Positions 1-55,325 of a DNA stretch of 55,325 nucleotides are shown here, piece after piece; the first letter of the stretch is position 1, and every line of letters begins with the position of its first letter. The position numbers were made by a program, and so were the translations under genes. The notes under the pieces are model-generated. The model did no database searches, was not told the origin of the DNA, and worked only from the letters and a program-made list of their open reading frames with translations. The DNA comes from a virus (Duplodnaviria; Caudoviricetes). The stretch lies in IMG/VR virus record IMGVR_UViG_3300017755_000007, positions 1-55,325 of that record, one strand, 5' to 3'.

Positions 1-20
1 ACTTCTTTTGGATCAGTCAT
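1..20 (-). CDS. 5' end of a gene running off the left edge (MTDPKE...)
   Basis: ATG at 20-18 with GAGGA about 10 nt upstream and promoter motifs at 52-84. Only 6 codons are visible. Confidence 0.5.
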
Positions 21-51
21 TGCTGCAGTATCCTCGTGGTATAATTTTACT

Positions 52-58
52 TATTTAT
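52..58 (-). promoter_or_regulatory. T4-type late promoter core (ATAAATA)
   Basis: ATAAATA on the - strand in the gap upstream of the edge gene. The same motif precedes five other genes in the window. Confidence 0.6.
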
Positions 59-84
59 TGTACCATACTGATACAATTTGTCAA
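57..84 (-). promoter_or_regulatory. sigma70-type promoter, TTGACA-16 bp-TACAAT with extended -10 TG
   Basis: - strand reads TTGACA aattgtatcagtatgg TACAAT. Confidence 0.55.
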
Positions 85-88
85 TTGA

Positions 89-1735
89 TTAGCAATTCCA
101 CTTTCTTAGTGACTTCGACAGACGGTCATCTCCAGTGTTATTAGATGCTTTCTGTCTCTTTCTCATACCTTTCATTCTAGCGCAGAAGGATGCCCTGCGG
201 GGATTTCCAACCTTTGTGCTTGGTGCTTTGAGGTCAGATCCTGGATTTTCCTTTTCGTAAGACTTTCGTCCTTTTTCATTAAGTCCTCCTTCGGAGTTCT
301 TTCCTGACTTTTTTGTCCAGGCTGCTCCTTCATTTTGAACTTCCTCTGGAACGCAGTTGGGTACTAGTTTGCCACCTTTCTTTTTCATACCAACTTTCTT
401 ATATCCCTGCCAACACTTCTCTTGAAAGTCTTGAAGTGTCATTCCTTCAGACTTATTACCATAGTTAGCAGCACCTTTCTTACGGCACTGGACTAATCTA
501 CCACTAGCATATGCAGAAGGCCATACCTTTGCACTTGCTTTTACTTTCTTATAACAGGCATCTTTCTCACCCGCCTTTTCTACTACAGTTTCTTCTGTTT
601 TCTTCTTAGCATCTACCTTTTTGAGATACGAATCGAGTTGCTTCTGTTTGATTGCACGAATCATAGAAGAACGCTTACTAAGATATGCGGGTTTCTCACC
701 TTGGGTTTTTCTGATTGCCGTGATAGCAACATCACCCATACCTTCTGTTTTGTAGTCCTTACCAGTTTTAATTTTATCCATCATAGAAGCAGCACCATAC
801 TTATCCTGCTTATGGCGAATCATACGCTTATAACGATCAAACTTATCATTACCTTTCTTGTCACGCATATCCTTTTCTAGGATAGTTTCCTCTTTCTTGA
901 TACCAGCAACACGATCAAGTGCATTACCAATTGCTCTGCCGATCTTGTCGCGCTTGCGCTCTTTGGGTTTTGGAGCAGTAGTAGATTTGGGTTTCTGACG
1001 TTTGGCATAATCATAATAAGACTCACCCTTTTTCAGTTTCTTAGGGTCTGCCTTAGGTTTTGCTGCATCAGCACGATCTTCACGGGCACGGGCATTAGCA
1101 CCAGGACCACCCAACTTACGATCCTTCTCAGGATCTGGATGCCAAGTATCTGCACGCTCGGAAACATTCATTTTCTTAAGGTGTTTTTTGATACGCTCAG
1201 ACTGACCTTTATGCATCTTAGATGCACCGTCAAGTTCTTTAGACATCTTTTTAAGGTCGAGATCTTCTGTCTTCACGTTTTTTGCCTTCCCTTTACGATC
1301 TGGATTTGGATCTTCAGCATTTTTGCGACGGAATGCTGCTTCCTCTTCGCCTTTATTTAGGTTTCTTTTCATCTTACTAGACCCACATTTAGGTTTAGTA
1401 GTCTGACCAGGTTGTTTTGCACAAGGTTTTCCTGCATACTTACCACCAAGTTGTACCCAACCAGGTGTTCCATCAGATGATTTACTCTTACCAAACCAGT
1501 CACGAAGAGAATTATCTCCAGACTTATTTGCTTCTCCGAATACATCTTTATATGTTGGTGGCATTTTAGACATCTCTCCCATAGCCATCTTGTTTGCAGT
1601 CTTATGCATCACCTCTTTGGAGCGACTTCCATAGAGTTTATTCCACCTATTCTTACCCTTCATCATACCTCTAATGTATTTCTTAGCGGTGCCATTAAGG
1701 GCAGGTGGAACATCTGATGCAAAACCTTGTGCCAT
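89..1735 (-). CDS. Highly basic modular protein, 548 aa; putative internal head polyprotein
   Basis: Lys/Arg-rich modules (SLRDWF..GWV..GKPC..PKC; KDACYKKVK..WPSAYASG..C; CWQGY..PNCV; AAWT..GGLN..SFCARM..WNC) separated by Glu-terminated linkers. Lies downstream of g16. Confidence 0.85.
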   Translation of the reverse strand: MAQGFASDVPPALNGTAKKYIRGMMKGKNRWNKLYGSRSKEVMHKTANKMAMGEMSKMPPTYKDVFGEANKSGDNSLRDWFGKSKSSDGTPGWVQLGGKYAGKPCAKQPGQTTKPKCGSSKMKRNLNKGEEEAAFRRKNAEDPNPDRKGKAKNVKTEDLDLKKMSKELDGASKMHKGQSERIKKHLKKMNVSERADTWHPDPEKDRKLGGPGANARAREDRADAAKPKADPKKLKKGESYYDYAKRQKPKSTTAPKPKERKRDKIGRAIGNALDRVAGIKKEETILEKDMRDKKGNDKFDRYKRMIRHKQDKYGAASMMDKIKTGKDYKTEGMGDVAITAIRKTQGEKPAYLSKRSSMIRAIKQKQLDSYLKKVDAKKKTEETVVEKAGEKDACYKKVKASAKVWPSAYASGRLVQCRKKGAANYGNKSEGMTLQDFQEKCWQGYKKVGMKKKGGKLVPNCVPEEVQNEGAAWTKKSGKNSEGGLNEKGRKSYEKENPGSDLKAPSTKVGNPRRASFCARMKGMRKRQKASNNTGDDRLSKSLRKWNC

Positions 1736-1736
1736 A

Positions 1737-2273
1737 TCAACCGCCTACAACTTGAACTTCTTCAACAACAATTGCATTGCCAGTTGCAGCAATACTTACA
1801 CAACGCTTGACGATTGCCTGAGGACCACTGTAAGCATAGGTATAATCTGCAGATGCAGCAGAAGAATCAATATCGGTGCTAATAAAGTTTGGACGTACAG
1901 CAGTGACTTTCTTACCCGCTGTTCCTGCAGACAGGAAAGCAGCATTGATTCCAGGAGATGTACTATCATCTTCTACAGCAATGAAGTCGTCTACTGAGAA
2001 TGGGTGAGTATTAACAGTTTCTCCAAGATTAGTTCCGAGTTGATAATCTGCAGTGGAATCATCGACACCCTTTACAATTCTTGCTTGACCAGGTTTACCA
2101 CCCTTAAGTAGAAGTGCTTGGTCTTGAATAAGAGTGATTGCAGGACCACCATTGAATGCAACTGTGGCATCACCTGCAGTTGCAACTACACGATAATATC
2201 CAGTCTGAACAACTTGATATTCGGTAGCGTCAGCAGCAATTGCATTGGTGCTTAAAACATTTAATACTGTCAT
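1737..2273 (-). CDS. Hypothetical beta-rich protein, 178 aa, probably virion-associated
   Basis: Intact ORF tightly packed between g16 and the 548-aa gene, with a late promoter just upstream. Confidence 0.8.
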   Translation of the reverse strand: MTVLNVLSTNAIAADATEYQVVQTGYYRVVATAGDATVAFNGGPAITLIQDQALLLKGGKPGQARIVKGVDDSTADYQLGTNLGETVNTHPFSVDDFIAVEDDSTSPGINAAFLSAGTAGKKVTAVRPNFISTDIDSSAASADYTYAYSGPQAIVKRCVSIAATGNAIVVEEVQVVGG

Positions 2274-2279
2274 GTCGTG

Positions 2280-2711
2280 TTATTTCGTGTCAATATTATT
2301 TATCTCCTTTTGCTTCTTTAACATTTTTTGGAGATCCGCAGTACTGCCAATAAACATCGTGTTATTAACAGTAGACGGTCCCGACTTTTTATCCTCTGCA
2401 TCTAAATCCTTCATCTTCTTTTGTAAATCAATCAACTTATCAGCAGTATCAGCTACGCTTTTAATTGTTGTTGCAGCAACTTCATAAGCACGAGGATGAT
2501 CTGACGCTCGTGCCACATCAAGTATTCCATCTACTGCCTCCTGCCCTTTCATTACTAACATATGCAATGCAGCACGAGTAGTCTCATAGTCTTGCTTTAC
2601 ATCTTGTGTATCAGATTTTTTAAGTTCGGGTTTCACTTTTTCCACATGCTTTTGGAGTTCAGTAGGTTCTGCTCCAAAAGCATCATTTAGTCCATCAAAA
2701 GGATTGCCCAT
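2280..2711 (-). CDS. g16: Terminase small subunit (T4 gp16-like)
   Basis: DYE..R..L, HPRAYEV and NNTMFIGSTADLQK motifs. Immediately follows g15 as in T4. Confidence 0.93.
   Translation of the reverse strand: MGNPFDGLNDAFGAEPTELQKHVEKVKPELKKSDTQDVKQDYETTRAALHMLVMKGQEAVDGILDVARASDHPRAYEVAATTIKSVADTADKLIDLQKKMKDLDAEDKKSGPSTVNNTMFIGSTADLQKMLKKQKEINNIDTK
2297..2303 (-). promoter_or_regulatory. T4-type late promoter core (ATAAATA)
   Basis: gATAAATAa inside the 3' end of g16, about 24 nt upstream of the 178-aa start. Confidence 0.55.
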
Positions 2712-2713
2712 AA

Positions 2714-3499
2714 TTAAATATCCTCATCAGCCCCACTTATGGGATTACGTTTTTTGTTATCGGTAAAGTCTTCATCAACAATACCAAATCCAAAATCATC
2801 ATCAGCATCTGCTGAGATAGGGTTTGGTTGAATGGTATAACGTACTTCTCTGGGTGCAGAAGAAGTATTTGTATCTGTGTACATATCGGTGATGACCTTT
2901 TTGATGGTCTTGCTTTCTGTAACAGGACCGTATAGGTATGTTTTTACAGTAAACTGTAGAGTATAAATGATTGCTCTACGAGTAACAAAATCTCCCTCAT
3001 AAGTATCGTCATAATCGACACTATTCAAAACTACAGGAACATCCTTTGTCTCATCAACTTCCGAAAGTAACTTAACTGCTAGATTATAATGTGGTTGAAA
3101 AATAGGAAGAATTTGCTCAAGAATCTGAAGACCATCTTCTTGATTCTTAGAAATAATTGCTAATTCAAATGAAAGATTATAGGGAACTGGCATGAAAACA
3201 CTCTTGTTCTCATCAGTATCTTTAGCAAATTTAATTTTTTGGGTTGGTGATACCTTTCTAGAGGAATCGTAAGTAATACCATTAATCTCAAAAGAGATTC
3301 TAGGAACAGTAATCTGAGTTCTTTTGTTTGTAGGGTCAGGATTTTGATCGAGACGTGCTAAAAACTTTTGTTTTGGACCATATGCCAAAGGAACCTTCAT
3401 CACTTCAGTAGAGCGACGAAGTTCAATATTATTAAACATCGTGCCAAACGCCACGATAGTCTTTCTAAAAATTTCGTGATATGAATATGTGCCTAACAT
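2714..3499 (-). CDS. g15: Tail sheath stabilizer / tail terminator (T4 gp15-like)
   Basis: FGTMFNNI, VPLAYGPKQKF, PRISFE, PVPYN, QILEQILP.FQP and YLYGP motifs; synteny. Confidence 0.95.
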   Translation of the reverse strand: MLGTYSYHEIFRKTIVAFGTMFNNIELRRSTEVMKVPLAYGPKQKFLARLDQNPDPTNKRTQITVPRISFEINGITYDSSRKVSPTQKIKFAKDTDENKSVFMPVPYNLSFELAIISKNQEDGLQILEQILPIFQPHYNLAVKLLSEVDETKDVPVVLNSVDYDDTYEGDFVTRRAIIYTLQFTVKTYLYGPVTESKTIKKVITDMYTDTNTSSAPREVRYTIQPNPISADADDDFGFGIVDEDFTDNKKRNPISGADEDI

Positions 3500-4671
3500 C
3501 AGATTGTAGTATCAGTAATGGACCCAACAGTACCGAAAGGATTGCCTTCGGTGAAATCTATAATATCGTCATCAGCAGTTTCAAAACTATAGTTCTGGTC
3601 AATGCTATCAGCGGTATTAGTATTATTTAGAGTGTTATAGGATTCAGGACTCCAGAGAGCACCTGATGTCAATCCCTTAATTGTTTCTGAAGTATTAAAG
3701 GTTCCTGTTCTATTAATGACTTGGAGTTCTCTTGCAGAACTATTCCAGGACTTGACTTCTGCTCTACTGTCTTTAGGGGAGTAATCAATTGTGACAGTAG
3801 GAACACTAGTATAACCTGTACCGCCAGATGTGATAGTAGCACCAGTGACAATACCAGCACTAGAAATCGTAGCAGTCGCTGTAGCACCACTTCCACCACC
3901 TCCTGTGATTGTAATTGTTGGTGGCAGAGCAGACTTATAGTGCTCACCACCATCTGTAATTGTTATTGCGTTTACTGCCCCCGAATCAATCGTTGCAGTT
4001 GCAGCAGCAAGATATAAGTCACCGACAATTTCTTCACCAACTGTAAAGTCGCCAGATCCACCAGCATCCATTACTAGTTTGATAGAATTGGCGAAGGCAG
4101 TTTCGATAGCATCAATCTCGGCAACACCAGTATCAATTTTTTCGTCACTATACTCAAAGAGTTCGCATTGACATTCCCAAACATAACCTTTACCCAATTG
4201 ATAAAAGGGTTTTTCTGCTTCTACAAACTTAATCTCAAATAAATGTTTTGTTGTTGGAAACCAAATAAGATCTCCCTCATTAGGACGACCCTCTACATTT
4301 AAAGCGGCGTTATCATCTACCTTCTCAGTAAATTTAGTTCGCGAGAAAATAAACGTAGTCTTATCTTCAATACGAACACCAAACTTACTCAGAAGTTCTC
4401 CCTGACCTTCCCATCCTTCCACATTGTTGACATATGCTCTAACAGAAAGTGCTTGTGTAAAGTTACTACTTTCTACTTCTTGAAAGATTGTATCTTTATT
4501 AACATATGTTCTGGGTAGATAATAAATGTCTTGTCCATAGAGTTCAATACTCTCATTAATGAGATTGCCCATAAACATTTGTTCCTGGGAAGAACCATTT
4601 AGATTTAGTCGGCAACTACTTGTATAGTCCGACTGAATACAATTTTCTGGGGGATCGTTTCTATAAGTCAT
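3499..4671 (-). CDS. g14: Neck protein (T4 gp14-like) with C-terminal insertions
   Basis: ESIELYG..YYLPR, RPNEGDLIWFP, FEIKFVE..PFYQLGK and C-terminal DF.E.NPFG motifs. Confidence 0.93.
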   Translation of the reverse strand: MTYRNDPPENCIQSDYTSSCRLNLNGSSQEQMFMGNLINESIELYGQDIYYLPRTYVNKDTIFQEVESSNFTQALSVRAYVNNVEGWEGQGELLSKFGVRIEDKTTFIFSRTKFTEKVDDNAALNVEGRPNEGDLIWFPTTKHLFEIKFVEAEKPFYQLGKGYVWECQCELFEYSDEKIDTGVAEIDAIETAFANSIKLVMDAGGSGDFTVGEEIVGDLYLAAATATIDSGAVNAITITDGGEHYKSALPPTITITGGGGSGATATATISSAGIVTGATITSGGTGYTSVPTVTIDYSPKDSRAEVKSWNSSARELQVINRTGTFNTSETIKGLTSGALWSPESYNTLNNTNTADSIDQNYSFETADDDIIDFTEGNPFGTVGSITDTTI

Positions 4672-4672
4672 T

Positions 4673-5479
4673 TTAACCGATTAAATCCATAGGGGGAATT
4701 TCATAATCCTTACGAACACCTTCTTCGAGATCTTTCTTAAACTGACTCGCATCTTCAAGAATCTGGCGACCATTGAGAGTCACACCACCAAGCATTTGAA
4801 TGCCATCATACTTACTGAGGTTGCGACCCCATTGCTGTTGAAATAATGCCTCAACATAATCCTTCAACCAAGCATCATTGTACATGCCAGTATAAGTATC
4901 AGGATCTTGACGCATGATTGTTTCAACAACAATCTGGTCACCAGATTGAAGATCTTCCCAACCCATATCTAAATAAAGTCTTCCTTGATGCTCATTAAAT
5001 CTAACTCTACGATTTGCTTGAGAGTTGGTGACCCAATCCAAAGTTTCAAGATATTGAGATGTCATAAAGTAATGTAAAATTTGTCCATGAGTCATGGAGT
5101 AAATATCATTCAAAAAGATTTGATATTTAATATTGAACATGTTTCCAGGAACAATACTAGAAGCACCGACAGAAGTATATACGTGATTGACACCTAGTAC
5201 ACCAGGAGGAAGGGAAACAAACTCTTGCCCCTCATACCATGCAGTTGATCCTAGTTGCGATGATGTTCTAGCAGCAGTCTTAATAGCATCAGTAACTTCA
5301 ATTCTAACAAATGCAGTATAACTTCCATTGAAATGAAACTCTTGATAGTAATCAATTGCTTCTTCAATCAGGTCATCTAGTTGCTCATCACACACGTTAA
5401 TGTCGATGGCAGGAAAACCTAATCTACGAAGAGCGTAGTTTTTTAACTCTGTTTTAGTAGCGGGTCTTGTGGCGGACAT
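4673..5479 (-). CDS. g13: Neck protein (T4 gp13-like)
   Basis: LRRLG.P.I.INV..EQ, WLKDY..AL, QWG.NL.KY.G.Q..GGVTLNG motifs. Confidence 0.95.
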   Translation of the reverse strand: MSATRPATKTELKNYALRRLGFPAIDINVCDEQLDDLIEEAIDYYQEFHFNGSYTAFVRIEVTDAIKTAARTSSQLGSTAWYEGQEFVSLPPGVLGVNHVYTSVGASSIVPGNMFNIKYQIFLNDIYSMTHGQILHYFMTSQYLETLDWVTNSQANRRVRFNEHQGRLYLDMGWEDLQSGDQIVVETIMRQDPDTYTGMYNDAWLKDYVEALFQQQWGRNLSKYDGIQMLGGVTLNGRQILEDASQFKKDLEEGVRKDYEIPPMDLIG

Positions 5480-5485
5480 TTGTTA

Positions 5486-8400
5486 TCAAGCGAACGATTG
5501 GACAGTTAAAGTAGTAACATCATTTGCACTGACGACTTCTCCAACTTTGAAGAATCCATCAACAGTATCAACGGTAATTGCACTAGCAGCAAGACCAGTG
5601 ATAACACCTGTGGTGCCACTGGTAGCACCTGTCACAGTTGCACCAACTTCCATTGTAGTAACGTCGGTCAGTTGCAGAGTTGCATTAGTGGCAACAGTAG
5701 CAACATCAACTGAACCACCTGCAGCAGGGTTGAGACCGTCCGCTCCAGTGGGTTGAACAATAGTGATTGTCTCACCAGCAACATATCCAGTACCACCGTC
5801 GTTAATAGTAACGTTAGTGATTGCACCAGCAGAGGCAGTGATGTTAACAGTCAGTGAAGCAGAACCAGATCCACCTGTTGTTGCCAGAGCAGTTCCTGTG
5901 ACATAGTTAGAACCGCCTGCAAGAGATGCTAGGTTCAGTGACAACACTTTACCAGCATTAGCGTTGGTGACTGTTACAGTCTCATTGACAAGGAAACCAG
6001 AACCACCTGCATTAACTGCAGCAGCAGTGATTACACCACCAACAACAGTAGTATTAACTGTTAGTGAAGTACCTGTACCACCTGTTGTTGCAACCGCAGT
6101 TCCTGCAGTAAATCCACCACCACCACCATTTGTGACGGAAGTGGTAACAGCAGCACCAGGTGTAGGATCACCAGAGAGGTTCAATGTCAGAGTAGTAGTA
6201 GTTGCAAGATTAGTGAGCATTGCTTGTAGTTGAGCGAATGCATTATCCAGTTTTGTCTGTACTCTTGCCTCGGTATAATATTGATTAGTTCCTTCTGAAA
6301 GATCTGAAGTCGACTTGCTGGAAAGATCTAGATTTGCACCAGTCTGTAGATTTACTCTTGCATCAGCACGAGCACTTGTGTGATAGAGATTGGTAGAACC
6401 TTCACTCAGATCATCAGTGTCTGCTGCAGCAATCCTTGCATCTGCTCTAGCGTCTGTGTAGTAGAGGTTAGTACCTTCTGCCAAATTAGCAGTATTCTTA
6501 CCCGCGAGACTTGCATCAAAGCGTGCCTCAGTGTAGAAGATATTCGTAGAACCTTCAGTTACATTATCGGTATTGATGTCTGCCTGAGTGACACTCAGAG
6601 CGCCTGAACCATCGTGCTCAATACCTGTGCCGTATGTGAAGTGTGTGCGGGTCCTAGCAGCGGTTGTAAAGAGATTTGTGGAACCTTCGGTTACATTGTC
6701 GGTATTAACGTCTGCCTGCGTTACAGAGAGTGTGTAGGTGCCTGCAGTGTCATCATATACCTTAGTAATACCAGTGCTAGCAACAAACAGTGCATCAATT
6801 CTATCATCAACACGCTCGTTAGTGAAGTATAGATTAGATCCTTCGGAGAGATCTCCAGTATCATGATTACTAATATCAGATACTTGACCAGTAACATTAC
6901 CAACTAATGCTGCAGTAATAATTCCAGCGGCAAAGTCACCCGATCCGTCACGAAGGACAAGGTTGTTGGCAGCATTATTAGCAGAAGAGGCAACATTAAT
7001 AGTAGTATTACCAGAAACGCCATCAGCGTTTGTTAGTGTAATACCAGAAGATGCTGTAACAGCAAGCGTGCGTTGTGCATAGGTATTTGCAGCAGTCCTT
7101 ACAACATAACCAGTACCTGACATTGCAGCAAGTGCAGTAATGTCTGGATCATTATAAGTCGTAGTGATTGTTACTGCTGCAGATCCATCGAAAGATACAT
7201 TACCATCAACAACACCGTCAATTGTGATGACTCTTGCTGTTCTCAGTGCATCTGCTGATGTAGCATTACCTTGAATACCTGCAACAGCACCAATACCGTT
7301 ATTAACTGTGATTTGATTCGCAGCAAAGTCCGCATTAGAGTCACGAGCAACAACAGTAGTTGCAGTTGCTGTAGAAGCAGTTGTCATGCTGTCCAGAAGG
7401 TCAGCATTGAGGTTGTTAATCTTAGTCGTGTTGGGAATAACCAGAGCAGCACCAGAAGCAACCTGGGAGATGATTTGACCATCTACAGTCAGAGTGCCGT
7501 CAATGTTGGCGTTAGCATCAACATCGAGTGATGTACCAGAACCAGTAAGATTCAGACTGCCAGCACGAAGTTGTCCATCAGTACCAGAAAGAACTTCTGA
7601 TGAATTAGTCGCGTCTGTTACGAATGCGAATTGGTTGGCGGATCTATCGTATCCGAAGAAACCAATTTTCGCAGAGCCGTCGTAATAACGGAATTCAACA
7701 CCACGATCCTTAGCGTCGTTAGACGTTGGTGCTGTGTCACCACCCACAGTAATAATAGGGTCATCGATAGTTGTGACCGTAGAATTGACAGTAGTGGTCG
7801 TTCCATTGATAGTAAGGTTTCCAGTAACAGTAAGGTTAGACTCAGCAGTTACATCACCACCAATGTCTAGAGTTCCACGAATATCTGTATTGCCGTTATC
7901 GGTATCTACAGTAAACTTGTTCGCAGCAGATGCATTTTGAATAGCAAATGTTTTGTTATCTGCAGTGATAGTAACATCATCATGAGTTACTAAAGCACCA
8001 GAGATGTCTGCACTATTATTAAGATCAAGAGTACCCGTCAGTTCAGTGTTGCCATAGACTCTTGCAGCACCACCAACAGCAAGATTTCTAGCAATGCCAG
8101 CACCACCAGACAATCGGAATGCGCCGTCTGCACCGTAAGTGCCAGTCAGAGTTTGCTCGGTATTTCTAGTAAAGGTTACAACATCAGATACACCCAAGGT
8201 GTCATTAACCTGAGTTGCATCACCAACGGTCAATGTACCGATAATATTTGTGTTGCCATTGTCTGCATCAACACCAAACTTCTCAACAGCAGATCCGTTT
8301 CTGACAGAGAAGACTTCATTAGCAGCATCAACAATCAGTGAATCATTGATAGTTGTTTGACCTTGAACAACCAGTGTGCCGTCAGTTGCAATGTTACCTG

Positions 8401-11400
8401 AAGAAGAGGCAACGGTCATCTTATCTGTGCTACCACTTCTAACAGCGAAGTTAGCATCAACATCAACAGTATTATTAAACTCGGTTGTGCCAGTAACTGT
8501 TAGTTGAGCACCAAGTGTGACATTGTTATCAACATTGAGAGTTGAGTTTAACTCAGTGTGACCATCAACAGTCAGTGTGCCTTCAATGTTTGTATCGCCT
8601 GAGGTAGCAGCAACAAAGAATTTATCCGTTGTGCCGTTTCTGACAGCAAAGTCACCGTCTTGATCAAGAGTGCCATTGAAGTTTACATTATCATTAACCG
8701 TTAGTGTGCCTTCAATTGTTGTATCACCAGTTGCACCAATAACACTAAACTTCTCAGTGTCACCACTGTTTAGTTTACCAACAGAGAATCTTTCATTAGA
8801 TCCAGTAGCACCAACATACAGGGACTTCATAATACCTGCACCACCATGTGCTTTCACGGTAGAGAAGTTATGAGATGCGTAGGAAGGACTTGCCTGATAA
8901 GTGTCACCGAAACGACCTCTATACCTAACTCTCAACCAGTTAAGTCTAGATTCAGTCTCTGTCGCACTATCCTTAACTTCAATAGCACCGTTAACATGGA
9001 GTGTGCCATCGATTAGAGCAGATCCTGCAACATACGCACCACCATCAACTTTCAGAGAACCATAGTCATTAGACTGAATCTCCCACTCACCAGTGCTGCC
9101 ATTCTTAGCAGTGGTAATATCGTTTGTGCTTTCAGAGTGAATGTTACCAGCGATTGCAACATCACCATTAGCATCAATATTATTAGTGAAGGTTGCAACG
9201 TCTGTGACACCCAATGTGCCAGCAATAGTTGTATTGCCAGAAGCAGCAACAACATTAAACTTGTTAGTATTGACATTGAGGTTTCCAGTTACATCTAGAA
9301 TACCAGCAAGAGACCCATTACCAGTTGTGGATTGGAATTCAATCTTAGTTGTACCACTACCATTATTCAGTTGTAAAGTCTTAGAAGCACCTTGGATGAC
9401 CATATTGTCATCGAAGCGAGAGGTGCTATGAACACGTAATGTGCTGTCAACATCTAACAAATCACCAATATTAACTGCACCAGTGATTCCAACACCACCA
9501 GCAACAACCAGATCACCAGTAGTATTAGTTGTAGATGCAGTGCCTGTTGTAAGTTTTAAATTACCCGCAATAATACCAGAATCAGTACCACTAAAGACCT
9601 CAGAAGTATTTGTAGCAGCGTGAAGGAAACGATATCCACCCGCATGAGCAGCTAAATCTGAATAATTAGTATCCCAACCAAAGAAACCTAAGCGTGCTTG
9701 AGTATCATAATAGTTAAATTCAATACCACGATCTAGGTTGTCATCAGTTGTAGGGACAGTATCACCACCAAGTAGAATGGTGACATCATCAACAGTCAGT
9801 TGTGTAGAGTTGACTGTAGTTGTAGTACCATCAATCTGAAGATTGCCATGAATACGAACAAGACCAGTTACTGCACGATCATCACCTGGATCAAGATGCA
9901 TAGTTGCATCAGTAGTACCAAGGTAGTTTGTCTGGAATCTATAATCTTCTACATGAACTTTACCTGCTGCTTCTGACGCACTAATCTGTACAGTATCTTC
10001 AGCAGTAATAATAATGTTGCTAGTTCCAGCACCAGCATTAGTTGTCAGAATATTAAAGTTTCTATTTGTATCTGTATTCTGAGTTAACTGGAAGGTAAGG
10101 TTACCATCGCCAGTTTTATCCAGTGTTTGATTAACATCGCCGTCAAGAGTAATGTCAGGGTCAGAGAAATACGACCGTACATTAATATCAAGTTCGCCAG
10201 CTCCGCTGTCCCCCGTATTATTAGCGCCAATGAGTAGATTACCGCTCGTATCATTAACTTTAATATAGTTAAGATAATTGAATCCTCTGTATCCAGTGGT
10301 TGCAGTAAGTTCTTGATCAAGTTCAAAATCTTCTTTTGTATTTCCATCAGCAAAAGAAACTCTATTATTCTGTAATTGTGTGTTATCGACACCAACAGCA
10401 GCAATAGTTACATGACCGTTGGCATCAACATCAAAATCTTCTTGTGCGAAAGAAGCAAGTCCTTTCTGTTCAACTGTTGCAGCACCGAGATATCTCCAAG
10501 CACCAGCATCTGAAGCATCAGTATGAGTTGGAGCACCTTGTCCTGCAGCAATACTAGCGATTGCTTGATATACTCCAGTGCTTTCTTCAATAATATCATA
10601 TCTTGCATACGTTGTACCTCCTGCATATGCCGCATACTTACTACCCTCGGTAGCAGTAGCAATAGGTACGTTTGTTGCACTTGTTAGTCTACCATATCCA
10701 TCTACTGTAAATTTGACCGCATTTACAGTTTCTGTACCAAATGGTTCTGAGTTAGATCCAGTACCAGAAACTGATGTTAGTGATTCTGTATTATAATTAC
10801 CAAGAACAACAGGAGTAACAATAAGATCGATGGTGGGATTTCCACTAATACCACCACCATCATTAACGGCAATTCTAGTTGCTGTACCAGTAATGGTACG
10901 AGTTGCCATCGTATTAGTAGCAGTTCTACTAATTAATCCACTTGTTGTAAGATTCGCAATTGCCTGTAAGTCATTATCAAATGGTTGAGCACCAGTTCCT
11001 TCAATACTCGTATTTAAACCATAGTCAGCAAGAGTTGTTGGATTAGAAGCATTAGTAATTCTACCTTTAGCATCTACAGTAACCTTAGTATAAGTTGCAC
11101 TAGATGTTGCTGTATTATCATGATGAGGAAGAGTTGAAATTAAATCTAATGTAGATGTAATTTGAATATTTTGTGATCCGTCAAAAATTTGAGATCCAAC
11201 AATATCTCCAGTCAACTGGATTTGTCTAGAAGAAGCAAGTCTAGAAGAGGTAGCAGCGTTACCAATAAGGGTTGCTGTAATCGTACCTGCTGAGAAATTT
11301 CCATCAGCATCTCTTTGAACAAGAGTATTTGCTGTGTTTGATACCGACTCAATCGGTCGTTCATATCTTAAGGTGTTCCAAGCTGTTACACCGTCACCAA

Positions 11401-11512
11401 TTTTAATACGACCAGTATCTAGTTCGACGCCAAATTCGCCTTGAGCAAGGATTGGATTAGCGTTTGCCCACTCTTGAGCTCCACCACGTCTTAATTGAAT
11501 TCTATTTGCCAT
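5486..11512 (-). CDS. Long fibre protein, 2008 aa, with an Mtd_N/hyaluronidase-type N-terminal domain, in the wac (fibritin) position
   Basis: N-terminus RIQLRRG..EW...NPILA.GE.G.E.DT...KIGDG.T.WN.L; beta-helix-like G.L.V repeats; located directly upstream of g13. Confidence 0.8.
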   Translation of the reverse strand: MANRIQLRRGGAQEWANANPILAQGEFGVELDTGRIKIGDGVTAWNTLRYERPIESVSNTANTLVQRDADGNFSAGTITATLIGNAATSSRLASSRQIQLTGDIVGSQIFDGSQNIQITSTLDLISTLPHHDNTATSSATYTKVTVDAKGRITNASNPTTLADYGLNTSIEGTGAQPFDNDLQAIANLTTSGLISRTATNTMATRTITGTATRIAVNDGGGISGNPTIDLIVTPVVLGNYNTESLTSVSGTGSNSEPFGTETVNAVKFTVDGYGRLTSATNVPIATATEGSKYAAYAGGTTYARYDIIEESTGVYQAIASIAAGQGAPTHTDASDAGAWRYLGAATVEQKGLASFAQEDFDVDANGHVTIAAVGVDNTQLQNNRVSFADGNTKEDFELDQELTATTGYRGFNYLNYIKVNDTSGNLLIGANNTGDSGAGELDINVRSYFSDPDITLDGDVNQTLDKTGDGNLTFQLTQNTDTNRNFNILTTNAGAGTSNIIITAEDTVQISASEAAGKVHVEDYRFQTNYLGTTDATMHLDPGDDRAVTGLVRIHGNLQIDGTTTTVNSTQLTVDDVTILLGGDTVPTTDDNLDRGIEFNYYDTQARLGFFGWDTNYSDLAAHAGGYRFLHAATNTSEVFSGTDSGIIAGNLKLTTGTASTTNTTGDLVVAGGVGITGAVNIGDLLDVDSTLRVHSTSRFDDNMVIQGASKTLQLNNGSGTTKIEFQSTTGNGSLAGILDVTGNLNVNTNKFNVVAASGNTTIAGTLGVTDVATFTNNIDANGDVAIAGNIHSESTNDITTAKNGSTGEWEIQSNDYGSLKVDGGAYVAGSALIDGTLHVNGAIEVKDSATETESRLNWLRVRYRGRFGDTYQASPSYASHNFSTVKAHGGAGIMKSLYVGATGSNERFSVGKLNSGDTEKFSVIGATGDTTIEGTLTVNDNVNFNGTLDQDGDFAVRNGTTDKFFVAATSGDTNIEGTLTVDGHTELNSTLNVDNNVTLGAQLTVTGTTEFNNTVDVDANFAVRSGSTDKMTVASSSGNIATDGTLVVQGQTTINDSLIVDAANEVFSVRNGSAVEKFGVDADNGNTNIIGTLTVGDATQVNDTLGVSDVVTFTRNTEQTLTGTYGADGAFRLSGGAGIARNLAVGGAARVYGNTELTGTLDLNNSADISGALVTHDDVTITADNKTFAIQNASAANKFTVDTDNGNTDIRGTLDIGGDVTAESNLTVTGNLTINGTTTTVNSTVTTIDDPIITVGGDTAPTSNDAKDRGVEFRYYDGSAKIGFFGYDRSANQFAFVTDATNSSEVLSGTDGQLRAGSLNLTGSGTSLDVDANANIDGTLTVDGQIISQVASGAALVIPNTTKINNLNADLLDSMTTASTATATTVVARDSNADFAANQITVNNGIGAVAGIQGNATSADALRTARVITIDGVVDGNVSFDGSAAVTITTTYNDPDITALAAMSGTGYVVRTAANTYAQRTLAVTASSGITLTNADGVSGNTTINVASSANNAANNLVLRDGSGDFAAGIITAALVGNVTGQVSDISNHDTGDLSEGSNLYFTNERVDDRIDALFVASTGITKVYDDTAGTYTLSVTQADVNTDNVTEGSTNLFTTAARTRTHFTYGTGIEHDGSGALSVTQADINTDNVTEGSTNIFYTEARFDASLAGKNTANLAEGTNLYYTDARADARIAAADTDDLSEGSTNLYHTSARADARVNLQTGANLDLSSKSTSDLSEGTNQYYTEARVQTKLDNAFAQLQAMLTNLATTTTLTLNLSGDPTPGAAVTTSVTNGGGGGFTAGTAVATTGGTGTSLTVNTTVVGGVITAAAVNAGGSGFLVNETVTVTNANAGKVLSLNLASLAGGSNYVTGTALATTGGSGSASLTVNITASAGAITNVTINDGGTGYVAGETITIVQPTGADGLNPAAGGSVDVATVATNATLQLTDVTTMEVGATVTGATSGTTGVITGLAASAITVDTVDGFFKVGEVVSANDVTTLTVQSFA
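6250..6860 (-). repeat. Six imperfect protein repeats T[DAS][DN][LV].EG(S)[TS]N.[YF].T..R in the fibre
   Basis: TGDLSEGSNLYFTNERV, TDNVTEGSTNLFTTAART, TDNVTEGSTNIFYTEARF, TANLAEGTNLYYTDARA, TDDLSEGSTNLYHTSARA, TSDLSEGTNQYYTEARV. Boundaries approximate. Confidence 0.85.
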
Positions 11513-11548
11513 TTTTTACGACAACTCTAAGAGATTATGCTTCTGAGT

Positions 11549-11555
11549 TATTTAT
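11549..11555 (-). promoter_or_regulatory. T4-type late promoter core (ATAAATA)
   Basis: cATAAATAa in the intergenic gap, about 37 nt upstream of the fibre start and just downstream of a terminator. Confidence 0.75.
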
Positions 11556-11561
11556 GCCATT

Positions 11562-11586
11562 AAAAAGGGGGACGTTGCCCCCCTTT
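11562..11586 (-). terminator. Rho-independent terminator
   Basis: - strand AAA-GGGGGGC-AAC-GTCCCCC-TTTTT directly after the stop of the 76-aa ORF. Confidence 0.85.
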
Positions 11587-11588
11587 GA

Positions 11589-11819
11589 TTAATCTGTTGT
11601 TCCTACTGCAAGATCCTCATCTTCTTCATCTTCTGGCGGTGCAGACTCAGTTTCTGGATTATAGTATTCCAGTGCTTCAATTGCACCTTGAAGTTTCAGT
11701 GCTGTGGATTCATTAGCACGCATTTGTTCTCCAAGTCTTTTATTCTCTTCAATCAATGCAGCGAAACGTTCTTTGAATTGTTGAAGCATTTCGTCTTGAG
11801 AGACTTTTTCAATCGTCAT
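11589..11819 (-). CDS. Small coiled-coil protein with acidic tail, 76 aa
   Basis: ATGA overlap with the upstream ORF; heptad pattern; KLQGAIEAL motif. Confidence 0.8.
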   Translation of the reverse strand: MTIEKVSQDEMLQQFKERFAALIEENKRLGEQMRANESTALKLQGAIEALEYYNPETESAPPEDEEDEDLAVGTTD

Positions 11820-12064
11820 AATGTTTTACTTTGATTTTGGACTAACGTTAGTAAGAGAGATTTAATATCACTCATATCAGATTTTAGATCAGAAACCTCT
11901 TTTTGTAAAGCTCTCTTCTCCATTTCTTCTTGTTGCCTCTTATTGTAAGATGCCATATATTTATCATATTCATCTTGACTACCTTTTAGGATAGCATTGG
12001 AAGAAGGATCTCTATAGACACCCTCCTTCCCTTCAACTGGAATTAAATCTTCAAAATCGTTCAT
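11816..12064 (-). CDS. Small coiled-coil protein, 82 aa
   Basis: Start overlaps the VrlC-like stop (TAATG); VEG..G.YRD..S.AI N-terminus; LKSDMSDIKSLL leucine zipper. Confidence 0.85.
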   Translation of the reverse strand: MNDFEDLIPVEGKEGVYRDPSSNAILKGSQDEYDKYMASYNKRQQEEMEKRALQKEVSDLKSDMSDIKSLLLTLVQNQSKTL

Positions 12065-15000
12065 TAGGTTGCAAGTGCGATAGCGCGAAGGTCTGCGATT
12101 AGTGGGATTCTTGCTTGACTGGTAGATTTCATAACAATCTTAAGTTGGAATGCGTTGAAATTCAAACCACTTACTTCATAGTAATAATCTTTCCAAAGAA
12201 TTTCTTCTGAAGGAGAAGCGTCATATTGTAGTGGTAACGGCATCAAAGTCCAACCAAGAGAATTGATATCATCATTTGTACCAGTGCTAAATGCTCTGTA
12301 GTAAATTCTAACCTCTGCTTCTGGTGGTCGTGACATTTGGAAGTCGACTCTCAGAGATCTAGATTCTCTAATCAGTCTAGCAAGTCTTGTAATATATACA
12401 CAATCATTCTGATCACCGAAAGGTAATGTAGAAACATCTTGTGTGCGATCAATCTGACCTTGCTGTCCATAAGGTGATGGACCACCAGGCCAATTATTGA
12501 TTCTATTACTTGTAGTAATTAGTGAGCATCTATCAAGGTCAACAACTGGAGAAAGAGTTGACTTTGTAGTAGAAAGATCAATGGCCATTGTTAATGATTT
12601 TTGACCATCCAGTTTTGCCAATTCATTTACTTCAGAACAAATCAGTTTGGGATTTGGGAAGAAATTTAGATCATTAATAGTAATAGTTTGATAAGAACCA
12701 TCATTAACAAAAGAGTTTTGGTCGCGAGGTGTAGATCCACCTTCACCACCACCATCACCAACAGAGGTTCCTGTTGTAGTATTAATCCTAGAAGTGATAG
12801 TAGTTTCAGGCATATTCATGACAGAAATCGTTGGCGTCAATGTTTCAAACTGAGTATTTTGTGTTGCAAATACTCTATTGCCACCTGCACGAATACCACT
12901 ATTAGCAACACCTGCCATTTGAAGCATATAAGTATCCATCCAAGGACATTCAAGACTTGTATGAGTCTTATTAATATCGATTAGGGGAATACCGTCAAGA
13001 TTATAACACTCAACAACAGCACCAGATGAATGTGTTACATCTGATGTTCCATTAGAACCTCTTCCAGAAGTAGCAACAGTAATTGTTTTACCATCAGAAG
13101 AAATGGCAGAGTATTTAATAATTTCATTATCAACTTTGACATAACCAGGATTGGCATCACTAATTGCTGCACCATTGACAACTTTGTGGAAGGTTGATGA
13201 ATCAGTTACTGACAAACTAGTAGCAGCTGCTGCTAGAGCACTAGTGAGAGATGATGGAGAAACTTCAGAAACTACACCTTCAATCTTCACATTATTTTGT
13301 CTACTATGCATACCATGATTTCTATGGTAGATGAGAATTTCTTGCTCATCATTTGCATAATTAGGTGCTGAAGAAAGATATGCACCAAAGGAATCACCAC
13401 TTTCTAAACAGGATGTAACTGTTCCAGTCCAACCACCAGTCTCACTCACACTTTCAGTATCTGTAAATGCACCAGTGATATAGTGAAGAACCAGATTGGC
13501 AGAACCATCCCAAGTCTTAACAATACCAATAGATCCAGAAGTTGCACCAGTAACAATATCACCAACTTCTAGTGTTCCAGTGGCACTACCTACAACCATA
13601 GTTGCAAGTGCCTCAGAGGATCTTAATAAGAAAGTAGTAGTTGTTCCTTGCAACCAATTACCAGAAACGTCGTTTACAGTAATCTTATCAATTACAGAAC
13701 CTGAAGTAGTAGAACTAACAACAGTTGCTTGTGCATTTGATGTTTGCTGAAGTAAACGAGCACCTTGACTAAAGGTGAATTGATCGGCAGCTAAACCAGC
13801 ACTAAGAACAAGTTTTGGTTTAATAGTTTGAATTGGATTATCAATTAATCTATGAACTCCGTTATTACCCCTACCTTGAGGAGTATTATTGAGAACAACC
13901 GTTCCCTGAGTTTGATTAAAGTTCGCACGATAAATCGTAAACTTCAAATCTTCATACTGGTCAGCAGTCCATGTAGATGCGTTCTGAGACTTAAACAGAA
14001 CACCAGCATATGGTTGCTCAGAGATTGTTCTAGTTCCAGTTACATCAACGTCTCCCATTCTAGAGATCCAAACTTGATATTCGTTTGAGTCCGATAAGAG
14101 AACAAAGCAATATTCAACAGACGCCTTAATATAAACAGGTGCTCTAAATGTGAACCTAGTAGGAACTGCAGCACTTGTAGAAATATCAATTGTATCTGGA
14201 GTAATTGTAACATCAGAGAAGGGTAGAATAGTCTTTGTTGGATAACCATTCTCCATAGTACGAATCTGCATAGAGATTGGAATATTTGTATCTTTAGTAT
14301 TAAAGAATACATCTACACCACTCAAGAACATACCACCTTCTTCTTCAACGATAAATGATTGTGCAAGAGGGTCATACCAACCGATCTGCCTTTCCTCTAC
14401 CCTAGTTGTTTGGACAACTCTATCTTCAGAAACAGTATCTCTAACCAGTTCGGCATTACGAACCGCCAAAACATTTTCCTGGACCGTTTGAAGTGTACCA
14501 GTTGCAGAATAAGTTGTATCTGCAGATGAATCGACCGTACCAGGTGCCTTACTATTTTCGTCTGATGTTGTGAATCTAAAGGTTCTTGTGCCAGTTGCCC
14601 AACGTGGATTTGCATCATTCTTTGGAGAAGGAATGAACAAACAACCTTGAAGATTACCAACGTTATCTGTTAATAAACGACGATCTTGAACGACTGCAAC
14701 TGCACCAGAAGTTTGTCCAGTTAAGAGTTCTCCAACCTGAATATTACCAAAGTAATCTGGAGATACAGTCTCCGAAATTGCAGATATATCATGATTCAGA
14801 TATGCAGTTTGAGAGGAGTATGATGTGGGAAGTACTTCTGTACCTTTACCATAAGGATTAGTCTTAAGACCATCATCAGGAGCAACAACTTTTAATTGAG
14901 CACCAGAATTAGAACCAATAACAGTCTCACCCACAACGAAAGGAGTTTCGTTAGTTCTAGAATCAGTTGTAGAGTTTTTGATAATTTCAATAACTTTAGG

Positions 15001-18000
15001 GGTGATATAAGTAGTTACATCGACTCCATCAAAGAATGCATACATTCTTGTGCGTGGTTTCATACGATCAACATTGAAACCAATATTACGTGAACGAATC
15101 CAAGGAATAGCACTTCTAGAAAGAACAGTATCACCTAAAGATCTACGCTCAATCTTAGGAACAACTCTTGTACGGACACCTTGACGTGCCTGATTGTTAA
15201 CAACACGGAAGGTTGTGCGCTCATGTAGATAGAAAAGTCCTTGTCTACGCTGACCATGACCAGCACGACCTAACTGACGACCAACACCATATGTACCTGA
15301 TTGCGATGTTGCTTGAGATGATGACAATGTAGTTTCACCAGTCCAGTTTGTCTGCCAAGATCCCCACTGAATAGGAGCAAAACCATCTTGATCAACTTGC
15401 ATATCTGCAGATACTGATGAGAAATCCCCTTCAATATTTTCTACCCTAGCTGGCATACGATCAGTATCGATCCAATCATCTGATGCAGGTGTTAAATCAA
15501 TACGACCAATAAATGTAAATACGTTGAATGGGTTTACATTTTCAGTCCTAGAAGCATATGGTTGTGTGACGATTGCTACATCATCGTAAGGAAGCATCAG
15601 GACATTTCCTTCAGTCTTAACGATATTTGTAGAATCTTCTTCATTATATTGAAGAGCAACATTAGTAGTGTAATGTTGAGCGCGTAACTGACCCTCTTTA
15701 AAGTCAAGGGAGCATTTATAATCAGGACTAAAGACAGCACCAGTAGTATGATCAGTAAAGTCATCTACTACATAACCATTCTTAAGTCTATCAAAACCAT
15801 TTTCATCGTAGGTTTTTGTATTTTCTGCTTGCGATTCAAGTAAAGATAGGGATGTATAATATTCTACATGAGTTAGTCTGGTTTCCAGATCACCAATGTC
15901 CTTCATTGTATATCGTCTAATCACTTCAGTAGTGATAAGAACATCCCTTTCTGGATCAAACACATATGGTTTGTATTCAATTGATGCTAAGAGCATCGCA
16001 TTTTCAACTTTTGGAGGGGGAATCAAGAAATATCCCGAAACACCTTTACTTACAATTAGTTTGCCGTCATGAGAGAGATATAATTTATCAATTCTAGGAA
16101 GATACCACGAATAGTCGCACCTGAATGAAGAATCGACTTCCATGATATCAAAGATAGTGGCACCACCACTACCACCTGTTGTATTAAAGACCCTAGAAAC
16201 AAAGTCAAAAGTTGTACAATTTACAAAGAATGGAGCACTAACAGTTCCACTACCATTTCTCAGTTCTTGAACAGCAGGACGGAAATCAATTTGATCTCTA
16301 ATATACTTAATAGAACCATCCAACTTGTAGTTTGGAATTTCTTTATATGAAATGCCACTATATGACTCGGCAGAGAAATAATCACCAGATGCTTCATGAC
16401 TTAGATAGTCAAAAATAACAAGTAGTCTTCTCGTGGGTGCAACTGTAGAGGGGAGACGAACGAGTTTAGAAACATCATAGAAGTTAGTTCTTTGACCAGA
16501 TTCAAGACTGAACTGATCTGTGATAACTTTACTTCCAACAAATGTAGAATCTTCGCCATCATCGATGATACCAGTAACTGCAGTACCAGCAGTATTAAAT
16601 CCATTAACAGTCTCACCAGTAAGGAAAGGAATTTCATTCAATCCAACATAGTATAGTTTTAAATCTGAGTTGGAGAAAGAGATAACTCGTCCTCTTGCAC
16701 CAGATGTTTTACCGATAATGAGAGTACTTGCAGCAAAGAATACAGACTCTGTTAGGACAACGTATGGAGACGATGCGTCATTCTCATTAAATGATTCATA
16801 AATTGCATGAACTTGGTAAACATCATTTACACCAAAAGAAATGTCTTGATCTTGGACTCTAGTTCCATACAAAGAACTATAGAGCAATCCTGTAGGTTGT
16901 TCAACTAAGTCTTCCTCCGATTTGAAGACTTTAAGTGCCTTCATCTTAGATGCGGTTTTAATCTTTTTAGTTACTGTGTTCTTAGAAACAAGTGCCGTCA
17001 GAGTAACAGTTGCAACACTACCAAGACCACCAATAGATAGAGATTGGTTACCAGAACCAAAAGTTACAGTTAAAGCACCAAGGTCAACTTCGGCATCAAG
17101 ATTGACGTTCTGACCATTTGAATACACACCAGAACCACCATTAGCGATAATGGTAAGGATATAGTTGTCACTAGACAACGCACCAAAAGATTCTGTTTCT
17201 GGTAAAGTAAAGGTGATAGCACCAGTTGTTACAGTTTTTGATGCAAAGTTTCTATAAACAAAGAACGATTCGTCATCCAAAGACTTCATTGTGTCTTCTG
17301 GAAGGTCAAAAGAAAGTTCTCCGTTTTGATAATCTTTTTGGAAAATGAATGGACGTAATCTAACCAATTCTCCATACTGACCATCATTAACAGTACCAAC
17401 TTTTAAAGTACTATCAATTCTTGCAATTTGATTTGCAAAATCAAAAATCTCACTACTTGAAGGAACAGTAGATTTTTTATTAAGTGCTGTAGTTGCAATA
17501 GCAGCAGGATCAACTCTCAAAACACGATGGGTGTTTGTTCCTTCAAGGTCAGAAAGTGTCGGAGTAACGACATCACCAGGTCTCAAATCTTTTTCAAATC
17601 TTGTACGGAAACCAGTAATATCGTTATTACCAATAGTAGCAACATCAAAAGTTGCATTACCACCACCACCTGAAATTGTAATAGTTTCGTCAACTGCATA
17701 TCCAGTACCAGCAGCATTGATAGTTACTGCAGTAACAGCACCTGCACTCGCTGTAATATCTACAGTTAGACTAGAACCCCCGCCACCAGTTGTAGCAACA
17801 CCTGTAGCAGTTGTATATCCAGTACCACCAACAATGGTGTCTACAGTAAGAACATCACCTTGAGTCTGGTCAATATTAACTGTGGAGGACTCAATAGGTC
17901 GGGAATCATTTAAAATCCAATTTGCGCCAAATCTAATATTACTAGATCCATCTTTACCAAAGGAAGATTTTGCATCAGTTAATTTATAACTGTGTGCTGC

Positions 18001-19650
18001 TTCCAGAGTACCAACATCTCTACCATTAATATCAAGGATTTCACCATTAGAGAAAACACCAGACACATGCTCAAGATAAATGTAATGTGACCCATTACCA
18101 GTATCCGCAATATATCCTGTAGCACCAGATGTTTTACCAGTAACTCTAGTTCCAGAAACATATGGAGTAACTGCATTAGCGATGTTTAACACCGTAAACA
18201 TCTGAGCATCGAAGAACCAAAGATCATAAACACCATCAGCAATTGACGGTTCAATTCCGAACGGTGATGTTGCTGCTAAAGCAGTGCTAGATTTTTGTAA
18301 TTGAATAACTCTACATCTACCGATTCTATTAGCACCAGTTTTTACTGCATTAGTTACATTTGGTTCCCAATCGTCATACAGATCAAGAATCTGATATGCA
18401 TCACTTACACCATCACCAGAAACTTCTGGCCATCCATATACATCATACACTTTGATAAAGTTGCCAAGATTGAAGTTGACAATACCATTCTGGCGTTTTT
18501 CAAAATCTCTTGGTTTATCTACATCAACATATTGAGGTGAAATAAACTCACTTCTATAACCTCTAATATATGCCTTACCAGGACTAACTTCAATTGCTAA
18601 TTTACTATCAGTTGCTTCAAATCCTTGAGCAGATGTTTGTCCCTGTTGATAAACACCATTATTAAATCCATCATTAAGATGCTCACGCATCGTAACATCA
18701 AATGTGTCAATTACATAATCACCAGACTCCTCGTAAGTACGACGAGCCATAGATTTTTCTAACTCACTATATTCAGTTCTTTCAACAAAACTTTCAACTC
18801 TACTATTATTAATTCTTAGTAATTCAATAAAATTCTTATCTGCTTCATCCGAAATCAGTCTCTTAACAAACTGAGTTTGAATTTTAAATCTATGAGCACC
18901 TGGAGCAGAGTAATTAGAAGTTCCTGCAGCATTATCATTTAGAGATTCGTCATCTTCTGGAGTGACAATAGACTCAAGAATATCGAGACCAACCCTATAA
19001 GAAGGAGTGTTTGTGTACTGATCAAGAATGATATAAGAAGATGGTACATTCACAAAATGACCACGGATATAATATACACCTTCACTAATATAAGCAGTAG
19101 ATCCAATTGCAGTGGCATTAACAGGAAGGAGTTGTGCAAAGGGAGTACCAATTTCAATCAGAGTTGAACCAAAAGTAATCTCACTATCTGTAATTAACTG
19201 TTCATTAATCTGGAACGTCTTTAGACCTGTTTCAGATGTTGTATCTCCAGAATCAATATACTTAACATATAAAGTGATATAACTTCTTTCCGATTCTGTA
19301 GCAGAGATACTGTATAGAACTTTTGCTCTGACACCTGTGGTCAGTCCTTCAATAATAGTTCCTGTTAATTGACTTCTATAAGTCTCAACATCACTACCTA
19401 AAAAAGATTCTTGTAGTAAAACTGCTTGAACATCCAAGTCATAACCCACTTGGCCAGGAATGACCATCGCCCCATCTTTGAACAGATGAGTTCCAACAGA
19501 CTCTACTTGATTTTGCAGAATACTCTGCATTGTGCTAAGTTCTCTCGCCTGAATTGGAAATCCAGGTCGGAATAGCACCCTATAAAAATTATTATCCTTA
19601 TCGAAGTCGTCGTAATAAGGGGTGACGTTTAGATTTGTGTTTTGTGCCAT
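12064..19650 (-). CDS. Large virion structural protein, VrlC/DUF4815-like, 2528 aa
   Basis: TNLNV.PYYDDFD...FYRVLF.PG..IQARE, APGAHR, RRYTM.DIG.LE.R, DPLAQSF and LFKSQNASTW motifs; follows g8. Confidence 0.88.
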   Translation of the reverse strand: MAQNTNLNVTPYYDDFDKDNNFYRVLFRPGFPIQARELSTMQSILQNQVESVGTHLFKDGAMVIPGQVGYDLDVQAVLLQESFLGSDVETYRSQLTGTIIEGLTTGVRAKVLYSISATESERSYITLYVKYIDSGDTTSETGLKTFQINEQLITDSEITFGSTLIEIGTPFAQLLPVNATAIGSTAYISEGVYYIRGHFVNVPSSYIILDQYTNTPSYRVGLDILESIVTPEDDESLNDNAAGTSNYSAPGAHRFKIQTQFVKRLISDEADKNFIELLRINNSRVESFVERTEYSELEKSMARRTYEESGDYVIDTFDVTMREHLNDGFNNGVYQQGQTSAQGFEATDSKLAIEVSPGKAYIRGYRSEFISPQYVDVDKPRDFEKRQNGIVNFNLGNFIKVYDVYGWPEVSGDGVSDAYQILDLYDDWEPNVTNAVKTGANRIGRCRVIQLQKSSTALAATSPFGIEPSIADGVYDLWFFDAQMFTVLNIANAVTPYVSGTRVTGKTSGATGYIADTGNGSHYIYLEHVSGVFSNGEILDINGRDVGTLEAAHSYKLTDAKSSFGKDGSSNIRFGANWILNDSRPIESSTVNIDQTQGDVLTVDTIVGGTGYTTATGVATTGGGGSSLTVDITASAGAVTAVTINAAGTGYAVDETITISGGGGNATFDVATIGNNDITGFRTRFEKDLRPGDVVTPTLSDLEGTNTHRVLRVDPAAIATTALNKKSTVPSSSEIFDFANQIARIDSTLKVGTVNDGQYGELVRLRPFIFQKDYQNGELSFDLPEDTMKSLDDESFFVYRNFASKTVTTGAITFTLPETESFGALSSDNYILTIIANGGSGVYSNGQNVNLDAEVDLGALTVTFGSGNQSLSIGGLGSVATVTLTALVSKNTVTKKIKTASKMKALKVFKSEEDLVEQPTGLLYSSLYGTRVQDQDISFGVNDVYQVHAIYESFNENDASSPYVVLTESVFFAASTLIIGKTSGARGRVISFSNSDLKLYYVGLNEIPFLTGETVNGFNTAGTAVTGIIDDGEDSTFVGSKVITDQFSLESGQRTNFYDVSKLVRLPSTVAPTRRLLVIFDYLSHEASGDYFSAESYSGISYKEIPNYKLDGSIKYIRDQIDFRPAVQELRNGSGTVSAPFFVNCTTFDFVSRVFNTTGGSGGATIFDIMEVDSSFRCDYSWYLPRIDKLYLSHDGKLIVSKGVSGYFLIPPPKVENAMLLASIEYKPYVFDPERDVLITTEVIRRYTMKDIGDLETRLTHVEYYTSLSLLESQAENTKTYDENGFDRLKNGYVVDDFTDHTTGAVFSPDYKCSLDFKEGQLRAQHYTTNVALQYNEEDSTNIVKTEGNVLMLPYDDVAIVTQPYASRTENVNPFNVFTFIGRIDLTPASDDWIDTDRMPARVENIEGDFSSVSADMQVDQDGFAPIQWGSWQTNWTGETTLSSSQATSQSGTYGVGRQLGRAGHGQRRQGLFYLHERTTFRVVNNQARQGVRTRVVPKIERRSLGDTVLSRSAIPWIRSRNIGFNVDRMKPRTRMYAFFDGVDVTTYITPKVIEIIKNSTTDSRTNETPFVVGETVIGSNSGAQLKVVAPDDGLKTNPYGKGTEVLPTSYSSQTAYLNHDISAISETVSPDYFGNIQVGELLTGQTSGAVAVVQDRRLLTDNVGNLQGCLFIPSPKNDANPRWATGTRTFRFTTSDENSKAPGTVDSSADTTYSATGTLQTVQENVLAVRNAELVRDTVSEDRVVQTTRVEERQIGWYDPLAQSFIVEEEGGMFLSGVDVFFNTKDTNIPISMQIRTMENGYPTKTILPFSDVTITPDTIDISTSAAVPTRFTFRAPVYIKASVEYCFVLLSDSNEYQVWISRMGDVDVTGTRTISEQPYAGVLFKSQNASTWTADQYEDLKFTIYRANFNQTQGTVVLNNTPQGRGNNGVHRLIDNPIQTIKPKLVLSAGLAADQFTFSQGARLLQQTSNAQATVVSSTTSGSVIDKITVNDVSGNWLQGTTTTFLLRSSEALATMVVGSATGTLEVGDIVTGATSGSIGIVKTWDGSANLVLHYITGAFTDTESVSETGGWTGTVTSCLESGDSFGAYLSSAPNYANDEQEILIYHRNHGMHSRQNNVKIEGVVSEVSPSSLTSALAAAATSLSVTDSSTFHKVVNGAAISDANPGYVKVDNEIIKYSAISSDGKTITVATSGRGSNGTSDVTHSSGAVVECYNLDGIPLIDINKTHTSLECPWMDTYMLQMAGVANSGIRAGGNRVFATQNTQFETLTPTISVMNMPETTITSRINTTTGTSVGDGGGEGGSTPRDQNSFVNDGSYQTITINDLNFFPNPKLICSEVNELAKLDGQKSLTMAIDLSTTKSTLSPVVDLDRCSLITTSNRINNWPGGPSPYGQQGQIDRTQDVSTLPFGDQNDCVYITRLARLIRESRSLRVDFQMSRPPEAEVRIYYRAFSTGTNDDINSLGWTLMPLPLQYDASPSEEILWKDYYYEVSGLNFNAFQLKIVMKSTSQARIPLIADLRAIALAT

Positions 19651-21182
19651 TAGAACTCGATTACGATTTTGATGTCTTCTACTTGGTCGTTTGCACGACT
19701 AATTGCTCTTCTATTATCTATATAAACAACCTGACCACTATTTGGTTCAATCTCGGCTTTTGCAAATCCGTTATTAAATCTCATACCCAAGTCATATTCA
19801 GTGTTGTTAATAGTTCTAGAAGAAGAATTTGGTACTGCGGGAAAGTTTACGTCTGGTTGACCTGATGCACCAGAAGTTGCTCCACTAATTACATTGGAAC
19901 CGTCAAACTCATTTTGTGTGCCTGTAACTTCAGGGAAAATTCCATCAACAGAGTTCTGGTAATATTTTAGAACTTTTGTTATTGCATTCCAAGAAATAAC
20001 ACGACCACGAGCAGTAACGTTTGTTCCACCAACAACTCTAGTTTGAGTAATAATTTCGTCAGGAACATAGTTCCCTTGAAAAATTGGTGAAAAAATAACT
20101 GCTTTAGTTGCAGATACCGTTAGATCTGAGATGAGTTCTGCTGTTCCAAACTTAAGAGGATTTGTTACAAGACCAATACGACGATAGTCATTATCAATAG
20201 GGAAATCACCAGCACCTTCATCATATGATAGTTTAGCGTTGATCATGACACGAAAAGCGCCAATTTCAACAGCAGAATCATTACCGTGTCCATTTGGTGG
20301 AGGAATGATAACATCAACTTCTCCACTAGTTCCTGTTCCAATACCAGTGATAGCACCAATACTGATTTGACCGAATGTATATCCAGTACCACCAGAAGTA
20401 ACTGTGGCTGATGTAATCTTACCACCATCAACAACGATGGAAACACGACCGCCAGCACCATCACCATTAATGGCAACATTATCATAAGTTCCGTTGTTAT
20501 AACCAGAACCAGATGAGTTAATTACAACAGTATCAATTTCACCACCAACAGCATTTGTTTTTACCGCGTCATTGGTAAAGACGGGCATGTAATCGTTGGA
20601 GAAAAACTTAAGAACCGAAGCAACTGGAATAGTGTACATGTACTTCCAACGATATCCATCGCCAGTAGTAATAATACTGGTGGAAGTACCAGTAGGTTCA
20701 ACAGTAGAAGGTTTTCCATTAGGATCAGAAGGAGATGTTCCGTTGTAAATACACTTATATACTTGATATTGTGAATTTACAACATAAAAATCTGCATCAT
20801 ATAGTTTAGTGGCACCAGAGGAGGCAGTCTTACTAGGAGAATAGTCATGACGATACATATCGTAGGTAAAACCTAAACCACCAGTGGTTTGTTCGGGAGA
20901 TACCCAATCAATACGTCGACAAACCTGAATAGTGTCCGCAGCAAGGACTCTCTTCAGGGAAATCATATCGTCATATGAATTAGAAAACTCCGAGAAGGAG
21001 TCAACTGCTTGAGGGGGAGAATTTTCATTATCCCAAGACTGAGGTCTTCCAATGAAAACATAAAGTCTATCACGATTAGATCCTGCTAAAGAATCAGATT
21101 CAGTCGCATTGGGACCTTCAAGTGCCTTGATGAATTTTCTCGCAGAGAAAATTCTAAATTGATCAGTTAGTAGGGCTGCCAT
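19650..21182 (-). CDS. g8: Baseplate wedge protein (T4 gp8-like), 510 aa
   Basis: LYVFIGRPQ.W, VYKC..N, DGYRWKYMY, YRRIGL..NP and SG...YIDNR..I.R..DQ.EDIKIVIEF motifs. Confidence 0.92.
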   Translation of the reverse strand: MAALLTDQFRIFSARKFIKALEGPNATESDSLAGSNRDRLYVFIGRPQSWDNENSPPQAVDSFSEFSNSYDDMISLKRVLAADTIQVCRRIDWVSPEQTTGGLGFTYDMYRHDYSPSKTASSGATKLYDADFYVVNSQYQVYKCIYNGTSPSDPNGKPSTVEPTGTSTSIITTGDGYRWKYMYTIPVASVLKFFSNDYMPVFTNDAVKTNAVGGEIDTVVINSSGSGYNNGTYDNVAINGDGAGGRVSIVVDGGKITSATVTSGGTGYTFGQISIGAITGIGTGTSGEVDVIIPPPNGHGNDSAVEIGAFRVMINAKLSYDEGAGDFPIDNDYRRIGLVTNPLKFGTAELISDLTVSATKAVIFSPIFQGNYVPDEIITQTRVVGGTNVTARGRVISWNAITKVLKYYQNSVDGIFPEVTGTQNEFDGSNVISGATSGASGQPDVNFPAVPNSSSRTINNTEYDLGMRFNNGFAKAEIEPNSGQVVYIDNRRAISRANDQVEDIKIVIEF

Positions 21183-21211
21183 TTCCTAGGGGTACTATTA
21201 TCCTTCTTGTT

Positions 21212-21218
21212 TATTTAT
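21212..21218 (-). promoter_or_regulatory. T4-type late promoter core (ATAAATA)
   Basis: cATAAATAa in the 41-nt gap upstream of g8. Confidence 0.75.
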
Positions 21219-21223
21219 GAAGG

Positions 21224-24200
21224 TTACGAACGAGCATTAGATATGTATTCAATGCTCTTAATTCTATAAGATGCTCCACTATTACCAAGGATCTTTTCAC
21301 CACCCATAATTGCATATCCACTAGCACCTGAACCTGTGGTATCTCCGCCAGCATTTGTGAATGTAATTGTTGGGTGTAAGTTATATGTTCCATCAATAGT
21401 TTGTGGAATACCATAACCACCATTAGTTAATGTAATGCTAGATACTTGGTCTCCTGCAGTAGTCATAACTACAGTTCCAACCGCTTGTATATCTCCAGTA
21501 TTCTCGACGGCGATTGTTGGTGGTGCTGTATAGTTTGTTCCAGGATTTTGAATATACACATCAACGATAGTGCTTTTCTCTGAGAATTGATATAAGTAAC
21601 CTGCCTCACCTACAGAAACATTCCCAGTATTAAATGGAATGATAGATTGAACTTGGAGAATATTTGTGTTTGGATTCCAAGAAACAACAGTTCCTTTAAT
21701 ACCAGAGACTTCTCCAGTTACAACTTCATTGACGCTATAGTTTTGTCCATTACCAAATGAAGGGTCTACAGTAATGTTGACTAGAGCAGTATGATCGGTT
21801 CCTTCATTAAGACCACCTGCTGTAGAGATAGCAGCATATCTAAATGGTACATTTGCATCCTTAATAGCATCTCCAACTTGGAATAGTGTTGTATTTGTAC
21901 CACCTTGTGTTTCCTCAATGCCATAAAGTGAATTATAAATTCCACCATCTAGATTGATTTGATTAGCATATTCTGTTGCTGTATTTACCAAATCTGGAAT
22001 GCCATCCCCAGCGCCAGACTGTTCATCATCATCTTCAAATATCTTATCCGTTAGAGTTGTAATTGGTGTGGTCAATAAAGTAATTGTAGATCCTAATTCA
22101 ACTAAAAGCACATGAGGTTCTTGCCCAAACGCGGTACTATTTGAAACTCCTGCATCAAATTGAACTGTTGCATCCTCTGTAGAAGGAATACCACCATCAA
22201 TGAATGCAAGTTCATCAATTTCAAAAACAAGTAATAATTCTCTAGTAGACGAATTCCAATCATATACTTTAGCAATTTTATTTGATGCGCTCTCAACTCT
22301 ACGAATAAGTCTATCACCAACATTAAATTTATAAGTTGAAACACCAAACTGATCATTTTGAGCATCATCTAATATTACTCTTTGGTCATAATTAAAATTA
22401 ACTCCACGAGTAAGACCCGAAAACTTTTCATCAGTTTTTGAAGTATATGCAATAGTCTCATAATCAAGAATGAATTCTCCAGATCCTGGAAAAGCAGTAG
22501 TTGATTTTACATAAATTTCAGAGTCATCTGGAAGAACATCTTTTGACAATCCAGTCAAGAAAATGGTTGAACTATTATTGGATTGACGAGCTCGTGTTCT
22601 ACGTTTTAGATTAACTAGTCGAGTAAAGATAACATTAGGTGAAGATGTATATCCATCACCCTGATCGGTGACAGTGATACCTGTTATTTCACCTTGGTTA
22701 ATTGTGGCAAATGCTTTTGCTCCAATACCACCACCACCAGTCAAGAGAACGAATGGAGGTTCTTGATAGAACTCACCAGGATCTGCAATACTAATTGTTG
22801 TTACTTTACCAGTGATGTCAATCTTGGCAGCACCTTTAGCATCCTGTCCACCACCACCTTCAAAAATTACTGTAGGTGCTGTAGAATAACTTCTTCCAGG
22901 ATTTAAGAGTGTGAGACCAGTTACTGTTTGTACTGTAGGTGTTCCTGTTGCACCAGATCCTTCACCACCCAATATCTTTGCCTTTGCCGATCCAAAGTAG
23001 TTATCACCGTTTCTTGACATCTTGATGTAGGAAACGCCACCAGTATCATCTAAAACAACTTCTCCTGCTGCTCCATCAGGGAATGTGTTTGGGAGCGAAG
23101 GAACAACATCACCTTCAAATATCGGAGTTCCGTAATACTTAGGACCGATAGCATATGGATATACAGGATTTCCACTACCATCTTCAGTCATAAAGTATGC
23201 ATATGTTCCATTTGGATACTCTGGTGTTACAGCAAACTTACCATTAAATGCATCCAGTGTCCCAACACCAGAATCGTAAATATAATCCTGAACAAGATCT
23301 CCTAATACATAACCAGATTGAACAGTTCTAAGACCTAATCCCGAATTACTATATCCGAAAACATAAAGTGTAGGTGGTGCTGTAACAGGAACAGTAATTC
23401 TAGTTTCTCTTGTAGTTGCACCATTAAAAGCACTGACATATTCTGCAAATGTAGAAACTGCAGATCCATCAATATAATATTCGACGCCCAATGTATACAA
23501 GAATGAAGTCTGTCCAATTGCTGGTGGATCACCAACACTGTGCCAACCATCCTCAGTTTCACTAATTAATAAAAATTCTGCATCATTGGAAGAATCATTT
23601 TGATTAAAAATATGTGTTTTACCCCTTTCAAGGGACAAGAAATTTGGTCTAGACCCATCAAATAAAAATTCACCATTAGAAACTGTTATTGCATAAGTAA
23701 CTGATGAAACAGTATTTACTTGAGGTCTAGTACCAGGAAGTTCAGCATTCGTCCTTAAACGAAAAGAAGATACTTCTCTTGCAGCATTACCGCTTGAATT
23801 GTATCCATAAGGTCCATAGATAGGATAACCATCATAAGACATGCCAAGAATTTTAGAATGCCCATCAAGATGACGACTATAATCTAAAGTTGCTCCCGTT
23901 CCGAAATAATTTTCAACATAATAATTATTGATTATAGGTTCAGCACTGGTATCAGTATCGATAGTAATATAACCTTCATCACCATCATAACCAGACATAT
24001 TGGCATGATGTTTACAGAAATAATAAATTCTATTAGTTTCATCAGAATTCATTATAAAGAGTGGAGCATACTCATTTTCATAGTCTACAGATGGTGCTGC
24101 AGATGCTCCTGTACTCTGATAATATAGAACTCCAGGTGAATCATTATGAATTCCGTCAGAAGTTATACTGAACTGTATTGGATGTCCTACACCTTGAATA

Positions 24201-25369
24201 TTAGATGAATCTGATTGATTAAATTTAATTAAAGAATTTTGCTTTACTTTAATATTATCGGGTGCCAAATAATACTGACCAGGAGAAAATGGACCAAACT
24301 TTTCAGCATCAACTCCAAAATCAATATAATAAACATTCAGAGAAATTGGTGGTGAAGTAATTGTGAATGTAAATCCATTAGAACCTAAACATCTATCATT
24401 TTCAGCAAAAACTTCTGCAGTGGAAACTGATCTGAGATAAATTCTAGTAATATTATTTAAATCATCTCTAGCAATTTTTGCAACCTCCCCTCTTGCACCA
24501 CCACCAATTTCATCAACTATTCTACCAATACTAATATTTCCTAATGTTTCATCAACATTAGAAACATCTAGCATAATATTTCCATATTCAACCTTAATAT
24601 TCCAAGTGTATTGTTTTAGTTTACCCCACTCAAATACACCATTTGCTGTAGAAAATTCATCAATGACTTTACTAGATTGATAATATCTTACATTTCCCTC
24701 AGTTACTGTATCATAAACAGTATTAGATTTTATATAGTCATACTTTACAGAATCAATAGCAAAATTAGTCGGTGCATTGCCTGCAGTACCCCATTCAGGA
24801 GTATGGAGTAAACCACCATTTGCAAGAATTCCTAAAACTTTATCCGTCTGTTCCGCTCGGATTCCTGCATCAGGAGCATCTTTACCACCACGGTAAATAA
24901 ATGTCTGATCAAAATTTCTATCTACTAATGGTCCTCCAGATGGAATTGATTCCGTTTGAGTCCAGGTTGGTTTAGGATCATTATCAGAGAAAATACGAAG
25001 TCTATCTGTATCAACAGCAAATGTTCCAATAGTAGGTGAGTTTGGATTAGATTGCCAAATTTTATTTATATTAAAAGATGAAATTACGTTTGGTGTTTCT
25101 TGCTCAGGGAAAAATCTCAATCTTAGAGGATCATACCCTCTTCCCCTTTCTAAAACTCTAACATGCGTAATTCTACCAGATGCACTATCAATAATAGGAT
25201 ACAAAAGTGCTTCTTGGTCTGGAGTTCCACAACCAGTTACAGTTAAACGAGGGGGATCTGATTGTGAATAACCAGATCCACCATCTACTACTCTTATCGC
25301 ACGAACACCGAAAATCTCATCAAAGATTGGTTCGATGGCAGCACCTGATCCAGGAACAGTTCTTGTCAT
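21224..25369 (-). CDS. Virion structural protein, 1381 aa, with a split YHYH-like domain, cupredoxin-like domains and Gly-rich beta modules
   Basis: HSKILG.SYDGYPIYGPYGY and LD.FNG.F.VTPEYPNGTYAYF..YPY motifs; HP...YYFCKHHANM. Confidence 0.8.
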   Translation of the reverse strand: MTRTVPGSGAAIEPIFDEIFGVRAIRVVDGGSGYSQSDPPRLTVTGCGTPDQEALLYPIIDSASGRITHVRVLERGRGYDPLRLRFFPEQETPNVISSFNINKIWQSNPNSPTIGTFAVDTDRLRIFSDNDPKPTWTQTESIPSGGPLVDRNFDQTFIYRGGKDAPDAGIRAEQTDKVLGILANGGLLHTPEWGTAGNAPTNFAIDSVKYDYIKSNTVYDTVTEGNVRYYQSSKVIDEFSTANGVFEWGKLKQYTWNIKVEYGNIMLDVSNVDETLGNISIGRIVDEIGGGARGEVAKIARDDLNNITRIYLRSVSTAEVFAENDRCLGSNGFTFTITSPPISLNVYYIDFGVDAEKFGPFSPGQYYLAPDNIKVKQNSLIKFNQSDSSNIQGVGHPIQFSITSDGIHNDSPGVLYYQSTGASAAPSVDYENEYAPLFIMNSDETNRIYYFCKHHANMSGYDGDEGYITIDTDTSAEPIINNYYVENYFGTGATLDYSRHLDGHSKILGMSYDGYPIYGPYGYNSSGNAAREVSSFRLRTNAELPGTRPQVNTVSSVTYAITVSNGEFLFDGSRPNFLSLERGKTHIFNQNDSSNDAEFLLISETEDGWHSVGDPPAIGQTSFLYTLGVEYYIDGSAVSTFAEYVSAFNGATTRETRITVPVTAPPTLYVFGYSNSGLGLRTVQSGYVLGDLVQDYIYDSGVGTLDAFNGKFAVTPEYPNGTYAYFMTEDGSGNPVYPYAIGPKYYGTPIFEGDVVPSLPNTFPDGAAGEVVLDDTGGVSYIKMSRNGDNYFGSAKAKILGGEGSGATGTPTVQTVTGLTLLNPGRSYSTAPTVIFEGGGGQDAKGAAKIDITGKVTTISIADPGEFYQEPPFVLLTGGGGIGAKAFATINQGEITGITVTDQGDGYTSSPNVIFTRLVNLKRRTRARQSNNSSTIFLTGLSKDVLPDDSEIYVKSTTAFPGSGEFILDYETIAYTSKTDEKFSGLTRGVNFNYDQRVILDDAQNDQFGVSTYKFNVGDRLIRRVESASNKIAKVYDWNSSTRELLLVFEIDELAFIDGGIPSTEDATVQFDAGVSNSTAFGQEPHVLLVELGSTITLLTTPITTLTDKIFEDDDEQSGAGDGIPDLVNTATEYANQINLDGGIYNSLYGIEETQGGTNTTLFQVGDAIKDANVPFRYAAISTAGGLNEGTDHTALVNITVDPSFGNGQNYSVNEVVTGEVSGIKGTVVSWNPNTNILQVQSIIPFNTGNVSVGEAGYLYQFSEKSTIVDVYIQNPGTNYTAPPTIAVENTGDIQAVGTVVMTTAGDQVSSITLTNGGYGIPQTIDGTYNLHPTITFTNAGGDTTGSGASGYAIMGGEKILGNSGASYRIKSIEYISNARS

Positions 25370-25374
25370 TTATA

Positions 25375-26595
25375 TCAAACGATAACGTTAATAGTGCCAT
25401 TCATCTGTGCATGAATGGTGCATTGATAATAAAGAGTGTTTGGAGCATCCATTGGGATTGTAAAGTACAATACCGAAGTTCCACTACCAGTTTGACCTGT
25501 AGTATATGGAGTTCCTGTTAATCCCTGAGTGCTTTGAACTCTAAATGGGTGTTGTCCCCCATTTGTACTATTGTCAAAGGCATATGTCATTCCTCTCATC
25601 ACATAGAGAGTGGGATCACTTGTGACTCCAGAAAATCCAGGACCATTAAATGTAAAGTTATTAGCACCATCAGCACCCAGTTCCCACCAAGTAAGTGGAC
25701 TACGAGTCACAACCCAATCAGTTCCATTCCAATATAAAGAATCGCCTTGAGTGATACCAGTAACATCAGTATCAGTTAATGCAGCAAGAGTTGTAGTAAG
25801 AGTACCATTGAAACTTACTGTTAGTGTATCACCAGTAACTTGTGTGGCAATATTAGTACCACCAGTAATTGTTAATGTATCGGAAGAAGTATTAGCAGTT
25901 GTACTTCCAGTATCCCCCGCAATGGTAGCAAAGATATTCTGTTCTCCTGCACCAGCTACATCATCAGCAGGAACAAAATTAGTTCCATTCCACTTCAGTA
26001 CTTGGTTAGTTGTAGGAGCAACAGTTGTAACATCAACATCAGACAGAGCATCAATCCCAGAATACTCAGTAAGAAGTTTTGCTCTAGTATCACCAACACC
26101 ACCAGAAGTGATGTTCATGTTCACATATGGATTATCATCACCATCAACTGTAAAGAAATAACCAGGTGTAGATGCTGCAGTAGGGGCATTACCTAATGTA
26201 GTATATTCATTTTTATAGGAAATTGTCGATCCTACACTAACACCACCAGTAGCACCATCAAAAATAGTAGTTAAACTTCCAGTGGTAATTCTAACGTCAC
26301 CTGTTCCGTTTGGAGCAAGAGTAATATCACCATCAGATGATGAAATGATAGAATTACCAGAAACGTCTAATGCAGATGTTAATGCATTGAAATTACCAGG
26401 AGAAAATGATGACCCATCATATTTTAAAACTTGACCCACTGCGGGATTTAATACAGAGATGCCCAAAGCAGACCCATTACCAATGGCGGTATATAGTTCA
26501 TTAAAATTATCATTAATTTTGTCACCGCCACTCCTTAGAGTATCACCTGTATTGTCATTGGCAACTGTGCCAATGTTTAGGGATTGTTTAGCCAT
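25375..26595 (-). CDS. Baseplate protein with gp9/gp10-type N-terminus and C-terminal cupredoxin-like domain, 406 aa
   Basis: KQ.LNIG..A.D.TGD.LR.GG.KIN.NF.ELY is the T4 gp9/gp10 N-terminal motif; C-terminal YYQCTIHAQMNG. Confidence 0.82.
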   Translation of the reverse strand: MAKQSLNIGTVANDNTGDTLRSGGDKINDNFNELYTAIGNGSALGISVLNPAVGQVLKYDGSSFSPGNFNALTSALDVSGNSIISSSDGDITLAPNGTGDVRITTGSLTTIFDGATGGVSVGSTISYKNEYTTLGNAPTAASTPGYFFTVDGDDNPYVNMNITSGGVGDTRAKLLTEYSGIDALSDVDVTTVAPTTNQVLKWNGTNFVPADDVAGAGEQNIFATIAGDTGSTTANTSSDTLTITGGTNIATQVTGDTLTVSFNGTLTTTLAALTDTDVTGITQGDSLYWNGTDWVVTRSPLTWWELGADGANNFTFNGPGFSGVTSDPTLYVMRGMTYAFDNSTNGGQHPFRVQSTQGLTGTPYTTGQTGSGTSVLYFTIPMDAPNTLYYQCTIHAQMNGTINVIV

Positions 26596-26615
26596 TACTC
26601 GCTACAATTTTTAGT

Positions 26616-26622
26616 TATTTAT
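26616..26622 (-). promoter_or_regulatory. T4-type late promoter core (ATAAATA) overlapping the g7 stop codon
   Basis: cATAAATAa about 21 nt upstream of the 406-aa start. Confidence 0.65.
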
Positions 26623-29600
26623 GAGATTACTTCAGGGTCAATTACCTCTTCCCCATATAAGGAGATATCTGGTGCAGTCCAATCATCAGGAACTGTTGTT
26701 TCAACGTTCACATCTGGATTTTGATATCCAGTTCCAGTGTCTGTAACAGTAACACCAGCAACACCAATCAATGCCCTAACTTGACCTTCAAAACCAGAGA
26801 TAGAGTCAAGTCTTACTGTAGGTCTAGAAGTATATCCAGATCCACCAGCAGTGATTTGTACCTTTTCAATAAATCCTGAAGTGAGATTGGCAGTTGCTTG
26901 TGCGTTCTGACCGAATACAGATCCAAGATAATCAAATGTAATTAAAGAGTTTGAAGACTCAATAACAGCAACCTCACGATCACTAACTTCACCTTGAATA
27001 TCTATGAAGTCACCTGCTTCAACTGGAGGTACAACAACATCAGCATCAACGTCTGCCTCAGAACCAACGTATGAGAATGCAACGAAAGTAGATCCGAATC
27101 TAGGAATCTCCGAGAAGATGATTCTAGAACCAACAATCTCAAAACCAACTCCAGGTTCCTGAAGAACTCCATTGATAGAAACAATAATATTATTTTCAGG
27201 GCGGATAGTTGAAGATTGAACACCATCTGTAAGTGTAAGAGAGTAGAATATCTCATCTCTTCTCAAATTGAAGGATTGGCGTAATGAGTCAAACTCGAAT
27301 GAAATATCATCCAATTGTCTTAACTTACCAATATAGAATCCAGTAAAGGAAGATCCAATATCAGGTGGTTCGGAGAACTGAATCTTATCAGAGAACGCAG
27401 TATATGCAGCACCCGCACCAGGTGGTTGTAGAATGCCATTGATGAAGATTAGCATATGACCTGCAGGATCTGGTAGATACTGAGTGCCCTTCTCAGTGGT
27501 AAGATTGAAGGTAGTTTGAACACCGTCAAATCCACGGAAGAATCTCTTAACTCTTGCTTTCAGAATCTTTCTAGTAAGAACACTTGAACGATAACCTTGT
27601 GGACCTCTTAGACCATCTCTACCAGTAAACGTTCCAATAACATTTGTTAGGTATAATCTCTTACTAAGTCCAACATCACGAACATCTTGCACAAGACCAG
27701 ACGCTGCACCTGCAACAGTAGTTCTATTGGAAACTGTAGCAGTTCCCTGCAGAACAGTTTCACCCAATCCAAAATCACCAATAATATCTGTGATATTGAA
27801 AGAACCCTGTATTGGTGTGACATATATGTAATTATTATCAAGATCAACTTCGGTAATAGTTCCATATACGCTGGTGTCTTGTACACCACCACTAACCATT
27901 CTATAAAGTTTATTACCAACTTGGAATAGATCGAGAGTGGCATCTACAGAAACTGTTAATCTGAGATATCCGATAGAGGCAATTCTATCACCAACACTGA
28001 TATCAAGACCTGCATACTTCTTAACTTCAAGATATTCTCTAGAAGACTCGGGATAAACAACTGATGTAGTTTCAAGAGATCCTAATAAAGTCTCAGTATC
28101 AACAGTTAGAATACCACCAGTATTATTAGTAACAGCAGACTGATTAACTGTATAAGAAATGGGTTGTGCAGACTCGGTGCTAGTATATCCTTTGAATGAA
28201 ATATCTTCTTCAAAAGATCCTCTGACGTTGATAACGTGTAAGCGATTTTCAATGGCACTTACTTGTGCTGTAGTGGTATTGGTGGCACCTTCAATAATAT
28301 CAGTGATTGACCAAGTTCCAGCAGTAACAGCAACATCGAGATACTTATAGTTTTCATCTTCATAGAATCCATAAACAATACCAGTTATGCTGCCATCACC
28401 TTGCTTTTGAACCACTTCATTCATTGTGAAAGGTCCATCAGTAATATTACCATCAATTCGGAATCTCTTATATGCTTTAGCAACCTTAGCTTCATTTATA
28501 GCAATTGTTTGAATCTCTGCATAGGTATCTTTATCAAGGGAATAGAAATAATCAGATCCAATAAGTTCACCACTAATTCCGACAGGAATATCTCTAGTTC
28601 CATAAGATTTAGTTTGAATTGTAATTGAATTTGTTAAATCAACATTAGTGTAATGATTACTAGATTTTAATTGTTCTTCAATGATATCAATATTGCTTCT
28701 GATGAATCCCATGACAGATTTTCCATCATAGTTAGCACCAGCAGTAGAATCGTAGAATTTGTAGAATCCTGAAGTAGGAGATGGACTTATTAGATCATTA
28801 TCCAATGCTCTTCTAAAGAAATCCTGTAAGAGATCTAAAGTAAATTTCTTAATATTATATTCAACATTTGCATAAAATTCTTGACCAGAAACAGCAACAT
28901 ATGTTCCCAAGACTTCATTCGATAACTTAGCGCCCCAAGCAAATACACCTGGTCCACCAGTAATATCTAAAAGATAAATGGATCCTGCATTTGAATTTTG
29001 ATCATCTCCTCCTGAAGCAGCAATATAAAGATTGCCGCTAATAAGTGTTACTGCACTACCAAATAAATCTGCAACGTTGGCATCAAATGCGCTTTCAATA
29101 ATTCCGTTAGTCCCATCTAAATCATACAAGAACACCAAACCTTGAGTAGCAACTCCACCACTAGATAATTGATCGTTAGGGGCACCAACAGCAACTTTAC
29201 CATTATCAATAGTCATTGAATGACCAAACTTGATTCCTGCAGCACCACCACCATCACCACCAGCGACGGGAGTCAACTCTACTTCATTAGTACCATCTAG
29301 ATCAAACACCCATGCTCCACCTCTAGCAGCATTACCACCGACTGTCATATTGGGAGAGAAAACACCAATCTTATTATCACCAATAACTACACCATAACCA
29401 AATTGATCCCCTGTTGAAGAACCCGCATGAGTGAACTTAACTTCATTTGCACCATCAGCAGCATCATAAACATAAACAGCACCTGTGCTACTTGTTTCAC
29501 CAAGAGCACCAACAGCAACTTTACCATTTCCAGCAGCGACTGAGAATCCGAACCTATCACTAGCAGCAGCATCGGATGCTTGAATACTATATTCAAAATT

Positions 29601-32600
29601 ACCACTTAAATCATAAACACATACTGCACCTTGTTGTGCTTGATTGTTTGCTGCACCACTCCAACCGTTAGCACCGATGTAGACTTTATTGTTGAAGATA
29701 GCAACAGATTGTCCAAAGTAATCGTTAGATCTTTGGGTTAGATCAGAAGTACTCATATCAATTTTAACTTCATTACCACCATCTAAATCGTAGATGTAAA
29801 CTCTGCCTGCATTGGCAAGACCATTCATAGTTTCGCCATATGCACCAATAGCAATCTTACTATTTCCAATTGAAGTAGCATTTCCAAAGTAAGCGAAAGA
29901 AGATTTAACACCAGGGAAAAGTTGAACTTGATTTGAACCATCTTGATCATAAACATATACGGTTCCATTACTAGTAAGACCATCTGTAGATGCTAGACCT
30001 GCACCAATGACTACTTTTCCGTTTCCACTAGACATACTCTCAGCAGTTCGACCAATTTGGGAATTGTTAGCGAGTGCAGGAGTAAGTTTGATGTCATTTG
30101 CAGTTCCTGTAAAATCAAGAAGTGCTGTTGTATTACTCAGAATATTGAGTTTATTGACAAGAGTTGCAAATCCAAAACCAAATTCTGTGGTAATGAACAA
30201 TCTGTACCACCCATTACCAAAAGGAATTGCTCCATGCCCAGTAACAGTAAGACCAGAGGTAGTAAAGATACTTCCAATTTGTCCTGTGGTTAAATTGGCA
30301 TTGAAATGTGCGTTCTCAGTGCCAGAATCTAAGAATACTGTAAATCTTACATTGTTATATTCAGATGCTTTTACAAACATAGACGAGGTAAATGTTTGTG
30401 TTGGATTAACCGCACCACTATCAAATTTCAATGAACCACTATCAAATTTAGATCCATCACTATCAAAGGTATCAAATGAAGTTAAACTATAAGATCTTTG
30501 AATATGATGTTGTCCTGTGGTTTCAGTAATTGCAATTTTTTCAGAAGTAATTGTATTATCAGGGGAAGTTCCTGTATTTACAGATACTTCAGTTAATGCT
30601 GTTGTCCAATTAGAATCAAATTGTTCTGGAGTTGTCCAAAGATTAGTAGGAATTATAGAACCTTCAATTAGAGAAGAAATTGCACTAGCAGTTTCGATGG
30701 TTTTGACATTAGAAGTATCATTGTACCATTCATGTACAACGGACACACCATTCTCACCAATCGTTGCCGAGGCACCAGATGGAGCAGTTATAGAATCGTC
30801 ATCTGCAAAAATTGTTCCAACTAAGGAACCAATAATCATGGTGGATCCTGAACTATAAAGAACGGTTGCTGTTGTAGATCCATTAGTAATAGTTTCACCA
30901 GCAATAAATGTCCCGTAGAATGAAGAGAAAGTTAATGTATACGCAACTTGAGTATCTGTAGTGTTACTTGTTATGAAATCATATTCAATATTATTAACAA
31001 TATCTTCAACGAAAGAATTGTATACCCAAGAATCTTGACCAAACTGATTATTTACACTAGCAGCAATTTCTTGCTTGTAATAGTTTTCATTAAATAAGAT
31101 ATTCTTAACTGCACTTCTTGCTTCAATTTTTCCTGGGAATAATGTATTCAGAGCAGTATCAAGAAGTTCTCTCATTCTACAGGAAACTGTATCAATGTCA
31201 GTTGGAGTAATTGAATCTCTATATGCAGTATTATTTGTAAATGCTGCAGCATATTGAGGACTAGTTACATTAGTGCCTCTATCATAGAGAAGATTTTTAA
31301 TTGCTTTTTCACCAAGAGTTCTAATTTGCTCATTGGCAAAGAAGAATGTGTATAGTTCATTATCGATTGTGATAATTTTCAAATCAGTAGTCAAGAACTT
31401 CTGCATCTGAGTGATGGTACTATTATTACCACCAGTTTGAAGATCTGATATCATTGCAACAATAAGATCTTGAATATAACCAGAATAAACAGTTCTTGTA
31501 TAAGTTGCTGCTGTAAATGTTCCGCTATTCAGACTATAACGAAGTTCAGTTCCAAGCAATCCAAGATTAGTTGCAGATGTTCCAACAATTTCTTCTGCGA
31601 TGTATCCTCTGTTGAAGTACAATCTATCTGCAGCAGTATTGTAATCTAATCCAGTTGGTGCAATTAGATCATTGATAGCGTCAATTAAATTATCAATAGC
31701 AGTTTGTACATTTGCACACTGCCCACTATCATTAGTAATACCCCAATCACCAGTAATAATATTGTCTGTATTGGTATAATCAAGATCACCATTGATCGCT
31801 TGCTTCATATAGTAACCAAGTCTCTCATGTGCATATGCAGACTGCCAAACTTGAAGTCTGATATGTTGAATCTCATTAATGGTATTGAGATAGAATTTAG
31901 CAGCAGTGATTGTATTGTCATTACCACCATATTCAATATCATTTGCAATTTCACCAACGATAATAGCAAGGTCAGTCTTACAACGTTCTGTTCCTGCAGT
32001 ACCACCACCAACATTTCTTGGCATAGTAGAAGCAAGATCTGGATATCTAGAAAGCATATCAGCAGATGCTTTATCTACGATAACTGAAGCGTTTGCACGA
32101 ATTAAGTTTGCTGCATCACGGAATCTATAACGATCATCAGCACCAATACTATGTGCATAAACATAATCATTAGTTGCATCGTGATATGAGGATGTGAATG
32201 GAACTTCATAGTAAGCATCCACTGTTCCACCAACGAACTCAACAATAGGATCTACCTTTGTTATAGTGGCAATATGATCAGCATTAGCATCATTTGTTGT
32301 AGTTCCAATTGCCTCACTAATAGTATCCTCTACAATATCCAAGAGATTATTAACTGTGGATACAACGTCGGCACAATCAGATGTTGAATAATTCAAAACA
32401 GTTACTGCATCAGTATCTGCCGAGACGAATGTGTGAGGATATTGCTGTCCTACTGGTGATGCGCCAACATTCACAGTAAATGTGTTTGTTGTAAATGCAT
32501 CAATTTTAATAGTGCTTTCATGTACTGGATCAGTTGCTCTAGGATAAGCATTAACACACACATCCCCATCTGAGGTACAAGTAAACTTCAGAGAACCTGG

Positions 32601-35600
32601 AGCAATTCTAATATAATCACTAGTTGTAAGTGCATGAGGAGTACCAAAGGTAAGTACCATATTTCCATTTTCAGGAGTGTATGAAACTGTACTTGGAGTT
32701 AAAGTTGTAAGTGTTGTATAGGAAGAATCTGTAACAGTTGCATCAGTAAATTGAGTAAGTCCATGACTTCCAGTAATGGTGATAGGAATATAGTTAATAA
32801 TCGAGGACATATGACCTTGAATAGTTTGTAAACCAGTCAACAACTGATTATCATCAACTGTTGAATATCCAACAATACCACTAACAGGAGTTACGGTTCT
32901 ATCAACTAATCCCGCAGAAATATCCCAGATGTGACTATTACTTCCATTACGCATATCCTCAATCAACTCAGTCAAGACTGACTTATATGTCAGAGCAAAA
33001 TTAGTCGTGCTTAGGGACTGTGTATAATTCCAAACAAAAATTTCACCTGCAGATTCAGCATTATTGGGGTCAGCAAATTTACTACCAGCAATAACTCTAT
33101 TATCGCCAACTGCAAGTGCAAAATCATCTCCAAGATAATCATATTGAGATCCTTGTTCTGTGGAGTTTAGAACAAGTTGATTTGTTCCATCAAGATCATA
33201 AGCATAAATTTTACCAGCACTAGGTTGTACAATACCAGAACCATTTGTTATTGATCTAATAGGAGCGCCAACAAATACCTTTCCTTGATTTACAGCAACC
33301 GATGCCCCAAAATTACCACCAGTACCATCAGTACCAGCAGATGAAAGGACAACTTCATTAGTACCATCTAAATCGTAGATGTATGCATTATTGCGATATT
33401 TTGCACCAACTGCAATTTTATTTTCACCGATAGCAACATGCCAACCGAATCTATCATTTTCAGCAGGCGAAGTATGATTAATTTTAACCTGATTCGTTCC
33501 ATCAAGATCAAAAACATATACAGATCCAGTTGCTGAGGCAGTATCATCATCATATGGAGCACCAGTAACAATCTTATTATTTCCAATAGCAACTGAATGA
33601 CCCAACTCGTCACCAGTAGCAGCATCAGAAGCAACAATCTTAAGTTCGTTAGTACCGTCTAAATCAAAGCGATATACAGCACCTTTGGAACTATCATTTC
33701 CATATGCACCAACAACCAAGTAATTACCATCAATAGCAACAGAATGTCCGAAATAATTACTTGCTGCAGCATCACTGGCAGTAACTTTAATTCTATTAGT
33801 ACCATCTGCGTTAAAGATGTAGACTGAACCTGAATTAGTTCCATCATCAGAGTCAGATGGAGCACCAACTGCAACCTTATTATTGTTTACAGCAACTGAA
33901 TAACCAAAAGTATCATTTTGTCCAGCATTTGAAGAACCTGCAGTTATCTTAACCTGACTTCCACCATTTAGATCAAAGATATATGCAGATCCAGAATTCT
34001 CTGCATCATCATCATCTTGATACGCACCAACAACCATTTTATTCGTTGTTCCATCATCTGAAACAGCAACTGAAGATCCAAAGTAATCATATGCAACTGA
34101 ATCGCTAGAACCGTATACTGCAGCAGCAGTACTATAATCAAGTTGATATGGTGATGCTGCAGTAGCAACAGCATCACCCTCTTCAGAGAGAAGATCGATA
34201 TTCTTAAGAACTGCAGTAGCAGCATCATAGTATCTGTGGGTTTTGTTTGCAAATCCTCTAGGAGATGTCCCAACATTTACAGTAACTGTAGTTCCACTTA
34301 CTGCCGTTACATCAAGTGTAACACCGAATGACGGATCAGTAGAACGTGGATATGTATGATTTGTAACATAGTTATCCTTATCACAAGTAAATGTCAGGGA
34401 GTTTGCAGCAATAGTAAGAGTGGATGAAGTTGTATAACTATGAGACCCGATTGTAAGTACAAGAAGACCTGTAGATGAATCATAAGTTGCATCGGTTGGA
34501 GTCTTATTGGCACTATCGATAGTGATAGCGTTTGTTGTAGCACTTACAAACTGGTGTAAACCACCATATTGTCTAGTAGATCCAGTAATTGCATCATTGT
34601 TGAATTCTTCACCATCAGTAAAGGACTCAGTACCAGACCAATCTTGAGTATATGTTTGACCGTTTGTTCCATCAAAGTGAAGGAGGAGTTTGGTGTTTGC
34701 ATCACCGTGGAACATACCTGTGGGAGCAGTAAACGTTGCCGTGTAACGAGCACTGTTAGAGACTCTAAAGTCGTCAAAATATCCAGGAGTAACAGCAGAA
34801 CCTGCATAGTCAGCACCAATTCTAATTGGTTTTGTTGAACCGTAGTTGCTAGCGTCTGAGTATGTACCACCCTCTTGAGTGCCATTTAAGAACAACTTAG
34901 TGTCAGTACCACTTCTAGAAATAGCAACATGATACCAGGTATCAACTACAAGAGTTGTTGCGCCAGTAATAGTTACAGAACCATTATTGTAATACTTAAT
35001 ATTTGCACCATCGACATACAGATAAGGAGCAAGTTCCGTTGCACCAGATCTCATATCAAAAATAGTCTTACCACCAGCAGCAACACTGTTCAGTTTGATC
35101 CAGGTTTCAACAGTAAAGTCTCCAGAAGCAAATCCAAACTCTGTAGAAGTTGGAATAGTTAGATACTCATCAATAGGTACTGGACCAACGTTTACCGTGA
35201 TTGTAGTATCAGTTTCTGCTGTAATCGCGAGAGCAGAACCAGATGCAGGATCGGTAGCACGAGGATACGCATAATTATTAGTATTATTATCCGAACCACA
35301 AGTAAATACAATACCATCATCAACAATTGTTACTGTATTTGATGTTGTAAGAGTATGAGTACCGATAGTAATAACCATATCACCCGTGAATGGGTTATAT
35401 GTTGTTCCTGTAGCAGCAGTAAACGACCCTGTAGCGCCACCGCCAGCAATAATCGCATCATCAACACCACTTACAAAACTATGCGCTGACGTACCCTTAG
35501 AGAGTGCTAGACATGCGCTACCAAACTTAGAGTTTGCTGTATTAAGTTGAGCACCTGCAACAAATGATGCAGTATGATAGTCTTGACCTGTAGATTGAGA

Positions 35601-38600
35601 TCTACCAATTTTACCAAGATAAAGTGTATTTCTTGCTTGACTATATCCAATAATTTCTGCCTTAGTATCTGCTGTTCTGATAATTTGACCACTAGAGAAG
35701 AATCCACCACCAACAAGATCAGTAAAGGTTAGTTTTCTTACTGCCATATTTTCATTGGCACTAAAGTCGCCAGTATTACCGCCATAAAGAACACGGTAGT
35801 TTCTGATAAACTCATCATCAGTAAATTCACCAGTTTCATTATCGTAAATTACAATATTATTACTAATAGATTCATTATTAGGGAAATCTGCATTAAATGC
35901 AGTTACATTATCAGTAAAATCAACGATACTTACTTGTGAATTGGAAATATCATCAATAATCTTATTAGGATAACTAATTGATGTTAATCTGTTGAACAGA
36001 AGACCAAAGAAAGAAGATCCAGATGAAATATTAACCTGTTCAATAAACTCTTGAGTTATAGGATCCTGATATGCGCTAGTAGAAGTGATACGAGCAACAA
36101 CACCAGATTGAGCACCAATAATAACATCATTCAGTTGAATATTAAAGAGACCAGGTGTGGACTGATATGTTCCTGCAGTCTTACTTAAAGTTAAATCATT
36201 GGTAACTTCAATATCAGTAGAATACATTGGAGTGTCTTCCTGATGAGAAGTAGCTGCTGTCCCAAGTTGTCCTCTAGTTACGACAATAGTTGTCGAATCT
36301 GATCCATTGGTTACGGAGGTAACTGTAACAATTTCAGAGGCAATTTGATAATCATCATTCTCCACAAACGTTCCAATAGGAACTGGTGTATCAACACCTG
36401 CTGCTGTAGAAACTACCTCAACATTTGTAGTTGAAGCTCCAATACCATAGCGAAGTTTTGCAATAGGAGTTTCTTGACCCGTTTCAAGGTTAATTGTTTC
36501 TACGACTGCAAGATCTCCATCCAGATTTGTAATTTGTTCGTTAAAAACAAATAATCCATTGCTGTAGATACCACTATCAATAGTTTGAAGAGTTCCAGAG
36601 AATCCAGTAGCACCAACTTGACATTGCTCACCACTAACAAAAGTTCCTTCAGTGACAAATCCACGAATAGTATCACCAATAACATTAGTGACAGTAAGTC
36701 TTGCTCCAGAAGTAATTCCAATTAAAGTATTACCGACATTAGGGAAAATACCGCTCGTGAAAGAGAATTCCAAATCAACAGTTGCAATTTGCTGAATTCC
36801 TACGCTCACATACTTAACACTTGCTGGAGGTGAAGGTGGTTCTGAGAAAATAATTGAATCTCCTTGAACTTCGAAGGAAGCATCTGGAGTTTGTGCAACA
36901 CCATTTAGAACAACAAGAAGTTGATTAGCGTTAGCAATTACATTTTCACCATTAACTGTTAGTGGGAATTGCGTTCTTTCGCCATCAAATAAATTGGACA
37001 TATCATCAAGACGTTGAACAACGGAAGTGAGGATATTCTCAGAAGAGGTCAATCTTCTTTGACGGAATAAAACTTCAGTATTATTGAACTCAGAGTAAAT
37101 TGGTTCCGCCAGAGCAAAGTTTTGAATATTTGGTACAGTTGCTTCTCTAGCGAGTTCAACAGACTTAGTTAATTCAAAATCAATTTCTCTATTTGCGGTA
37201 TACCCATACTCTCCCAAATTAAGTTCACCAAAAACCTTAAATGATGCAGGGTGAACATTTTTAATTAGAATATCTTTCCAATCATCAATAGAAACCGAGG
37301 ACTTAACTGCATATGAGAAATCTTGATAATAGTAAGAGTCTTGAATTTTTTGAATAATCTCAGAAGGTTTTCCAACATCATCAATGAATTGACCCGTTGT
37401 CTTGGTAATAGGTCCAATCTCTAGAACACCTTTAGCAATATTAAGATCGCTAATAACACCAGAGGACTTAGAAATTACACCAGTAACTTTTTGATTTTCT
37501 GAGAAAACTCCCGTGTAGTCAACGACTTTTAAAATTCTAGGTCCAACTTGCCAACCTTGGTTTGTAGAAACAAATCCAGTAGCAGTTGCATTTTCTAAAC
37601 TATCTCCTTGGTAAACCATTTCACCTTCTAAGAAGGTCGAGGTAATAACATTTGCTTCTGCAGCTGCACCAAACGATTCTGTCAATACTTGCTGTCTACC
37701 CGTTCCAGCATTAGCAAATGTAATAGCATCACCCAATTCAGCGTTAGCTGGTGTAATAGCAAGTTTCAGTTGATCTCCATCAAGGGAATTTGCTGTACCA
37801 GTAATTGCATAATAAGTAGTGTTTCCATTAAGTCTACCAACAGCACCAGAAGCGAGTGGGAATTCTATACCATCACCAGTATCAACTACATTAAGAGTAA
37901 CTGCAGAACCATTTACAATTCCATGTGGGAATGCAAATTGGAGTAGTCCCAAATCAAGGTTTACAACATAGTTGAAAGAAGATTTCAAAGATACTGTTGG
38001 TGCAGAAGAATAACCAGCACCAGGATCTTTAATAAGTATTTGCTCAATTCTTCCATTTCTAATACTTGCTTCGGCAATAGCACCAGATCCACCACCACCA
38101 GTAATAATGATAGCAGGTGCTTGCGAGTAACCAGAACCAGGATCAGTAACTGTGATACTATCCAGAATACTAGTAGATGTTAATTGCGCGTTGATTGGGA
38201 AAGTGATTTCAGGGCGCAACGTATAGTCATGTGGATAATCATAACCAAAGTTATTATTCTTAAGTTTTTTAATCTTACCAACATTTGTACCTTTAGTGAA
38301 GATTACTGCACCAGTTCCAAATGGAGGGATAACAACGTTGATTGCAGCACCAGATCCAGTCAGTCCAGCTCCAAGAATTCCATCAATGGATTCAATATCA
38401 ATAAATGCAGTAGTGTATCCCTTACCAGGAGATGTAATTGTTACCTGTTGAATTTGACCAGGAATAGTAACACCTTCATCAGTTTGTCCATTAGCGACTA
38501 CAATTGTTACCAATCCACCTTCACCATCACCACTGATAGGAACACTGTTATATGTCCCAACCTGATATTCAGTACCAGGTTCAGAGATCTCTGCTCTTTC

Positions 38601-41600
38601 AATTTTTCTAGAAGACTCAATACCTGTTACAATAGGCAATCTAGAATAAAATCCACCAGAGTTAACTAATCTAATTTGACCTATACTACCAACACCTTTT
38701 TTCGAACTTGTCATGTAATTGGTGTTCGTAATGGTAGCAACTCCTTCTGGTTCATTAGACAGAGGGAATTTCATAGTTTTTGCACCAACTGTAATTGTTG
38801 CTCCAGTAACCTCACTAATAGTAAATGTTCCAACATATGGAGAATCAACAATATCCAGATAACTAGAGGGGTCTACAGGTGTATCTGCACCCGTTCTAGA
38901 TGGATCAAAGTAGTAAGAGATATTAGTAACAGTATCCTGACCAACTTTAAACTTAACTGTAGGAGTTGGTTGACCTTCTCCAGTGATACCAGGAGTACCA
39001 ATACGTTCAATAGAATTGAATGAATATTCAAGTTTATACAAATTATCTTTAGAGAAAGACAGGTTTGCACCAAGCATCGATGAGTGACTTAGATCAAACA
39101 GATACTGATGACCATAATACATTTTTAAGACAGGAGATTTACTGAAAATGCTAACATTTGCTGCATTTGGTGCTGGATCGGTTTGAGCAGCAGCAGGAAG
39201 TTTGTAAACGAATTCTCTATCGCTTACAACAGTATCAACAGTAAAAGAACCATCATATTCATCGTATACAGTTCCACCAGCAGTTTGAGAAGGATTGCCA
39301 TCAACTAAAATATTATGACCAACATCAAGATAATGTCTAGAAGATGTGATGATGTAAACTTCATCAGTATTAACAACACTTGTTGCTTGCAATACCTTAT
39401 CTAAGGTAGCAACTAAAGTAATTTTAGTGACACCTGTTAAATTAGTAATTTGAGCAGTAGTTTTAGCAGTATTGAAGCTAATATCAGATGCTGTAATACT
39501 TACAACTGATCCAGGAATAAACGAAGTGCTGCCAGAAACTTCTACAATTTGTACACTGTAAATATCAGCACCAAATGGTTTGAATTTTGCAAATGAATCT
39601 AGATTTTGTCCACCACCCGCATTATAACCAGTACCATCTAGATTATAATCATCCAAGTCTATATCAAAAGTACCAGGAGTAGTATTGACTATATCGCCAA
39701 ATACATATCTTTCAATTACATTTACATCACTTGGAGTTGTTCCAATAATACCATAAGTATCTTTCTCATCAAATTGTTCGGTTGACAATAAACCTGTATT
39801 AAGATCATCACTCCAAGAATTATTATTTACAGCAACATAAACTTTATTATTAGTGGTATCAGTTTTAATAACATAACCACTATTAATAAACGATCCTGCA
39901 TCTGTATTCAATACAAGTTTAGATCCTAAAGTAATTTGAAAATCTTGATTAAGTGATAATTCTTGAATATTATCAATTTTAACAGTATCCGTTACTTTCA
40001 TATAGTAACGATCTTTTACAACTGCAGATACTTTAAGTTTTTTAGATCCAGGAGAAGGAACGGTTGCTGTTCTGGAACTCCAGATATCAGAACTGTATGT
40101 TAACGTTTCAGTTCCTTCCTGCATCGTAGTTGTAGCATCTTCAAAATCCAATCCTTGGAATCCAGAAGTTCCAAGAGCAAATCCAGTAGAGGAAACAGTC
40201 ATACTAACTCCAGTTACTGGAGTTATTGCAGTTCTGACTAGTCCAATATTTGTAGTGCTTAGAATTCCTTTGTCGCCAAGTCTATCAGTATCAGAGTCTT
40301 TGTCTACTTTTAATCCCCAACCAATATAATCGATATAATCATAGCGACTTGTGTTAGTAGCAAACCAAGCATCATCTGCCCAATCCAATGCAAGAGCATA
40401 TGCTCCTACAGGAGGGATGGTAGTTACATCAGAAGGAACTGTAGGCGCAACAGCTCTATTTTTAAGTCTGACCGTATCAATATATCCTTGGAACTGCTCG
40501 TTAGAACGGAATTGACCAGTTGTTGTAGATCTACCAGGAATATTACCAAAATGAATATCTTTGTTGGTAAAAATAGTATCTGAGATAGTTCCAGTTAGAA
40601 TTTCGGTACTATTTACATATACCTTAAATACATTACCTTCTTTCTTAATACCAATAAATTGCCAAGAGTTATCAGCATACATTGTTGTCTGAGTAGACTG
40701 TATTGCTCCTCCTGCAGAATTAATTGACGTGGTGTCATTAGTAACAACTAACTCTAGTCTGCCACTACTTTCATCATAATATAACCAGAGACCACCTGTA
40801 GCATCAGTAGCATCACCAATACTAACCAAAGTATATTGTGTTTGACTGAAGGACTGATATTCAGATCCATTTTTATAGATCATGAACTCAAGAGTCCAAT
40901 CATCATTCAGTTTTGTTCCAAGTTCAGATCCAAGAATTTTTACTGTGGCATTTTCCCAACTAGATGGAGATGCAGTTTGATATCCTTGAATGAATGCATA
41001 ATCTGCTAAAAATCTTACAGAATCCCCTGTTTCAACAATTGAAGGTGTGTAGTGACCTGTAATATCAGTTGCTTGTGTTGCACCAGTAGTAAATGGTAAT
41101 ACAAACTCATTTCTATTCCATTGAGTTTGACCAAATGCATAGACATCACCAGAATTATCTACGGTGATGGCATTAACTGTGATACCTTCAATGTTATTTG
41201 CATTAAATTCACTATTAGTATGTTTCTTGAGAATACCATTATATCCAATTTTTGCAGTATCAACAGTTTTTAGTCCACTTGTACTATTAGTACTTGTATA
41301 CGCAATATTAAGATCTCCAAAAATATCAATACTACTTCTAGAAGCAAGTTCAATATTATTTCCTACAGGAGCAATATATCGATAGTTCCAAAGGAGATCT
41401 CCATTAGTATCAAGTTTTCCAATCCAGAAACTATCCTTTATAGTAGTATTGGACTTGAGTGCTAACGTTGAAGTGATATAAAACTCATTAAACTCATCAA
41501 CAATTAAACTAGTATCTCCAAATGAATATGTAACATTATTAATCTCCTTAATCCATTCAACAGTAATTACAGAAGTTCCAATAAGAACTTTACCAAAAGA

Positions 41601-44600
41601 TACTTTAACATCAGAAGATCCCTCAGTGGGAGAAGTCTCCATGACAAAGTATACTGCATCATCCAAAACAATAAGATCGGTAATCTTTTCAGATCCATTA
41701 ACCGATGCAAGTTTTCTCTTTGCAGCAAACGTACCAGATGCATCTACAGATGCAATAAAAGCATCTTGTGGATTAGCAGAGTTTGTATTGGTAAAACCAC
41801 CGATAATATAACGAGAATCTGAATATCTCTTGATAGTAGTGATATTATCAGATCTTGTAGCACCAGAAATACCAGCATATCCTTTCTGGAAGTTTAAGGT
41901 AGCACTTAATCCATCAATTGCTTGTGTATATTTTGCTAAGATAATATCAGGATTATATGCAGCAAGAAGTGAAGAATTTGGTTTATTTTGACCAACTACC
42001 CAAATAAAATCTCCATTAACATCTAGTTTTACAAACTCTGTATATGTTTCTCCATCTTGACTTTCAAGAGTTTTTTCCCATTCTTTAACACCTAGTTCAG
42101 AGAACTTGGAGACAAATGCAACCTCGTTACTATTATTATCAAGAGTTTTACCACAGAAGAAAACCTCTTTATCATCATTAACAAATACATCATTAACTTT
42201 TACATAATTTTCATTTTCAATTACGGAAAGATAATAATTTGCCTTTTTAAAAACTTGAGGGTGAGATAAAATGATACGAGGGTTATTAACATATCCAGAA
42301 CCAGAATTAATAATATTGACAGTATCAATAGATCCAACCGAACTTACAATTGCTTGTAATTCTGCAGAATCGCCGTCACCATCAATAATGATCGTTGGGG
42401 GAATATCAACATCATACCCAGATCCATTTTGTTCAATAATAAGTTCTTCAACACCTTTTAATTGTCTAACAACAAACTGTTTGTTTGTGTTATCCATGAT
42501 CGGTGTATAATCCACATAAACAGTATCTTCAATAACAAGATTATGAGGATTAGTAGTTGTTAGTACACCATAGAATTTGTCTTCAACTACTTCAAAATTA
42601 TAAGAAGATATAGATTCACCCTTAATTCTAGAAACTCTAGCAGATGCACCAATTCCATCAGTATCAGTATTATCAAAAGTTAAAATATCATCAACTTGAT
42701 AATTTTTACCAGCATCTTCAATAATGAATCCAGTTACGGATGCATCTTCAAACTTGGTGGTAGTTTCAACTTCAATATCAACTTTAGAATCAAATCTTAC
42801 CGATGGGAAATAATCAAATAACTGTAAAGGAGATTCCTCAAAGAGTTGATCTGGATCGTCAGTTTCATCTTGACTAATAATACCATCTCTATTCTCATCT
42901 TCTACTTCAAACAGGATAATATCACCACCTTCTGTAGTTAAAGCATTTGTCGATGCATTAGGAGCACGTTCAACATCAATGTCAACATTCTCATAAGGAT
43001 CACGATATCTTACAACTCCTGTTGGGATATTCTGTTGGATTGCATCCTTATTCAAATTCCAAGAGTCTACAATAGAATTAAAACTTGGACCAATAACATA
43101 AGGGAATATTGGATTACCTGCTTCGGTAGTATCAACTGTAGTAAAGTAGCAATATCTACCCTCTGGAAAATCAGGAGTTTTACAGAAACGACCATTGTAT
43201 TGATCTAGATCTCCAAGACCAAATGCATATTCATAGTCTTCAACAAATTTTCCTGCAACTTCTTCGGTAAGCAAAGGACCAGCAGTTCTAACAGGATATG
43301 GATTTGAAACCCCATCATAGACTAGGTTAGTTTTTAATCGATATGAACTATTCAAACGAGTAGTATTCGAAGACTGATCCGTAGGATCTGAGTAACCATA
43401 AGGACCATAAATGGGATTGCCATCAAATGCCCAACCTATAATTGGCGAGTGTTCTAATTGAGTTTCTTGCTCTAAGATAGCACCAGTGATACTTTCAAAT
43501 AGATTATCACCAAGAATATATCTTAATTTTTGAGGGTTGGAAATATGAGCATATTCTCCCCCATATTGATTATTAAAACCAGCAAATACCGAACCTTTAG
43601 ACTCATCAACAGTTGTAGTCTCTTGTAAATTATAAGTCCACTCAAAAATATTTGGACTAAAGGTTGCTCCAGTACCAACTGATGTCAGATTGATAATAGT
43701 TGTTCCTTGAACATAATTGATGCCTCTATTGAGGATTTCAATATTAGTAACCCTACCAGCATTTTCACCATCAGTATCGATAGTAGCACGGGCAACTGAA
43801 CCAAAACCATCACCTTGAATGGTTACTTCTGGTGCTGTAGTATATCCGACACCTGCAGAAATAATTGCAATAGAAATAATTCTACCATTACTTACAATAG
43901 CTTGAGCAACTGCACCAGTTCCAGAACTCAATGTAACTGATGGTTTAGAAGTATATGAAGCACCTCCATCAGTTACTGCAATAGACTGAATTGCACCTCT
44001 AACGGAAGCAGTTGCTGTAGCGCCAGTGCCACCACCACCAACAATAGTAATAGATGGTTGAGAGGTATATCCAGTACCACTAGTATTCATAAGGATACTA
44101 GAAACAACACCTTTAGTAACAATAGCAGTTGCTGCAGCACCAGATCCATTACCACCAACAATAGAGACAAGTGGTGAGGAAGTATATCCAGATCCACCAT
44201 TATCTACAACAATTTCAGTAATAGAACCATTTACAGTTACTGCTGCAGTAGCATCTGTTCCTCCACCACCAGAAATAGTGATAACTGGAGGGAATGCCGC
44301 ATCATATGAAGATCCTGCATCTGTGATATTGATTGAAGTGACTGGTCCAAAAGTTTTTGTGATATCTGACTTATATGACCAAACTGATGTTCCATTAATC
44401 CAAGTTCCAATAGGACCAGGTGAAATAGCATTCTTAATTGAAATTGTAGAGGGTACTAATGGAAATCTATTCAGTTTACGTTGGTTTCCAGGTAAAAGAG
44501 CAGATCCTGGGAAGGGTCCGATCTTATAATTTGGAATACCAGTAGATGCAACATATGCATAATTATCATTGAAAAATGAATTCTGAATATTAGTGGTATA

Positions 44601-47600
44601 AGGACCAATAGAATTAAAAACTGCACTATTATCAGATTTTCCTTTATTAAGGTCAACAGAGACTAATATATTACCCTGAGGTACTACTTCTGCTGGTTGT
44701 GGCAATTGATATTGGAAAACAGATTCAGTATCTCTCGATGTTACTTCAAATGTTCCGTTATAAACAATTGGATTCGCACCGTAAATAGTAACTTGATCCC
44801 CAACCAAAAGACCATGGTTATTAGAACAAGTGACTGTTGCAAATGTGTTATTAATACCACCATAGGTGATAGTATCAACTTGTAATAGTTTCTTAACATT
44901 ATACAACCAGGTTGTTAATTCTGGTTTGTTGGAAGTTCCTCCAAGTTTAGATACCGATAGTTTATCTCCAGAAAGATAGTAAGATCCAGTATCTGTTAAC
45001 GTTGTTTCTTGAGCATCAACAATACCAACTACTTTAAGAACAACTTCAAGAGATGTTCCTTTATTAACGTATACAATAAGATTTGAGTTTACTTCTGTAG
45101 CAGCATCCCAGTCTTCAACAACACCGTTTACAGAACGAGTACACTCAATAAATTGGTTTAGAGACTTCTCTTTATATTGAATTAACTCAGAGTTTCCAAT
45201 TAAAAATTCACCATTTCTTTCTGGCCAACCAATAGTAGAGTCTACAGTAATAATACTATCTGTAGTATTAAGAGGTTCACCAAGTTTCGTCTTATAAGGA
45301 ACTACAAAGTTACCTTGAATAGTTTCTTCAGAAAGAACAAGTTCAAAAAGTTCTACATTAGATGTTTTAATAGAAATGAAATTTTCAATTAGAGCAGTTG
45401 CTACTGAAATATTAGGATCTGCAATATTATTATCTTGTGTTAATAATCCATCTTTAATATTTTCAGGATCTCCACTAACTAATGTAGCGCGAAGAATCGT
45501 ATCAATAGACCAAGTGGCATCAGATGGTTTGATGATTTGATCCTTAGGATAGGAAACAGAAACTTCTTCACCATAAAGAAGTTTAAACAGATAGGATATA
45601 CTGAAAGATGTACCTTTAGTGGAATAAAAATCTTTTACAGACTTAATTGCATTTCTTACATCAATTTTAGTATAATCGAGTGTAGGAACATCGGGAAGGA
45701 ATTGATCAATATATTTGTCAAGTAATCTTTTGACAAATAATGCGTCTAGACATTTTACTTCAGTATCAATTTCTGCAGTTGCTGCAACTGTATTATTAGA
45801 AAATACAGCATTACCAACTTCGGTATAATTAACAATACCACTTGCCGCTCTAGCACATCCTAAAAATTGTGCTTTATCATATCCAGATCCAACTTTAGAA
45901 ATAGAGAAACCAGTAATTTGATTCAATCCAATCTCAACAGATGCTTTAGATTGAGGAGGATCTTGAATAATAATTGTAGGAGGATTTACTGCAGAATATC
46001 CAGAACCAAAATTAGTGATATTGATGTCAGTAATTTGTCCATTAAAGACCGATGCTGTTGCTGTTGCTCCAGTTCCACTGGCATCTGTTCTGTTATCAAC
46101 AATATAAACAGAGGGAACATCTTCATACCCAACACCACCACTTAAAAGTTCAACAGATACAACTCTTCCATCACTGTCAACTAAAGTTTCTAGAACTTGA
46201 GCTCCAGTTGGATTGATTACAGCAATTCTAGGAGTTGTAAGGTATCCTTGACCAGCATTCAAAACATTAACAGATGTAACCACACCATCGGTTAAAACCG
46301 CCTGTAAGACCGCTTTAATACCATTCTCACCCACTGGTTCATCAACATAGATTAGAGGCACTGTGGTGTATCCAGAACCACCTTCAGAAACAGTAACTCC
46401 TCCACTAATACTACCGTTGGACATGGTTACTGGAGCAATCTTTGCCCCGCCAGGTTGTTTGAATGAAACTCGAGGGATAAAAGTATATCCACTTCCAGAA
46501 TTTTCAATTTCAAGACTGGTTATAGAACCATTTTCAACTACTGCTTTAATTTCAGCACTTTGTGAATCTGTGGTAGTTGGTGCTTGAATTACGACTTCTG
46601 GAGGATTAGTATCACTATATCCTCTACCACCATCAAGTAGACTTACAGACTTAATACCATTTACAAGTGCAGATGCTGCAGCACCTCTACCGTTCAAACT
46701 ATTGATTGAAACTTTTGGAGGATACTTATATTGATATCCAGATCCAGTTTGATTAATATTGATTCCAGTAAGAGTACCAGTATCACTAATACGAGCATAT
46801 CCAACTGCACCACTACCAAAATCGGGAATAGGTGCTTCAATTGAATATAAAGAAAGTAATCTGCCGTTTAAAGGTGCTTCATTAAAAATGAAAATATCTC
46901 CATCAATGAAGAAATCTTTTTTTGGTTCAAGAAGTTTATTATCATATACCGCTAGAATATATTCATCTGCAATTGGTTCATAAGATACACCATTCCTAGT
47001 AATTTTAAATTCTGTCTTATTTTCACCAAATGAACCCGAAATATCGTCAGTATCAACAATTGAATTCTCAACAAAACCACTAAGGAATGTAATAAATGTA
47101 TTAACATTATCATCACCTGCAGTTCTTACTCTAGGTGCAGTTGTAAATACAATATTTGTCCCTTCAATAACATAATCCACAGTAGGAATTAAAACTTCTC
47201 CATAAACACTAACAATTAAATGTTGTGCAGATGGACTACTAACAGGAGAAGACTGTGATGTTAGTGGAAAAGAACGAGTTGTTCCATCAAATGAATCGAT
47301 AAGTTGAGCAAGTCCAGTCCACTTTAACCTGACTTGATCATAAGAAATACCAGGACTTAATGCAATATTAGGAGAGGTTGTACTTTTTTCATAGTAGATT
47401 ACCTCATCGCCAATAAGAATTGATCCGTTTGTATCAATAAAACTATCAACACTCTCAACAACAATGGTGTCAGTTGTTTTAGTAATAGGTTCTACAATTT
47501 TTGTAGCACCACCTAAGATACTAATATCCAATTTGTCAATATCAAGATATTGCAAAAAGTTATTAACAATATTTTGACCCAATCCAGTTTTTTCTTGAGA

Positions 47601-47702
47601 TCTATAATAGTACTCAATAAATTTATTAAACAGTGGGTAATCTGTTTTTAGGAACTCAGGAGACTGAGTAGCAATCGACTGGGAGACCTTATTTGTATTC
47701 AT
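26619..47702 (-). CDS. g7: Giant baseplate wedge initiator (gp7-like), 7027 aa, multi-domain
   Basis: Directly follows g6. PEF....YP.F..F..YY, FY..KGT..S..YLFK.LYGE and IQDS.YYQ.FSY...HPA.FKVFG motifs. Also carries YHYH-like, LamG-like, FG-GAP and helical repeat domains. Confidence 0.85.
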   Translation of the reverse strand: MNTNKVSQSIATQSPEFLKTDYPLFNKFIEYYYRSQEKTGLGQNIVNNFLQYLDIDKLDISILGGATKIVEPITKTTDTIVVESVDSFIDTNGSILIGDEVIYYEKSTTSPNIALSPGISYDQVRLKWTGLAQLIDSFDGTTRSFPLTSQSSPVSSPSAQHLIVSVYGEVLIPTVDYVIEGTNIVFTTAPRVRTAGDDNVNTFITFLSGFVENSIVDTDDISGSFGENKTEFKITRNGVSYEPIADEYILAVYDNKLLEPKKDFFIDGDIFIFNEAPLNGRLLSLYSIEAPIPDFGSGAVGYARISDTGTLTGININQTGSGYQYKYPPKVSINSLNGRGAAASALVNGIKSVSLLDGGRGYSDTNPPEVVIQAPTTTDSQSAEIKAVVENGSITSLEIENSGSGYTFIPRVSFKQPGGAKIAPVTMSNGSISGGVTVSEGGSGYTTVPLIYVDEPVGENGIKAVLQAVLTDGVVTSVNVLNAGQGYLTTPRIAVINPTGAQVLETLVDSDGRVVSVELLSGGVGYEDVPSVYIVDNRTDASGTGATATASVFNGQITDINITNFGSGYSAVNPPTIIIQDPPQSKASVEIGLNQITGFSISKVGSGYDKAQFLGCARAASGIVNYTEVGNAVFSNNTVAATAEIDTEVKCLDALFVKRLLDKYIDQFLPDVPTLDYTKIDVRNAIKSVKDFYSTKGTSFSISYLFKLLYGEEVSVSYPKDQIIKPSDATWSIDTILRATLVSGDPENIKDGLLTQDNNIADPNISVATALIENFISIKTSNVELFELVLSEETIQGNFVVPYKTKLGEPLNTTDSIITVDSTIGWPERNGEFLIGNSELIQYKEKSLNQFIECTRSVNGVVEDWDAATEVNSNLIVYVNKGTSLEVVLKVVGIVDAQETTLTDTGSYYLSGDKLSVSKLGGTSNKPELTTWLYNVKKLLQVDTITYGGINNTFATVTCSNNHGLLVGDQVTIYGANPIVYNGTFEVTSRDTESVFQYQLPQPAEVVPQGNILVSVDLNKGKSDNSAVFNSIGPYTTNIQNSFFNDNYAYVASTGIPNYKIGPFPGSALLPGNQRKLNRFPLVPSTISIKNAISPGPIGTWINGTSVWSYKSDITKTFGPVTSINITDAGSSYDAAFPPVITISGGGGTDATAAVTVNGSITEIVVDNGGSGYTSSPLVSIVGGNGSGAAATAIVTKGVVSSILMNTSGTGYTSQPSITIVGGGGTGATATASVRGAIQSIAVTDGGASYTSKPSVTLSSGTGAVAQAIVSNGRIISIAIISAGVGYTTAPEVTIQGDGFGSVARATIDTDGENAGRVTNIEILNRGINYVQGTTIINLTSVGTGATFSPNIFEWTYNLQETTTVDESKGSVFAGFNNQYGGEYAHISNPQKLRYILGDNLFESITGAILEQETQLEHSPIIGWAFDGNPIYGPYGYSDPTDQSSNTTRLNSSYRLKTNLVYDGVSNPYPVRTAGPLLTEEVAGKFVEDYEYAFGLGDLDQYNGRFCKTPDFPEGRYCYFTTVDTTEAGNPIFPYVIGPSFNSIVDSWNLNKDAIQQNIPTGVVRYRDPYENVDIDVERAPNASTNALTTEGGDIILFEVEDENRDGIISQDETDDPDQLFEESPLQLFDYFPSVRFDSKVDIEVETTTKFEDASVTGFIIEDAGKNYQVDDILTFDNTDTDGIGASARVSRIKGESISSYNFEVVEDKFYGVLTTTNPHNLVIEDTVYVDYTPIMDNTNKQFVVRQLKGVEELIIEQNGSGYDVDIPPTIIIDGDGDSAELQAIVSSVGSIDTVNIINSGSGYVNNPRIILSHPQVFKKANYYLSVIENENYVKVNDVFVNDDKEVFFCGKTLDNNSNEVAFVSKFSELGVKEWEKTLESQDGETYTEFVKLDVNGDFIWVVGQNKPNSSLLAAYNPDIILAKYTQAIDGLSATLNFQKGYAGISGATRSDNITTIKRYSDSRYIIGGFTNTNSANPQDAFIASVDASGTFAAKRKLASVNGSEKITDLIVLDDAVYFVMETSPTEGSSDVKVSFGKVLIGTSVITVEWIKEINNVTYSFGDTSLIVDEFNEFYITSTLALKSNTTIKDSFWIGKLDTNGDLLWNYRYIAPVGNNIELASRSSIDIFGDLNIAYTSTNSTSGLKTVDTAKIGYNGILKKHTNSEFNANNIEGITVNAITVDNSGDVYAFGQTQWNRNEFVLPFTTGATQATDITGHYTPSIVETGDSVRFLADYAFIQGYQTASPSSWENATVKILGSELGTKLNDDWTLEFMIYKNGSEYQSFSQTQYTLVSIGDATDATGGLWLYYDESSGRLELVVTNDTTSINSAGGAIQSTQTTMYADNSWQFIGIKKEGNVFKVYVNSTEILTGTISDTIFTNKDIHFGNIPGRSTTTGQFRSNEQFQGYIDTVRLKNRAVAPTVPSDVTTIPPVGAYALALDWADDAWFATNTSRYDYIDYIGWGLKVDKDSDTDRLGDKGILSTTNIGLVRTAITPVTGVSMTVSSTGFALGTSGFQGLDFEDATTTMQEGTETLTYSSDIWSSRTATVPSPGSKKLKVSAVVKDRYYMKVTDTVKIDNIQELSLNQDFQITLGSKLVLNTDAGSFINSGYVIKTDTTNNKVYVAVNNNSWSDDLNTGLLSTEQFDEKDTYGIIGTTPSDVNVIERYVFGDIVNTTPGTFDIDLDDYNLDGTGYNAGGGQNLDSFAKFKPFGADIYSVQIVEVSGSTSFIPGSVVSITASDISFNTAKTTAQITNLTGVTKITLVATLDKVLQATSVVNTDEVYIITSSRHYLDVGHNILVDGNPSQTAGGTVYDEYDGSFTVDTVVSDREFVYKLPAAAQTDPAPNAANVSIFSKSPVLKMYYGHQYLFDLSHSSMLGANLSFSKDNLYKLEYSFNSIERIGTPGITGEGQPTPTVKFKVGQDTVTNISYYFDPSRTGADTPVDPSSYLDIVDSPYVGTFTISEVTGATITVGAKTMKFPLSNEPEGVATITNTNYMTSSKKGVGSIGQIRLVNSGGFYSRLPIVTGIESSRKIERAEISEPGTEYQVGTYNSVPISGDGEGGLVTIVVANGQTDEGVTIPGQIQQVTITSPGKGYTTAFIDIESIDGILGAGLTGSGAAINVVIPPFGTGAVIFTKGTNVGKIKKLKNNNFGYDYPHDYTLRPEITFPINAQLTSTSILDSITVTDPGSGYSQAPAIIITGGGGSGAIAEASIRNGRIEQILIKDPGAGYSSAPTVSLKSSFNYVVNLDLGLLQFAFPHGIVNGSAVTLNVVDTGDGIEFPLASGAVGRLNGNTTYYAITGTANSLDGDQLKLAITPANAELGDAITFANAGTGRQQVLTESFGAAAEANVITSTFLEGEMVYQGDSLENATATGFVSTNQGWQVGPRILKVVDYTGVFSENQKVTGVISKSSGVISDLNIAKGVLEIGPITKTTGQFIDDVGKPSEIIQKIQDSYYYQDFSYAVKSSVSIDDWKDILIKNVHPASFKVFGELNLGEYGYTANREIDFELTKSVELAREATVPNIQNFALAEPIYSEFNNTEVLFRQRRLTSSENILTSVVQRLDDMSNLFDGERTQFPLTVNGENVIANANQLLVVLNGVAQTPDASFEVQGDSIIFSEPPSPPASVKYVSVGIQQIATVDLEFSFTSGIFPNVGNTLIGITSGARLTVTNVIGDTIRGFVTEGTFVSGEQCQVGATGFSGTLQTIDSGIYSNGLFVFNEQITNLDGDLAVVETINLETGQETPIAKLRYGIGASTTNVEVVSTAAGVDTPVPIGTFVENDDYQIASEIVTVTSVTNGSDSTTIVVTRGQLGTAATSHQEDTPMYSTDIEVTNDLTLSKTAGTYQSTPGLFNIQLNDVIIGAQSGVVARITSTSAYQDPITQEFIEQVNISSGSSFFGLLFNRLTSISYPNKIIDDISNSQVSIVDFTDNVTAFNADFPNNESISNNIVIYDNETGEFTDDEFIRNYRVLYGGNTGDFSANENMAVRKLTFTDLVGGGFFSSGQIIRTADTKAEIIGYSQARNTLYLGKIGRSQSTGQDYHTASFVAGAQLNTANSKFGSACLALSKGTSAHSFVSGVDDAIIAGGGATGSFTAATGTTYNPFTGDMVITIGTHTLTTSNTVTIVDDGIVFTCGSDNNTNNYAYPRATDPASGSALAITAETDTTITVNVGPVPIDEYLTIPTSTEFGFASGDFTVETWIKLNSVAAGGKTIFDMRSGATELAPYLYVDGANIKYYNNGSVTITGATTLVVDTWYHVAISRSGTDTKLFLNGTQEGGTYSDASNYGSTKPIRIGADYAGSAVTPGYFDDFRVSNSARYTATFTAPTGMFHGDANTKLLLHFDGTNGQTYTQDWSGTESFTDGEEFNNDAITGSTRQYGGLHQFVSATTNAITIDSANKTPTDATYDSSTGLLVLTIGSHSYTTSSTLTIAANSLTFTCDKDNYVTNHTYPRSTDPSFGVTLDVTAVSGTTVTVNVGTSPRGFANKTHRYYDAATAVLKNIDLLSEEGDAVATAASPYQLDYSTAAAVYGSSDSVAYDYFGSSVAVSDDGTTNKMVVGAYQDDDDAENSGSAYIFDLNGGSQVKITAGSSNAGQNDTFGYSVAVNNNKVAVGAPSDSDDGTNSGSVYIFNADGTNRIKVTASDAAASNYFGHSVAIDGNYLVVGAYGNDSSKGAVYRFDLDGTNELKIVASDAATGDELGHSVAIGNNKIVTGAPYDDDTASATGSVYVFDLDGTNQVKINHTSPAENDRFGWHVAIGENKIAVGAKYRNNAYIYDLDGTNEVVLSSAGTDGTGGNFGASVAVNQGKVFVGAPIRSITNGSGIVQPSAGKIYAYDLDGTNQLVLNSTEQGSQYDYLGDDFALAVGDNRVIAGSKFADPNNAESAGEIFVWNYTQSLSTTNFALTYKSVLTELIEDMRNGSNSHIWDISAGLVDRTVTPVSGIVGYSTVDDNQLLTGLQTIQGHMSSIINYIPITITGSHGLTQFTDATVTDSSYTTLTTLTPSTVSYTPENGNMVLTFGTPHALTTSDYIRIAPGSLKFTCTSDGDVCVNAYPRATDPVHESTIKIDAFTTNTFTVNVGASPVGQQYPHTFVSADTDAVTVLNYSTSDCADVVSTVNNLLDIVEDTISEAIGTTTNDANADHIATITKVDPIVEFVGGTVDAYYEVPFTSSYHDATNDYVYAHSIGADDRYRFRDAANLIRANASVIVDKASADMLSRYPDLASTMPRNVGGGTAGTERCKTDLAIIVGEIANDIEYGGNDNTITAAKFYLNTINEIQHIRLQVWQSAYAHERLGYYMKQAINGDLDYTNTDNIITGDWGITNDSGQCANVQTAIDNLIDAINDLIAPTGLDYNTAADRLYFNRGYIAEEIVGTSATNLGLLGTELRYSLNSGTFTAATYTRTVYSGYIQDLIVAMISDLQTGGNNSTITQMQKFLTTDLKIITIDNELYTFFFANEQIRTLGEKAIKNLLYDRGTNVTSPQYAAAFTNNTAYRDSITPTDIDTVSCRMRELLDTALNTLFPGKIEARSAVKNILFNENYYKQEIAASVNNQFGQDSWVYNSFVEDIVNNIEYDFITSNTTDTQVAYTLTFSSFYGTFIAGETITNGSTTATVLYSSGSTMIIGSLVGTIFADDDSITAPSGASATIGENGVSVVHEWYNDTSNVKTIETASAISSLIEGSIIPTNLWTTPEQFDSNWTTALTEVSVNTGTSPDNTITSEKIAITETTGQHHIQRSYSLTSFDTFDSDGSKFDSGSLKFDSGAVNPTQTFTSSMFVKASEYNNVRFTVFLDSGTENAHFNANLTTGQIGSIFTTSGLTVTGHGAIPFGNGWYRLFITTEFGFGFATLVNKLNILSNTTALLDFTGTANDIKLTPALANNSQIGRTAESMSSGNGKVVIGAGLASTDGLTSNGTVYVYDQDGSNQVQLFPGVKSSFAYFGNATSIGNSKIAIGAYGETMNGLANAGRVYIYDLDGGNEVKIDMSTSDLTQRSNDYFGQSVAIFNNKVYIGANGWSGAANNQAQQGAVCVYDLSGNFEYSIQASDAAASDRFGFSVAAGNGKVAVGALGETSSTGAVYVYDAADGANEVKFTHAGSSTGDQFGYGVVIGDNKIGVFSPNMTVGGNAARGGAWVFDLDGTNEVELTPVAGGDGGGAAGIKFGHSMTIDNGKVAVGAPNDQLSSGGVATQGLVFLYDLDGTNGIIESAFDANVADLFGSAVTLISGNLYIAASGGDDQNSNAGSIYLLDITGGPGVFAWGAKLSNEVLGTYVAVSGQEFYANVEYNIKKFTLDLLQDFFRRALDNDLISPSPTSGFYKFYDSTAGANYDGKSVMGFIRSNIDIIEEQLKSSNHYTNVDLTNSITIQTKSYGTRDIPVGISGELIGSDYFYSLDKDTYAEIQTIAINEAKVAKAYKRFRIDGNITDGPFTMNEVVQKQGDGSITGIVYGFYEDENYKYLDVAVTAGTWSITDIIEGATNTTTAQVSAIENRLHVINVRGSFEEDISFKGYTSTESAQPISYTVNQSAVTNNTGGILTVDTETLLGSLETTSVVYPESSREYLEVKKYAGLDISVGDRIASIGYLRLTVSVDATLDLFQVGNKLYRMVSGGVQDTSVYGTITEVDLDNNYIYVTPIQGSFNITDIIGDFGLGETVLQGTATVSNRTTVAGAASGLVQDVRDVGLSKRLYLTNVIGTFTGRDGLRGPQGYRSSVLTRKILKARVKRFFRGFDGVQTTFNLTTEKGTQYLPDPAGHMLIFINGILQPPGAGAAYTAFSDKIQFSEPPDIGSSFTGFYIGKLRQLDDISFEFDSLRQSFNLRRDEIFYSLTLTDGVQSSTIRPENNIIVSINGVLQEPGVGFEIVGSRIIFSEIPRFGSTFVAFSYVGSEADVDADVVVPPVEAGDFIDIQGEVSDREVAVIESSNSLITFDYLGSVFGQNAQATANLTSGFIEKVQITAGGSGYTSRPTVRLDSISGFEGQVRALIGVAGVTVTDTGTGYQNPDVNVETTVPDDWTAPDISLYGEEVIDPEVIS
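28961..30090 (-). repeat. FG-GAP-type beta-propeller repeats (about 7) in gp7, copy 2
   Basis: Repeated FG.SV.I...K..[VI]GA......G.VY[VI]YD.DG.N. Boundaries approximate. Confidence 0.85.
33022..34110 (-). repeat. FG-GAP-type beta-propeller repeats (about 7) in gp7, copy 1
   Basis: Repeated FG.SVA......VGA..D....GS.Y[IV]FDLDGTN. Boundaries approximate. Confidence 0.85.
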
Positions 47703-47708
47703 CTAACT

Positions 47709-49802
47709 TTAGAAGCAACTTGTGTCGTTGATTGAACCTTGATTTGATATATTAGGAATGTCAAGCACTGGGGGTTTAACATTGAAGTCCGTTGGCGTCA
47801 AACTATTTAGTGGGACAGTGGCAGGCGTTGGAGTGCCTACAGGAGAAATTGTAATTGGTGGACTTACAATATTAATGATAGTTCCAGGAGAAGCTGACGG
47901 AATTGTAGAATTGTTAGCAGGAATGAATATGATAGGTATTTTAATTCCACCATCAGCAAAACCAGTACCGCCTGCATCACCACCACCGCCTGCTGTTTCT
48001 GCAATTAGAGGGAAGTCAACAACAGTACCAATTCCAGTACTAACATTAGTAATAATAACTGCATCTGGTGGGAAACCGCCACCATCACCAGTCCAAATTA
48101 TATTAACTGGACCAAAACAAACTTCTCCAGTTTCATAATTAACAGTTCCTGCATTTGTATCTGTATAAATTTTACGAGTTCCTGTATTATAGAACATTAG
48201 CAGATTGCCGAATCCATCATCTTCAAATTGTTGATCAACACCAGGTCTATCAGCAGTTCTAAAGGTTCCTGATACTACTACAGGTTCCTTCTTACATTGA
48301 TTATCACCACCTGTAGAAGTATCAAGACTAGGACCACTATTATAGAGTGGAGATCCTGTAGAAATACAATAAGTATTAGATTCGTCTGTTAAAGATGGTT
48401 CGATATACCTTAGAATAGTTGTTTGAAGTGAAACGTCGGTAATACACTTATTGGCAAGTGTAATTGCTTTTTCAAGTGATTGTGCTCTAAAGGTAGAATT
48501 GAAGTTATTAATCTCGGTCTGAGTTGCCCAATTAATTACGGCATCACTAACATCAGATTTGATTTCTGAAGGATTTGATCCACAACCTGTATCATACAAT
48601 GCAAAGATTTTTGGAACGATGTAAATGTCTTCAGGATCAATAATAATTGGATCTATAGATGCCATTGCATATGGTCTTAGAAGACCTGAAATTTCTTTCT
48701 TTGTTGCATCATTCAATAATGAACCTGTTTTTGTTTTTATAACAATATACACCTTTCCATATACTGGAGGATTGAGTGAATCTCCGCCATATGCAACAAC
48801 AGAGTCTGCATTTGCATAAAGATTTTTTGCTAAGATAGCATAATCCTGAGCAGTCACTGCTCTATATTGAGTTGAATAGTACCTAGGAGCATTATACTTA
48901 ATAGATTCAATTGTTTCTGCAGAGTCACCTTCTAAAGATTTTGCTCTAGTAACAACATTAATCATTGCGCTGGCAAAATTCTGACCATTACTGTCTATAA
49001 GTTTTCCAATAAAACCAAACTTACCACATTCATTTGCTTCTTTTCCAGCAGTAACAAGATATTCAAGTTCGATAACCTCACCGTCTTTTACTGCTCTACC
49101 AACACTATCATCACCAAATCTAATCTCATATCTCATATCTTCTGATTCAGATAAGAAATATGCTCGAGTTGTGGGGGTTACAGTAGAAACAGTTGTTGCA
49201 CGAGTGTAAATATCAAATTGAGTAGATGATTCGTTTGGTTTTACCTGAACTGCTAAAGTACTAGTATCAACATCCTCAGAAGGGACCTTATATATTTGTT
49301 TTGCAAACGTGTTAACAATATAAGAAAATTTAACTATAGTTCCCTCATAGATCGGAATATTACAAAAATCTGCTTCTCCTGAAATAGGATCTACGTTAAC
49401 TGTAACTGCAGTTAATGTATTCCAAATATAATTACATCCTGTAGCTACAGGACCCTTCCTTAAAGTTACTGACTGTGGATATGAACCTTCTAACTGTGTA
49501 GTTTTTACTTTAAAACTAACAATTGCTTTTGATGCCCTAATAGATCTAGGGACATAATTCAATAACTTAGCAATATTGACAACATTGTCTCTTACTGTTG
49601 CTGAAGATAGGAAAGATTCATTTAATGCCATATTAGCATTAAATGAAGTGTAGTATGTATTATACGCTAATAGATCAATAAGATACGACAATGATGAACC
49701 ATCAAAGTCGTAGTCAGTAAATTCATCACGAGTCCTTAAATATGACTTAATCGAGGATCTAATGTCATCGAAATCTAATGCTGTTAAATTGTTTGGTTGC
49801 AT
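47709..49802 (-). CDS. g6: Baseplate wedge subunit (T4 gp6-like), 697 aa
   Basis: LDFD.I...K.YL....FTDYDF.GS.LS.LID.LAYNT, ESFL.SA, RAVTAQDY and YGKVYI motifs. Confidence 0.95.
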   Translation of the reverse strand: MQPNNLTALDFDDIRSSIKSYLRTRDEFTDYDFDGSSLSYLIDLLAYNTYYTSFNANMALNESFLSSATVRDNVVNIAKLLNYVPRSIRASKAIVSFKVKTTQLEGSYPQSVTLRKGPVATGCNYIWNTLTAVTVNVDPISGEADFCNIPIYEGTIVKFSYIVNTFAKQIYKVPSEDVDTSTLAVQVKPNESSTQFDIYTRATTVSTVTPTTRAYFLSESEDMRYEIRFGDDSVGRAVKDGEVIELEYLVTAGKEANECGKFGFIGKLIDSNGQNFASAMINVVTRAKSLEGDSAETIESIKYNAPRYYSTQYRAVTAQDYAILAKNLYANADSVVAYGGDSLNPPVYGKVYIVIKTKTGSLLNDATKKEISGLLRPYAMASIDPIIIDPEDIYIVPKIFALYDTGCGSNPSEIKSDVSDAVINWATQTEINNFNSTFRAQSLEKAITLANKCITDVSLQTTILRYIEPSLTDESNTYCISTGSPLYNSGPSLDTSTGGDNQCKKEPVVVSGTFRTADRPGVDQQFEDDGFGNLLMFYNTGTRKIYTDTNAGTVNYETGEVCFGPVNIIWTGDGGGFPPDAVIITNVSTGIGTVVDFPLIAETAGGGGDAGGTGFADGGIKIPIIFIPANNSTIPSASPGTIINIVSPPITISPVGTPTPATVPLNSLTPTDFNVKPPVLDIPNISNQGSINDTSCF

Positions 49803-50221
49803 TATTCGGGTCTCTGTAAAACAAATTCTATCGTTTCAACAATAGGCAAACCAACGATTTGATATTCAATTGTTACATTTAATCTATTACTATCAAAAAC
49901 TGGATCAACAATCACTTCTGTGAGTGCTACTCTAGGTTCATATTGGTTTATAGTAGTACGAATTTCATCCTCAATTGCATCAGCAGTAAAAGCATCTAAA
50001 GGTTCGAACAAAAGACGATTTACTGCTGATCCCACTAAGGGTTGAAATGGTTTTTCTCCAGGACTAGTTAAAATTAAATTTTTAACTGCCTGTTTGATTG
50101 AGTTATCATTATTTACCACAGAGAGATCATCAGTAAAAGGATTTTTAGAAAAGTTGACTGCAACATCTTTAAAACTTCTAGATTTTTTAAAGGTGTTTCC
50201 ACCTATTGACTTTAACGCCAT
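49802..50221 (-). CDS. g25: Baseplate wedge subunit (T4 gp25-like)
   Basis: SIKQAVKNLILT.PGEKPF.P..GS, LLFEP and YEPRV motifs. Confidence 0.95.
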   Translation of the reverse strand: MALKSIGGNTFKKSRSFKDVAVNFSKNPFTDDLSVVNNDNSIKQAVKNLILTSPGEKPFQPLVGSAVNRLLFEPLDAFTADAIEDEIRTTINQYEPRVALTEVIVDPVFDSNRLNVTIEYQIVGLPIVETIEFVLQRPE

Positions 50222-50247
50222 CTCTCTGACAGTACTTCATACTAATA

Positions 50248-50254
50248 TATTTAT
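50248..50254 (-). promoter_or_regulatory. T4-type late promoter core (ATAAATA)
   Basis: gATAAATAt overlapping the stop of the 48-aa ORF, about 27 nt upstream of g25. Confidence 0.65.
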
Positions 50255-50397
50255 CGCCCTTGTCCACGATAACGCTTTTTAGCGTTATTTCTACTTGTAG
50301 AGGCATACTTAGTATGCTGCCCAGTACCCTGACGAGTTTTTTTGGGTTGACTCTCGATCATGTTATCGCCAGTGAGCGATCTTCTAACTTTTGCCAT
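50251..50397 (-). CDS. Small very basic protein, 48 aa (not in ORF track): MAKVRRSLTGDNMIESQPKKTRQGTGQHTKYASTSRNNAKKRYRGQGR
   Basis: Manual translation. ATG lies 3 nt after the PAAR stop, and the ORF fills the PAAR-g25 gap. Confidence 0.8.
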   Translation of the reverse strand: MAKVRRSLTGDNMIESQPKKTRQGTGQHTKYASTSRNNAKKRYRGQGR

Positions 50398-50400
50398 TAA

Positions 50401-50973
50401 TTAAATTCCTCCAGTTGCCATTCCAATGAATACGTTGATACTTGCCCCAGTTACTACTGAACAACAAGGGAAAGCTGGACTGAAATCCCCTAGAGGATCG
50501 CCAAACACAGATGCTCGTTTCATATTAATGAATACAGACTTTTGAGTTGCAAAGTGCTTTCTAGAGTGTCCTACAGCAGGTTCACGTCCAGCTACCACGC
50601 CTATTGTACACCAAAAAGCAGGATTTGTCACGCAACCTGGGGGACATCCTTTTGGGATACCTGTATAGCACGCTTGATGCGTAGTTGGAGTCGGATGTGG
50701 TGTTAATATATCCTGATCTACGATAGGTATAATTTTATTGATAAACACATTTCTTGCTGCTCCTAAGGGAGTTGCTGGTGCTTGCAGTAAAGGTGGCCAC
50801 AGTGTAGTTGCGTTCATAAGCATCACTGTCTTAGGAACGATTTTTGGGTCTAGAGGTGGCATCGTACAACCAGGTAATACAGATCCACCTAGTCCTGCAT
50901 GGTGTGTAGACCCACTTCCCGTTCCATGACCACTACAAGGTCCCTGATAAAGTCCTGCTGCTCCTGCTGCCAT
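50401..50973 (-). CDS. PAAR-like spike-tip protein (gp5.4-like), enlarged to 190 aa
   Basis: CSGHG N-terminus, two [NS]VFIN repeats, ending GD...C.S.V..AS.NVFIG; located upstream of g25. Confidence 0.75.
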   Translation of the reverse strand: MAAGAAGLYQGPCSGHGTGSGSTHHAGLGGSVLPGCTMPPLDPKIVPKTVMLMNATTLWPPLLQAPATPLGAARNVFINKIIPIVDQDILTPHPTPTTHQACYTGIPKGCPPGCVTNPAFWCTIGVVAGREPAVGHSRKHFATQKSVFINMKRASVFGDPLGDFSPAFPCCSVVTGASINVFIGMATGGI

Positions 50974-50975
50974 AA

Positions 50976-53900
50976 TTAATCTGCAAATGGATTCCCGTAT
51001 TCTTTAGCAGCTCTGACGACTGTTTGAGCTGCTCTAGTCAAATCGTGCCACATTGTGATCTTTCCTTCTGCAGTCCACTCCTGGCATCCTGGTCCCATAA
51101 GAGGTGACATTGTATAAGTTCTGGTTACAGTAGTACTTTCGGTAGAACCAGTAGCTTCATCTGAAGTCGAAGTAGTTGTACTACTATTTGGAGTAAGAAA
51201 TGGTGGAGGACATGCAAAATGAGCGCAACCAATATCCTGTGGTGTACAACTTAATTTTACAGAAATTTCTGTTACATCAGTTGGATCTGGACGAAATTGT
51301 CTAACGATATATTTAGTAAACTTTGAAGCAACTGGTAAATTAGTAAAACTTCCTGCACAACTCTCTACTTTAGTTTCGTTATCTACACGATAATCGGGAT
51401 ATACTTCTTGCGTAACATCATCGATATTATCACTCACAGTTTTTTGAGTTCTAGGTAAATCATCTCTAATAACACCTTTGATATCAAAGGGCAATGGTGG
51501 AAGCGCAGGATCTATAATATATCCCCCATCCAATTCAACATTGTCAAGATAACCTACGTCATAGTTAGGTGTTATAAGTTGCTTCAAAGGATCTGTAACA
51601 TCTGATGTATATTTTTGCTGTGATTTTTGACGTATACTTTCTCTATCAGGATCCATTTTTATATCAATGACTGGTTCTGCACTAATAATTTCACGTTCTG
51701 ATGGTACTGCATCAAAAGATAAATTAAGACCTTTGAATAAGTCTTCAGTTACGGCTGTATACCCTTCATCTGAAGAATTTTGTCTACTTTCAGGCATTTT
51801 AGAAAAAATGTCTCTAGTCTCTTCGTCGTAATCGTCGCGATAGGAATCATTACCAATTGTCTCTCTTTTGAATTCTGCAAAATTGTTAATAATAATCTCA
51901 GGTCTACTAAGATTAGTATATCCTCTACCAGGATTGGTAATTGTAATGTTTGTTACCTTACCGCCAGCAATAGTTGTTGAAATTTTAGCAGGTTGATTAT
52001 CTCCACCATCAGTTTGATCAATTGGTTGGGCATCTACCTTCCCATCATCTTTAGTTAAAATTTTAAACTTTAATTTTTCTGTTGTTAAGATTAACTTAAA
52101 ATCTGGATTACCATCATCCTCACCTTTCTTTGAAAATGCCGTATTATTATCAGTAGGAGCACCAATTCCTATATCAGGCAATTCCTTCATTAAATTTAAG
52201 TTTTCGCCACCAGATGTAACCTCTGAAATTGCAATTTTTGCCCCACCACCAGAAATTGTAACAATATCTCCGTTTTGATACCCAGATCCTGGAGTATTAA
52301 TACGAACAGCATCAACTATATCAGCAATTTCTGAGGCATTTTCATCAAACACCACTGATGTATCAATATCAACGGTAAGACCACTACCATTTCCGCCACT
52401 AGTAGCAACATTATCACCACTTGAGTAACCACTAAGAGGTTGTCCGTCATTCAGAGAGAAAAAACTACCAGTATCCAGTGAATATGCGCCTGCAGAAATA
52501 TTAATATCGCTAATTCCACCATTTTCATTCACAGTAATGAATGCTCGAGGTGTTTTAATGTCACCAAACACGTCAGATGCGTCTTTATTTACGTCGCCCG
52601 TCAAAAATTGAATAGATTTATCCAAAAATTCATACAATCCTACTAAAATTGCGCGATCTTTGATACCATATCCTGCTACAGCAGTGATAATATGTGCTCT
52701 ATTACTGGTATATTGCGTGTCTTTAACAAAATCAGAACCACTACCGTCCAAATAGATGATATGATACGGAAATTCTCCTATCTCAGTATGAAAAGTGCGC
52801 GTAATTTTATGACCATTGATAGTATCATTGGGTCTTAATAGATCAAAACCAGGTACTTCTTGTTGAGAAGGTATATTTCCAACTGCAGTCACCCTAATAT
52901 TGAGTGTTAAGGTTGTTAAAGTATTATCTGGTAGACGATGCTGAAAGGTAATTGGTATTACATCTCCAATAGACCATCCTGTTCCATTGTTTAGAATCTC
53001 TGTTGGGATCCACCGAGTGCCTGAGAACACTGTGGTCGCGCCAGAATCGTCATATATGGGTTCGATACTAAACTTAACTCTAAAGTCAAAAGCATTTACA
53101 CCATCATTGAGATTATAAACTTCAAAATCACTAAATCCTTCATCACCATCTTCCTCTCCAACAGCAGTTTCTCCTTGCCATGGACTTTGTGATGATGTAT
53201 ATGCTATACCTGCATTGTTTGTGGCATCCCATGCATTTACATAGGTCGTCCCATCAAAACTTACCTCAAAACCTATAATACCATCTGGTACTTGTGTGGA
53301 TAATGAATCGTAAGTAAATGCAATCTTATTTGAATCTGTGCCAAATCCAAACAATGTGGGGTGGGGGCAATCAGGATCGCCTGTTAGATCTTCAGTTGCT
53401 GTATAACTTAAAGATGTATTGGCAGTACTACAATTGAATGCTGCACAGGGAATACACCTTGTACTTGCTGCTGGTGTACTTGCACTTGAAGAAGTTGTTG
53501 AATCAAGTCCTGTAGTAGGATCTGTGGTTGTCGTCGAGGTAGTGGTAGTACTATCTTCATCCATTTCCTCAATATGATAACATGCTGTACCTAAATGACC
53601 TGCATCATCACTAGTATCATACACATATGCAAACCACGTATCGGAATATCCATAATCAAATGATAATTCAGTCGGAGTGTAATCTAAAAATATTTCAGAT
53701 ACATCAAAAGAATCCCCAAATCCACCGAAAATAGTAGTGCAATTGTCAGGTTTTGTTACCTTTCCACAATGTGCAGCACCTGGTCCTTCGGGACCATATG
53801 ACACAGCAGTGAATGGATACATGACAGCATCACTACGACGCTTCGGTAAGTTATAAGCTTCGCCTGATGATCTTATAACTGCTTCGGGATATTCAATAAA

Positions 53901-54020
53901 CTCAACTGAACATCCTCCTGGTGCGGGTGGTGTATAATAATAACAATGCTCCTCATTAATAGCAAAACCACCCCCACATGGTCCTTGGTCCTCTTCCTCG
54001 CTAAATTTACACCCTGCCAT
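50976..54020 (-). CDS. Acidic, Cys-rich putative virion protein, 1014 aa
   Basis: Long ORF with the same Gly-rich GSGY/GRGY beta modules as the baseplate proteins; abuts the PAAR gene. Confidence 0.8.
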   Translation of the reverse strand: MAGCKFSEEEDQGPCGGGFAINEEHCYYYTPPAPGGCSVEFIEYPEAVIRSSGEAYNLPKRRSDAVMYPFTAVSYGPEGPGAAHCGKVTKPDNCTTIFGGFGDSFDVSEIFLDYTPTELSFDYGYSDTWFAYVYDTSDDAGHLGTACYHIEEMDEDSTTTTSTTTTDPTTGLDSTTSSSASTPAASTRCIPCAAFNCSTANTSLSYTATEDLTGDPDCPHPTLFGFGTDSNKIAFTYDSLSTQVPDGIIGFEVSFDGTTYVNAWDATNNAGIAYTSSQSPWQGETAVGEEDGDEGFSDFEVYNLNDGVNAFDFRVKFSIEPIYDDSGATTVFSGTRWIPTEILNNGTGWSIGDVIPITFQHRLPDNTLTTLTLNIRVTAVGNIPSQQEVPGFDLLRPNDTINGHKITRTFHTEIGEFPYHIIYLDGSGSDFVKDTQYTSNRAHIITAVAGYGIKDRAILVGLYEFLDKSIQFLTGDVNKDASDVFGDIKTPRAFITVNENGGISDINISAGAYSLDTGSFFSLNDGQPLSGYSSGDNVATSGGNGSGLTVDIDTSVVFDENASEIADIVDAVRINTPGSGYQNGDIVTISGGGAKIAISEVTSGGENLNLMKELPDIGIGAPTDNNTAFSKKGEDDGNPDFKLILTTEKLKFKILTKDDGKVDAQPIDQTDGGDNQPAKISTTIAGGKVTNITITNPGRGYTNLSRPEIIINNFAEFKRETIGNDSYRDDYDEETRDIFSKMPESRQNSSDEGYTAVTEDLFKGLNLSFDAVPSEREIISAEPVIDIKMDPDRESIRQKSQQKYTSDVTDPLKQLITPNYDVGYLDNVELDGGYIIDPALPPLPFDIKGVIRDDLPRTQKTVSDNIDDVTQEVYPDYRVDNETKVESCAGSFTNLPVASKFTKYIVRQFRPDPTDVTEISVKLSCTPQDIGCAHFACPPPFLTPNSSTTTSTSDEATGSTESTTVTRTYTMSPLMGPGCQEWTAEGKITMWHDLTRAAQTVVRAAKEYGNPFAD

Positions 54021-54246
54021 TTTCTAACTCCCCTATTCTTTTATAAACTTCATCAAAGTTCTCTTTTAAATTCATATAATCATCATACCCTTCTGGTTTG
54101 TAGTAAGTCTTGTCTGGTGTGGGTATCTCGCTCACATACTTCTCGACTTCCTCAATACGTTTGATGATTTTACCTAAGCAGTCATTGATTACATTGATAG
54201 CATCTGCAACCTGTTGCTCAGTGATCCCTTGTTGCTCATTCGTCAT
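54007..54246 (-). CDS. Hypothetical helical protein, 79 aa
   Basis: Overlaps both neighbours as in a coupled operon; coiled-coil pattern; YYKPEG motif. Confidence 0.8.
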   Translation of the reverse strand: MTNEQQGITEQQVADAINVINDCLGKIIKRIEEVEKYVSEIPTPDKTYYKPEGYDDYMNLKENFDEVYKRIGELENGRV

Positions 54247-54409
54247 CCTTTGCTTTCCTTAGTGTGAATGCTGTACCATCTTCAGTGATATCATACTCCA
54301 ATTCTGTTCCTACATCCCATCCCAATTCTTCACATGCTTCATATGGTACAGTGAGAATTAAATCACCGAAATCATCTTCTTCTAATCTGGTTGTGAATCT
54401 ATGGGACAT
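54236..54409 (-). CDS. AbrB/MazE/SpoVT-like swapped-hairpin protein, 57 aa (not in ORF track): MSHRFTTRLEEDDFGDLILTVPYEACEELGWDVGTELEYDITEDGTAFTLRK...
   Basis: Manual translation. G.L.LTVP.E..E.LGW..G..LE matches the AbrB-fold pattern, and the ORF fills the gap between the 72-aa and 79-aa ORFs. Confidence 0.75.
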   Translation of the reverse strand: MSHRFTTRLEEDDFGDLILTVPYEACEELGWDVGTELEYDITEDGTAFTLRKAKDDE

Positions 54410-54412
54410 AAC

Positions 54413-54631
54413 TTACATACGATTAATTACTTGGGGATTATTTGTGGGATTATCTTCTTTCCACTCAACCCATAGTGTATATAGATCATCTAATACATGA
54501 GAAGCATAAGATGATGCATAATAGTCTGCACAACCGTACATACGAGGGTCTAGGAATGCCTCTAACCTTATCAATTGCTCTAATGCCCATACACGAGTAT
54601 CTTGACGTTCTACACGGGTCTTAGCATCCAT
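54413..54631 (-). CDS. Hypothetical protein, 72 aa
   Basis: GAGGT Shine-Dalgarno 5 nt before the ATG; first gene after the non-coding region. Confidence 0.78.
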   Translation of the reverse strand: MDAKTRVERQDTRVWALEQLIRLEAFLDPRMYGCADYYASSYASHVLDDLYTLWVEWKEDNPTNNPQVINRM

Positions 54632-54820
54632 TTTTTACCTCAGAAATTTTTTTAGATCCTATGAAATTAATCTTTGAAATAATATAGAACTCGCTCTGGG
54701 GAACCTTTGTAGGTTAGGGTAGTGGCTTGTTTTATATTTACGGGGGCCAATATAACTGCCTAAATGACATTTAACAACTGCCGCTAAGTGTTACTCAAAG
54801 GACCTCCGATTACCTCTGCT

Positions 54821-54850
54821 ATTATACACCAACCTCTGCTGATTTGTCAA
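54821..54850 (-). promoter_or_regulatory. sigma70-type promoter, TTGACA-18 bp-TATAAT
   Basis: - strand TTGACA aatcagcagaggttggtg TATAAT, overlapping the end of the 67-aa ORF. Confidence 0.65.
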
Positions 54851-55025
54851 CTACCTCCCAGAACCATCCGATAGACTTGATGTAATCAAAGGTGGACATT
54901 CTCGGAGTATTTGGGTAGTTATCTCCCCGAGAGTTTCTGATGCCATCGATAAACTTCTCAAGGTCGTAGACACTTACGAATGATGCTCTGAGTGTGTCTG
55001 TGTTGTCGTAGATAATGTATTGCAT
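54822..55025 (-). CDS. Hypothetical protein, 67 aa, probably early-expressed
   Basis: ATG 45 nt downstream of a consensus sigma70 promoter; protein-like composition. Confidence 0.65.
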   Translation of the reverse strand: MQYIIYDNTDTLRASFVSVYDLEKFIDGIRNSRGDNYPNTPRMSTFDYIKSIGWFWEVVDKSAEVGV

Positions 55026-55069
55026 AAGTGGGAAAGATACAAGGTCTGTTTCTGAACCTCTACAAGGTA

Positions 55070-55098
55070 ATTATAACATGATTCTGATAGTTTGTCAA
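55070..55098 (-). promoter_or_regulatory. Consensus sigma70 (early) promoter, TTGACA-17 bp-TATAAT with extended -10 TG
   Basis: - strand TTGACA aactatcagaatcatgt TATAAT. Confidence 0.85.
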
Positions 55099-55258
55099 GT
55101 GCCTCTGTATGATCCTCAGAGGGGAATGATTAGCAATGGTGATGAGAGTATCTCCGAGGTGATTAGAGGGGGTTGACAACTGTTAGGAAGCGTGCTAAGA
55201 CTACAATTAGTGGAGACATTTAGAGAGGGATTAAACACACATAGTAGTTTATTTAATG

Positions 55259-55290
55259 TTTTCCACAATTTCCGCATTATCTGTGGAAAA
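55259..55290. promoter_or_regulatory. Inverted pair of TTTTCCACA (DnaA-box-like) 9-mers
   Basis: TTTTCCACA at 55259-55267 and TGTGGAAAA at 55282-55290, 14 bp apart. Confidence 0.5.
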
Positions 55291-55325
55291 GGTGTTAACA
55301 ACCTGTGGAGGGACTAAATGTATCT

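Follow-up and report, generated by a model that had tools for sequence, protein, structure and literature searches.

A helical module in a giant virion protein of a tailed marine virus of cyanobacteria (Duplodnaviria; Caudoviricetes) is a true, ancient and remote homologue of the phycobiliproteins (PBPs) and folds like the PBP branch of the globins (aa 5187-5355, here called copy 1). This one module retains the cysteines of bilin attachment, and a bile pigment may therefore be part of the virus particle. Judging from sequence, we give a chance of about 45% to the reading that copy 1 is a putative bilin-binding site, at which the bilin would be attached during folding so that a few chromophores would lie on the periphery of the baseplate. 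The analysis was performed on a window of 55,325 nucleotides (the whole stretch 1 to 55,325 of the IMG/VR record IMGVR_UViG_3300017755_000007) and followed up a sequence-only reading of this DNA, the interpretation of which is partly supported overall.

The giant protein and its modules

The giant ORF is flanked by gp6 (47709-49802) and a gp9/10-like ORF (25375-26595), the latter being followed in gene order by a 1381-aa ORF (gp7 in S-CAM22) and gp8. Its protein contains Baseplate_wedge, YHYH and laminin-G/ConA-like domains, two FG-GAP propeller regions and the PBP-like modules. The Pfam Baseplate_wedge family (PF23786) was matched at aa 677-723 with 28.5 bits against a cut-off of 27, the first 1500 residues being used as query. 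By this domain and by its place in the baseplate gene block the giant protein is a T4 gp7-like baseplate wedge protein. PHROGs 18802 and 701, both described as 'virion structural protein', match it at E 1e-80 or better; its orthologues are labelled 'virion structural protein' in S-CAM22 and 'similar to gp7' in S-RIM2. The ORF had been named gp7 from sequence alone, and RefSeq puts this label instead on the neighbouring 1375-aa orthologue in S-CAM22. The gene lies between the gp6 and gp9/gp8 genes as it does for T4 gp7-type wedge proteins and the giant 'virion structural protein' of cyanomyoviruses (PHROGs 701, 18802), whereas T4 gp7 itself has no PBP-like module. Cysteine accounts for 18 of the 7027 residues (0.26%). 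The features are collected in Table 1.

Table 1. Positions in the window of the giant protein, its PBP-like modules and the cysteine sites
Feature	Position	Strand	Evidence
Giant virion/baseplate structural protein, 7027 aa	26619..47702	-	ORF in window
Probable N-terminal helix piece of split module (copy 0), aa 4486-4508	34179..34247	-	score -0.9, conditional E 0.1
FG-GAP beta-propeller region, about aa 4520-4895	33018..34145	-	Pfam FG-GAP_2 198.6 bits
Copy 0 middle piece, aa 4909-5001, HMM positions 52-139	32700..32978	-	10.6 bits, E 2.9e-5 (one-protein search)
Copy 0 C-terminal helix, aa 5089-5130	32313..32438	-	13.2 bits, E 4.6e-6 (one-protein search)
PBP-like module copy 1, aa 5187-5355	31638..32144	-	family HMM 153.1 bits, AF2 model, Foldseek, VIA
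C-K-T-D motif, aa 5241-5244	31971..31982	-	alignments to PBP CxRD bilin site
Cys5329	31716..31718	-	colinear with beta-subunit Cys153, weak alignment
PBP-like module copy 2, aa 5353-5525	31128..31646	-	HMM 61.1 bits, E 8.3e-21
Possible start of a fourth, degenerate module, aa 5528-5579	30966..31121	-	score -1.6, conditional E 0.16; low confidence

The segment to which attention was originally drawn, aa 5191-5349, corresponds exactly to 31656-32132, with the sequence as quoted. It had been described as an alpha-helical island; the domain is all-helical indeed, and it is not a lone one, as the protein contains further copies of it, in tandem or nested. In copy 2 the CxRD positions read Y-S-G-Y and Cys5508 falls five residues off the column of the second Cys; this copy was seen in 34 orthologues, 19 of which keep the Cys (14 with the full CxRD) and 15 of which are without it. 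Copy 0 is a split module. The short piece at aa 4486-4508, weak when taken alone, is probably its N-terminal part upstream of the FG-GAP propeller, and the propeller is apparently inserted in its B-E loop. In the six-frame search of the window the middle piece of copy 0 scored E 0.0082 and its C-terminal helix E 0.0013, the latter being preceded by a small inserted 'FTC...YPR.TDP' beta domain. Copy 0 has Phe at the Cys position and no CxRD, Cys5110 stands on the column of the second Cys, and blastp aligned aa 5329-5348 with aa 5110-5129 at 40% identity. The Cys of the chromophore site is thus kept in only one of the three to four modules of the giant protein, i.e. in copy 1.

Homology and predicted fold of copy 1

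The resemblance to phycobiliproteins noticed by the sequence-only reading is real, since profile search, hhalign, shuffle control and fold all agree on it. A single-sequence phmmer search with aa 5100-5800 against PDB gave nothing beyond smURFP at E ~2.6, and because of this a family profile was needed. The profile of 76 sequences matched 155 PDB sequences at E<=10 in hmmsearch (best E 5.4e-8); the best 60 of these 155 are all phycobiliproteins or proteins derived or engineered from them, and in the alignment the Cys column of the family is Cys84 of the alpha chain. By hhalign the family alignment matched 10 host PBPs with probability 96.5% and E 7.5e-10 over 58 columns, and the significant profile similarity spans helices A/B to E. 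Pfam PF00502 was found on aa 5196-5248 at E 4.7e-4 and 20.6 bits, slightly below its gathering cut-off of 22.2 bits, and it was again below this cut-off in the genome search (19.1 bits); two multi-repeat relatives exceed it as whole proteins (P0019 with 61.2 bits and P0053 with 44.8 bits), and 5 of the 8 relatives scanned show PF00502 at E<=0.1. With an HMM made from 10 host phycobiliproteins copy 1 scored 18.1 bits, a value attained by none of 1000 shuffles (892 scored; best 8.1 bits).

Four colinear blocks had been matched by eye. Three of them (the helix A/B block, P.L and C..D) are covered by the significant alignment; GIT...C is in register more weakly, the column of Cys5329 having a conditional E of 0.43 on Cys153 of CpcB and of 0.01 on the Cys of a CpeB-like chain, and it is not significant by itself. 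As for the idea of a host-derived domain, a recent capture is rejected on the 10-22% identity of copy 1 to any PBP; the module is old, widely repeated in phage fibre and baseplate proteins and present also in a jumbo lineage outside the cyanomyoviruses.

The AF2 model of copy 1 (pLDDT 82.7, pTM 0.81) comprises seven helices, which correspond to A, B, E, F, G and H of PBPs. Every Foldseek match in the list is a PBP or the entry 8u0f, a 'bacterial fluorescent protein' (TM 0.55-0.75; best E 1.4e-3). By VIA, residues 1-164 of the model were placed on residues 26-184 of phycoerythrin beta 5aqd_M at Z 16.8 over 153 residues; Z was 14.5 for allophycocyanin and 14.1 for the bilin domain of ApcE. The top eight chains are PBPs or ApcE (Z 12.8-16.8) and other globins reach at most 11.6, with photocobilins at 11.6, RsbR at 11.3 and haemoglobins at 8 or less. 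AF2, Foldseek and VIA hence give a globin fold which among globins is closest to PBPs, as had been expected, and not an unrelated fold. The N-terminal X-Y helical hairpin of PBPs is absent from copy 1, where the profile, hhalign and VIA alignments begin at PBP residue 26-38, so that the alpha/beta heterodimers typical of PBPs are not to be expected.

A helical stretch of low complexity might resemble phycobiliproteins by chance, and the single-sequence E-value, the Pfam score under its cut-off and the best Foldseek E-value could be read in this way. The reading is refuted by the family profile, hhalign, VIA and the shuffles, with the motif in register and two family members above the Pfam cut-off, and we consider the probability of chance practically negligible.

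Copy 1 has the fold of helices A-H in common with the light-harvesting PBPs (CpcA/B, CpeA/B, ApcA/B; PF00502), and, on a weak alignment, a long G-H loop ending in a Cys like that of PBP beta subunits. It differs from them by the missing hairpin, by Thr in place of Arg, by the low identity and by the Pfam score under the cut-off; the phage module moreover is tandem or nested within a 7027-aa virion protein, has invariants of its own (Asp at Cys+14, G-G-N, Tyr) and its bilin is putative. The PB domain of ApcE, the core-membrane linker of phycobilisomes, is likewise a PBP-fold domain within a large multidomain protein; it has a loop insertion and its bilin is attached without a lyase. The Z of 14.1 was obtained with ApcE 4xxi_A, and ApcE in whole phycobilisomes gave Z 12.8-12.9. 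ApcE is found inside the cell, in the core of the phycobilisome, and has just one PB domain, whereas the phage protein has several modules and belongs to the extracellular virion. BBAGs and photoglobins/photocobilins are, in the accessible text of PMC10151467, distant PBP relatives outside the antenna, from non-photosynthetic bacteria, some with CxRD or CxQD; photocobilin structures match the model of copy 1 at Z 11.6 and 10.3. BBAGs are small, single-domain and cytoplasmic, unlike the module in the giant virion protein.

Candidate chromophore positions and the repeat family

In the alignments Cys5241 (codon 31980-31982) and Asp5244 take the places of Cys (Cys82/84) and Asp in the CxRD motif by which PBPs attach bilin, and the Gly at Cys+18 is also in register. 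The Arg position is occupied by Thr; the sequence-only reading had all three residues right. Across 36 orthologues the Cys is present in 34, the Asp in 36 and the Arg in none. Cys5329 follows the long G-H loop, where the last helix (model 146-163) starts, and is retained in 31 of the 36 orthologues, 8 of which have a beta domain inserted upstream of it. Both cysteines are thus conserved among orthologues, the point that had been proposed for checking; the second one is colinear with the beta-153 position on a weak alignment. According to the accessible text of PMC10151467, CxRD is the PBP bilin site, photoglobins show a CxQD variant and BBAGs attach their bilin lyase-free.

The module forms a repeat family of 242 representative proteins with up to 24 copies per protein. 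T4-like cyanophages and an uncultured lineage of jumbo phages have giant tail/baseplate proteins in which modules of ~160 aa are strung in tandem and serve as scaffolds, and beta domains (FG-GAP propellers and the small FTC/YPR domain) are inserted into the B-E and G-H loops of the modules. Databases label the module-bearing proteins just as virion structural or tail fibre proteins, and a search of literature outside the subscription journals found no earlier description of a PBP-like module in phage proteins. In 1248 aligned repeats the CxRD positions carry Cys in 95%, Arg in 84% and Asp in 98%, the Cys figure being an overestimate because degenerate copies fall under the inclusion threshold. 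The second Cys is present in 44% of the repeats having a residue at that column. A degenerate DNA pattern of the motif was also searched in genome contigs, and its finds are biased to intact motifs because C, R, D and G-G-N were required.

Among cultured phages the module was found in cyanophages only, a statement that covers the records inspected one by one and leaves aside those of Campylobacter (17), Pseudomonas (11) and Agrobacterium (2) matched by a jumbo-phage repeat protein; equal prevalence in phages of non-photosynthetic hosts, named at the outset as evidence against a pigment, was accordingly not seen. The module was searched in PA5oct and is absent. Pelagibacter phage Mosig was considered as a carrier and rejected, as the jumbo-phage repeat protein matches it in other domains and there is no repeat either there or genome-wide.

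The family bears directly on a quite plausible alternative, which we rate short of an even bet: the PBP fold may have been recruited long ago as a rigid helical spacer or insertion scaffold without any chromophore, its Cys, Arg and Asp serving for packing, cross-linking or contact with virion proteins. This would agree with the high copy number, the tandem and nested arrangement with beta domains within loops, the lost hairpin, the family invariants foreign to PBPs, the purely structural database labels and the presence of FDBR without the module in Mosig. It would agree too with the motif being missing in two to three of the three to four copies here and in four of the seven of the jumbo-phage contig G001:C57, where CxRD is found in the other three. 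Copies lacking the motif (Y-S-G-Y in copy 2; FEKR, WFGW and others in G001) are nevertheless recognised as the module, and therefore the motif is dispensable for the fold. A mere scaffold, however, leaves unexplained why exactly the three residues of PBP bilin contact are the best-conserved positions in spite of 10-22% identity, when the signature of the fold survives in copies without them, why 31-34 of the 36 orthologues have held on to both Cys in copy 1, and why HO and FDBR occur beside such proteins in jumbo phages without psbA.

The invariants of the family which are not PBP features (Asp at Cys+14, G-G-N, Tyr) are a hint, from the alignment, that the module may have a different or extra role. 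The Asp...Asp...G-G-N...Tyr set could make a separate site, and the ligand might be a metal, a tetrapyrrole other than a bilin, or some molecule on the surface of the host. Heme is among the cofactors bound in the globin superfamily, the structural matches of the model include sensor globins and RsbR (Z 9-11), and the Arg is absent from copy 1. We hold such a ligand to be improbable, as also a disulfide or other cross-link through the Cys, since the nearest structures and sequences are all bilin binders and no column of the proximal-His type is seen among the conserved positions of the family alignment. The two bilin sites of PBP beta chains are far apart. As the second Cys occurs in only 44% of repeats, a disulfide between the two cysteines cannot explain the 95% conservation of the first one.

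Counted against bilin binding are, side by side, the Cys in one of three to four modules, Thr for Arg, the family's own invariants and the repeat-like copy number and nesting; counted as well are the absent X-Y hairpin, Mosig with FDBR and no repeat, the patchy CpeT and the weak alignment of the second Cys.

Bilin genes in relatives and the possible pigment

The 13 other ORFs of at least 150 aa gave no match to the HO, FDBR or CpeT families, in a record that is 31% complete. The co-occurrence with cpeT that had been suggested is found in S-CAM22, the closest cultured relative, which carries this gene. All five complete cyanomyoviruses checked have CpeT, FDBR or HO somewhere in the genome; CpeT is in only three of the five and in none of the four jumbo records. 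In the uncultured jumbo lineage with a PA5oct-like capsid, HO and FDBR are on the same contigs as the repeat ORFs, for example in G001:C57 and G027 (357.6 kb, 100%-complete), at a distance of at least 30 kb from them. These jumbo-phage genomes thereby pair the module with an HO-FDBR cassette; BBAGs are linked to HO and FDBR genes and attach the bilin without a lyase according to PMC10151467. All five FDBR-bearing contigs of at least 92 kb have repeats, and the five without repeats are all of 56 kb or less; psbA is on none of the ten. Neither HO nor FDBR was found on the 14 jumbo contigs anchored by their capsid gene (at most 210 kb, 8-60% complete), which is not counted against co-occurrence because these contigs, if syntenic with C57, in which the cassette is ~188 kb from the capsid gene, end short of it. 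Mosig, having FDBR and no repeat, is a counter-example.

If copy 1 binds a bilin, its candidate site would consist of Cys5241, Asp5244 and the beta-153-like Cys5329, kept together in this copy alone of the giant protein. In the infected cell, as the virion protein takes on its fold, the bilin would become thioether-linked to Cys5241, possibly with a second bilin on Cys5329; the pigment could come from the host or from a phage heme oxygenase and bilin reductase. Attachment might be autocatalytic as in BBAG globins, or might proceed via a T-type lyase such as the CpeT of close relatives. The particle would then bear few chromophores at the periphery of its baseplate, and the chromophore might further stabilise the module or render it light-responsive. 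A wider proposal, that PBP-like modules of phage baseplate and fibre proteins generally carry covalent bilins, are the missing acceptors for phage HO, reductases and CpeT, and make adsorption light-responsive, would extend this across the family and appears unlikely from the sequences.

The finding opens three questions to direct test: why phages make bilins, what causes the light-dependent adsorption of some cyanomyoviruses and where phycobiliproteins originated. The benefit of bilin genes to Prochlorococcus phages is called unclear in the available part of a review (PMC2984593), and HO-FDBR cassettes in phages of probably non-cyanobacterial hosts are called 'enigmatic' in that of PMC11480375. 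If the wider proposal is true, phage bilin genes, including those of Prochlorococcus phages and of psbA-less jumbo phages, would be explained by the modules as their missing acceptors, light-dependent adsorption would have a molecular basis in the chromophore, and a virion with a photoreceptor of its own would be a first. The 'precise origin remains unclear' for phycobiliproteins in the accessible text of PMC10151467, and a very large phage-borne PBP branch, apparently outside the analysis presented in that text, bears on this origin. Even without a pigment, the fold of an antenna protein has been reused in virions as a nested structural scaffold.

Nested modules in the giant virion protein

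The 7,027-aa giant ORF is a single ORF in a 55-kb IMG/VR virus record rated 31% complete. It lies in a T4-type structural block with gp15, neck proteins, a fibre with an Mtd_N start, a DUF4815 protein, gp8, a 1381-aa YHYH protein, a gp9/10-like protein and gp6. Among cultured phages, this region is closest to Synechococcus phage S-CAM22 (62%), Prochlorococcus phage P-SSM7 and S-RIM2. The name gp7, given to the protein in the sequence-only reading, holds for some records (S-RIM2 counterpart, 'similar to gp7'); in S-CAM22, however, the orthologue is annotated 'virion structural protein' and the gp7 label is on the adjoining 1375-aa ORF.

The sequence quoted for aa 5191-5349 was confirmed and corresponds exactly to window 31656-32132; its Cys5241 and Cys5329 are among only 18 cysteines in the whole protein. 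The description of this phycobiliprotein (PBP)-like domain as an alpha-helical island has to be given up, as the family HMM places several copies of the module in the giant ORF and the domain (copy 1) is a member of a repeat family. Between the pieces of the split copy lie an FG-GAP propeller and a small beta domain. The latter, of the pattern 'TY.P.TG...TIG.H.L ... FTC..D....YPR.TDP ... TVNVG', occurs three times in the protein, and in 11/36 orthologues a copy of it sits in the G-H loop of copy 1, immediately before the second-Cys helix. A second FG-GAP region (aa ~5990-6400) follows the possible fourth module start; by blastp, aa 5259-5313 match aa 6231-6281 (29%, E 1.4), and the latter stretch could represent the distal part of a further split module.

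Positions of the modules and of neighbouring or overlapping ORFs
Feature	Protein (aa)	Window (nt)	Strand	Remark
2008-aa fibre-like ORF		5486-11512	minus	N-terminal Mtd_N (major tropism determinant N-terminal) domain, 51.9 bits
1381-aa ORF, YHYH domain		21224-25369	minus	counterpart of S-CAM22 ORF annotated by RefSeq 'baseplate wedge initiator gp7'
Giant ORF		26619-47702	minus	
Two 161-aa ORFs of equal length		30007-30492, 38184-38669	plus	antisense within giant ORF; probably non-genes
Split copy, pieces	4909-5001 + 5089-5130, weak N-terminal piece 4486-4508		minus	family HMM
Copy 1	5187-5355		minus	family HMM, 153 bits
Copy 2	5353-5525		minus	family HMM, 61 bits; motif positions Y-S-G-Y
Possible fourth module start	5528-5579		minus	family HMM
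Small beta domain copies	~4020-4110, ~4395-4480, ~5000-5088	~35370-35640, ~34260-34520, ~32440-32700	minus	

Searched exhaustively, 1.84 billion representatives yielded 242 module proteins at E<=1e-3, most of them 1,000-7,900 aa long, with up to 24 matched stretches each. Pfam, PHROGs and NCBIfam hold no domain model for the module, and the PHROGs labels of its proteins are 'virion structural protein' or 'tail fiber'. Iterated HMM searching over the 242 proteins and the fetched loci gave 1248 aligned repeats, with bilin-site residues Cys in 95%, Arg in 84% and Asp in 98%, Asp at Cys+14 in 97%, G-G-N in 82, 72 and 89%, a Tyr in 97% and the second Cys in 44% of rows with a residue at that column; the figures make the family look more intact than it is, since degenerate copies drop below the inclusion threshold.

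Relationship of copy 1 to phycobiliproteins

The resemblance of copy 1 to PBPs is real. Alone it scored 20.6 bits (E 4.7e-4) against Pfam Phycobilisome, where the cut-off is 22.2, and as a single sequence it had no significant match among PDB sequences; against an HMM of ten phycobiliproteins from one Synechococcus MAG it scored 18.1 bits, and no more than 8.1 was reached in 1000 shuffles. A family alignment of 76 sequences (A1) combined the window with 11 orthologous loci and with 64 representative proteins, each contributing one repeat. At E<=10 its profile matched 155 PDB sequences; the best 60 were all phycobiliproteins, smURFP or 'bacterial fluorescent protein'. In the best match (C-phycocyanin alpha, E 5.4e-8) A1 positions 10-66 align with residues 37-104; there the alpha chain's KC.RD...GG lies opposite the Cys, Arg, Asp and G-G of the family. 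Alignment of A1 with the host PBPs by hhalign gave a probability of 96.5% and E 7.5e-10.

AlphaFold2 without templates gave an all-helical model (pLDDT 82.7, pTM 0.81), and the Foldseek matches listed for it are all phycobiliproteins or 'bacterial fluorescent protein' 8u0f (probability 1.00, TM 0.55-0.75, best E-value only 1.4e-3); the fold is PBP-like. A Foldseek-independent aligner ranked eight PBP or ApcE (phycobilisome core-membrane linker) chains first, headed by phycoerythrin beta (Z 16.8, rmsd 3.1 A, 153 residues; next Z 14.5 and 14.1), followed by photocobilins (Z 11.6), RsbR and sensor globins (11.3-8.5) and haemoglobins (at most 8). Unlike PBPs, copy 1 lacks the X-Y hairpin, as its alignments start near PBP residue 26-38.

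Both the A1-versus-PDB and the hhalign alignments recover the assignment made from sequence for the first Cys: Cys5241 and Asp5244 fall on the Cys and Asp of the CxRD bilin-attachment site, with Thr at the Arg position. Cys5329 had been put at the beta-153 position and does come to the same column with the family HMM, though in weak local alignments with Cys153 of a CpcB-like chain (conditional E 0.43) and the corresponding Cys of a CpeB-like chain (0.01). From 37 IMG/VR loci fetched, 36 orthologues were analysed, L037 (34% identity) being removed by the E<=1e-20 filter. The first Cys is conserved in 34/36 (Lys in L027 and L036), the Asp in all 36 and the Arg in none; the second Cys is conserved in 31 (23 contiguous, 8 downstream of a beta-domain insertion in that copy's G-H loop), absent in 2 and not visible in 3. 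Another ligand or a cross-link at copy 1 would be an unlikely explanation of these residues.

Copy 2, visible in 34 orthologues, keeps its Cys in 19 (full CxRD in 14) and is without it in 15, among which the window's clade falls. Bilin-site residues are strongly retained in many module copies and lost in others. An apo structural role, in which copy 1 would hold no chromophore, is a serious prospect at somewhat below even odds.

Carriers of the module and their bilin genes

Matches to a 701-aa region were found in 307 of 50,697 phage records, all Synechococcus, Prochlorococcus or 'Cyanophage', and a six-repeat relative matched 349 (340 cyanophages and 9 'Marine virus'). Five complete phages that infect heterotrophs were negative with A1 (Pelagibacter phage Mosig, Vibrio 2.275.O, Sinorhizobium Phosso, Pseudomonas PA5oct and Cronobacter GAP32), and 5/5 MAGs were positive with this query. 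A motif-pattern scan of 185,579 prokaryote genomes turned up 17 loci, every one of them a true member located in a MAG, and the MAG labels are diverse; the loci likely lie on mis-binned phage contigs, because T4-type capsid genes occur in 3/5 MAGs tested, in two of them on the repeat contigs. Capsid proteins of the 335-kb contig G001:C57 and of G002:C300 are 65-70% identical to those of proteobacterial jumbo phages (PA5oct, 2.275.O, Phosso, GAP32), not cyanomyoviruses. A 194-kb contig of a Synechococcus MAG (G006:C1; L048, L051-L053), with many repeats, two bilin reductase (FDBR) matches and one T-type lyase (CpeT), looks like a cyanophage genome binned together with its host; a PF00502 search of this MAG reported chromosomal PBPs only and none of the phage repeats.

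The window's 13 other ORFs of at least 150 aa have no heme oxygenase (HO), FDBR or CpeT family match, in line with the sequence-only reading, and the record is a fragment. A bilin gene is present in all five complete cyanomyoviruses with the module (CpeT in S-CAM22, S-RIM2 and S-PM2, FDBR in P-SSM7, FDBR and HO in P-SSM2), a small, non-random sample whose hosts make bilins in any case. G001:C57 is more informative: HO (49.5 kb) and FDBR (51.2 kb) share the contig with three repeat ORFs (80, 252 and 265 kb); psbA was not found in MAG G001. The same cassette is syntenic on another contig in G002, and both loci (L162, G001:C57:43000-58000; L163, G002:C493) comprise a cell-wall hydrolase, a tetraspanin-like membrane protein, ClpS, HO (HemO) and FDBR. 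A CN-hydrolase lies between HO and FDBR in one genome of this uncultured jumbo-phage lineage, and IMP dehydrogenase and Hsp20 are near the cassette in G001.

A close relative of this FDBR is encoded on ten IMG/VR contigs, with HO on 10/10, psbA on 0/10 and CpeT in 0/4 records tested. Repeats are present on 5/5 of those of at least 92 kb, one of them a 357.6-kb genome with a completeness rating of 100% and 9 repeat matches, and the five without repeats are all at most 56 kb. About five independent genomes are represented, because G001 and G021 probably represent one phage, and G023 and G024 are near-identical by appearance.

Against a tight link between the module and bilin genes, Mosig has FDBR but no repeat, and CxRD is present in only 3/7 repeats of G001:C57. 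HO or FDBR was found on 0/14 capsid-anchored contigs of the jumbo lineage (repeats in 9/14), which, if syntenic with G001:C57, would stop short of the cassette, and the four cultured jumbo phages (2.275.O, Phosso, PA5oct, GAP32) have neither repeat nor FDBR. Mosig (MT647606.1), a phage of the heterotroph SAR11, carries its FDBR at 39713-40231 together with an annotated ferrochelatase; its bilin acceptor, if any, is other than the PBP-like module.

A possible chromophore in the virion

Virion fibre and baseplate proteins use the PBP-fold module family as a scaffold, with beta domains inserted in its loops. No prior description of PBP-like domains in phage virion proteins was found in the literature covered, most subscription journals being outside its scope.

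We infer that the retained sites would bind bilin, because copies without the motif still have the fold and bilin is bound by the nearest relatives, namely PBPs and ApcE and next photocobilins (A1 profile against PDB; structural alignment). For copy 1 itself, bilin binding is put at a probability of roughly 0.45. Its C-K-T-D is not disqualifying, since according to PMC10151467 CxRD is the PBP chromophore motif, photoglobins use CxQD and bilin biosynthesis-associated globins attach bilins without lyases. Loading may take place in the infected cell, autocatalytically or via CpeT. The chromophore might then act, speculatively, as a stabilising cofactor or a light sensor, a role which is attractive because adsorption of P-HM1, P-HM2 and S-PM2 is described in PMC6628666 as light-dependent and independent of photosynthesis.
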